Below, piece by piece: positions 1 to 32,765 of a stretch of DNA of 32,765 bases. The stretch's first letter is position 1. Every line of letters starts with the position of its first letter. Under the pieces are notes generated by a model, which was given only the letters and a program-made list of their open reading frames with translations, did not search any database and was not told where the DNA came from. Origin of the DNA: an uncultured Bacilli bacterium (GTDB lineage Bacteria; Bacillota_I; Bacilli_A; RF39; UBA660); contig CALVVI010000003.1 of the NCBI GenBank assembly GCA_944363815.1, positions 1 to 32,765 of the forward strand. Direction: 5' to 3'. Both the position numbers and the translations under genes were made by a program.

Positions 1-42
1 AGATGATGTATAAGGTAATGCAATATTTTGCAGATACCTTAT

Positions 43-76
43 CAAGCCCCGTTGCTTGCGGCGGGTTGTAGTTGAC
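43..76 (+). mobile_element. Probable end of an IS200/IS605-family element (subterminal hairpin ending GTAGTTGAC); body of element lies outside the window
   Basis: caagccccgttgcttgcggcgggttgtagttgac: imperfect GC hairpin flanked by AAGCCCC and GTAGTTGAC, resembling IS200/IS605 (tnpB/iscB-associated) ends in Firmicutes. No transposase is visible. Confidence 0.5.
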
Positions 77-87
77 AAAATTTTACA

Positions 88-116
88 TTGCTAAATTTTA
101 TTAAATGTTTTATACT
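88..116 (+). promoter_or_regulatory. sigma-A-like promoter of the DGR target gene
   Basis: TTGCTA (88-93), 17-nt spacer, TATACT (111-116); RBS AAGGAAGGA before the TTG start at 139. Confidence 0.55.
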
Positions 117-138
117 TAACTTAGAGTAAAGGAAGGAT

Positions 139-1632
139 TTGAAAATTATGGAAGTAAAAAATGAGAAAAAAGTATTATGGTTATCATTTCTTGGAGTTTT
201 AACTTTTATAGCAGTAGTAGTGGGAGCAACATATGCTTACTTCCAAGCTCAAGGTGGAGGTAGTGCTAATACTAATGTTAATGTCCAAACTGCCACAACA
301 GATAACTTATCATTTCAAGTGGGAGAGTCTATAAGGTTAACAGCAAATCAAGAAGATTTTGGAAGCGGTGCAGGAAATAAAAGTGGTAGTACTACAGCAA
401 GTGCAACGCTTACAGCAAACAATGCAACTAATAATGCTACAAGGAATTATTATGTATATTTAGATATTACAAGTAATAATTTTGAATATACAACAGTTGA
501 TGACCAAGCAGAATTATTATTAAAAATAACTGATCCAGATGGAACAGAAGTAACGAATATATCTGGTTTAACAAGAAAAACAAGTGGAGGAGTAACAGGA
601 TTTGATATAACAACATCTACAGGACTCATCACAATAGCAGATAATTATGAAATAACATCAACAGGTACAGTAACCCAAGAATGGCAAATAGAAGTAATAT
701 TTGCAAACTTAGATAGTGATCAAAATGCTAATACCGGAAAGTCATTTAGTGCAACATTAATGATACAAGAAGAGGCATATGAATATACATTAGCAGATGT
801 ATGTCCAGATGGAGGGAATTTAGCAAGTTGTATAGCAGATTTAAATACACTAGCAGGAGATGGTGCTGGTAATTTATACTATCACGATGGTATAGGAAGT
901 TATACAAATGCCGATCAAGAAGCGGGTGATTATTCTTATAGATATAGTGGAGCCGATCCAAATAACTATGTATGTTTTGGAGCAACAGGAGCAGATTGTC
1001 AAGATGAAGATAACCAATATCGAATAATCGGGGTATTTAATAATCAAGTCAAACTAATCAAAGCAACAAGTTATGGAAACTATGCATGGGATGCAGATAG
1101 TGTAAATACATGGGATGAAAGTACAAAACCAGATATATATACCACATTAAATGAAACATACTATAATACATTAGGAAATGAATGGCAAAATCTAATAGCA
1201 GAGTCAACTTGGCAAGTCGGAGGAATGGCATTGAGTAGGACAAATACAGCAAAACAATATTATGATGTAGAAGTAGGAACAGGCCAAAGTGGGTATGAAG
1301 AAACAATGAAAATAGGCTTAATGTATGTATCAGATTATGGATATGGGGCAAGTCCAGAAAAATGGACAACAGCGTTATATGCAAACAATTACAGAACACA
1401 TAATTGGCTATATTTAAGTTCATTTGAATGGTTAATTTCCCGTACTACGGCCCGTACTACGGGCGGTACCGATTCTGCGTTCAGCGTGGTTTCCGGCTTC
1501 ATTGGTAGCGTGCTTAGCGGCATTGTGGGCAATTCGTATGTTGTTCGCCCGTCCTTTAGTCTGACATCCACAGCTACAATTTCCAGTGGTACAGGAACAA
1601 GTTCTGATCCATTTGTGTTAAATCTTGGCTAA
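139..1632 (+). CDS. DGR target protein: secreted/surface protein with SipW/TasA-type signal peptide and C-terminal variable (probably CLec-like) domain
   Basis: N-terminal basic + hydrophobic stretch ending GATYAYF. C-terminal motifs IGLMYVSDY...WLISR...VRPSFSL. The 3' end contains the VR matching the TR. Confidence 0.9.
   Translation: MKIMEVKNEKKVLWLSFLGVLTFIAVVVGATYAYFQAQGGGSANTNVNVQTATTDNLSFQVGESIRLTANQEDFGSGAGNKSGSTTASATLTANNATNNATRNYYVYLDITSNNFEYTTVDDQAELLLKITDPDGTEVTNISGLTRKTSGGVTGFDITTSTGLITIADNYEITSTGTVTQEWQIEVIFANLDSDQNANTGKSFSATLMIQEEAYEYTLADVCPDGGNLASCIADLNTLAGDGAGNLYYHDGIGSYTNADQEAGDYSYRYSGADPNNYVCFGATGADCQDEDNQYRIIGVFNNQVKLIKATSYGNYAWDADSVNTWDESTKPDIYTTLNETYYNTLGNEWQNLIAESTWQVGGMALSRTNTAKQYYDVEVGTGQSGYEETMKIGLMYVSDYGYGASPEKWTTALYANNYRTHNWLYLSSFEWLISRTTARTTGGTDSAFSVVSGFIGSVLSGIVGNSYVVRPSFSLTSTATISSGTGTSSDPFVLNLG
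1435..1548 (+). repeat. DGR variable repeat (VR)
   Basis: Aligns to TR 1829-1930. By manual alignment, 22 of 28 substitutions fall at TR adenines, plus one 12-bp duplication. Confidence 0.95.
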
Positions 1633-1638
1633 GCAAAT

Positions 1639-1671
1639 GCTTGTCTACGCGCCGTACGGTGCGAGGCAAGC
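1639..1671 (+). other. GC-rich hairpin downstream of VR (candidate DGR cis-acting hairpin or terminator)
   Basis: gcttgtct-a-cgcgccg-ta-cggtgcg-aggcaagc imperfect inverted repeat just after the target stop codon. Confidence 0.6.
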
Positions 1672-1731
1672 GGGGCATACTTTTTGCTATGAGTGATAAA
1701 GGTTGATAAAATAGATTGATGAAAATTAAAA

Positions 1732-1763
1732 GCCGTGTCTGCACCGTAAGGTGCAGGTGTGGC
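1732..1763 (+). other. Second GC-rich hairpin between VR and TR
   Basis: Perfect stem ctgcacc-GTAA-ggtgcag (1739-1756), extendable with G-T pairs; core similar to the first hairpin. Confidence 0.6.
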
Positions 1764-1828
1764 ATCGCGAAAAATAAATGTCAAATTAAAAAAATTTTGC
1801 TTATTTTTATAGGGTAATCTTGTGATAA

Positions 1829-1930
1829 ATTTCCCGTAATACGGACAATACCGATAATGCGTTTATTGTGAATTCCAACAACGGTGGTAACGTGAATAAC
1901 GACAATGTGAACAATACGAATGCTGTTCGC
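1829..1930 (+). ncRNA. DGR template repeat (TR) within a structured non-coding RNA (~1811-2060)
   Basis: AAC/AAT-rich copy of the VR with no start codon, flanked by stop codons in the VR frame, upstream of avd and RT. Confidence 0.95.
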
Positions 1931-2090
1931 CAGAGTCCTTAACAGTTCTAGAGTTATAAGATTAAGGTTTTATGAAGGATGAGGTTAAGGACAAAGATTA
2001 TCCTTGGGAAACCCCTAAATAAGAAATATAGATGGAAGTGTATACGTACACTTCCTATATACTATATTAATTTAAGAAAGGATAAGCAAA

Positions 2091-2447
2091 ATGAAGAAAT
2101 ATTTAAAATTATATAAAAATGGTAAATTTTATAATGCCTTTGGTGATGATGGAATAATTATCCATTATTTACTTGGCTATAAATATCTAGAATATAAAAA
2201 TTCAGTAGGATTTCCTGTAAGTGCTTATAACAAAGTTATAGGTAGATTACGTAAAATGGAAATTCCTTTTTTAATATATGATAAAGATGTATTAATGGAA
2301 AAAGAAGATGGAATAAGTAAGAAATATAATGAAGTATTAAAGATAGCTTTAAGTAAGTATGATATGGAAAAAAGAGTAAATAGGATAATTGATAAAGTAA
2401 ATAACTGTTCTATTGAAGAACTAGAGGATAAGTTTATAAATGAATGA
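2091..2447 (+). CDS. DGR accessory protein, MutS domain I-like (MSL-type)
   Basis: LYKNGKFYNAFGDDG resembles the GxFYE mismatch-binding motif of MutS-I. Overlaps the avd start. Confidence 0.65.
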   Translation: MKKYLKLYKNGKFYNAFGDDGIIIHYLLGYKYLEYKNSVGFPVSAYNKVIGRLRKMEIPFLIYDKDVLMEKEDGISKKYNEVLKIALSKYDMEKRVNRIIDKVNNCSIEELEDKFINE

Positions 2448-2778
2448 TAAGTTTTTAATAATAAAGTATCTTAAGAAATTTATTATTAGTATAGAAGCTA
2501 TTATAATGACTTTTCCCAAGAAAGATATAATAAGTAGGAATATGATATATAATGACTTATTAGAAGTATTAGAACTTATAATAATGGCTAATTATGAAGT
2601 AAACAAAGATGTTAAACATAATTATCAAATTAAAGCAATTGCTAAAATAAATAAGATAGATTTTTATTTAGAAAGAGCATATAAATTAAAGTATATTAGT
2701 GAAAAACAAGTAATAAATAAAAGTAATGAATTACTTAAAATTAATAAGATGTTATATAAGTGGTGTAGTAATGGATAA
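2440..2778 (+). CDS. avd: Accessory variability determinant (Avd-like four-helix bundle)
   Basis: 112 aa, basic and helical; FPKKD...YLERAYKLKYIS...INKMLYKW pattern typical of Avd/S23-like proteins. Immediately upstream of and overlapping the RT. Confidence 0.85.
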   Translation: MNDKFLIIKYLKKFIISIEAIIMTFPKKDIISRNMIYNDLLEVLELIIMANYEVNKDVKHNYQIKAIAKINKIDFYLERAYKLKYISEKQVINKSNELLKINKMLYKWCSNG

Positions 2779-3832
2779 TATAACTATTAGTAATTTATTA
2801 AGTATTTATGATAAAGAAATAAGTAAGAATGTTAAGAATAAGAGAAAATTATATAATTTTGATGTAAATAAAATGCAAAATATTAGTAATATTAAAAGAA
2901 TGTTAGAAAGTGACAATGTTGGACACGATAAATATAATATATTTTTAATATATGAACCTAAGTGTCGATTAGTAATGTCATTAAGTATTAGAGATAAAAT
3001 AATTAATCATTATGTAACTAGGTATATATTAGAAAATAAATTAACTAAGTATTTAGATGATAGAAATGTTGCAACTAGAAAGAATATGGGAACTGATTAT
3101 GGAATTAGGTTAGTTAAGAAATATTTGATTAAGTTAAAAAGTAAATGTAAGAAGTTTTATATACTTAAACTTGATATAAGTAAGTATTTTTATAATATTG
3201 ATCATAAGGTATTATTAAGTATGTTAGCTGATAAATTAGATAGTAGAGAATATGAATTGATTAAAAGTATTATAGATAGTACTAATAGAGAGTATATTAA
3301 TGTAATAATAAATAATATTAAAGGTAGTAGAGATATACCATTATATGAATATGGTAAAGGTATTCCAATAGGTAATATGACTAGTCAGTTTTTAGCGATA
3401 TATTATTTAAGTAAGTTAGATTACTATATAATACATAATTTACATTTGAAGTATTATGTGAGGTATATGGATGACTTTGTAATAATGAGTGAAGATAAAA
3501 AGTATTTGGAAGAATGTAAGAGGGTAATTATTGATAAATTAAAAATAGAATATAAGTTAGATATTAATAAGAATAAAAGTAATATAGTTAGTTCTAAAGG
3601 TGGATTTAACTTTTTAGGATATGTATTTAAAGTAATAGATGATAAATTGATTATCACGCTTAGAAAATGTAATAGGGAGAAAATTAAGAAGAAGGTTAAG
3701 GAAGTAAGTTATTTAGTAAATAATAATAAACTAAGTTATTATAAAGCATTTTGTACTATTATGAATTATAAATATGGATTTAAGTATGCAAATAATCTTA
3801 AAGTAAGTAGGATAATAAGTAAGTATTTATGA
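2771..3832 (+). CDS. DGR reverse transcriptase
   Basis: Motifs IYEPKCRLV, RDKIINH, LKLDISKYFYNIDH, GIPIGNMTSQ, YVRYMDDFVI, FNFLGY. No maturase or endonuclease extension. Likely start ATG 2771, coupled to the avd stop (ORF track start 2726). Confidence 0.95.
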   Translation: MDNITISNLLSIYDKEISKNVKNKRKLYNFDVNKMQNISNIKRMLESDNVGHDKYNIFLIYEPKCRLVMSLSIRDKIINHYVTRYILENKLTKYLDDRNVATRKNMGTDYGIRLVKKYLIKLKSKCKKFYILKLDISKYFYNIDHKVLLSMLADKLDSREYELIKSIIDSTNREYINVIINNIKGSRDIPLYEYGKGIPIGNMTSQFLAIYYLSKLDYYIIHNLHLKYYVRYMDDFVIMSEDKKYLEECKRVIIDKLKIEYKLDINKNKSNIVSSKGGFNFLGYVFKVIDDKLIITLRKCNREKIKKKVKEVSYLVNNNKLSYYKAFCTIMNYKYGFKYANNLKVSRIISKYL

Positions 3833-4056
3833 AGAATAAGTATTGGTTTTTTAAAAGAATTTATAAGGATTATGTAATAGTATTTGATAATAATATTAGT
3901 TATGGGATAGATAAAGATTTAATAAAATATATTAAATGTAAGGATATTAATTGTGTTATAGTGGATAGGGAATGTAATATTAAAGTAATTGAGTGTAGTA
4001 ATAATAATTATTATAAGTATGTAATAAGGGAAAGTGTGATAAAAATACTTGAATAA
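3829..4056 (+). CDS. Small hypothetical DGR-linked protein, possibly a degenerate MutS-I-like domain
   Basis: ATGA overlap with the RT stop region; KRIYKDYVIVF...SYGID is weakly like the N-terminus of MutS-I. Confidence 0.5.
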   Translation: MKNKYWFFKRIYKDYVIVFDNNISYGIDKDLIKYIKCKDINCVIVDRECNIKVIECSNNNYYKYVIRESVIKILE

Positions 4057-4084
4057 ATTTATGTAATTTGGTATATTATATATG

Positions 4085-4150
4085 TAAGTGTTACCCATAG
4101 TGGTGGGTAGCATCTACTTTGGTGTAGACGCTATTTTAGCGTCTTTTTTC
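4085..4150 (+). ncRNA. Putative antisense (antitoxin) sRNA
   Basis: Promoter TTGAAT (4049-4054)-17-TATATT (4072-4077) with extended TG. Terminator agacgcta-ttt-tagcgtct-TTTTT (4126-4149). Overlaps the 3' end of the minus-strand small ORF. Confidence 0.6.
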
Positions 4151-4216
4151 CTTTATATCAGCTATTAAACTGAGTATAATAATTATCATTACTAAATAAA
4201 ATTCATTATCGTTCAT
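4136..4216 (-). CDS. Putative type I toxin, 26 aa (MNDNEFYLVMIIIILSLIADIKEKRR)
   Basis: Strong RBS GAAAGGGGAGTGAGG; single hydrophobic helix plus basic tail. Promoter TTGTAT (4346-4341)-17-TAGAAT (4323-4318). Confidence 0.7.
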   Translation of the reverse strand: MNDNEFYLVMIIIILSLIADIKEKRR

Positions 4217-4420
4217 GACCTCACTCCCCTTTCACCCTGATCTCCCAAGGTACCCCCTGAGAAAAAGAATTACTCAAAAAGCAAAGTAGACGCTCCCACT
4301 ATGGGTAACGGTTAATTATTCTAAAGTTAAAATATTAAAAATACAAGAAAAATCGTACGACAAAATTCGGCATCATGGACAATTAGAAAAATAACTGATA
4401 TGATTATGGTGGTGGTAATT

Positions 4421-5566
4421 ATGAATGAAAATATGCTTAATCATAATAAATATTTAAGTAAGTATGCAACACTTGATAGTGATGCGATATATTTGCGTGA
4501 TGTAATGAATGATTTTAGAACGCCTTTTTTTAGAGATATAGATAGGATTATATACACACTAGCTTTTACGAGATATAGCGATAAAACCCAAGTATTTTCT
4601 TTTAAGAGTAATGATCACTTAACGAAGAGAATGATTCATGTGCAATATGTCAGTAAGATTGCCAGAACTATCGGAAGAGCGCTTGCTTTAAATGAAGACT
4701 TGATTGAGGCAAGTGCGCTTGGTCATGATTTGGGACATACTCCTTTTGGGCATGTCGGAGAAGAAATTTTAAATAAGATAAGTTTAGATTGTGGTGAAGG
4801 ATATTTTAATCATAATATTCATAGTGTAAGACTTTTAATGTATATCGAAAACTATGGTAAGGGTAAAGATATAACTTTACAAACACTTGATGCTATCATG
4901 TGCCATAATGGAGAACTTCCGCAATCGGAATATCATCCTGTAAAAAAGACGAAAGAAGAATTTTTAAAAGAGTATAAACTAAGTTATAAAGATAAAACTA
5001 TAATAAAAAAACTTAGACCAATGACTTTAGAGGGCTGTGTAGTAAGAATTAGTGATTTGATAGCTTATTTAGGAAGAGATATTGAAGATGCAATGCGTCT
5101 TAATATAGTAAGTTTTAAAGATATTCCTGATAGTATAAAGAAATACTTGGGTAATAATAATCGGGATATAGTAAATTCTTTAATAAATGATGTAATAGAA
5201 AATAGTTTAGATAAGAGTTATATTAAAGTAAGTGATGAAGTATATAATGCAATTGTTGATTTAAAAGATTTTAATTATAAAAATATATATGCTAAGGCTT
5301 ATACAAAAGAAGAAAGAATAAGTTTAGAAAGAATGCTTAATACATTATTTAATTGTTATATGAATGATTTAAAATATAATAATAAAGATTCTAATATTAT
5401 TAAATCATATTTAAGTAATATGAGTGATGAATATAAAAATAGTAATAGTCATGAACGAATAGTAATTGATTATATCGCAGGGATGACGGATGATTATTGC
5501 CGAAGCGAGTATAATAAATATGTAAAACTTGGTAATACTATTAATGAGGTGCAAAATGATTTATAA
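4421..5566 (+). CDS. dgt: Deoxyguanosinetriphosphate triphosphohydrolase-like HD protein
   Basis: RTPFFRDIDRI, KTQVF, GHDLGHTPFGHVGE, DYIAGMTDDY. Start chosen at ATG 4421. Confidence 0.85.
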   Translation: MNENMLNHNKYLSKYATLDSDAIYLRDVMNDFRTPFFRDIDRIIYTLAFTRYSDKTQVFSFKSNDHLTKRMIHVQYVSKIARTIGRALALNEDLIEASALGHDLGHTPFGHVGEEILNKISLDCGEGYFNHNIHSVRLLMYIENYGKGKDITLQTLDAIMCHNGELPQSEYHPVKKTKEEFLKEYKLSYKDKTIIKKLRPMTLEGCVVRISDLIAYLGRDIEDAMRLNIVSFKDIPDSIKKYLGNNNRDIVNSLINDVIENSLDKSYIKVSDEVYNAIVDLKDFNYKNIYAKAYTKEERISLERMLNTLFNCYMNDLKYNNKDSNIIKSYLSNMSDEYKNSNSHERIVIDYIAGMTDDYCRSEYNKYVKLGNTINEVQNDL

Positions 5567-6827
5567 AACATATAAATGTAATTCTTTTAACGTCCATACG
5601 ATTAAGACTGATAAATTTAAAACAAGTCATATGGAAATAGTTTTTCGAAAAAGTGTTGTAAAAGAAGAATTGGGAGCTTATTCATTTTTATTAGATATGT
5701 TATCAGAGACTAGTAAAAATTATCCCAAAAGGCAAGACTTGATAGTAAAACTTGAAGAATTATATAAAACCAGTATTTATGGACTTACTACTAAGACTGG
5801 AAATCTTTTAAATGCTTCACTTATTGTTGATTTTATTAATCCGGATTTGATTGAAGAGGAAAATTACTTAGAAAATGTATTAAAATTGCCTTTCGAGTTA
5901 TTACAACATCCAAATGTTGTAAATGAAGAATTTGATTTAAAACAATTTAATATAATTAAAGAAAGAATAAAAAGGGAAATAAATAGTATTAAAGATAATT
6001 CGTTTAAGTTGGCAATTGGTAATGCTTTTAAAGTGATGGATGAAAGTAGCCCTACAAGTTATTCAATTTTAGGAACTATTGAACAGTTAGATAAAATTAC
6101 ACCGGCATCTTTATATAAAACTTATAAGAATTTATTTAAAAAATGTGTTTGTGATATATATATTATTGGTAATTTAGATATGGATGAGGTAGTGAGTTTA
6201 ATTAAGAAATATTTTAAACATCGTTATATAAACAATGATATTTTTAATTTGGATGTCGATAATCATTTTAGAAAAAAAGAAATTATAAAGACAGAAAAGT
6301 CTGAAAATATTCAAGCTAATATGGTAGTAATATATAATATTGATGCTTTAAGTGAAGAAGAGAAGCATGTAACTTTTCAAGTATTTAATTATATTTTTGG
6401 TAATGGGGGACTTACTAGTAAATTATATAAACAAATTAGGGAAGAAAATAGTTTATGTTATAGTATTAATAGTCTTTATATGAAATATGATAAATTGTTA
6501 GTTATTCATGTTTCGCTTGATAATAAAAATACTAAAAAAGCTGTTTCTTTAATTAAAAAATGTTTAAAAGATATGATTAGTGGGGACTTTAGTTTAGAAG
6601 AGCTGGAAGATGCTAAAATGAATTTAATTATGGCATTAGATTTAGCTAATGATAATAATGTAGCTATCTTAAATAATTATGTATTTAATTATTTGGATAA
6701 TTTACCAGAGATAGATAAAAGGAAAGAAATGTTAAAGCAAGTTAGTAAAGAAGATGTTATAAGGGTCGCTAAAAAACTTAAAATTAATACTGTTTATGTT
6801 TTAGAAGGTGGTGGAGAAAATGCGTGA
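5556..6827 (+). CDS. M16-family peptidase, non-catalytic subunit (YmfF-like)
   Basis: IKTDKFKT N-terminus, SKLYKQIREENSLCYSI, no HxxEH; paired with the downstream catalytic subunit. Confidence 0.8.
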   Translation: MIYKTYKCNSFNVHTIKTDKFKTSHMEIVFRKSVVKEELGAYSFLLDMLSETSKNYPKRQDLIVKLEELYKTSIYGLTTKTGNLLNASLIVDFINPDLIEEENYLENVLKLPFELLQHPNVVNEEFDLKQFNIIKERIKREINSIKDNSFKLAIGNAFKVMDESSPTSYSILGTIEQLDKITPASLYKTYKNLFKKCVCDIYIIGNLDMDEVVSLIKKYFKHRYINNDIFNLDVDNHFRKKEIIKTEKSENIQANMVVIYNIDALSEEEKHVTFQVFNYIFGNGGLTSKLYKQIREENSLCYSINSLYMKYDKLLVIHVSLDNKNTKKAVSLIKKCLKDMISGDFSLEELEDAKMNLIMALDLANDNNVAILNNYVFNYLDNLPEIDKRKEMLKQVSKEDVIRVAKKLKINTVYVLEGGGENA

Positions 6828-8103
6828 GTTAGTACTAGAAGGATTAAATGAGAATATTTATGAATATACCACCAAAACTGGATTAAAAGTATATATGTGG
6901 GTTAATGAAAAAGTAAATAGTTGTTTTATGAGTTTGTCGGTTAAATATGGTTCTTTGCATACTAAATTTAAAGTGGGGGGAAAAGTTTATGAAACTCCAA
7001 ATGGTGTAGCTCACTTTTTAGAACATATTAAATTTAATTTGCAAGATGGCGTAACCGCTCATGATGAATTTTATAAAATTGGGGGAGATTCTAACGCATT
7101 TACAACATTTAAATATACATCTTATGTAGTTTTTGCAACGCAAAAGAAGGAAGAAAATTTAAATTTGTTATTGGATTTCGTCTATAATCCCTATTTTACT
7201 AAAAAAATGATTGCTAAAGAAAAGGGAATTATTATTGAAGAGGCCAATATGAGTAATGATGACCCTTATTCAAAGATTTTTTATGATAACTTAAAAAATG
7301 TTTTACAAAAAAGTAATTATCGCAATCTAATTACTGGGGAAGTTGAAGATATAAAAAATATTAGTTTGGAAGATGTGAAAAATGCTTATAATACTTTTTA
7401 TCATCCGGAAAATATGTTTTTAGTTATTACTGGAAACTTTAATCCTTATGAAATGGCTAAAGTTGTGGAAGATAATTTAACTAAAAAGAGTTTTGTTAAA
7501 TATAAAGATCCAGAAATTATAAAAATAAGTGAACCAAAAAAAGTAACAAATGATTATTTAGAAGAAGAGATGAATATAACTTATCCAAAAGTTAAATACT
7601 CTTTAAAAATACCTGTTAATAAATTTAAAAATATTAATGTCTTAGATTTAAAAATGGCCATAAACTTACTGATGAATATCAATTTTGGAGCAACTAGTGA
7701 TTTTAGATCTGATTTATTATTAAAAGGGCTTATTTCTAGTATGGGATATAGTGTGGATATTTATGAAGAGTATGTAGTTATTACATTAACTTATAGCACT
7801 AATTATTATGAAGAGATAATTAAATTAACAAAAGAAAAATTAGATAATTTAGATGTGAATGATAATGATGTTGTAAGAAAGAGAAATGCAACTGTAGCAA
7901 CATTGATTCTTGATTATGAAGATGTTGAACAAGTAAATTTAAAAATACAGGATGATATAATAAATGAAGGAAAAATAATTGTTGATATGAAAAGGCGGGT
8001 AGCAAATATTAATAAAGAGGTACTTAGCAATCTATTAAAATATATTGGAAATGATAATGTGGCAATAACTGTATTTAAGCCAAAAGAAAACCAAGAAAGT
8101 TAA
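6820..8103 (+). CDS. M16-family zinc peptidase (YmfH-like)
   Basis: GVAHFLEHIKF (HxxEH), NAFTT, KEKGIIIEE, FYHPENM. Confidence 0.85.
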   Translation: MRELVLEGLNENIYEYTTKTGLKVYMWVNEKVNSCFMSLSVKYGSLHTKFKVGGKVYETPNGVAHFLEHIKFNLQDGVTAHDEFYKIGGDSNAFTTFKYTSYVVFATQKKEENLNLLLDFVYNPYFTKKMIAKEKGIIIEEANMSNDDPYSKIFYDNLKNVLQKSNYRNLITGEVEDIKNISLEDVKNAYNTFYHPENMFLVITGNFNPYEMAKVVEDNLTKKSFVKYKDPEIIKISEPKKVTNDYLEEEMNITYPKVKYSLKIPVNKFKNINVLDLKMAINLLMNINFGATSDFRSDLLLKGLISSMGYSVDIYEEYVVITLTYSTNYYEEIIKLTKEKLDNLDVNDNDVVRKRNATVATLILDYEDVEQVNLKIQDDIINEGKIIVDMKRRVANINKEVLSNLLKYIGNDNVAITVFKPKENQES

Positions 8104-8118
8104 ATTTTTCTTGGTTTT
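8087..8118. terminator. Bidirectional terminator between the peptidase gene and rpsD
   Basis: aaaaccaagaaa...tttcttggtttt inverted repeat between convergent genes. Confidence 0.6.
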
Positions 8119-8122
8119 AATA

Positions 8123-8725
8123 TTATCTGTTATAGAATTCAACAATAAGTTGTTCATTAACTTCAGGATTAAGTTCACTTCTTTCTGGTGTTCTTAAGTA
8201 TTTACCAGTTAAGTTTTTCTTATCCATTTCTAAGAATGCTGGAACAGTTCTATTTTGTTCAAGTGAATCAATAATAGCAGGATGATTCTTAGAGTTTTCT
8301 TTAATAGAAATGATATCTCCAACTTTAATAGTGTAAGAAGGAATATCAACCTTTTTGCCATTTACTAAAATATGGCCATGGTTTACTATTTGACGAGCAC
8401 TTCTTCTTGTTCTAGCCATTCCTAAACGGTATACCATGTTATCAAGTCTTGATTCAAGTAACATAAGTAAATTTTCCCCAGCAATACCTTTCATCTTAGA
8501 AGCTTTTTCAAAAGTATGTCTAAATTGTTTTTCGTTTAAACCATATAAAGTTCTAACTTTTTGTTTTTCTTGCATTTGGATGCCGTATTCACTAAGTTTC
8601 TTACGACGACTTTGACCATGTTGCCCTGGAGCATATGGTCTTTTAGCTAAATCTTTACCATTTTCTAGTGTTGAAAAACCTAATCTTCTAGACTTTTTAT
8701 AAGCTGGTCCTGTGTATCTTGCCAT
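8123..8725 (-). CDS. rpsD: 30S ribosomal protein S4
   Basis: MARYTGP...PYAPGQHG...[13 protein letters not shown]...IVEFYNR. Confidence 0.98.
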
Positions 8726-8734
8726 AATTTCTCC

Positions 8735-8870
8735 TTTCTTTATATTTGCAGAAGGTTTATTCGTTATATCAAAGTTATAGGGAGTTTAAATTAATTTTTC
8801 TAGGGCAGTCCTAGATACTTTATTCCGAAGATTCCGGTTTAAACACATTATAATTTGATATAACACTGCC
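8735..8870 (-). promoter_or_regulatory. Structured rpsD 5' leader (likely S4 autoregulatory element)
   Basis: Long inverted repeat gttatatcaaa (8763-8773) / tttgatataac (8854-8864) plus an internal tctagg/cctaga stem upstream of rpsD. Confidence 0.5.
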
Positions 8871-8963
8871 ATAAAACTTGTGCGAATATATTATATAATA
8901 AGTGTATGATTAATGTCAAATAATTTTGGGATAATTATGATATAATGGAGTCGGAGGGTACAA

Positions 8964-9608
8964 ATGAATAAAGATTTACAAAAATATTTAGAAAATGTCA
9001 TTATGCCTAAAAATGATTTGAATGATGCTGCTCATAATAGAGAACATGTAAATTATGTAAGAAGGCGTAGTAAAAAATTTGCTAGTAATATAGAAGGATT
9101 AAATTTGGATATGGTTGATACAATAGCAGTTTATCATGATGTTGGGCATAGTATAGATGCGAAAAATCACGAAATGGTTTCCGCGATTATTTTGGCAAGT
9201 GATGAAAATTTGCGAGACTATTTTAATGAAAAAGAAATTGTAGTGATGGCTCAGGCTGTCGAAGATCATCGAGCAAGTAAGAATAATGAGCCTAGAAGTA
9301 TATATGGACGCATTGTTTCATCTGCAGATAGAAATACTTCTGTGGATCAACTTTTAAGAAGAACATATGCTTACCGTCTTAAACATATGCCAAATGCCAG
9401 TGTTGATGAAATTATTATAGAATCTTGGAAACATGCGGTCAATAAGTTCGGGCGCGAAGGATATGCTATAGAGAAAATGTATTTTTTAGATGATGAATAT
9501 GAACAATTTTTAAAAGATGTGCAAGAATTAACTGATAATCCTATCGAATTTAGAAAAAGATATATTAGTGTTAATGAAATTAATTTAGGAAGATTAAGAA
9601 AAAAATAA
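8964..9608 (+). CDS. HD-domain phosphohydrolase
   Basis: AHNREH...YHDVGH...EDHRAS...SSADR. Confidence 0.8.
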   Translation: MNKDLQKYLENVIMPKNDLNDAAHNREHVNYVRRRSKKFASNIEGLNLDMVDTIAVYHDVGHSIDAKNHEMVSAIILASDENLRDYFNEKEIVVMAQAVEDHRASKNNEPRSIYGRIVSSADRNTSVDQLLRRTYAYRLKHMPNASVDEIIIESWKHAVNKFGREGYAIEKMYFLDDEYEQFLKDVQELTDNPIEFRKRYISVNEINLGRLRKK

Positions 9609-9624
9609 AGAGCCTTTTGGCTCT

Positions 9625-11430
9625 TTATTCAACTGTTACTGATTTAGCTAGATTCCTTGGTTTATCAATATCACATTTATTATTTTTAGCTACTTTGTAA
9701 GCGAGTAATTGAAGAGGGATTATTGTTAAAATGCTTTCTAGTAAAGGGTGAATTTTAGTAATTTTAATAAATTCATCATAAAAATCTTCTTTTGGCTCTT
9801 CATTACTTACATAAATTACATAAGCTCCCCGAGCTTTTACTTCTTTAATATTACTGATTGTTTTTTCAATTAGATTTTTATCAGTAGCAATAGCAATAAC
9901 AGGAGTATTTTTTTCAATTAGAGAAATAGTTCCATGTTTTAATTCTCCAGCTTGATAAGCAACGCTATTGATATAAGATATTTCTTTTAATTTTAAACTT
10001 CCTTCCATTGATAGAGCATAATCAATACCACGTCCGATAAAAAATATTTGTTTATTTTGATATATTTTATCTGCAATGTTAAAGTATGATTCATAATTAG
10101 CAATTGTATCTTTAATTAATTTAGGCATTTTTTCTAAATCAGTAAATATTTTAGCTAATTCATCTTCTTTGATGCATTTATTTTGATATCCTAAATAAAT
10201 AGCCAGTAAACTAAATATAGCTAATTGAGCAAGGTATGCTTTAGTTGTGGCAACAGCTATTTCGCAGCCAGCTTTAATATATATAACATGCTCAGCTTCT
10301 CTAGCAATACTACTACCAATAACGTTAACAATAGCCATAGTAGTTATGCCATCTTCTTTGGCTTTGCGTAAAGCCGCCAGAGTATCAGCGGTTTCACCGG
10401 ATTGAGATACTAATATGACTAAGGTATTTTTATCATAAAAACATTTTTTATAGCGATATTCACTGGCTACTTCAACATTTACTGGAGTGTTTGCATATTC
10501 TTCAATTAGACTTTTGCCAACCAAGCCAGTGTGATAAGCAGAACCGCAGGCAACAATGTCTATTTTGGAAAATTTTTTTAGAAAAGAGAAATTTTTTTCT
10601 AAAGAATCGATAGTTCCATCAAAATAGAAATTAATAGTATCACTAAATACTTTATCTTGTTCATGGATTTCTTTTAGCATAAAGTGTTCGTAACCGTTTT
10701 TAGCAGCAGCAGCAAAAGTTCCTGCAAATGTATTAATCTTTTTATTTATAACTTGTAAGTCTTTGTCATAAACAGTTATTTTATCAGATTCAATTTTGGC
10801 AATTTCATAATCATCTAATAAAATATATTTATTAGTAAATTCTAATATTGCAGGGACATCTGAGGCAATAAAATTGCCATATGCAGCAGATGCAACAATT
10901 AATGGGCTAGTATTGCGCATGGCATAAAGAGTTGATGTATCATCACTACAAAGGATGCCAAAAGCATATGATCCTCGAAATTTTTGACTAGCAATATGTA
11001 GTGTTTTTAAAATATCTTTTTCTTCTTTGTATATATCATCAAAAGTAGCACAAGCAACTTCAGTATCGGTTGCTGATTTGAACTTATATCCTTTATTAAT
11101 TAATTCATTTTTTAATTCACTATAGTTTTCAATAATACCATTATGAACAATGGTAAATTTACCTACAGTATGAGGGTGAGCGTTTGTTTTATTTGCTTCT
11201 CCGTGTGTTGCCCATCTGGTATGACCGATACCATTATAAGCATCTTCATTAAAATTTAAAAGTTTTTTTAGATTGGCAATTTTCCCTTCTTCTTTAATTG
11301 TTTCGATTTTTCCATCTTTAAAATAGGCAATACCAGCGGAATCGTAACCGCGATATTCCAATGCTTCTAAGCCATGAATGATTTTAGGTATACATTTATC
11401 ACGACCTATAAAGCCAATTATTCCACACAT
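9625..11430 (-). CDS. glmS: Glutamine--fructose-6-phosphate aminotransferase
   Basis: MCGIIG start (true ATG at 11430), LEYRGYDSAG, GHTRWATHG, SQSGETADT, PRNLAKSVTVE. Confidence 0.98.
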   Translation of the reverse strand: MCGIIGFIGRDKCIPKIIHGLEALEYRGYDSAGIAYFKDGKIETIKEEGKIANLKKLLNFNEDAYNGIGHTRWATHGEANKTNAHPHTVGKFTIVHNGIIENYSELKNELINKGYKFKSATDTEVACATFDDIYKEEKDILKTLHIASQKFRGSYAFGILCSDDTSTLYAMRNTSPLIVASAAYGNFIASDVPAILEFTNKYILLDDYEIAKIESDKITVYDKDLQVINKKINTFAGTFAAAAKNGYEHFMLKEIHEQDKVFSDTINFYFDGTIDSLEKNFSFLKKFSKIDIVACGSAYHTGLVGKSLIEEYANTPVNVEVASEYRYKKCFYDKNTLVILVSQSGETADTLAALRKAKEDGITTMAIVNVIGSSIAREAEHVIYIKAGCEIAVATTKAYLAQLAIFSLLAIYLGYQNKCIKEDELAKIFTDLEKMPKLIKDTIANYESYFNIADKIYQNKQIFFIGRGIDYALSMEGSLKLKEISYINSVAYQAGELKHGTISLIEKNTPVIAIATDKNLIEKTISNIKEVKARGAYVIYVSNEEPKEDFYDEFIKITKIHPLLESILTIIPLQLLAYKVAKNNKCDIDKPRNLAKSVTVE

Positions 11431-11459
11431 AAAATTTCCTCCATACAAAAAATTTGTAT

Positions 11460-11592
11460 GTGATATATCTTTTGTTACAATTTTGATTTTGTTTTTTTAA
11501 TATATCTAACGACTATACTAATCCGTAACTACATCCGCCGAAAAATTCGATAATAGTTATCCTCGTCACCTTTTATTAGGTCTGGCGCTAAC
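11460..11592 (-). ncRNA. glmS ribozyme
   Basis: Minus strand reads AGCGCCAGACCT...AGGTGACGAGG...TATCGAA...TTCGGCGGATG, the conserved ribozyme core, in the glmS 5' UTR. The 3' boundary is approximate. Confidence 0.9.
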
Positions 11593-11698
11593 AAATAAAT
11601 TTTTCCTCCTTTTATTTTATTTGTTTTTATCATTATATTATATTTTTTTTAGTTTTGTCAAAATATTGTAATTTGAATATAAAAGTAATATAATTTAA

Positions 11699-12259
11699 AT
11701 GGTGAATTTATTGATGAAGAAAAAAGAAAAAGTTACAAAAGTAGAGGTTATTAGCCCTAAAACTAACAATTCGGATAATTTGAGTAAAACTTTGATATTA
11801 GGCTTAGTTGGTTTAGTTTTGTTACTTATTCCAGGTACTTTAAATAAATTAATAGGTATTTTTATTGGGGCTTCCCTGTTAATTGTAGGAATAATTCAAA
11901 TTATTAAATATACTAAAGATAAAGAAAATAATAATTTGATTATGATATCTGGAATACTTTATAGTGTATTAGGGATAATAATTATAATATATCCTTATTC
12001 GATTATTAATTTAGTAACTATATGTTTAGGAGTATATTTGTTAATTAATGGCTTATTAAAGATTAAAGTAGCAATTAATTTAAAAAATATTACTAATAAA
12101 TGGATTGGGACTTTGGTAATGGGAATTGTAACTATTATTTTAGGTATTCTTTTAATATTTAATCCTTTTGCAGGTATAACTATTACGAAGCTTGCTGGGG
12201 CATTTTTAGTAATTGTAGCTATATTTGATTTGGTTGATACTTATGTAATTCAAAAGTAG
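11699..12259 (+). CDS. HdeD/DUF308-like membrane protein
   Basis: Six hydrophobic segments with repeated LGI..I.P motifs. Confidence 0.7.
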   Translation: MVNLLMKKKEKVTKVEVISPKTNNSDNLSKTLILGLVGLVLLLIPGTLNKLIGIFIGASLLIVGIIQIIKYTKDKENNNLIMISGILYSVLGIIIIIYPYSIINLVTICLGVYLLINGLLKIKVAINLKNITNKWIGTLVMGIVTIILGILLIFNPFAGITITKLAGAFLVIVAIFDLVDTYVIQK

Positions 12260-12350
12260 ATGCTTTAAGCATCTTTTAAAATGCAAAAAAACTTGCATGA
12301 TATACTATTTTTGGGTATAATTATTTTAAAGAAAATAGGAAGTGTAATAG

Positions 12351-13592
12351 ATGCGCAAAATAATTGCTAGTTTGGATATAGGTAATCATACTATTAAACT
12401 TGTAGTTGGAGAAATAGTTCGGGGAAAACTAAATATTTTGGCGTGTGTTGATACTCCAGCTCGAGGAATAAAAAAAGGTTTTGTAATTAATCCTGAAAGC
12501 GCTATTTTAGCCTTGGAAGAAGTTTTTAAAAAAGGCGAGGAACAAATTGGCTTACCTATTAAAAAAGTAATTGTTAGTGTACCTAGTAATGGTATTGAAT
12601 GTTTTTTAAGTGAGGGGTATACATCAATAAATAATGAAAGTGGTATTGTTACTAGTAATGATATAGTTAGATCTATGCAAGCAGCTGTTTATAATAAAAT
12701 TATGGATAATCGGGAGTTAGTGAGTATTTTACCAACAAAGTTTTTAATAAATGATAATGAAGTTACAACTAATCCTCTTTCTATGCATGCTGATAAATTA
12801 AATGTTAAAGCTGTAGTGGTAACAGTTCCTAAGAAAAATGTGACACCAATTATAAAGAGTTTGGAAAAAATTGGGGTGGAAGTTGTTGATATTACAATTG
12901 GTGCTTTAGGAGATTATTATGAATTTAAAACTAATAAAAATATTAATGAAGTTGGGGCGGTTATTAATATTGGAGCATCGAAAACTACAGTATCTATTTT
13001 TAATAAAGGGATAATTACGAATAGTGAAGTAATTGATATGGGGGGAGATAATATCGATTATGACTTGGGATACGTTTATAAAATTAATAGAAAAGAGTCT
13101 TTGTTAATAAAAGAAACAATTGCTCTTGCTGATAAAAATATTGCTCAAGCTAATGAAGCAGTGATTGTTGAAGATAAAAATGGTGATAAGATAAAAATCA
13201 ATCAATATAGTGCAAGTGAAATAGTAATGAGCAGGCTTGAAGAAATACTAAATTTAGCAAAAAAACAAATAAATCTCTTAACAAAAAAGCAAATTAGTTA
13301 TATAATTGTTACAGGGGGAGTAACAGAAACTGCAGAATTTAAAAATATAGTCGATTATGTTTTTAAAAATGCAAGTATTGGCGAAGTTAGAGAAATAGGT
13401 GCTAGACATAATAAATATGCTACCTCTGTAGGTCTTATTAAATATTATGATAGTAGACTTAGACTTCGAAATAGAGATTTTTCAATATTTAGTGTTGAAG
13501 AACAAGAAGAATTAAGTGGAATACATAAAAAAGTAAATATTTCCGAAAATTCAATTTTAGGAAAGTTGTTTGGTTACTTTTTTGATAATTAA
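12351..13592 (+). CDS. ftsA: Cell division protein FtsA
   Basis: [21 protein letters not shown]-terminal amphipathic [11 protein letters not shown]; upstream of ftsZ. Confidence 0.95.
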
Positions 13593-13597
13593 GGAGA

Positions 13598-14662
13598 ATG
13601 TTTATGAATGGATTACAGATGGATCAAATTGCTAAAATAAAAGTAGTTGGTGTCGGCGGCGGTGGATGTAATGCCGTAAATCGAATGATTGAAGAAGGGG
13701 TAAAGAGCGTTGAATTTTATGTTGTCAATACTGATTTACAAGTTCTAAATAGTTCTTTATGTCCAAATAAAATCCAAATAGGTAAAAATATTACTGGTGG
13801 TCGAGGAGCTGGGGCTAATCCAGAGGTTGGTAGAGCTGCAGCTTTAGAAAGTAAGACTGAGTTAGAAGAAGCTTTACAAGGAGCAGATATGGTTTTTGTT
13901 GCATGTGGCCTTGGTGGTGGTACTGGTACTGGTGCAGCTCCAATTATTGCAGAAATTGCTCAAGAAATGGGATCGCTTACTGTTGGAATTGTGACAAAAC
14001 CATTTAGATTTGAAGGAAAAAGAAGAATGGAAAATGCATTGGTGGGCTTAGAAGAATTAAGACAACATGTTGATTCATTAATCATTATTCCAAATGATCG
14101 CTTAAGAGAAATAATTGATAAAACGACAAGCTTTGATGATGCATTTAAAGAAGTAGATAATGTTTTACACCGTGGGGTACAATCAATATCTGACTTAATT
14201 GCAGTAACTGGGGTAATCAACCTAGACTTTGCAGATGTTAAGACAGTTATGGAAAAAAGTGGTACAGCAATCATTGGTATTGGTTGCAATGCTGGAGAAA
14301 ATAGAGCGATTGAAGCCGCACGTCAAGCGGTTGCTAATAGTTTACTTGAAGCAACAATTGAAGGAGCAACAAATGCAATTGTCAATGTAACTGGTGGTAA
14401 AAATCTTACCTTGTTTGAAATAGAAGATGCTGTTGAAACAGTTAGAGAAGCAGCAAATTCAGATATAAATATTATATTTGGGGCAATAAAGAATGAAAAC
14501 TTAACTGATGAAGTTATTGTTACAGTTATTGCTACCGGATTTGATGAAGAAACTGGGGAAGAAGCTTTATTTAGTGATGAACTTCCTAAAAGAAGAAGTA
14601 AACCACAAGAAGTAGATGATGAATATGAGATTCCACCATTCTTGAGAAGTGATAATTTTTAG
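13598..14662 (+). CDS. ftsZ: Cell division protein FtsZ
   Basis: [29 protein letters not shown]-terminal IPPFLR. Confidence 0.98.
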
Positions 14663-14688
14663 GTTCTAGTTAATCTAGAACTTTTTTT
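14663..14688 (+). terminator. Rho-independent terminator after ftsZ
   Basis: gttctag-ttaat-ctagaac followed by a T-run. Confidence 0.7.
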
Positions 14689-14853
14689 GTGCCATAAAAT
14701 TTTGTTAATTTAAAAAATTATTGATAGTACTTGTGATTTTTTGTAATTTTTGAAGATTTTTTTGCAAAAAAACAAAGGAAATTTTAAAAAATACTGATTT
14801 GCGTTAATTAAAATGTTTTGCTATTATAGGATAAATTTATTACAAGGAGATTT

Positions 14854-15738
14854 ATGAATTATTATAATGAAATAAAAAACGAACTAATAAATAATGAAAT
14901 AACCAAAAAAGTAAAAGATTATAGTAAAAACAGAAGTGATTTAACTACATATTACAATGTTGGCAAGTTGCTTAGTGAAGCAGGTAAGCGTTATGGTGAA
15001 GGTATTATTAAACAGTACTCAATAAAATTAACAAATGAACTAGGAAAAGGTTATACAATTACTAGACTAAAATATATGAGACGATATTATGAAGTGTTGA
15101 CAAAAGGTCCGACATTGTCGGACCTTTTGAGTTATTCACATTATTGTGAATTGATTTGGTTTGAAGATTTTAATAAAATAGAATATTATATAAAAATAAC
15201 TATTGAACAAAATTTATCTGTTAGACAGCTTCGGGAACGAATAAAAAATAAAGAATATGAAAGATTAGATGATATTACTAAAGAAAAATTAATATCTAAA
15301 AAAGTAACTACAGTAGAAGATTTTATTAAAAATCCTATTGTTATTAAAAATAACAATAATAGAGAAATTATTTCTGAAAAAGTATTGCAAAAGCTTATAC
15401 TTGAAAATCTTCCATTTTTTTTAAAAGAATTAGGTAATGGTTTTACATTTGTTGAAAATGAATACAAGATAAAAATAGGTAATAGCTATAATTATGTTGA
15501 TTTTTTACTATTTAATTATGAATTTAATTGTTTTGTAGTAGTTGAACTTAAAGTAACTGAACTTAAAAAAGAACATATAGGTCAAATAGAAGTATATATG
15601 AATTATATAGATAAAAACTTAAGAAAAATAACTCAATATAAAACTATAGGAATTATTATATGTAAGAAGGATAATAAATTTATCACGGAATATTGTAGTG
15701 ATTCTAGAATACTTAGTAAAGAATACAAACTGGTTTAG
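14854..15738 (+). CDS. DUF1016/YhcG-family PD-(D/E)XK nuclease, copy 1
   Basis: YYNVGK, LSYSHY, LSVRQL, FLKELGNGFTFV, VDFLLFN, VVVELK, GQIEVYMNY, TIGIIICK. Confidence 0.9.
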   Translation: MNYYNEIKNELINNEITKKVKDYSKNRSDLTTYYNVGKLLSEAGKRYGEGIIKQYSIKLTNELGKGYTITRLKYMRRYYEVLTKGPTLSDLLSYSHYCELIWFEDFNKIEYYIKITIEQNLSVRQLRERIKNKEYERLDDITKEKLISKKVTTVEDFIKNPIVIKNNNNREIISEKVLQKLILENLPFFLKELGNGFTFVENEYKIKIGNSYNYVDFLLFNYEFNCFVVVELKVTELKKEHIGQIEVYMNYIDKNLRKITQYKTIGIIICKKDNKFITEYCSDSRILSKEYKLV

Positions 15739-15747
15739 GGGGTACAA

Positions 15748-16629
15748 ATGAATTATTATAAGGAAATCAAAAATGAACTAATAAATAATGAAATAACTAA
15801 AAGAGTTAAAGATTATAGTAAAAATAGAAGTGACCTTACTGCTTACTATAATGTTGGCAAGTTACTTAGTGAAGCTGGTAAACATTATGGTGAAGGTGTT
15901 ATTAAAGAATATTCTGAAAAGTTAATTAAAGAACTTGGAAAAAAATATTCTTATAGATCACTAAATTATATGTTAAGATTTTATAATTTTCAAAATTTGC
16001 AGTCAATAACTGCAAATTTGACATGGGGACATTGGATTGAATTACTTTCAATTAAAGATATCAATAAGATAAAGTATTATATTAAACAATGTGAAAACCT
16101 GTTGTTAACGACTAGACAATTGCGTGAACGAATAAAAAATAAAGAATATGAAAGGTTAGATGAAGTTACCAAAAGTAAATTAATAGATGATGTTTCTCCA
16201 ACAATTGTAGACTTAATCAAAAATCCCATTGTTATAAAGAATAACAATAATAAAGAAATGCTTTCAGAGAAAGTGTTGCAAAAGATTATATTAGAAGATT
16301 TAGATGATTTCTTAAAAGAATTAGGTGATTCATTTTGTTATATTGCTAATGAATACAAAATAAAAATTGGTAATAGCTATAATTACATCGATTTACTCCT
16401 TTATAATATTAAATTTAATTGCTATGTTGTAGTAGAACTAAAAGTAACTGAACTTAAAAAAGAACATATTGGTCAAATAGAAGTATATATGAATTATATA
16501 GATAAAAACTTAAAAGGTGTTATGCAAGATAAAACAATTGGAATTATTATATGTAAGAAAGATAATAAATTTATAATGGAATATTGTAGTGATAAAAGAA
16601 TTTTAAGCAAAGAATATCAACTTATATAG
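15748..16629 (+). CDS. DUF1016/YhcG-family PD-(D/E)XK nuclease, copy 2
   Basis: Same motifs (LTWGHW, IDLLLYN, VVVELK). Confidence 0.9.
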   Translation: MNYYKEIKNELINNEITKRVKDYSKNRSDLTAYYNVGKLLSEAGKHYGEGVIKEYSEKLIKELGKKYSYRSLNYMLRFYNFQNLQSITANLTWGHWIELLSIKDINKIKYYIKQCENLLLTTRQLRERIKNKEYERLDEVTKSKLIDDVSPTIVDLIKNPIVIKNNNNKEMLSEKVLQKIILEDLDDFLKELGDSFCYIANEYKIKIGNSYNYIDLLLYNIKFNCYVVVELKVTELKKEHIGQIEVYMNYIDKNLKGVMQDKTIGIIICKKDNKFIMEYCSDKRILSKEYQLI

Positions 16630-16636
16630 GAGGATT

Positions 16637-17527
16637 ATGAATTATTATAACGAAATAAAAAATGAATTAATAAATAATGAAATAACTAAAAGAGTAAAAG
16701 ATTATAGTAAGAATAGAAGTGACTTAACTACTTATTATAATGTAGGTAAGTTACTTAGTGATGCTGGTAAACATTATGGTGAAGGCGTTATTAAAGAATA
16801 TTCTGAAAAGTTAATTAAAGAACTTGGAAAAAAATATAGTATAAGAGTTTTATACAAGATGCTGAAATTTTATAATTTTATAACGGATAAAAAATTGCCG
16901 ACAGTGTCGGCAAAATTGACTTGGAGTCATTTTGATGAATTATTAAAACTTAAAAATATTAATTCGATATATTATTATATGTTAATATCTGATCAACAAA
17001 ATTTATCAGTAAGACAACTTCGTGAACGAATTAAAAATAAGGAATATGAAAGATTAGATGATATTACTAAAGAAAAATTAATGTCTAAAAAAGTAACTAC
17101 AGTAGAAGATTTTATTAAAAATCCTATTGTTATAAAAAATTCCATTAATAAAGAAATAATTTCTGAAAAAGCATTGCAAAGAATTATTATGGAAGATTTA
17201 CCATCTTTTTTAAAAGAACTAGGTAATGGTTTTACATTTGTTGAAAATGAGTACAAAATAAGAATAGGTAATAGTTACAATTACATTGATTTATTACTTT
17301 ATAATATTAAATTGAATTGTTATGTAGTTGTAGAACTTAAAGTAACTGAACTTAAAAAAGAACATATTGGTCAAATAGAAGTATATATGAATTATATAGA
17401 TAAAAACTTAAAAGATATTATGCAAGATAAAACAATTGGAATTATCATATGTAAGAAAGATAATAAATTTATTATGGAATATTGTAGTGATAAAAGAATA
17501 TTAAATAAAGAATATAAATTTGTATAG
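16637..17527 (+). CDS. DUF1016/YhcG-family PD-(D/E)XK nuclease, copy 3
   Basis: Same motifs (LTWSHF, IDLLLYN, VVVELK). Confidence 0.9.
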   Translation: MNYYNEIKNELINNEITKRVKDYSKNRSDLTTYYNVGKLLSDAGKHYGEGVIKEYSEKLIKELGKKYSIRVLYKMLKFYNFITDKKLPTVSAKLTWSHFDELLKLKNINSIYYYMLISDQQNLSVRQLRERIKNKEYERLDDITKEKLMSKKVTTVEDFIKNPIVIKNSINKEIISEKALQRIIMEDLPSFLKELGNGFTFVENEYKIRIGNSYNYIDLLLYNIKLNCYVVVELKVTELKKEHIGQIEVYMNYIDKNLKDIMQDKTIGIIICKKDNKFIMEYCSDKRILNKEYKFV

Positions 17528-17559
17528 AAAAAACAGATTAAATGAATGGAGGTAATTTA

Positions 17560-18885
17560 ATGTTAGATGTTATTGAAGATATAAGAAATGAATTTAAAAT
17601 AAAATTAACTGATGATTTAGAAAAAGAAGTAATTGCTTTTTTAAATACTCAAGGAGGCAATATATTTATTGGAGTTGATGATACTGGTAATGTTGTTGGG
17701 CTTAATTTAGATGTAGATTTGTTACAAAGAACAATAAAGGATCGTATTAAAGATAATATTATGCCATCAACAATAGGTTTATATGATGTTGCAGTATTAG
17801 ATTATGAAGATAAAAAATATATTAAAATAATTGTTGCTAGGGGAGTAGAAAGACCATATTATTTAAAAGGGATGGGGATGACTCCAGAAAGTTGTTTTAT
17901 GCGTGTTGGTAGTGCAGTTCAAAGTATGCCATATGATATTATAAATAATACTTTTGTAAAAAGGGTTAGAAATTCATTAAAGAAAATAGAATCTCCAGAG
18001 CAGGATTTATCTTTTACGCAATTGAAAATATATTATGAAGAGAAAAAAATTATTGTTAATGATAATTTTTTGAGGCAGTTAGGTTTTTTCACAGATGATG
18101 GTTTATATAATATGAATGCATTTTTGCTTTCTGATAATAACAATATTCCCATTAGATTTGGAAAATATAGTGGGACACAAGCAATTGATTTGATAGAAAA
18201 TGAAGATTTCGGTTGTTGTTCTATTGTTAAGGCAACTAAAAGTATGTTAGAGAAACTAAAGATAGAAAATAAAATATATACTAAAGTAGGGTATCCACAG
18301 AGGAAAGAAATTGAAATGTTTGATTTTGATGCAGTTAGAGAAGCGGTCATTAATGCTATTGTTCATAATGATTGGGCGAATGGTTATGCTCCAAAAGTAG
18401 AAATGTTTAGTGATAGGTTAGCAGTATCATCAAATGGTGGTATACAAGATAATATAACTGAGGAAGATTTTTTAAAGGGATTTTCTTTGCCTAAAAATCC
18501 TGAGTTAATGAAAGTATTTAGAGATTTGGAATTAGTAGAACAAATGGGTACTGGAATTATTAGAATTCTTAAAAGTTATTCTAAGCAATCTTTTGAATTT
18601 TTCCCAAATTTTATAAGAGTCAGTTTTCCCTTTAAGAAAAACAAATTTGATGAATCAAAGAAAATGGAGTTTAAAGATAAAGTTAATTTATCTATTACGC
18701 AGCAAGCAATTGTTAAATTAATGAGTGATAATCCTAGAATTACTCAAAAAGAGTTAGCTAGACTTTTAGATATTACAGTTAGAGCAATACAAAAAAATAT
18801 AAAGTCCCTTATTGATTTAGGTGTAATTCAAAGATGGGGATCAGATAGAAAGGGAAAATGGAAAATCAATTCTAATAATTTATAG
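17560..18885 (+). CDS. AlbA_2 (Schlafen-like) + HATPase_c_4 + C-terminal wHTH protein
   Basis: NEFK...KEVIAFLNTQGGNIFIGVDD; REAVINAIVHNDW; VEQMGTGI; ITQKELA...RWGSDRKGKW. Start at 17560 after GGAGG. Confidence 0.85.
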   Translation: MLDVIEDIRNEFKIKLTDDLEKEVIAFLNTQGGNIFIGVDDTGNVVGLNLDVDLLQRTIKDRIKDNIMPSTIGLYDVAVLDYEDKKYIKIIVARGVERPYYLKGMGMTPESCFMRVGSAVQSMPYDIINNTFVKRVRNSLKKIESPEQDLSFTQLKIYYEEKKIIVNDNFLRQLGFFTDDGLYNMNAFLLSDNNNIPIRFGKYSGTQAIDLIENEDFGCCSIVKATKSMLEKLKIENKIYTKVGYPQRKEIEMFDFDAVREAVINAIVHNDWANGYAPKVEMFSDRLAVSSNGGIQDNITEEDFLKGFSLPKNPELMKVFRDLELVEQMGTGIIRILKSYSKQSFEFFPNFIRVSFPFKKNKFDESKKMEFKDKVNLSITQQAIVKLMSDNPRITQKELARLLDITVRAIQKNIKSLIDLGVIQRWGSDRKGKWKINSNNL

Positions 18886-18897
18886 TATTAGAATTGA

Positions 18898-19051
18898 TTT
18901 TCTACGAACTTTTCTACGAACTTTTCTACGAACTTTTCTACGAACTTTTCTACGAACTTTTCTACGAACTTTTCTACGAACTTTTCTACGAACTTTCTTA
19001 CGAACTTTTCTACGAACTTTCTTGCGAACTTTCTTACGAACTTTCTTACGA
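18898..19051. repeat. 12-bp tandem repeat (TTTTCTACGAAC / TTTCTTACGAAC), 12 full copies + 1 partial
   Basis: Read directly: first 8 units identical, later units degenerate; no spacers. Confidence 0.98.
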
Positions 19052-19115
19052 CGTTTTGAAATTTGTTCTTGCTAATAAAAAAATTTCCCAAACAATGGTT
19101 GGAAAATTTAGTTGG

Positions 19116-19364
19116 TTATTTATCTTTTTCATCAAGTGGTTCAAACAAAACTCTTATATCTATTCCAAGTACTTTAGCAAATGTCCATATAGTACCAAGA
19201 CTAAATGTTTGTTTATAGTTAGGACTTTCTATATTCATAATAAATCCTTCACTATAGTTACACATCATAGCAAATTTAGTTATCGTTAGGTTCTTTAATT
19301 TACGCTGCTTCTTTAAATTTTGTCCAACAAGATAGTAGATATAGTTTTCATCATTTTTATTCAT
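19116..19364 (-). CDS. XRE-family HTH regulator
   Basis: VGQNLKKQRKLKNLTITKFA...IES...SLGTIWTFAKVLGIDIRVLF. Confidence 0.85.
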   Translation of the reverse strand: MNKNDENYIYYLVGQNLKKQRKLKNLTITKFAMMCNYSEGFIMNIESPNYKQTFSLGTIWTFAKVLGIDIRVLFEPLDEKDK

Positions 19365-19477
19365 AAAAATTAATACCTCATCTTCCTATTAACAATTTTC
19401 TCATTTAATAAGTGAATTAATTTCACCTATTAGGTGATATTTGTGCTATAATAAAAATAAATAATAGGAGTGAGATA

Positions 19478-20502
19478 ATGAATTTAAAATTGAATGTCAA
19501 AAAGAGAAGAGCGGTAATTATAGTAAGCGCACTAGTTTTATTTATTGGTATGCCAATGTAACAGCAGATACAACAGATAACCTACGATTTAATGTAGATA
19601 AAGATATTTATTTAAATCCAACCCAATTTAATGTAGTTGAAGGTGGAGATAATTTATCAGATACAGCAGTAGGAACAGCAACCCTTCTTGCTAATTCAAC
19701 TACTAATAATTTTTCCACAACATATTATGTTTATTTTCAAATAAATTCTAATAATTATATTTATACAACAGAAGAACAAACACCAGAAATAATTTTAACT
19801 ATAACTAATCCAAATGGAGAAGAAGTAACAAGTGTAGATGGACTAGATTATATAGATTCAGGAGAAGTAACAGGATTTGATATAACAACCAAAACAGGAT
19901 TTTATAATATTGCAGAATTATATGAGATAACATCAGCATCAAGTATAAATGCAACAAAACAAGAATGGACATTTACAGTAACATTTATGAATTTAGATAC
20001 AAATCAAGCTGAAAATGGAGGAAAAACTTTAGAAGCAGAAATTATATTAAGTAGAGAAGAAAAGGTAACCCTTGCAAATTATATAATAGACAATGTATAT
20101 GTAGAAGATGGAGTAAACGGATTATATTACCATGATGGAGTTGGAACATATACAAATGCAGAATTAGAAGCTGAGGATAATGCATATCGATTTGCAGGTG
20201 GAGATTATGAAATAACTGATTCACATTTAGATACATATAGTCATATATATAATGAAATTGTTTTAGCAAATTGTGATAATGAATTACAATCAATTGGTAA
20301 TGTGGATTGCGATTCTGGTAATTTATATTTTACGTTAGCGTACGATTCGTCAAGAACTCAATATTCCACAATGGAAAGTGCATTAGAAAAGGCTATAGAG
20401 GAAGGATATATAACGAAAAATAACGTTAAAAATAATATTCTAATTTATCTGTTTGAACAGATAATTTCGCATTGCTTAAAAAAATTTAATCTATCGACTT
20501 AG
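19478..20502 (+). pseudogene. Frameshifted and C-terminally truncated paralog of the DGR target gene
   Basis: ATG 19478 with RBS starts a signal peptide that stops at 19561. A different frame from ~19555 encodes NVTADTTDNLRF...YYVYF...TGFDITT...QEW...NLDTNQ...LYYHDGVGTYTNA...YRFAG, homologous to 139-1632. It ends before the VR domain. Confidence 0.85.
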
Positions 20503-20551
20503 AACGACAAATTAGTCGTTCTTTTTTGTGTATAATCATATTGTGATTAAT

Positions 20552-21349
20552 ATGAAAATATATTTAGACTTAGTATTTATGCTTAATTTTATATATGATT
20601 TACTTTTGATGATGACTGTTGATATAACACTAAAAAGGCATACTAAGTTACGAAAGTTAATATTTAGTGCTATTCTCGGAGCATTATCCCTAGCTATTTT
20701 ATTCCTTCCATGTGGGGAAATAATATTATTTATTCTTAAGGTGGTTACTAGTGCTCTTATGATATTAATTGCTTTTGGATATAAAAACATTAAATATTTT
20801 TGTACTAATATGATTTATTTATACATGACTAGTGTAATACTCGGAGGATTCTTATATTTTTTAAATGTAGAATTTAGTTATAAAAGAGAAGGAATGGTTT
20901 TTTATTTTGATGGCATGAGTGTTAATTATATTTTACTTTTGATTATTGCACCAGTAATATTGTTTTTGTATGTAAGGGAACATAAAAGATTTAAGAGTAC
21001 ATATAATTATAATTATCGAGTAAGTATTGTTTTTAAAAATGGTAAATGTTTGGAATGTAATGGATTTTTGGATACTGGAAATAAATTAAAAGATCCAATA
21101 ACTAAAAAATATGTTGTACTTGTTAATAAAAAAGTATTAGTACCATATATAAATATAAGAAGTCCTATGTATGTAACTTATAAAACTGTTGGGTATCAAG
21201 GGTTAATTGAGTGTTTTAGTATTAGATATATTAAAGTAAATAATCAGATATTTAAAAATTATTTGGTGGGTATCATACCTGAGAAAATAAATTTAAATGG
21301 CAGTGATTGTTTACTTAATTATAAATTAATGGAGGATATAAATGTTTAG
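20552..21349 (+). CDS. spoIIGA: Sigma-E processing peptidase SpoIIGA
   Basis: IYLDLVFMLNF, five TM segments, FLDTGNKLKDP aspartyl motif; directly upstream of sigE. Confidence 0.93.
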   Translation: MKIYLDLVFMLNFIYDLLLMMTVDITLKRHTKLRKLIFSAILGALSLAILFLPCGEIILFILKVVTSALMILIAFGYKNIKYFCTNMIYLYMTSVILGGFLYFLNVEFSYKREGMVFYFDGMSVNYILLLIIAPVILFLYVREHKRFKSTYNYNYRVSIVFKNGKCLECNGFLDTGNKLKDPITKKYVVLVNKKVLVPYINIRSPMYVTYKTVGYQGLIECFSIRYIKVNNQIFKNYLVGIIPEKINLNGSDCLLNYKLMEDINV

Positions 21350-22022
21350 AAAATTAATTGAGTTTTTAAAAGCAAAGTATAATGAAGTCTTTTTTGTGGG
21401 GGCAACTGATAAATTGCCACCACCACTTAGTAAGGAAGAAGAATTAGCATATTTAATTAAAGCACAGCAAGGAGATACTGATTCTAGAAATAAGTTAATT
21501 GAGCATAATTTAAGATTAGTTGTTTTTTTAGCTAAAAAATATGAAAATACTACTTATGATATTGAAGATTTAGTAAGTATTGGGTCGATTGGTTTAATTA
21601 AAGGTATTAATACGTATAAAATTGATAAAAATATTAAGCTTGCTACTTATGCTTCTAGATGTATAAGTAATGAAATATTAATGTTTCTAAGAAAGAATAA
21701 AAGAAAGAGAAGTGAAGTATCACTAGAAGAAGCCTTAAATTATGATAGTGAAGGTAATGAACTACATTTAGAAGATATTTTAGGGACTGATGCCGAATTA
21801 GTTCCTAAAGAGTATGAAAAAAAGGTTGATAAAGAATTGTTGAGTAGAGAAATTGAAGCCCTTAGTCCAAGGGATAAAGAAATTATGACTTTAAGATATG
21901 GACTTAATAATACAGTGGAGTATACGCAAAAAGAAGTAGCAGAAATGTTAGGAATTAGTCAATCCTATATTTCAAGAATTGAAAAAAAAGTGGTAAGAAA
22001 ATTAAGTCAGGTTATGCATTAA
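21342..22022 (+). CDS. sigE: Sporulation sigma factor E (pro-sigma-E)
   Basis: LPPPLSKEEE, LIEHNLRLVV, KLATYASRCI, GISQSYISRIEK. Confidence 0.93.
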   Translation: MFRKLIEFLKAKYNEVFFVGATDKLPPPLSKEEELAYLIKAQQGDTDSRNKLIEHNLRLVVFLAKKYENTTYDIEDLVSIGSIGLIKGINTYKIDKNIKLATYASRCISNEILMFLRKNKRKRSEVSLEEALNYDSEGNELHLEDILGTDAELVPKEYEKKVDKELLSREIEALSPRDKEIMTLRYGLNNTVEYTQKEVAEMLGISQSYISRIEKKVVRKLSQVMH

Positions 22023-22450
22023 TTTTTCTTACCAAGTAATTCGTCGATAGAGACATGATACTTTTTAGCAATAGCATATAAAAAGTCAGTTTTAATTAAG
22101 ACTTTTCCAGTTTCATAAGCAGAATAAGTTGAAGATGTTGTATTTAATGAGATAAAAATATCTTTTTGAACTAAGTTATGCATTTTGCGAAGAATCCGTA
22201 AATTTTTTCCAACAACTTTGGCATCTAAATCAATAACTCTATATTTACTAGTAGCGTTTGATAGTCCTGTTAAGTAGTCAATACTAACTTTATAATAATC
22301 ACTAAGCTTATTTAAACGTCTTAGAGGAATAGTATCTTTACCTGTTTCCCATCCGGCATAAGTAGATCTTTCAACATTTAAAATTTTGGCTATTTGTTTT
22401 TGGGTAAGATTATGTTCTTCCCGTATTTCTCGAAGTCTTTCAAATTTCAT
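22019..22450 (-). CDS. Tandem double XRE-HTH regulator
   Basis: Two HTH_3-like repeats (LREIREEHNLTQKQIA...WETG; LRILRKMHNLVQKDI...YETG). Confidence 0.85.
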   Translation of the reverse strand: MKFERLREIREEHNLTQKQIAKILNVERSTYAGWETGKDTIPLRRLNKLSDYYKVSIDYLTGLSNATSKYRVIDLDAKVVGKNLRILRKMHNLVQKDIFISLNTTSSTYSAYETGKVLIKTDFLYAIAKKYHVSIDELLGKKN

Positions 22451-22554
22451 GTAATCACCGAATTTATTTTCTCATTAATATTATTATTTTCTAGAAAACG
22501 TGGGAAAATACGAGAAAATGTGTTATTATTAAATTAAGATAAGGGAATGATTTT

Positions 22555-23046
22555 ATGATTAAAATTACAGATAGTAAAGAAACAATAATTTTAACTAAGG
22601 AAGATATTTTGATAATTGATAATTACATTATAATTAAGCCTATTCATAAATATTGGGTAGTAAAATTATTTATTGTGGTTGAAAAAGGATTTTTAAAAGA
22701 GATTATTAAAGCTTATGATATCGAGGAAGAACCTTTAGATCGGTTTAAAAGTAAAACTAAATTATCTGATACTTTGGTGCTTAGTGAAGGTGATTTTAAA
22801 AGATTTAAGAAGTTATATGAAAATATGCATAATAAAATTGATTATCGGAAAAAAGCAATTATTAAAGCATATAGTGAATTATTAAGTTATGAATATTTTC
22901 AAGCAACTGTATTAGAAGATAATCCGGGAATTACAATGGAAGAATTATTTGAAGATTTAGGGGATAGTTATAATTATGAGAAGTGTAAAGAAGAGATAAT
23001 TGATTTAAGTAAAAAATATATTAAGGATAAGTATAATATAAAGTAG
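22555..23046 (+). CDS. Hypothetical protein
   Basis: 163-aa ORF with RBS; no motif recognised. Confidence 0.6.
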   Translation: MIKITDSKETIILTKEDILIIDNYIIIKPIHKYWVVKLFIVVEKGFLKEIIKAYDIEEEPLDRFKSKTKLSDTLVLSEGDFKRFKKLYENMHNKIDYRKKAIIKAYSELLSYEYFQATVLEDNPGITMEELFEDLGDSYNYEKCKEEIIDLSKKYIKDKYNIK

Positions 23047-23099
23047 GTTGTATAAAATTTACTCCTTTTAGACAAAATATTGTTTGAAAGGAGTTTTAA

Positions 23100-23876
23100 A
23101 TGTCTAAATATAAAGTGGATATAACTGGTATTAATACAAGTGAAATAAAAGTGCTTACTAATGAAGAAATGACTGAATTATTTGTTTTATATCAGCAAGG
23201 TGATATTAGTGCGAAAGAAAAATTAATTAGCGGGAACTTAAAACTAGTGTTAAGTATTTTAAGGTCTTTTAATCGCAGTGATATTAATTTAGATGATTTG
23301 TTTCAGGTTGGAGTGATTGGACTTATTAAAGCAATAGATAATTTTGATCTTTCTTATGGACTTAAATTAAGTACTTATGCTGTACCTTTAATTATTGGTG
23401 AGATTAAAAGGTATATAAGGGATAATACAGCAATGCGGGTAAGTAGAAGTATTAAAGATTTGGCTTATCAAATTATTAAATTTAAAGATGCTTACATGGC
23501 TAAAAATGGAATAGAGCCAAAATATAGTGTAATTGCCACTGAACTTGGAATTGAAGAATATAAGATAGCTTTTGCATTAGATGCTTTAAAAGATCCAACT
23601 AGTATATTTGAACCAATTTATAATGATGGGGGAGATACAATTTACTTATTTGATCAAATTGCTGATAATAAAGATAAAAATAGTGATAAAGATATGTTAA
23701 TTTCATTAAGAAGAGCATTATTAAAAATTAAAGAAAGAGAAAAATCTATTTTGTTGGAAAGATTTATTGTTGGAAAAACTCAAATGGAAATTGCAAATGA
23801 ACTAGGTATAAGCCAAGCTCAAGTATCACGGATTGAAAAAAGTGCCATAGAAAATGTTCGGAAATTAATTAAGTAA
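23100..23876 (+). CDS. sigG: Sporulation sigma factor G
   Basis: KVDITGINTS, DDLFQVGVIGLIKAIDNFD, EPIYNDGGDTIY, GKTQMEIA...GISQAQVSR. Confidence 0.95.
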   Translation: MSKYKVDITGINTSEIKVLTNEEMTELFVLYQQGDISAKEKLISGNLKLVLSILRSFNRSDINLDDLFQVGVIGLIKAIDNFDLSYGLKLSTYAVPLIIGEIKRYIRDNTAMRVSRSIKDLAYQIIKFKDAYMAKNGIEPKYSVIATELGIEEYKIAFALDALKDPTSIFEPIYNDGGDTIYLFDQIADNKDKNSDKDMLISLRRALLKIKEREKSILLERFIVGKTQMEIANELGISQAQVSRIEKSAIENVRKLIK

Positions 23877-23904
23877 ATAAAACATATAATTAAGTGGTGA
23901 TTAT

Positions 23905-24126
23905 ATGTTTTTAAGTGAACTTCAAAATAAAGATATTATTAGTGTTAAAAGTGGAGCAAATTTAGGACGAATAGTTGATGTTGAAGTAAATGAAATGGGG
24001 CAAGTTATTGGTTTTGTGGCGGAAGAAAAAAAGTTTTTTCGAAAAGTACTAAAAAATAGTGAAATTACTTTTGGATTTAAAGATATTGCGAAGATTGGTG
24101 CAGATGTAATACTAGTAAATAAATGA
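23905..24126 (+). CDS. ylmC: YlmC/YmxH-family PRC-barrel sporulation protein
   Basis: LSELQNKDII...G.NLGRIVDVE...KIGADVILV; follows sigG. Confidence 0.88.
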   Translation: MFLSELQNKDIISVKSGANLGRIVDVEVNEMGQVIGFVAEEKKFFRKVLKNSEITFGFKDIAKIGADVILVNK

Positions 24127-24147
24127 GTTTTATGGTATATTATATTT

Positions 24148-24627
24148 ATGAGAAAAAAAAGTTTAATTGTTGCTGGTTTTATTTTGTTAATTGACCAAAT
24201 TGTTAAATATAGTATTGATAAAAAAATTCTTTTGGGAAAATTAAAGACAGTAATTCCTAATTTTTTTTATGTAAGTAAAGTTTATAATGATGGAGCAGCT
24301 TGGAGTATGTTAGCTGGGTCAACTATTTTTTTGGCAATTATGGCGATATTAGCTTTGGCTTTTTTACTGGCTTATCAAAGTAAATTTCTGGCTAATTGGC
24401 GAAATATGTTAGCTTTTGGTTTGGTATATGGTGGTCTTTTAGGCAATTTACTTGATCGAATTATTCATGGTTATGTGATAGATTATTTGAAATTAAACTT
24501 TGGTAGCTATAATTTTCCAATCTTTAATTTGGCGGATGTAGCTATAGTTAGTGGGGTTATATTAATAATTATTGCGATATTGAAAGGTGAAGATAGAAAT
24601 GGAAGTAGTAGTTCGCGAAAATGCTGA
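24148..24627 (+). CDS. lspA: Lipoprotein signal peptidase II
   Basis: DQIVK, NDGAAWS, GNLLDRI, VIDY, FPIFNLAD. Confidence 0.95.
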   Translation: MRKKSLIVAGFILLIDQIVKYSIDKKILLGKLKTVIPNFFYVSKVYNDGAAWSMLAGSTIFLAIMAILALAFLLAYQSKFLANWRNMLAFGLVYGGLLGNLLDRIIHGYVIDYLKLNFGSYNFPIFNLADVAIVSGVILIIIAILKGEDRNGSSSSRKC

Positions 24628-25492
24628 AGTAAGAATAGATAAATATTTAGCATCTGTAACTGATTATAGTAGAGAATTAATTGGTAAAATGCTAAATGAT
24701 GATTATATTTTGGTAAATCAAAAAAAGGTTAAGGGGAGTTATAAAGTAAAATGTGGGGATGTTATAGATATTAAAGATGGTTATGTTCAAGAACTTAATG
24801 TGTTACCTAAAAAAATGGAACTTGATATTGTTTATGAAGATGCTTATTTAATGGTTATCAATAAGCCTAGTGGTTTAGTTGTTCATCCTGGTAATGGAAA
24901 TTATGATAATACTTTAGTTAATGGGCTTATGTATTATACGCAAAGTTTAAGTGATGCTGGTGGTGAGTTTCGGCCAGGGATAGTTCATAGATTAGATAAA
25001 GATACAAGTGGTCTTATGTTAGTAGCTAAGGATAATAAGACACATGAACTTTTGGCGGATGATTTTAAAAATAAAAGAATCCATCGAGAATATATTGCAT
25101 TACTTGATGGAGTTTTACCAGAAAATTCTGCAATAATTGATGCTCCACTGGAAAGAAGTGTGGATAATTATCAAAAATTTGCTGTGCGAGCAACAGGTAA
25201 AAAAGCAATTACTCATTTGAGAGTTTTAAAAAAATATACAGATTACACTTTAGTAAAATTAGTGCTTGAAACGGGAAGAACGCATCAAATAAGAGTACAT
25301 ATGGCTTATATTGGGTATCCTGTTCATAATGATCCGGTTTATAATAATAAAAAAAGTGATGAATTTGGTCAGTTCTTACATTCTTATTATTTAAAATTTG
25401 AACATCCAATTACAAAAAATGTTTTGGAATTTACTTCTAATTTACCTCAAGAATTTCAAAGTTTTCTAGATACTTTGGATAAAAGTAATTAA
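24599..25492 (+). CDS. rluD: RluA/RluD-family pseudouridine synthase
   Basis: S4 domain, NKPSGLVVHP, IVHRLDKDTSG, LETGRTHQIRVH. Confidence 0.92.
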   Translation: MEVVVRENAEVRIDKYLASVTDYSRELIGKMLNDDYILVNQKKVKGSYKVKCGDVIDIKDGYVQELNVLPKKMELDIVYEDAYLMVINKPSGLVVHPGNGNYDNTLVNGLMYYTQSLSDAGGEFRPGIVHRLDKDTSGLMLVAKDNKTHELLADDFKNKRIHREYIALLDGVLPENSAIIDAPLERSVDNYQKFAVRATGKKAITHLRVLKKYTDYTLVKLVLETGRTHQIRVHMAYIGYPVHNDPVYNNKKSDEFGQFLHSYYLKFEHPITKNVLEFTSNLPQEFQSFLDTLDKSN

Positions 25493-25804
25493 AATGTATA
25501 CAAAGGTAAAACTGTTTAGTAGTAGGTAAGGAACTGAGGAAAGAGAGTAAAAGCCAAATAACGTTTTAAAGTCTTTTATTAAAAGAATGGCAAAAATAAG
25601 AAGAAAAAATATAGCTATTAAGCTAAATAAGAGATTAGAGAAATATCCCCAGAATATAGCTACAGCGATATTTAAAATATAATTAGTTAAAAGTAAAAAT
25701 AGAGTATTTTCATTTAAAATATTATATTTTACTATTTTAAAAATAGGGAATAAAAGTAAAGTGATTGCAGCAATGTAAAGTAGAAAATATAGCAAGTTGC
25801 TCAC
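25466..25804 (-). CDS. Small integral membrane protein (possibly truncated TspO/MBR-like)
   Basis: GTG start with GAGG RBS; four hydrophobic segments; VPYLL motif near the C-terminus. Confidence 0.5.
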   Translation of the reverse strand: MSNLLYFLLYIAAITLLLFPIFKIVKYNILNENTLFLLLTNYILNIAVAIFWGYFSNLLFSLIAIFFLLIFAILLIKDFKTLFGFYSLSSVPYLLLNSFTFVYILITFIQSI

Positions 25805-25855
25805 CTCTTTACTAAATATATGTTTTATTGTAAAATAATAGAACGAGGTGGTTTA

Positions 25856-27016
25856 ATGACTTCTGTAATGATTCGTAAGAATGATCAAATAATGATGAGT
25901 TTAGTTCATTATTTTGTTACGAAAGAAAATTATTCTCCGATTCACGTCCAAGGGGTTAAAGATGAAATTTGGTTAGAAAATTTAAATGGTCCTTATCGGG
26001 TAATCCGGATTAGTTGTAATTCAATTATAAATGAAGAACAATATAATTTTGATATATTTAAAATGCAACATATTATTAAACAAATAAAAAGGAAAACATT
26101 ATCTTTAAAAATGAATGCCTTAAATATTTGCTTAGATATGAGTGATCGGGTGAAATATAATAATGCCGGAAATATTGCTACAATTAATGTTTCTTCATTA
26201 AATGAAATAAAGAAGAATCCTGCTTTACAGGAAATATTTCCTAATTTGAAAAACGAACTTATAGAAACAAAAGATGGTTTAGATTTAATTATAAATGTTA
26301 CTAATGATATAAATGCTAAGACAGAAAAAGAAAATAAGTTATTTGCTAAAGTATTTTCACCGAAAAAGATAGTTTTTACGAAAATAATTATTTTAGCTTG
26401 TATTGTTATGTATTTCGTTTTAGCTTTTAACAATAAAAATCCTCTTAATTTTAGTGCTATTTCCTTAGCTTATTTTGGAGGCAATAATTTGGCTTTAGTG
26501 CAAAGTGGAGAAGTATGGCGAGTTATTATAAGTGCTTTTTTACATGCAGGGTTAATTCATTTAGTAGTTAATATGTATTCTCTAGCTATTATTGGAACCC
26601 AAGTAGAAACTTTTATTGGAAAATGGAAGTTTTTAGGTATTTATTTAATTAGTGCTATTAGTGGTAATTTGTTATCATTAACTTTTAGTTCTGTCAATAT
26701 TATTTCTGTTGGGGCTAGTGGAGCTTTATTTGGTTTGATGGGAGCATTACTATATTTTGGATATCATTATCGTTTATATTTGAGTGAGGCTATAAGAAAC
26801 CAAATTGTACCAATAATATTAGTCAATTTGTTATTAGGATTTATGATAAGTGGTATTGACAATGTTGCTCATATCGGTGGCTTAATCGGTGGGTATTTAG
26901 CATCTATGGCTTTTGGTATTGAAAACAAAAGTACAAAAAAAGATATGATTAACGGTTGGATTGTCTTAATCCTTTATATAGCGTTTTTAAGTTATATAGT
27001 ATTTTTTGTAAAATAA
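25856..27016 (+). CDS. Rhomboid family intramembrane serine protease (GluP/YqgP-like)
   Basis: WRVIISAFLHAGLIHL, VGASGALFG, AHIGGLIGG. Confidence 0.92.
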   Translation: MTSVMIRKNDQIMMSLVHYFVTKENYSPIHVQGVKDEIWLENLNGPYRVIRISCNSIINEEQYNFDIFKMQHIIKQIKRKTLSLKMNALNICLDMSDRVKYNNAGNIATINVSSLNEIKKNPALQEIFPNLKNELIETKDGLDLIINVTNDINAKTEKENKLFAKVFSPKKIVFTKIIILACIVMYFVLAFNNKNPLNFSAISLAYFGGNNLALVQSGEVWRVIISAFLHAGLIHLVVNMYSLAIIGTQVETFIGKWKFLGIYLISAISGNLLSLTFSSVNIISVGASGALFGLMGALLYFGYHYRLYLSEAIRNQIVPIILVNLLLGFMISGIDNVAHIGGLIGGYLASMAFGIENKSTKKDMINGWIVLILYIAFLSYIVFFVK

Positions 27017-27092
27017 AAAACTTGGTAGACAAACTGGTTTTCCGGAAACTTTCGGAAGAACCGACAAACTATCAAGTTTTTAAATGCTTTAA

Positions 27093-27168
27093 TGGCGTCC
27101 CCGAATGGAATCGAACCATCACTCTAACCCTTAGGAGGGGCTTGTTTTATCCATTAAACTACGGGGAC
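27093..27168 (-). tRNA. tRNA-Arg (CCT)
   Basis: GTCCCCG acceptor stem, anticodon loop CT-CCT-AA, GGTTCGATTCC T-arm, encoded 3' CCA. Confidence 0.93.
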
Positions 27169-27182
27169 TTACCATTATCTTA

Positions 27183-28328
27183 TCACATCTTGCGATTATT
27201 TAAAAGTTTTTCTGTTAATTCTAATATCTTTTTAGTTGCTTCGTTTTTATCGTGTTTGCTAATGTTTTCATGCCATTTTTGAATTATTTTTTCATTTTTA
27301 ACAGTTTTTTTAACTACTCTTGCTAATCCCCAAGGACTAATTACTTTACAGCCATATTTTTTTTTAGTGATAAATTTGGCATTATATTTTTCTGGGCCAC
27401 CATTTCCAGGGATAAGTATTAAAGGAACTTTCATATCGATACATTCGGTTAAAGTAGCTCCTCCAGGCTTACTTATTACAATATTGCTAATATTTAAAAG
27501 ATTGTAAACGTTAACAAAACCTAGGATTTTTACATTGTTTATTTTTTTCTTTAAGCAATAGTTTCTAGCTTTTTCCTCTAATTTTTGATTTTTCCCGCTA
27601 ATAAATATTATGTTTATAGGCAAATCTTGTTTAATTAGGGCTTTTAAGTAATCAAAGCTAGCTAAAGACCCCATGGCTCCACCCCCGAAGAAAAGATAGG
27701 TTTTTTTCGATTGGTCGAGGCCATATTTAAAATAAGTTTCTTCTTTGCTAGCTAAATTTTCAACTTGTTTACGGTCAAATGGTAAACCAAATGAATATAT
27801 TTTTTCAGGGTTAATACCTTTTTTTACCATTTCATTTTTAACTATTTCATTGGCAACTATAAAAGCGTCTTGACTTTTATGATCTTTTCGCCAGTAACTA
27901 TGGGATACATAGTCGGTTATAACAGTCATAATTAAAGAATTAGTAAGACCGATTTTATTATAATAAGAAATGATATTGCCTCCAAAAAAATGGGTGGAAA
28001 TAGTTAAATCAGGATTAATTTTGACTATTTCGTTCCGCAATTTTTTATTATCAAATAATTTTTTAACTAATTTCATTTGACTTAGACTAGCCAGTTTATT
28101 ATCAGCTAAATCATATATAAAACTAAAGGTTTTATGAAAGCTGTGTTTAATAAAAATATCAAACATTTTAATACTAAATTTTCCTAAAATGTTTGAATAT
28201 TTAGCAACGTCTAATACTTCTACTTCAAAATTACCATTTTCTTTAAAATAATTATCTATTTTATCAGCTATAGATTTATGACCAGAGCCATATGGGGCAT
28301 AAATAATTAGAATTTTCTTCTTCATGAA
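27183..28328 (-). CDS. MGDG synthase/UgtP-like diacylglycerol glycosyltransferase (GT28)
   Basis: YGSGHKSIA, PDLTISTH, VITDY, SKPGGATLTE, PEKYNA. Start approximate. Confidence 0.88.
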   Translation of the reverse strand, partial: FMKKKILIIYAPYGSGHKSIADKIDNYFKENGNFEVEVLDVAKYSNILGKFSIKMFDIFIKHSFHKTFSFIYDLADNKLASLSQMKLVKKLFDNKKLRNEIVKINPDLTISTHFFGGNIISYYNKIGLTNSLIMTVITDYVSHSYWRKDHKSQDAFIVANEIVKNEMVKKGINPEKIYSFGLPFDRKQVENLASKEETYFKYGLDQSKKTYLFFGGGAMGSLASFDYLKALIKQDLPINIIFISGKNQKLEEKARNYCLKKKINNVKILGFVNVYNLLNISNIVISKPGGATLTECIDMKVPLILIPGNGGPEKYNAKFITKKKYGCKVISPWGLARVVKKTVKNEKIIQKWHENISKHDKNEATKKILELTEKLLNNRKM

Positions 28329-28377
28329 TATCTTCTCCAATTAAATTATACTACACTCTGAAAGCAAAATCTAGGCA

Positions 28378-28515
28378 CTAATCTTTTAAAGAATAGTTTG
28401 TACCTTGATTTTGACTATTTAAATAATTAAAGCGAGCATTTATTAATAAAACCATTCCTACAATAACTAAATAAAGAAATAAAACTCCACTATACTTTTT
28501 CAAAACATTTTTCAT
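28378..28515 (-). CDS. Unannotated 45-aa single-TM protein divergent from lexA (YneA/SosA position)
   Basis: MKNVLKKYSGVLFLYLVIVGMVLLINARFNYLNSQNQGTNYSLKD; GAGGT RBS; promoter TTGACA (28570-28565)-17-TAAATT. Confidence 0.7.
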   Translation of the reverse strand: MKNVLKKYSGVLFLYLVIVGMVLLINARFNYLNSQNQGTNYSLKD

Positions 28516-28550
28516 TTTAACTACCTCTTCTTTCTGAAAATAATTTATCA

Positions 28551-28593
28551 CGAATATTTGTTTGTGTCAATGTAAAAATTAAACAAATGTTTG
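28551..28593. promoter_or_regulatory. Two Firmicute-type SOS (Cheo) boxes overlapping divergent promoters
   Basis: CGAATATTTGTTTG (28551-28564) and TAAACAAATGTTTG (28580-28593) resemble GAAC-N4-GTTC. The lexA promoter is TTGACT (28591)-17-TAAAAT (28614). Confidence 0.75.
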
Positions 28594-28636
28594 ACTTTTT
28601 ACATTGTTTATTGTAAAATGATTATGGAGGAATAAA

Positions 28637-29257
28637 ATGGAAAAAAAATTAACACCTAGACAACAAGAGATATTAACATATATAAAAAAATATAGTGCAA
28701 TGCATGGTTATCCACCAGCAATAAGAGAGATATGTGCAGGAGTGGGTTTAAGTAGTCCAGCAACAGTATTTGTGCATATAAAGAACTTGGAAAAAAATGG
28801 TTTTATTAAATCAACAAACAATAAGTTTCGGACTATTGAGCTTTTAGTCGATAATGAATATTTAGAAAAAAATGAGGATGTAATAAAGGTTCCGCTTTTA
28901 GGTAAAATTACTGCAGGTAATCCAATTACTGCAATTGAACAACCTGATGAATATTTTGATTTACCGGCATCATTAATGCCTAAAAGTGGAGAGGTATTTA
29001 CTCTTCATGTAAGTGGTGAATCAATGATTAACAAAGGGATTTATGATAACGATTATGTTATTGTAAAACGACAAAATGATGCTAAGAATGGGGATATAGT
29101 TGTTGCGATGACTGATGAAAATGAAGTAACATTAAAAACATTTTATAAGGAAAAAGATCATATTAGATTACAACCTGAAAATGATACTATGGAACCTTTA
29201 ATATTTCCAAATATAACGATATTGGGAAAAGCTGTTGGTTTGTACCGAAAAATATAA
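28637..29257 (+). CDS. lexA: SOS repressor LexA
   Basis: GYPPAIREI, ITAG cleavage site, GESMI serine, VTLKTF lysine. Confidence 0.97.
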   Translation: MEKKLTPRQQEILTYIKKYSAMHGYPPAIREICAGVGLSSPATVFVHIKNLEKNGFIKSTNNKFRTIELLVDNEYLEKNEDVIKVPLLGKITAGNPITAIEQPDEYFDLPASLMPKSGEVFTLHVSGESMINKGIYDNDYVIVKRQNDAKNGDIVVAMTDENEVTLKTFYKEKDHIRLQPENDTMEPLIFPNITILGKAVGLYRKI

Positions 29258-29264
29258 TATTGTG

Positions 29265-29298
29265 AAACTAGTTACATTTAATTGTAGCTAGTTTTTTT
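29265..29298 (+). terminator. Terminator after lexA
   Basis: aaactagttaca...tgtagctagttttttt. Confidence 0.7.
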
Positions 29299-29413
29299 GT
29301 CAAGTTGTGTAAATCGTTGCTGTAAAATAGTTGACTAGAAAAAAAGACTTATTTTATAATTTAGTTAAGCTAGAAGTCTAGCAATCTATATTAGATTTTA
29401 AGGAGGAAAAGAA

Positions 29414-30586
29414 ATGTTAAAAACCAAGGTTGGTTATAGTGAAAATGTCGATGCATTTTCTTCAGGTGTTGAAACAGCAACTATGGCAAATGTAGTAGAT
29501 AATCCCCAAGTTGGATTACTGTTTACTAGTTGTGTTCAAGACCAAAAAGAAATTATGAAAGGAGCAAAAAGTGTTTTAGGTGATGTGCCAATCATCGGAT
29601 GTACTTCATCAGCAGCACTTTGTACTCAAGATGGATATCTAAATAAAGAAACTGGATATTCAGGAATGATGTTATTCGGTGGAGATGTGGAAGTTGTTAC
29701 TGCTGGAAGTGCTAAAACTAATGAAGCACCTAGAGAAATAGGGGCACGTATTGCTAAAGAAGCTATTTCTAAACGAAAAGGTGAAGATAAAGAACCGGAT
29801 TTCTTCTTTATGAGTGCAAGTCCTGCAAATGAAGAAGAATATCTAAAAGGTATTCAAGATGTTATTGGAAATATTCCAGTATTTGGAGGTTCTGCTGCCG
29901 ATAATACAGTTGAAGGTAAATGGAGCTTACTTAATGATGGCGAAGCATTTGCAGACGGCTGTGTTATAGCAATATTCTATACTGATGGCAAGATGGCTAA
30001 TATTTATACTGGAGCATATCATGAAACAGATAACGCTGGTATCATTACAAAAGTTGAAGGAAGTAGAACTCTAGTTGAAATCGACCATGAACCAGCACTT
30101 AAAAAATATGCTGAATGGACAAATCAAAATGTGGAAGATTTAATGGGTGGAAATCTACTTACTGCAACAATTTGTGCACCACTTGGAGTAAAAGATCCGA
30201 TTGGAAAAGTTACAGCTGTTCGTCATCCAATGGCAGGAAATCCTGACTATTCCATGAATATTGGAGCAGACCTTGCTGTTAATACTGCTGTAATTCAACT
30301 TACAAATACACCAGAAGGAATTTTAAAAGCCAATGAAGAAACTATAGAAAAATTAAATAACTTAATGGGTGAAGATGTAAATTCTTATTTTCTAGTTCAT
30401 TGCGGAGGACGTCGTTTAGGTTTAGCACTTGCTAATATTGAAGATAAAATTTATCCAGAAGTTAAGAAGGCTATACCTAATAAAGAATTCTTGATGGTCT
30501 TTACATTCGGAGAATATGGCCAAGGAGATCACTCATCTAATACAGTTGGTGGATTATCACTTTCATATACTGGATTTGGTGAATAA
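29414..30586 (+). CDS. FIST-domain protein
   Basis: IIGCTS, PVFGGSAADN, LVEIDHEPA, HCGGRR, FTFGEYG. Confidence 0.85.
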   Translation: MLKTKVGYSENVDAFSSGVETATMANVVDNPQVGLLFTSCVQDQKEIMKGAKSVLGDVPIIGCTSSAALCTQDGYLNKETGYSGMMLFGGDVEVVTAGSAKTNEAPREIGARIAKEAISKRKGEDKEPDFFFMSASPANEEEYLKGIQDVIGNIPVFGGSAADNTVEGKWSLLNDGEAFADGCVIAIFYTDGKMANIYTGAYHETDNAGIITKVEGSRTLVEIDHEPALKKYAEWTNQNVEDLMGGNLLTATICAPLGVKDPIGKVTAVRHPMAGNPDYSMNIGADLAVNTAVIQLTNTPEGILKANEETIEKLNNLMGEDVNSYFLVHCGGRRLGLALANIEDKIYPEVKKAIPNKEFLMVFTFGEYGQGDHSSNTVGGLSLSYTGFGE

Positions 30587-30613
30587 AGAAATAAAGAATA
30601 AAAAGGAGAGAAA

Positions 30614-32050
30614 ATGAAAAGTTTAATAGGAAGTAGTTGGAGAGATTCAAGCGATGGTAAAGTAATAAACGTTATGAATCCAGCCACTAATGAACTTGTA
30701 GATACTGTACCAAGTTTAACAAAAGAAGATGTTGAAGAAGCAATTAAATATGCTAAAAACAAGCAAAAAGAATGGGAAGCTTTATCAGTAGTTGCTAGAT
30801 GTGAAATACTAACAAAGTTCGCCGCATTAGTGGAACAAAACAAAGATGAACTTGCCAAACTTTTATCTGATGAAACTGGAAAACCAATTAAAGAAGCATA
30901 TAATGAAATTGCAAACATTCAAATTGGAGTTCCAGCTTATGTCGAAAAAGTTAAGCATGAATATGGGAATATTATCTATAGAGGAACAGAAAAGGGGCAA
31001 GAAAATACAATTCAATATACAATTCAACAACCTCTTGGAGTAGTAGTTGCGATTATTCCATTTAATTTCCCAAGTGATATTTTTATCAATAAAGTACCCC
31101 CAGCATTATTAATGGGAAATGCTGTTATTCTTAAACCTGCAAGCGCTAATCCACTTACTTTAACTAGATATGTGGAATTACTTGTTGAAGCAGGTGTTCC
31201 AGCAGGAATAATTTCTGTAGTACATGGATCTGGTTCTGTTGTTGGAACAACTCTTACAAGTAGTAAAATGGTAGATATGGTAAGTCTTACCGGTTCAACT
31301 GCTGCAGGAATCGATGCTGCTAAAAATTGTGCGGAACATTGTGCTCATAGTTCTTTAGAACTTGGTGGAAATGATGCATTTATTCTATGTGCTGATGGTG
31401 ATATCGATTTAGCAGTTGAAGAAACTGTTTGGGGAAGACTTTATAATACTGGTCAAGTATGTTGTGCTAGTAAGAGATTCTTAGTAGAAAACTCTGTTAA
31501 AGATGAATTTATCAATAAAATGGTCGCTAAAATTAAGACATTAAAGGTAGGTATGCCAAGTGAAATGGATACTGATATTGGATGTTTAATTAGTGAAGAA
31601 GCTGCTATCGAAGTAGAAAAACAAGTAAATAAGACGATTGAACAAGGAGCTAAGCTTGTCTGCGGTGGTAGAAGAAAAGGGGCTTTCTATGAACCAGCAA
31701 TTTTAGATAATGTAACTCGTGACATGGATGTTGCTAAAGATATGGAAATATTCGGTCCAGTTATTCCTGTAATTGGTTTTGATACAATCGAAGAAGCGGT
31801 AGAAATTGCTAATCAATCAATCTATGGCTTATCTGGTTCAATCATTACAAGAGATTTCAATAAAGCCATCAAGGTAAGTGAGGCCATGGAATGTGGAGGA
31901 TTTGTAATTAATGGTGCAAGTTTCTTCAGATCATTTGAACAACCTTTCGGTGGCTGGAAGTATTCTGGAATCGGTAATGAAGGAATCATGACAACTCTAA
32001 AAGAAATGTCTAGAACAAAAACTGTTATTTTAAAAAATGTTACAAAATAA
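30614..32050 (+). CDS. NAD(P)-dependent aldehyde dehydrogenase (lactaldehyde/succinate-semialdehyde DH-like)
   Basis: IIPFNFP, LTGST, LELGGND, GQVCCA, EIFGPV, PFGGWKYSGIGNEG. Confidence 0.93.
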   Translation: MKSLIGSSWRDSSDGKVINVMNPATNELVDTVPSLTKEDVEEAIKYAKNKQKEWEALSVVARCEILTKFAALVEQNKDELAKLLSDETGKPIKEAYNEIANIQIGVPAYVEKVKHEYGNIIYRGTEKGQENTIQYTIQQPLGVVVAIIPFNFPSDIFINKVPPALLMGNAVILKPASANPLTLTRYVELLVEAGVPAGIISVVHGSGSVVGTTLTSSKMVDMVSLTGSTAAGIDAAKNCAEHCAHSSLELGGNDAFILCADGDIDLAVEETVWGRLYNTGQVCCASKRFLVENSVKDEFINKMVAKIKTLKVGMPSEMDTDIGCLISEEAAIEVEKQVNKTIEQGAKLVCGGRRKGAFYEPAILDNVTRDMDVAKDMEIFGPVIPVIGFDTIEEAVEIANQSIYGLSGSIITRDFNKAIKVSEAMECGGFVINGASFFRSFEQPFGGWKYSGIGNEGIMTTLKEMSRTKTVILKNVTK

Positions 32051-32100
32051 TTTAAAGAGCAAGAGTGTTCTTGCTCTTTAATAAATTAAGGAGGGATTTT

Positions 32101-32765
32101 ATGTTTGATTATAAAGGAAGAGTAGTTGTTATGACTGGAGCATCATCCGGTCTAGGTATGCAAATGGCTAGAGGGTTTGCTCGCCAAGGGGCTAATCTAG
32201 TTTTGATGGCCAGAAGAATTGAAAGACTTGAAGAATTTGCCAGAGAATTGGAGGCAATGGGAGTTAGTGCATTACCAGTAAAATGTGATGTTACAAATGT
32301 TTCAGAAGTAAATGAGGCCGCAAAAATAGTTGAAGAAAAATTTGGCAAAGTAGATGTACTTGTCAATTGTGCAGGAAGTGCTAAAAATAACGGTGTACTT
32401 AATATGACTGATGAAGAATGGGCGTTTACAATTGATACAGATATGAATAGTGTATTTTATGTAACAAGAGCATTTGCCAATATTATGAAGAAGAATAATT
32501 ATGGTAGAATTATCAATATTGCTTCAATGTATGGAATGGTTGGTAATATGGCTATGGATACGGTTGCATATCATACTAGTAAAGGGGGAGTAATAAACTT
32601 TACTAGAGCAGTAGCTGCAGAGCTTGCTAAATATGGTATTACTTGTAATGCTATTTGTCCAGGATATTTTGATACAGAACTTACGCATGAAACACTTATA
32701 ACTGATTCGTTTACGCAATATATGAAGGCTACTGTGCCTGTTGGAAGATATGGCCATGAGGGAGA
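32101..32765 (+). CDS. Short-chain dehydrogenase/reductase (gluconate 5-DH-like), truncated by window end
   Basis: Missing from the ORF track. MFDYKGRVVVMTGASSGLG, NCAG, IINIASMYG, YHTSK (YxxxK); RBS GGAGG. Confidence 0.92.
   Translation, partial: MFDYKGRVVVMTGASSGLGMQMARGFARQGANLVLMARRIERLEEFARELEAMGVSALPVKCDVTNVSEVNEAAKIVEEKFGKVDVLVNCAGSAKNNGVLNMTDEEWAFTIDTDMNSVFYVTRAFANIMKKNNYGRIINIASMYGMVGNMAMDTVAYHTSKGGVINFTRAVAAELAKYGITCNAICPGYFDTELTHETLITDSFTQYMKATVPVGRYGHEG

Follow-up and report, generated by a model that had tools for sequence, protein, structure and literature searches.

The locus at the left end of this stretch of DNA (the window, 32,765 nt in all) raises two questions: does it hold a DGR that works, and does the protein that it diversifies belong to the cell or to a phage? 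The host is a tiny chicken-gut Bacilli genome of ~1.1-1.2 Mb and about 29% GC with sporulation genes, close to public 'Candidatus Onthocola'-type MAGs. A first, sequence-only reading had proposed a complete chromosomal DGR that diversifies a secreted or surface protein with a SipW-type signal. We find a genuine DGR; it adds a good further example to a mechanism already known and does not reveal a new one. We put at about 85% the probability that it is a functional-looking chromosomal DGR of the MSL/Avd type rewriting the tips of secreted proteins, the mechanism proposed below being included in this figure. The cassette occupies one strand in the order target, VR, two hairpins, TR, conserved structured spacer, MSL, avd, RT and ORF75 (Table 1), and its five ORFs are all intact. 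ORF listing, profile searches and folding agree with the order target-VR-hairpins-TR-accessory-avd-RT, in a single orientation, that had been read from the letters.

Table 1. Coordinates of the features of the cassette in the window.
Feature	Position	Strand	Basis
Target gene 1, 494 aa (alternative TTG start at 139)	148..1632	+	ORF
G-A-T-Y-A-Y-F motif closing the N-terminal hydrophobic segment; putative region of SipW-type cleavage	223..243	+	
Variable repeat VR1, 121 nt, encodes WLISR...VVR	1429..1549	+	repeat comparison
12-nt tandem duplication in VR1, two identical copies (1439-1450, 1451-1462), +4 residues	1439..1462	+	
Homology end G[T/C]TGTTCGCC (common to TR), then 3' end of gene; candidate IMH-type stretch	1540..1632	+	sequence comparison
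Hairpin 1, ~14-bp GC-rich stem, loop GUAC	1639..1671	+	fold
Hairpin 2, 14-bp stem, loop GUAA	1732..1763	+	fold
Template repeat TR, 109 nt of which 37 are A; AAY codons frequent	1823..1931	+	repeat comparison
Spacer 3' of TR, core nearly invariant	1932..2090	+	locus comparison
MSL accessory gene, 118 aa, MutS-domain-I-like	2091..2447	+	Pfam MutS_I E=8.7e-5, 23.2 bits (cut-off 20.6)
avd, 112 aa	2440..2778	+	NF033474 DivGenRetAVD E=2.4e-8, 34.2 bits (under cut-off 80)
DGR reverse transcriptase (RT), 368 aa	2726..3832	+	RVT_1 E=2.1e-18
ORF75, 75 aa, overlaps RT stop codon	3829..4056	+	conserved in relatives
Terminator-like hairpin and T-run, end of cassette	4126..4152	+	4 terminator-like sites vs 0.7 expected

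The repeat finder gave one 99-nt direct repeat, VR 1451-1549 against TR 1833-1931, with 72% identity and a spacing of 382. The TR core holds 33 A in 99, and its 28 mismatches fall by TR base on A 22 times, T three times, G twice and C once, which is the figure of 22 of 28 at TR adenines given before. All 22 changes at A sites lie at codon positions 1 or 2 in the frame of the target. The pair had been placed at VR 1435-1548 and TR 1829-1930; it is real, but both repeats extend further (Table 1), and VR1 is 12 nt longer than TR because of the tandem duplication, which accounts for the unequal lengths first given. This duplication was not found in TR, VR2 or strain L010, and among 12 aligned sequences it is seen at the protein level only in P0001 and P0002. 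When a single copy of the duplication is retained, VR1 differs from the full TR at 24/37 A sites and 6/72 non-A sites (Fisher p = 9.6e-10). VR1 has an A content of 13%, although the genome is 28.6% GC, and ends 83 nt before the stop codon; TR is non-coding, with an in-frame TGA TAA at its 5' end. TR also matches a second repeat, VR2, in a paralogous gene (75% identical) on contig C19, which differs from the full TR at 26/37 A sites and 12/72 other sites (p = 4.5e-8). In an adenine-masked scan of the genome TR was the sole match for both VR1 and VR2. Furthermore, an A-biased TR/VR pair was present in 47 of 80 related loci, with for example 17/17, 15/15 and 20/21 mismatches at A.

The alignment of the RT shows ...IGNMTSQ... 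and YMDD, and its true start may be the Met at 2771, matching the start of the paralogue on contig C41. Together with 12 relatives the RT forms one clade (SH-aLRT 100), which joins the phage DGR RTs of BPP-1 (Brt), nd12, FP_Lagaffe and VP58.5 (SH-aLRT 99), while four retron-type and eight group II RTs fall apart from it. Scores against all the curated non-DGR RT models stayed far below their cut-offs (group II, 83.6 bits against 300; Drt3a, 52.7 against 200; retron, 39.5 against 235). The avd product matches phrog_3206, 'Avd protein of DGR' (E=1.1e-9), and Avd accompanies 77 of the 80 related loci. The RT clade, the Avd-like protein, the adenine-specific TR/VR differences and the turnover of VR between strains described below all uphold the claim of a complete DGR.

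MSL is present in 64 of the 80 loci, and its family profile resembles the mismatch-binding domain of MSH6 (2o8b_B, E=0.014). Homologues of ORF75 lie directly 3' of the RT in 17/80 loci, with in-frame indels. ORF75 has no match in Pfam, NCBIfam or PHROG; profile-profile comparison relates it to the MSL family (probability 93.2%, E=2.9e-7). As judged by these comparisons, it is a conserved small gene, a shortened MSL-like paralogue. The sequence-only reading was silent on this ORF, which lies within the interval 139-4056 that it covered. Our guess is that MSL and ORF75 might handle the mismatched cDNA/target heteroduplex. In the excerpted text of PMC5758913 (Wu et al. 2018), MSL is a named DGR accessory class. 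The 'Architecture D' DGRs of that text resemble this locus in combining a small MutS-like accessory and avd with no HRDC gene; the clade here likewise appears non-phage, with non-adjacent targets, as that excerpt describes for cellular lineages. The excerpt counts 16 DGRs with MSL, including one from Legionella, whereas at least 64 MSL-bearing related loci are found here in uncultured gut Bacilli, and 17 loci add the second, shortened MSL-like ORF behind the RT.

The intergenic region 1633-2095 is strongly structured (folding energy z = -5.7 against 100 shuffles). This fold, with the compensatory changes in hairpin 1, indicates that the two hairpins noticed at first reading are real. Hairpin 1, located 7 nt past the stop codon and 90 nt past the VR end, shows compensatory double changes at 5 of 15 pairs among seven loci; in L009 and L010 hairpin 2 has another sequence and retains the hairpin shape. 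By raw count, a hairpin with dG <= -14 kcal/mol begins 66-115 nt past the VR end in 21/23 related loci. GC-rich hairpins such as those behind VR1 were not found behind VR2. The spacer contains a covarying hairpin at 2034-2055, and 15 of its 28 predicted pairs are changed on both sides among 11 loci, in an alignment where the row of L018 is misplaced. It is a candidate counterpart of the 'Sp' region of DGR RNA that binds RT-Avd and primes cDNA synthesis. The tail that follows the homology end is unlike TR and nearly identical behind VR1 and VR2, and 1540-1632 is a candidate target recognition stretch of the IMH type.

These elements can be arranged in the following mechanism. An RNA containing TR and the conserved structured spacer would be made, and an RT-Avd complex would copy it to cDNA, misincorporating opposite template adenines. 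Such misincorporation by RT-Avd is established for DGRs in general; we infer it here. In cis, the cDNA would replace VR1, which lies at the 3' end of target gene 1; in trans, it would replace VR2 of the paralogue on C19. Since adenines occupy the first two positions of AAY-type codons, about 20 residues would be randomised at the end of the DUF6273-like domain, and the scaffold residues would be kept. The BPP-1 DGR (mtd-VR, avd, TR, brt) shares with this locus the RT clade, an Avd and adenine-specific changes in a TR/VR pair of ~110-130 nt. According to its record and the excerpts of PMC5758913, BPP-1 also has VR at the 3' end of the target, a GC-rich homology end and an inverted repeat downstream. 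It differs in being phage-borne instead of chromosomal. Here, in contrast, the order is VR-TR-MSL-avd-RT, two extra MutS-I-like genes are present, the hairpin lies ~90 nt past the homology end behind the stop codon, a second target is served in trans, and the target, a secreted cellular protein, has no sequence match to Mtd.

Whether the target is cellular was evaluated from its surroundings. The genes around the cassette encode core functions (dGTPase, M16 peptidases, rpsD, glmS with its ribozyme, ftsA, ftsZ, spoIIGA, sigE, sigG), and spo0A, spoIVA and spoVAC/EB in the genome, together with spoIIGA-sigE-sigG in the window, agree with the proposed spore-forming lineage. The adjoining core genes and a target without a match in phage families or phage records confirm the chromosomal, non-phage setting. 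It is highly improbable that the DGR and its target are a prophage or phage remnant, with the target a tail-fibre or receptor-binding protein. Profile searches over the 28 kb right of the cassette detected no phage family, PHROGs matches were confined to Avd and RT, and the target had 0 matches among 50,697 phage records. The contig, however, begins 138 nt before the target gene, so the absence of phage genes is shown for the right side only; the earlier statement that none are nearby stands for that side, and the unassembled region to the left would leave room for phage genes. In the tree the RT clade is moreover sister to the RT of gut phage nd12 (SH-aLRT 95), and the excerpts of PMC10743442 and PMC11792537 report DUF6273 so far from phage DGR targets. 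Against this, RT identity is at most 37% to the best phage match and up to 64% in Bacilli MAG chromosomes, and one related locus (34% identity) was found in viral contigs, versus 89 in genome contigs. The second target sits on another contig amid metG, tatD and ATPase genes. In relative L020 (same genus, 130-kb contig) the cassette has cellular neighbours at both ends: nth with an XRE regulator at one end, beta-lactamase-like and AbiEii genes at the opposite end. The N-terminus of the target is of a secretion type, and 32 paralogous ORFs or fragments of its family are found in the genome. The targets are best read as secreted cellular proteins, not phage parts.

The genome also holds a second DGR. 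This DGR, VR2 in trans, the 32-member family, the MSL identity, ORF75 and the older TR state of the VRs go beyond the sequence-only reading. In the chromosomal DGRs of Treponema denticola and Legionella pneumophila, the secretion signals of the targets are of the lipoprotein or Tat type, unlike here. Those systems also differ in accessory genes (HRDC in Treponema), in the N-terminal module of the target and in host lineage. They are similar in being cellular and in diversifying surface or secreted lectin-fold proteins and, for Treponema, in serving several remote paralogous targets (excerpts of PMC5758913).

Target 1 (P0001 in the database, 494 aa, beginning MEVKN) consists of an N-module (residues 1-215) and a divergent DUF6273-like C-terminal domain of ~230 aa that carries VR1. 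Its homologues number 7547 proteins at E<=1e-5 among 8000 candidates scored, and 2862 clusters (50% identity) at E<=1e-3. Target 1 itself has no significant match in Pfam or NCBIfam and reaches just 12.1 bits on DUF6273 (cut-off 23.5), which is matched by 17 of 43 target family members. P0136 (29.8 bits), 45% identical to target 1 over its full length, and P0179 (24.7 bits) exceed the cut-off, and in each of them VR aligns with the profile's end. The excerpts of PMC10743442 and PMC11792537 describe models in which DUF6273, a DGR target domain in gut phages, is C-type-lectin-like. Judged through its full-length homologues, the C-terminal domain of the target is probably DUF6273-like and C-type-lectin-like. 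Among 12 close homologues the VR-encoded residues vary and AF, V, G, V and VRPSF are fixed. The DUF6273 targets of gut phages (tentaclins of nd4/nd12; Faecalibacterium prophages) share the Pfam family of the variable domain, via the full-length homologues, the position of VR at the C-terminal end of DUF6273 and the ...VRP... end motif; the RT of nd12 is the nearest phage RT (33% identity). These targets carry Ig-like or tail-fibre modules, whereas here a signal-bearing cellular N-module is found, and the direct profile comparison with nd12 target 1 was weak (probability 26.7%, E=6.9e-4) and limited to the VR region. The target may act as an adhesin or fibre tip. The excerpted Bacteroides type V pilus adhesin DGRs (bioRxiv 10.1101/2024.11.15.621889) are likewise cellular DGRs of a gut commensal with diversified adhesive surface components. 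They differ in phylum and pilus system, pilus assembly genes were not found here, and an adhesin role of our target is inferred.

How the target leaves the cell was considered together with the 'SipW-type' label, which is weaker than first stated. The TIGR04088 match on target 1 (residues 19-34) is sub-threshold (9.4 bits, cut-off 19), as is that on target 2 (16.5 bits), and Peptidase_M73 (TasA/camelysin) homology was not found for the target. On the other hand, sipW is present in the genome (93.9 bits, cut-off 51.85), and an N-module gene adjoins sipW in the related genome G272. Among 61 genomes of the order, 53 carry sipW. Of the 32 family ORFs, 12 carry the motif G-A-T-[YF]-A-Y-F. We lean slightly towards cleavage of the hydrophobic segment by the SipW-type signal peptidase of the genome. 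The segment could instead be an uncleaved membrane anchor or be cut by an ordinary type I signal peptidase, and so not be a SipW substrate; we consider this less likely, though a serious alternative. It would fit the TIGR04088 scores, of which none among the family members of the genome passes the cut-off (best 16.9 bits against 19), the missing Peptidase_M73 homology and the finding that sipW was never beside a family gene in this genome and the same-genus assemblies inspected. It also fits the excerpt of PMC8144416, which describes in general a membrane anchor or a signal for most cellular DGR targets. However, the genome has 12 weak TIGR04088 matches, and 11 of them coincide exactly with the N-termini of family genes. 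The N-module (~180 aa behind the signal segment) also occurs as a stand-alone protein; in G272 its gene, for 206 aa, ends 4 nt before sipW, in a tight cluster with a further gene of similar N-terminus. This cluster resembles tapA-sipW-tasA of Bacillus subtilis, an operon with which the system here shares a SipW-type peptidase gene, N-termini with a G-x-T-[YFW]-A-x-F-like end and, in G272, an N-module gene adjoining sipW. Unlike that operon, the system here lacks Peptidase_M73/TasA homology and has sub-threshold TIGR04088 matches.

Whether the DGR is active was evaluated by comparing strains and runs through assembled contigs (four runs). Between L010 and the window, TR differs at 3/109 positions, the spacer at 2/158 and the segment past VR at 4/83, whereas VR differs at 30/87 (23/30 TR-A sites, 7/57 other sites). 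Contigs from two other runs align on both sides of VR and skip 1443-1542. At TR 1864-1867, VR1 and VR2 read TTC-NNC and this TR reads TTT-ATT. Both VRs would have been written from an older TR, because the TRs of near strain L009 and of contigs from runs X6 and X7 retain TTC-AAC. By this comparison, neither VR has been rewritten in this strain since three TR substitutions arose. The DGR might then be one by descent, now inactive in this strain, its VRs frozen relics and its cassette drifting. Besides the older TR state, the non-adenine differences (VR1 6/30, VR2 12/38; shares higher than in relatives), the extra 12-nt duplication in VR1 and the missing GC hairpin downstream of VR2 speak for such decay. 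We nevertheless consider it unlikely, since all five ORFs are intact and no part of the locus is better conserved than TR and spacer. Moreover, L010 has the derived TR (TTT ATT) and its own VR reads TTT CTT there; homing therefore went on after the TR change in this sister strain. A contig from a different study (run X2) matches the window without any difference from 693 to 1571, VR and 12-nt duplication included, and this VR allele is therefore stable across samples. This stability would also suit a frozen relic, but DGR homing is generally rare, so that VR alleles shared across samples are to be expected of a functional DGR as well.

The window contained one long direct repeat detectable with a repeat finder (1451-1549 versus 1833-1931, 99 nt, 72% identity). 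In this core, 22 of the 28 mismatches fell at adenines of the template repeat (TR), and the others at T (three), G (two) and C (one). All 22 A-site changes affected codon positions 1 or 2 of the target ORF. Extension of the homology on the 5′ side resulted in a TR of 109 nt with 37 adenines and a variable repeat in target gene 1 (VR1) of 121 nt (1429-1549). Counted with one copy of a 12-nt duplication omitted, VR1 differed from the full TR at 24 of 37 A sites and at 6 of 72 other sites (Fisher p = 9.6e-10). The 22 of 28 substitutions at TR adenines claimed by the sequence-only reading are thus borne out exactly. The homology ended at a common G[T/C]TGTTCGCC, beyond which VR and TR diverged. 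A covarying GC-rich hairpin followed VR1, but about 90 nt downstream, and it was absent after the second variable repeat VR2 (see below); homology end and hairpin are candidates for the IMH-type end and the inverted repeat that accompany a VR. The 12-nt duplication itself is a tandem one (1439-1450 and 1451-1462) and the TR does not carry it. Compared with the TR, both copies show an identical A-to-C substitution. VR2 and the VR of the near-strain cassette L010 have no duplication. It may have arisen by slippage or by misaligned cDNA integration.

Features of the cassette and the basis of each assignment
Feature	Position	Strand	Basis or remark
Target gene 1	148-1632	+	Database copy starts MEVKN, 494 aa
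Hairpin 1	1639-1671	+	GC-rich; stretch 1633-2095 folds with z = -5.7
Hairpin 2	1732-1763	+	Within the same folded stretch 1633-2095
TR	1823-1931	+	Direct-repeat search and TR/VR comparison
Spacer	1932-2090	+	Conservation and covariation
MutS-domain-I-like (MSL) accessory ORF, 118 aa	2091-2447	+	Pfam MutS_I 23.2 bits (cut-off 20.6)
avd	2440-2778	+	NF033474 E=2.4e-8, 34.2 bits, under curated cut-off 80; phrog_3206 'Avd protein of DGR' E=1.1e-9
RT	2726-3832	+	RVT_1; ...IGNMTSQ... and YMDD seen in alignment
ORF75 (75 aa)	3829-4056	+	RT stop codon overlapped
Terminator-like hairpin	4126-4152	+	Terminator search

The reverse transcriptase (RT), whose start is overlapped by avd, was placed in a tree of 29 RTs. 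Thirteen were candidates, namely the window RT, its paralogue on contig C41 of the same draft genome and 11 relatives. Four came from phage DGRs (BPP-1 Brt, nd12, FP_Lagaffe and VP58.5). Genomes of the same class supplied eight group II RTs, and the remaining four RTs were of retron type, one of them from the same draft genome. The 13 candidate RTs formed one clade (SH-aLRT 100), and the retron-type and group II RTs fell outside the DGR clade. A grouping with group II introns or retrons, which would speak against a DGR, was thus not found, because the candidates joined the phage DGR RTs at SH-aLRT 99. All NCBIfam models of non-DGR RTs scored the window RT far under their cut-offs. The genome has a third RT (C14:8961-9776), a retron-type one that NF038233 scores at 222 bits, slightly short of the cut-off of 235.

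The profile of the 118-aa protein, built from 26 homologues, weakly matched the mismatch-binding domain (domain I) of MSH6 (E=0.014), and the Phe-Tyr of a G-x-F-Y motif is invariant in the alignment. Judged from these profile matches, the protein belongs to the MSL accessory class, which excerpts of Wu et al. (2018, PMC5758913) describe in 16 DGRs, always together with avd. No Pfam match to HRDC was obtained in any cassette ORF. The cassette fits Architecture D as it appears in the same excerpts (Wu et al. 2018, PMC5758913), with a small MutS-like protein and avd and without an HRDC gene. ORF75 aligned to the MSL family with an internal deletion of about 26 residues (hhalign probability 93.2%, E=2.9e-7); therefore the cassette has two MutS-I-like genes.

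Related loci were collected from species-representative genomes. Among 343 pattern matches, 89 encoded RT relatives and 80 were kept. The titles of nearly all RT relatives name uncultured Bacilli, Tenericutes, Erysipelotrichaceae, 'Clostridium sp. CAG:609', 'Firmicutes bacterium CAG:822' or one of the Candidatus names Onthocola, Onthousia and Scybalousia, and some few loci are labelled Muribaculaceae. Avd was found in 77 of the 80 loci, MSL in 64 and ORF75 homologues in 22, directly after the RT in 17 of these. Within the stretches fetched, an A-biased TR/VR pair was present in 47 loci, with the TR upstream of the RT in 43 of the 47, and in close relatives the TR/VR mismatches at A amounted to 20/21, 17/17, 15/15 and 13/14. 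Hairpin 1 showed compensatory changes at 5 of 15 pairs (seven loci). The spacer consists of an invariant core and a covarying hairpin, with both sides changed in 15 of 28 pairs (11 loci, one row misplaced). This covariation supports putative RNA or DNA elements of the cassette. A hairpin of dG <= -14 kcal/mol started 66-115 nt past the VR end in 21 of 23 loci, a count that stands without a shuffled background for comparison.

Gut DGRs have so far been described mostly in phages and Bacteroides. Excerpts of Roux et al. (2021, PMC8144416) likewise report gut-dominated DGR clades as almost exclusively viral. The window locus departs from that picture, as its clade comprises 80 or more cellular DGR loci from uncultured gut Bacilli with reduced genomes. 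The mechanism is the canonical one; the host clade and the target architecture are new. A literature search returned no publication that pairs a diversity-generating retroelement with RF39 or SipW, and the supplements of PMC5758913 and PMC8144416 may already list clade members or ORF75. The clade offers a concrete system for studying what MSL proteins do in DGRs.

We considered whether the cassette could be borne by a prophage and diversify a tail fibre. Within the cassette, PHROGs matched only Avd and RT. Target 1 matched none of 50,697 phage records, phage RTs were at most 37% identical to the window RT, and a scan of viral contigs yielded one related locus, at 34% identity. Target 1 of phage nd12 aligned over the VR region only (probability 26.7%); an ORF guessed to be the second nd12 target (L107:2280-3170) had no similarity (probability 0.1%) and was discarded. 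To the right of the cassette lie genes for a dGTPase, two M16 peptidases, rpsD, an HD protein, glmS together with its ribozyme, ftsA and ftsZ. Beyond ftsZ come two YhcG-type nucleases and a Schlafen-type ATPase, then spoIIGA, sigE and sigG, along with more housekeeping genes. The same-genus cassette L020, on a 130-kb contig, is flanked by a CCA-adding enzyme, a DnaD-like protein, nth and an XRE regulator on one side, and by genes of the beta-lactamase-like, AbiEii and sulfatase types on the other. Genes for phage structure or packaging were found neither in the right flank of the window nor in either flank of L020, the left flank of the window being unassembled. A prophage-borne element with a tail-fibre target is therefore very unlikely, and a cellular locus is preferred. 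The claim that no phage genes lie nearby thus holds for the right flank and for target similarity, and does not extend to the unassembled left side.

L020 was rejected as a guide to that left side: its cassette occupies a different chromosomal place and is therefore silent on what adjoins the window there. Contig C76 ends in 56 nt that are identical to window 72-127. Through C76, an ABC transporter and radical-SAM neighbourhood to the left is hinted at, and an assembly-graph branch may, as these data suggest, lie just upstream of target 1. A 35-nt hairpin-containing element at 43-77, upstream of target 1, recurs at C18:4671-4705 (97% identical). On the other side, a dGTP triphosphohydrolase gene (4400-5566) lies directly past the DGR terminator, collinear in the near-strain cassette L009 (86.7% nucleotide identity over 8.2 kb). 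The adjacency is probably coincidental because it is not collinear in L020. Between ftsZ and spoIIGA (14854-18885), a tandem pair of YhcG/DUF1016 PDDEXK nuclease genes is inserted along with a Schlafen AlbA_2/HATPase/HTH gene; the three may form a small defence islet.

The draft genome (91 contigs, 1,115,631 bp, 28.6% GC; completeness 90.6%, contamination 0.37%), in which the window forms the initial 32,765 bases of contig C3, was scanned with the TR, with adenines masked and up to 22 mismatches permitted at the 72 other positions. Only three matches were obtained: the TR itself, VR1 and C19:17791-17899. This last segment, VR2, sits at the 3′ end of a paralogue that shares 75% identity with target 1. 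Its differences from the TR affect 26 of 37 A sites and 12 of 72 other sites (p = 4.5e-8). The C19 target has cellular genes as neighbours, namely metG, tatD, those of two AAA ATPases and that of an XRE regulator. The 83 nt past the end of homology are nearly identical for VR1 and VR2, and GC-rich hairpins follow VR1 only. The clade is also a concrete system for how one TR reaches cis and trans targets with different downstream hairpins. Paralogues on C5, C47, C12, C69, C50 and C49 were rejected as targets of the window TR because their gapped alignments had 16-28 non-A mismatches and 3-10 gap positions.

Two public metagenome-assembled genomes carry near-identical cassettes, L009 (RT protein 99% identical) and L010 (97%). 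Between the window and L010, differences were found at 3 of 109 positions in the TR, 2 of 158 in the spacer, 4 of 83 in the tail after the VR, and 30 of 87 in the VR. The VR differences fell on 23 of the 30 TR-A sites and on 7 of the 57 other sites. The VR was hypervariable also in a protein alignment of 12 close homologues. With the RT clade, the adenine-specific TR/VR pair and Avd, this turnover from strain to strain shows that the sequence-only reading of a chromosomal DGR was right in its core.

The TR also varies between strains. At 1864-1867, the window and L010 read TTT ATT, while L009 and contigs of the sequencing runs X6 and X7 read TTC AAC. At the same site, VR1 (TTC AGC) and VR2 (TTC GCC) match the TR state of L009, and the VR of L010 (TTT CTT) matches its own TR. 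It follows from these states that both VRs of the window strain were last rewritten prior to three substitutions in the TR, and that homing in the sister strain L010 came after them. TR variants of this kind, some with VRs that match and some with VRs that do not, form a natural series on which homing events can be dated. One contig of run X2, which belongs to another study, was identical to the window over 693-1571, duplication included, and the VR1 allele is therefore stable across samples. It is because of this stability and of VRs that predate the TR change that some weight is left to an element inactive in this strain, which we regard as unlikely. The four runs compared are, as all 24 listed runs, assembled Logan contigs, which drop rare variants. 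In all four, depth was low in the bin 1401-1540; contigs that skipped 1443-1542 were also seen. This fits divergent VRs, and is only a hint of them as it is confounded by paralogues and contig ends.

Target 1 itself gave no significant Pfam or NCBIfam match. Its family is very large: 7547 of 8000 scored proteins were related at E<=1e-5, and 2862 clusters at 50% identity were counted at E<=1e-3. DUF6273 (PF19789) was matched at E<=1 by 17 of 43 aligned members. Two homologues over the full length exceeded the cut-off (23.5 bits), P0136 with 29.8 bits and P0179 with 24.7, and in both the VR lies at the profile end. Target 1 reached 12.1 bits (E=0.18) against the same cut-off, and seven paralogues of the genome matched at E<=1, none over the cut-off. 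A PDB sequence search with the family profile returned nothing at E<=1. Excerpts of two reports (PMC10743442, PMC11792537) present DUF6273 as a domain of gut-phage DGR targets, modelled as C-type-lectin-like. A lectin fold of the target is proposed because its full-length homologues match this domain and on the basis of that literature.

The sequence-only reading had further assigned the target to the SipW type, with a TasA/camelysin-like signal. The N-terminus indeed ends in GATYAYF, and the genome encodes sipW (C34:262-771, 93.9 bits, cut-off 51.85), which adjoins no family gene there. The likeness to the signal and to TasA did not reach the curated cut-offs: TIGR04088 (SipW-dependent signal, cut-off 19 bits) scored 9.4 for target 1 and 16.5 for target 2. 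Of its 12 matches in the genome at E<=1, 11 fell on N-termini of the family, and all 12 were under the cut-off. No family member matched Peptidase_M73 (PF12389, TasA/camelysin), the sole weak match in the genome lying elsewhere (C5:10382-10573, 17.7 bits versus 22.5). In the related genome G272, a stand-alone 206-aa gene for the N-module (residues 1-215 of target 1) ends 4 nt before sipW. All seven genomes with the N-module have sipW, but this co-occurrence has no discriminating power because 53 of the 61 genomes of the order have it. On balance, we lean slightly towards SipW processing of the targets. The G272 locus, from a related genus (C23, 1983-5001), is operon-like, with the N-module gene, sipW (287 aa), a 165-aa gene and a further gene with a G-I-S-Y-A-V-Y N-terminal motif.

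A phmmer search of the draft genome returned 32 ORFs or fragments of the target family, 2.6% of the 1.1-Mb assembly, and 13 of the 32 touch contig ends. Among 61 genomes of the order, the N-module occurred in seven: all five of this genus (8-25 matches each), G280 (24) and G272 (1). A family with no Pfam name on the target is present in 8-25 copies in the 1.0-1.2 Mb genomes of one genus. In the draft genome, C18 and C38 encode N-module proteins that stand alone. A truncated paralogue at 19474-20499 of the window consists of the N-module without signal and without lectin-like domain, 44% identical to residues 57-273 of target 1.

The genome holds a second DGR on C41 (1006-5978), whose RT is 55% identical to that of the window. 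Its order is target-VR (2199-2292), MSL-like ORF, avd, RT, TR (4314-4407) and a second target-VR (5801-5894), and a conserved 40-nt element is found about 100 nt after each VR. Further VR-like segments, on C17 and C84, agree with the C41 TR apart from differences that lie mostly at A sites. The C5, C47, C12, C69, C50 and C49 paralogues carry VR-equivalent segments of 108 nt with 12-20% A and about 55-60% GC, in a genome of 28.6% GC. The assembly contains no TR for these segments, which could be orphan VRs or could be served by a TR that was lost or escaped assembly.

A joint reading, to which we assign a probability of about 0.15, would be that small-genome, spore-forming gut Bacilli domesticated a gut-phage DGR together with a lectin-like receptor-binding head. 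The head would be fused to a SipW-processed module capable of standing alone, perhaps a TasA-like polymer, with tips rewritten by at least two DGRs and with MSL and ORF75 as a clade-specific addition. If so, the cell would build fibres or surface arrays with DGR-rewritten tips; the window TR would serve two VRs and the C41 TR at least four, leaving the six A-poor paralogues without a TR in the assembly. MSL and ORF75 could then bind the mismatched cDNA/target heteroduplex, shielding it from repair or guiding its resolution. Useful additions to what had been noticed at first are the target in trans, the TR/VR mismatch with its dating, the pairing of MSL-like genes, the covariation in hairpin and spacer, and the size of the target family.

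An Rfam search of the cassette gave no match; the only Rfam matches in the window are a glmS ribozyme (11452-11600, minus strand) upstream of glmS and one tRNA gene (27096-27168, minus strand). A promoter search was uninformative (31 sites in the window versus 32.1 expected), and promoters at 88-116 and 1684-1712 are guesses that lack support. As for sporulation, the ftsA-ftsZ ... spoIIGA-sigE-sigG cluster occupies 12351-23876 of the window. Elsewhere in the genome (C4, C66 and C53), spo0A was detected at 249.6 bits and spoIVA at 346 bits, together with two spoVAC/EB genes, and no SASP genes were found. A genome of about 1.1-1.2 Mb with a sporulation gene set is unusually small for a putative spore former.

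Follow-up and report, generated by a model that had tools for sequence, protein, structure and literature searches.

The window, a 32,765-nt stretch of DNA from an uncultured Bacilli bacterium, contains three tandem genes of the DUF1016/YhcG family, each with a palindrome of its own inside its coding sequence (Table 1). YhcG/DUF1016 is a very widespread nuclease family (COG4804; Pfam PF17761 and PF06250), with a member in E. coli K-12 and an enrichment in loci for restriction-modification and defence. To our knowledge the family is wholly uncharacterised, and a literature search found no experiment on it, phage protection included. The three gene products match DUF1016_N at 78.6-80.8 bits (cut-off 32.8) and YhcG_C at 115-125 bits (cut-off 32.5), and PADLOC assigns them to PDC-S02, a candidate defence system, with model E-values of 6.6e-61, 5.9e-58 and 4.4e-62 for paralogs 1, 2 and 3.

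Table 1. Genes, palindromes and head features in the window (coordinates are window positions).
Feature	Coordinates	Strand	Basis or detail
DUF1016/YhcG paralog 1, 294 aa	14854..15738	+	Pfam DUF1016_N E 1.3e-22, YhcG_C E 2.8e-33
DUF1016/YhcG paralog 2, 293 aa	15748..16629	+	Pfam DUF1016_N and YhcG_C
DUF1016/YhcG paralog 3, 296 aa	16637..17527	+	Pfam DUF1016_N and YhcG_C
Palindrome of paralog 1	15101..15129	none	14-bp arms; centre 15115, first base of codon L88
Palindrome of paralog 2	15993..16019	none	11-bp arms, 5-nt centre; centre 16006 (codon I87)
Palindrome of paralog 3	16895..16913	none	9-bp arms; centre 16904 (codon V90)
Putative ParB/KorB-like HTH segment of paralog 1, aa 57-132	15022..15249	+	Profile match, secondary structure, VIA-align
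Codons 70-74 of paralog 1 (T70, K73, Y74)	15061..15075	+	Predicted recognition-helix positions covarying with d7, d8, d5
Codons 70-74 of paralog 2 (R70, N73, Y74)	15955..15969	+	Equivalent positions by alignment; rule tables
Codons 70-74 of paralog 3 (R70, Y73, K74)	16844..16858	+	Equivalent positions by alignment; rule tables

The palindrome of paralog 1 reads CAAAAGGTCCGACA-t-TGTCGGACCTTTTG, with 14-nt arms that are 100% complementary; that of paralog 2 reads AAATTTGCAGT-caata-ACTGCAAATTT, with 11-nt arms and 7 of 8 pairs at positions d1-d8; and that of paralog 3 reads TTGCCGACA-g-TGTCGGCAA, with 9-nt arms. All three were found exactly where an earlier note on this DNA had placed them. That note had also claimed that each is centred on the first base of an equivalent codon within a hypervariable region, and both claims hold: each centre is the first base of its codon (88, 87 and 90), and these codons share one alignment column four codons 5' of the motif L(S/T)(W/Y)xH, and pairwise nucleotide identity among the three copies is 45-69% over aa 61-120 vs. 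85-98% at the gene ends. A search of the 1.116-Mb genome for further copies, proposed in the same note, returned a single occurrence of each exact palindrome.

A palindrome is present at the equivalent codon in 11 of 11 DUF1016_N matches in the genome, although in copies C41 and C77 the perfect core is merely 5 bp. When perfect palindromes with an odd centre were counted across the entire genome, with arms of 8 nt or more and an arm GC of 0.4 or higher, there were 10, 4 of them inside DUF1016 genes; palindromes of this kind lie within genes of DNA-binding families in 8 of 10 cases, or in 6 of 9 by a second count. Across the family, at least 7 of 8 Watson-Crick pairs surround the equivalent codon in 137 of 153 DUF1016/YhcG genes located by regular expression (a set that includes one obvious false match, on contig C13). 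The initial motif searches missed 13, 9 and 25 loci, which were covered afterwards by re-examination with HMMs; in that re-examination, at least 7 of 8 pairs were found within ±15 nt in 42 of 51 loci that lacked a distinct gene located by regular expression. Carrier phyla include Bacillota, Bacteroidota, Planctomycetota, Cyanobacteria, Actinomycetota, Omnitrophota and DPANN archaea, and in yhcG of E. coli K-12 the equivalent linker contains three palindromes, of which one has perfect arms of 15 bp. The sites are diverse (79 distinct 17-mers among the 137 genes), and extra copies within ±2.5 kb occur at 1 of 44 loci. At C34:10115 there is a copy of the C89 site with one mismatch, which proved to be an ordinary intergenic terminator. 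In a separate search, blastn of one whole locus against plasmids gave matches to an IS3 element in the flank. We conclude that the palindrome layout is common to the whole DUF1016/YhcG family: the earlier observation on the three paralogs is real, but the feature is not peculiar to this array.

The symmetry is a property of the nucleotide sequence and not a by-product of the encoded peptide. In 102 homologs, the fraction of d1-d8 paired at the equivalent-codon centre is 0.86, as compared to a mean of 0.31 (sd 0.06, maximum 0.53) at other centres in the same genes. The codon-shuffled control suggested with the earlier claims gave a clear outcome: upon resampling of synonymous codons with peptides held fixed, pairing falls from 7.17 to 3.27 of 8, and in 133 of 149 genes the observed pairing is reached by at most 1% of resamples. 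Third positions carry the signal, with A at the third base of codon -5 in 118 of 138 genes (38% background) and G at the third base of codon -4 in 124 of 125 genes (17.5% background). Because synonymous third positions are set by complementarity, we conclude that selection acts on the DNA itself, besides the protein.

The constraint has the character expected of duplex DNA. Mismatches at d1-d8 comprise 23 G·T, 22 A·C and 35 others, so that no G·U strand bias is present among the 102 homologs, which argues that the constrained molecule is duplex DNA and not RNA. The d1 pair is kept in 80% of genes and the d2 pair in 94%; these pairs are impossible in a hairpin loop, yet they are retained, which again points to duplex DNA. 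The earlier proposal of selection on DNA or RNA structure is thus upheld for DNA, but an RNA or DNA hairpin does not fit the lack of G·U bias or pairing that continues up to a single central base. The arms have a GC content of 0.59 vs. 0.23 and are GC-rich in 77 of 77 AT-rich genes, and A:T is found at d12-d13 in about 90%, a conserved Lys codon giving an A-run before many stems.

The proteins appear to have two parts. Pfam matches of the three proteins are limited to DUF1016_N, YhcG_C, HSDR_N_2 and NucS_C. In an AF2 model of paralog 1 (pLDDT 84), the nuclease domain aligns with NucS (2vld_B) at a VIA-align Z of 9.3; its catalytic D216 and K233, of the PD-(D/E)XK pattern D...(E/D)xK, are invariant in 101 sequences, and the VVELK motif is the same in all three window copies. 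Foldseek against the PDB returned matches to the nuclease domain alone (best E 1.1e-3), the head being matched solely by VIA-align. For the head, a profile search of the PDB matched Spo0J (6sdk_A, residues 120-195) to aa 57-132 at E 1.5e-4. VIA-align gave Z-scores of 8.7 with the ParB DNA-binding domain bound to parS (6s6h_B), 8.3 with Spo0J (1vz0_A) and 6.9 with KorB (1r71_A), moderate values that helical domains can reach by common arrangement; Raf1 chains score similarly. Comparison by hhalign of the head with the genome's own ParB gave a weak match (E 0.0067, probability 5.7%, 39 columns), and Pfam searches of isolated head fragments at E up to 10 returned DUF1016_N and chance rows only. 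At E up to 0.001, ParB_N, the N-terminal ParB/Srx CTPase domain, was found in none of the three proteins; the two true ParB genes of the genome match it at 1e-36 and 5e-34. The head is therefore ParB-like but is not a ParB. The results indicate a moderate likeness of the variable part beside the palindrome to a ParB/KorB-type HTH, in agreement with the earlier description of this part as HTH-like. In the model, the recognition helix of paralog 1 spans aa 69-84, the palindrome-coded loop aa 85-93, and the helices 3' of the loop aa 94-100, 106-119 and 123-131. A homodimer prediction scored 0.30 against a mark of 0.42, which speaks neither for nor against a dimer.

Residues of the head covary with individual bases of the palindrome. 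About 250 protein columns were scanned, and apart from the palindrome-coded residues only five account for over half of the entropy of a base, one base each: K73 for d8 (0.78), C98 for d4 (0.73), V123 for d3 (0.73), Y74 for d5 (0.61) and T70 for d7 (0.53), as compared to 0.2-0.38 for adjoining, equally variable columns. Three of the five are on the predicted recognition helix and two on later helices, at distances of 10-35 codons from the palindrome. The rules, numbered by column, are R23 with G (35/35) and K, R or Q26 with G (68/78); F, Y, W, N, S or T26 with T (43/46) and N27 with A (41/42); and E26 with C (6/6), R27 with C (32/35), R54 with C (24/24) and K or R84 with C (15/15). These rules are chemically sensible, with Arg or Lys at G:C, Asn or Gln at A, Glu at C and aromatics at T. 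The window copies fit them: paralog 1 has T70 with T at d7, K73 with G at d8, Y74 with C at d5, C98 with G at d4 and V123 with A at d3; paralog 2 has R70 with G at d7, N73 with T at d8 and Y74 with A at d5; and paralog 3 has R70 with G at d7, Y73 with T at d8, K74 with C at d5 and Asp with G at d4.

The covariation recurs in independent material. Identical rules were recovered separately in two subfamilies that are about 30% identical. On a tree built without the head region, independent pairs changed always in one direction among the tests listed (for example, 16.1 vs. 0 of 18 pairs, p 3e-5; 12.4 vs. 0 of 13; and, in a further block, 6 same and 0 opposite). Held-out prediction was correct for 30/36 at d7 (baseline 7/36), 29/32 at d8 (baseline 11/32) and 28/30 at d5 (baseline 20/30), and the rules for inner bases were weak, at 19/32 for column 54 and d4 (baseline 14/32) and 28/38 for column 51 and d3 (baseline 26/38). 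The sequences are related and the head may recombine as a block, which would inflate co-change on a tree made from the remaining parts of the protein; the specificity of the pattern to single positions makes such an origin less likely. The covariation may instead be coevolution of residues with residues of the palindrome-coded loop. The coupling, however, tracks the nucleotide and not the encoded residue: Ser encoded by AGY goes with K, Q, V or I, Ser encoded by TCG goes with E (2/2, the only two genes of this class), and E pairs with C regardless of the encoded residue.

Starting from the observed symmetry, nucleotide-level constraint, ParB-like head and residue-base covariation, we propose, with a probability of roughly 0.65, that the palindrome is the cognate duplex-DNA site of the ParB-like head encoded by the same gene. 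According to this proposal, each DUF1016/YhcG gene would encode a ParB/KorB-type HTH head (about aa 57-132) joined to a PD-(D/E)XK nuclease of NucS/Hjc type, a palindrome of 17-19 bp would code for the loop between the recognition helix and the next helix, and the head would bind the palindrome in its own gene with two-fold symmetry. Recognition-helix residues 70, 73 and 74 (paralog 1 numbering) would read outer bases d7, d8 and d5, and later-helix residues 98 and 123, together with x of WxH, would read inner bases d4 and d3. Both the binding and its occurrence as a dimer are what we infer. The paralogs differ in their reading residues and, correspondingly, in their sites, so each would be addressed to its own gene. 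One option raised in the earlier note, that each nuclease encodes its own parS-like site, gains support from this covariation between recognition helix and half-site, at the level of sequence. A literature search found no published description of such a palindrome or self-site layout in YhcG/DUF1016.

A first alternative, which we consider improbable, is that the palindrome is without function and perpetuates itself by intrastrand template switching, in which one arm is copied onto the other. Arm-to-arm copying would keep an ancient palindrome in a tolerant loop symmetric and would make its arms change together, and it is consistent with symmetry that reaches the very centre, with mismatches free of strand bias, and with arms that are very different between close paralogs yet matched. 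In the Ripley model, quasi-palindromes are reportedly template-switch hotspots in E. coli thyA and lacZ reporters. There, as here, arms are kept alike, by copying, but the process is mutational, has no tie to protein residues and predicts no residue-base code. Template switching leaves unaccounted for the five residue-base couplings with their Arg/Lys-G, Asn/Gln-A and Glu-C logic, the GC-rich arms in every one of the 77 genes of AT-rich genomes, and the concentration of such palindromes in DNA-binding families. It may be the route by which both arms of a cognate site change in step.

A second alternative, also unlikely, is that the nuclease cuts its own palindrome, as duplex or cruciform, for gene conversion, module swapping or gene spread, as in REP/RAYT systems or homing. 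The 11 copies in a 1.1-Mb genome, many of them at contig ends, the many broken copies in relatives, the mosaic structure of the paralogs, contigs of a DNA run that connect paralog 1 to paralog 3, and the Hjc/NucS type of the nuclease domain are in keeping with it. However, the joints of the mosaic and of the population lie in near-identical flanks (15308 to 17108 and 15776 to 17537) and not in the palindromes, dispersed or flanking copies are lacking, and Pfam detects no HUH or transposase domain in the three proteins. The proposal in the earlier note that the hairpin is a recombination point for specificity swapping gains no support from the same breakpoints, which lie in conserved flanks away from the palindrome. 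REP/REPIN-RAYT systems likewise link a cognate gene of nuclease type with short palindromes rich in GC; YhcG differs in that it has neither dispersed copies nor the HUH domain of a Y1 transposase, and in that its palindrome has belonged to the gene since ancestral times, at a fixed position, and is no insertion. Since cutting presupposes binding, this alternative is a variant of purpose and not of site identity.

A stem-loop in mRNA, antisense RNA or single-stranded DNA that would act on a toxic nuclease gene as processing site, stabiliser, attenuator or antisense terminator is very improbable: the stems are GC-rich, many follow a Lys-codon A-run, and on the minus strand the paralog 3 palindrome, with TTTTTT after it, scores like a terminator hairpin, but G·U-compatible mismatches are in excess on neither strand, synonymous positions preserve innermost pairs of no use to a hairpin, no T-run accompanies the palindromes of paralogs 1 and 2, a Rfam scan of 14700-17700 at E up to 10 gave a single chance CRISPR-DR row (E 3.3), and the covariation with protein residues is left without explanation. 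The antisense terminator in particular was dropped because the T-run follows the palindrome of paralog 3 only. Inspection of the gene sequences by eye for a -1 frameshift stimulator showed no conserved slippery heptamer. One assembled metatranscriptome contig is identical to 15704-16039, and says nothing about transcript ends, strand or level.

Reading the palindrome as the cognate site of the head places YhcG beside known systems. ParB/Spo0J-parS, Noc-NBS and KorB-OB share the predicted HTH type and read two-fold palindromes of about 16 bp. YhcG differs from these systems in that it lacks the N-terminal CTPase domain, its head is fused to a nuclease, its palindrome is odd-centred, its sites are extremely diverse, and each gene has one site, always in head-coding sequence and at a fixed codon in nearly all members. 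Recognition helix α4 together with α6 and α8 of ParB contacts parS, and specificity is set by a small number of residues located on the recognition helix and the helix after it (Jalal 2020, PMC7383237), which resembles the arrangement predicted here. One parS of B. subtilis lies inside the parB gene (PMC4442127).

The purpose of a cognate site is the most speculative part of the proposal; we favour a recognition of self that works in cis and moves along with the ORF. It could take the form of autorepression, with the bound site acting as an intragenic roadblock, which would suit a toxic nuclease gene that often lies without a promoter of its own inside other operons. The PurR operator within E. 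coli purB is said to be such an intragenic roadblock. There, as proposed for YhcG, a palindromic operator in coding sequence, a dimeric HTH protein and a block to elongation come together, but the regulator is encoded elsewhere, the site is outside its own gene, and no co-evolving code spans the family. A second form would be a self-immunity mark, similar to aba of BstA, by which the nuclease would be silenced on whichever replicon carries its gene. In the study of Owen et al. 2021 (PMC8585504), aba extends across the start codon of its gene (29 bp upstream and 34 bp coding), and was shown to confer self-immunity, acting as DNA. BstA-aba is similar to YhcG in that a short element overlaps the gene of a DNA-binding protein of defence type, with an element for each variant, but aba has terminal direct repeats in place of a palindrome and the BstA head is KilA-N-like, not ParB-like (PMC8585504). 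No Pfam match to the KilA-N family is present in the three proteins. Self-immunity in YhcG, unlike that of BstA, would be pure conjecture from gene layout.

The fullest version of self-recognition, which we regard as doubtful, is a YhcG/DUF1016 nuclease with a programmable head and an in-gene self tag, by which untagged DNA is attacked. The ParB-like head would read a 17-19-bp "name tag" within head-coding DNA, and, the tag being written there, recombination could never part protein and tag. By having the nuclease parked or silenced, the tag would identify the replicon as self, DNA without the tag would be open to attack, tandem paralogs with different tags could act together without cross-talk, and the residue-base rules would amount to a recognition code that occurs in nature and can be read. 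ORF6N, RhuM and Bro-N genes would use the same device.

Should the palindrome prove to be the site of its own protein, every YhcG member would have a predicted DNA ligand, the family's first concrete handle and one that is cheap to test, and dozens of naturally occurring pairs of protein and site would be at hand, related by a simple residue-base code. Such pairs could aid study of the evolution of DNA-binding specificity and supply orthogonal DNA-binding parts, and the family would be a clear case of a DNA site dictating part of a protein sequence. There would also be a hint of a general design, in which a binding domain has its site within its own coding sequence and which other defence-linked DNA-binding families may have in common. 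A crude motif search for ORF6N genes caught 10 genes in 30 loci, and 6 of the 10 have palindromes with perfect arms of at least 8 nt.

Three tandem plus-strand genes at 14854-17527, directly preceded by ftsA and ftsZ, encode ~295-aa products that each contain DUF1016_N and YhcG_C, far over Pfam cut-offs, and that all match the PADLOC candidate defence family PDC-S02. The three palindromes that the earlier note had placed in these genes are exact in arms and coordinates, and the codons on which they are centred occupy, as it had claimed, a single alignment column, 4 codons ahead of the motif L(S/T)(W/Y)xH. The genome search for further copies that the note had proposed returned each exact palindrome once in the 1.116-Mb genome (28.6% GC), with no extra copies of the paralog sites.

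Positions of palindromes and associated features (window coordinates unless a contig or locus is named; C5, C15 and C16 are contigs of the same genome, G000)
Feature	Location	Arms	Centre
Palindrome, paralog 1	15101-15129	perfect, 14 nt	first base, codon 88
Palindrome, paralog 2	15993-16019	perfect, 11 nt	first base, codon 87
Palindrome, paralog 3	16895-16913	perfect, 9 nt	first base, codon 90
Chicken-gut DNA contig joints	15308-17108; 15776-17537
Metatranscriptome contig (336 nt)	15704-16039
Schlafen-type gene (+)	17542-18885
12-nt tandem repeat	18898-19044
E. coli K-12 yhcG palindromes	NC_000913.3; L122:8098-8257	perfect, 15 nt in one
ORF6N palindromes (two genes and a fragment)	C5:16913-16937, 17810-17838 (also C5:18262)
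RhuM+Fic palindrome	C16:4148-4172
Bro-N palindrome	C15:13836-13864

All 11 DUF1016_N matches in the genome have a palindrome at the same codon, with sequences that differ; the longest arms have 14 nt, and two imperfect copies keep a perfect core of only 5 nt. Several of these matches, in a genome of 1.1 Mb, lie at contig ends, and the copy on contig C89 has stop codons; genomes of relatives have up to 9 matches, many broken. Relatives were sampled as 80 gut-Bacilli loci, 30 loci out of a sample of 399 same-class genomes, and 80 loci from many phyla, for which another query alignment was used. When genes were anchored on a simple motif, 62/74, 14/21, and 46/56 of them in the three collections had the best perfect palindrome of a 78-nt segment at the identical base. 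The pooled collections give 153 distinct anchored genes, of which 137 keep 7 or all 8 of the Watson-Crick pairs at d1-8 (positions counted outward from the centre) round the fixed base; a hit on contig C13, counted in the 153, is false, and the other misses are mostly even-centred palindromes or palindromes shifted by insertion. Of the 51 loci that had yielded no distinct anchored gene, an HMM re-check found at least 7/8 pairs within ±15 nt in 42, mostly at offset 0. In E. coli K-12 yhcG, which is without the usual WxH motif, the same linker holds three palindromes in tandem, each with AATT flanks, with a common inner core, ACAGAC, and differing outer bases. In a relative's locus, L056 (CAKOQV010000025.1), an in-frame internal deletion removed the palindrome and the following helices; this is a natural variant without the site.

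Across 102 genes, the fixed centre has a pairing of 0.86, versus a mean of 0.31 (sd 0.06, max 0.53) at other centres in the same genes. The codon-shuffled control named in the earlier note also gives symmetry beyond expectation: synonymous resampling, with the peptide fixed and codon usage drawn from genes of similar GC, lowers pairing from 7.17 to 3.27 of 8, and in 133/149 genes at most 1% of resamples match the observed pairing. The wobble base is A at codon −5 in 118/138 genes (background 38%) and G at codon −4 in 124/125 genes (background 17.5%), and arm GC is 0.59, versus 0.23 elsewhere in the same genes (77/77 cases).

Mismatches at d1-8 comprise 23 G·T, 22 A·C, and 35 others, and thus an RNA-stem-like tolerance of G·U is absent from either strand. 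The pairs flanking a single central base are among the best conserved, though impossible in a hairpin; an Rfam search of 14700-17700 returned no RNA family, only a single chance hit; and only the palindrome of paralog 3 is terminator-like, on the minus strand. Taken together, these sequence patterns point to a two-fold symmetric duplex-DNA site rather than an RNA stem. Of the selection on DNA or RNA structure that had been suggested, the nucleotide constraint is upheld by the resampling, but the RNA stem is not, there being no G·U bias.

A profile of 8 genome copies matches, in the PDB, B. subtilis Spo0J (ParB; E 1.5e-4), with DUF1016 aa 57-132 opposite the parS-binding HTH region 120-195. An AlphaFold2 model of paralog 1 (101 sequences, pLDDT 84) has helices at 51-63, 69-84, 94-100, 106-119, and 123-131, and places the palindrome-coded residues 85-93 in the loop behind helix 69-84, the second of these. 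A structure search with aa 1-141 of the model, by a method independent of Foldseek, matched a ParB DBD-parS complex (6s6h_B; Z 8.7, 114 residues aligned), Spo0J (1vz0_A; Z 8.3), and KorB-operator (1r71_A; Z 6.9), and the nuclease domain matched NucS (2vld_B; Z 9.3). Raf1 chains reach similar Z, and Z-scores by themselves are indecisive for a helical domain; hhalign against the genome's own ParB is weak (E 0.0067, probability 5.7%). The paralog proteins are not ParB, since Pfam finds no ParB N-terminal domain in them. From the structure and profile matches together, we take the DUF1016 head to be ParB/KorB-like, which gives substance to the HTH-like part that had been noted beside the palindrome. 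We propose, at a probability of roughly two in three, that each gene's ParB-like head has the palindrome of that gene as its cognate site.

A palindrome that serves its own head as binding site is expected to have bases that covary with the DNA-touching residues. In a scan of 137 genes, in which every protein column of entropy at least 1 was compared with each arm base, background columns explain 0.05-0.45 of base entropy, and just five columns not coded by the palindrome stand out, for one base apiece.

Protein columns that covary with palindrome bases (residues in paralog 1 numbering)
Column	Residue	Base	Entropy explained	Residue-base pairings
23	T70	d7	0.53	R with G 35/35; T with T 26/28
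26	K73	d8	0.78	K/R/Q with G 68/78, A in 9 more (7 = Q); F/Y/W/N/S/T with T 43/46; E with C 6/6
27	Y74	d5	0.61	N with A 41/42; R with C (G on opposite strand) 32/35
54	C98	d4	0.73	R and K with C 28/28
84	V123	d3	0.73	K/R with C 15/15; V/I with A 90/97

Residues 70, 73, and 74 share one face of the recognition helix, and 98 and 123 sit on the helices aligned with ParB α6 and α8; in the ParB-parS structure of Jalal et al. (2020; PMC7383237), recognition helix, α6, and α8 contact parS. The tabulated pairings resemble direct readout of bases by head residues. They agree with known amino-acid-base preferences, are followed by all three paralogs of the window, and are valid in each of two subfamilies taken alone, the short gut-Bacilli one (77 genes) and the canonical many-phyla one (60 genes).

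The sequences compared are relatives of one another. In a FastTree phylogeny computed with the head masked out, supported branches gave phylogenetically independent pairs that changed together throughout, among the tests listed (16.1 same/0 opposite of 18, p 3e-5; 12.4/0 of 13; 12.9/0 of 14; 9.2/0 of 11). Were the head to recombine as a unit, a tree of the remaining protein would overstate co-change, but the one-column-one-base pattern makes this less likely. Both arms may change in step through template switching, which offers no explanation for the residue-base code. In 39 genes outside the rule derivation, which are not independent of the training genes, the rules predicted d7 in 30/36 (baseline 7/36), d8 in 29/32 (baseline 11/32), and d5 in 28/30 (baseline 20/30); prediction was poor for d4 (19/32 vs. 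baseline 14) and the WxH residue (28/38 vs. baseline 26). Genes with G at d8 span Cys, Gly, Arg, Ser (AGY), and Trp codons, all paired with K/R/Q, and Ser coded TCG pairs with E in 2/2 genes; it follows that the coupling apparently tracks the nucleotide, not the loop residue.

At the nucleotide level, every pair of paralogs is 85-98% identical at the two ends and 45-69% identical across aa 61-120, in keeping with the hypervariable region described earlier; aa 121-210 are common to paralogs 1 and 3, and aa 41-70 and 221-290 to paralogs 2 and 3. This mosaic indicates that recombination homogenises the flanks and the head-plus-site module is kept distinct. In a chicken-gut DNA run, contigs connect paralog 1 with paralog 3 inside the flanks and skip ~1.8 kb; copy number in the array therefore varies through recombination between paralogs. 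A chicken-gut metatranscriptome contig, identical to the window, crosses the paralog 1/2 junction, at most a weak hint, at contig level, of co-transcription.

An extra copy of a gene's site within ±2.5 kb was found at 1/44 loci. Because the site is single and always within head-coding DNA, and the family is often inside other operons, we suggest that the inseparability of protein and site is what matters. DUF1016 is 17-fold enriched beside inversion-targeted R-M genes, according to Milman et al. (2023; PMC9881135). Bound to its own site, the head would form an intragenic roadblock to the gene's expression, a portable autorepression. Alternatively, the site could be an aba-like self-immunity mark: in the case of BstA (Owen et al., 2021; PMC8585504), a defence protein is suppressed by a cognate DNA element, aba, that overlaps its own gene, as the putative cognate palindrome lies inside the gene in DUF1016/YhcG. 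A literature search limited to open-access main articles, Kosinski 2005 (PMC1189080), Gillespie 2014 (PMC4316617), and Milman 2023 among them, found nothing on a palindrome in DUF1016/YhcG genes or a ParB-like head.

Outside the window, the genome has further defence-linked DNA-binding genes with long perfect GC-rich palindromes in their coding sequence; genome-wide, 6 of the 9 such hairpins deep within ORFs are in DUF1016, ORF6N, RhuM, or Bro-N genes. The gene that follows the paralogs encodes a Schlafen AlbA_2, HATPase_c_4, and winged-HTH protein of a type frequent in defence islands, and the tandem repeat beyond it, 12.2 copies of TTTTCTACGAAC, reads (FYEL)n in a probably spurious ORF.
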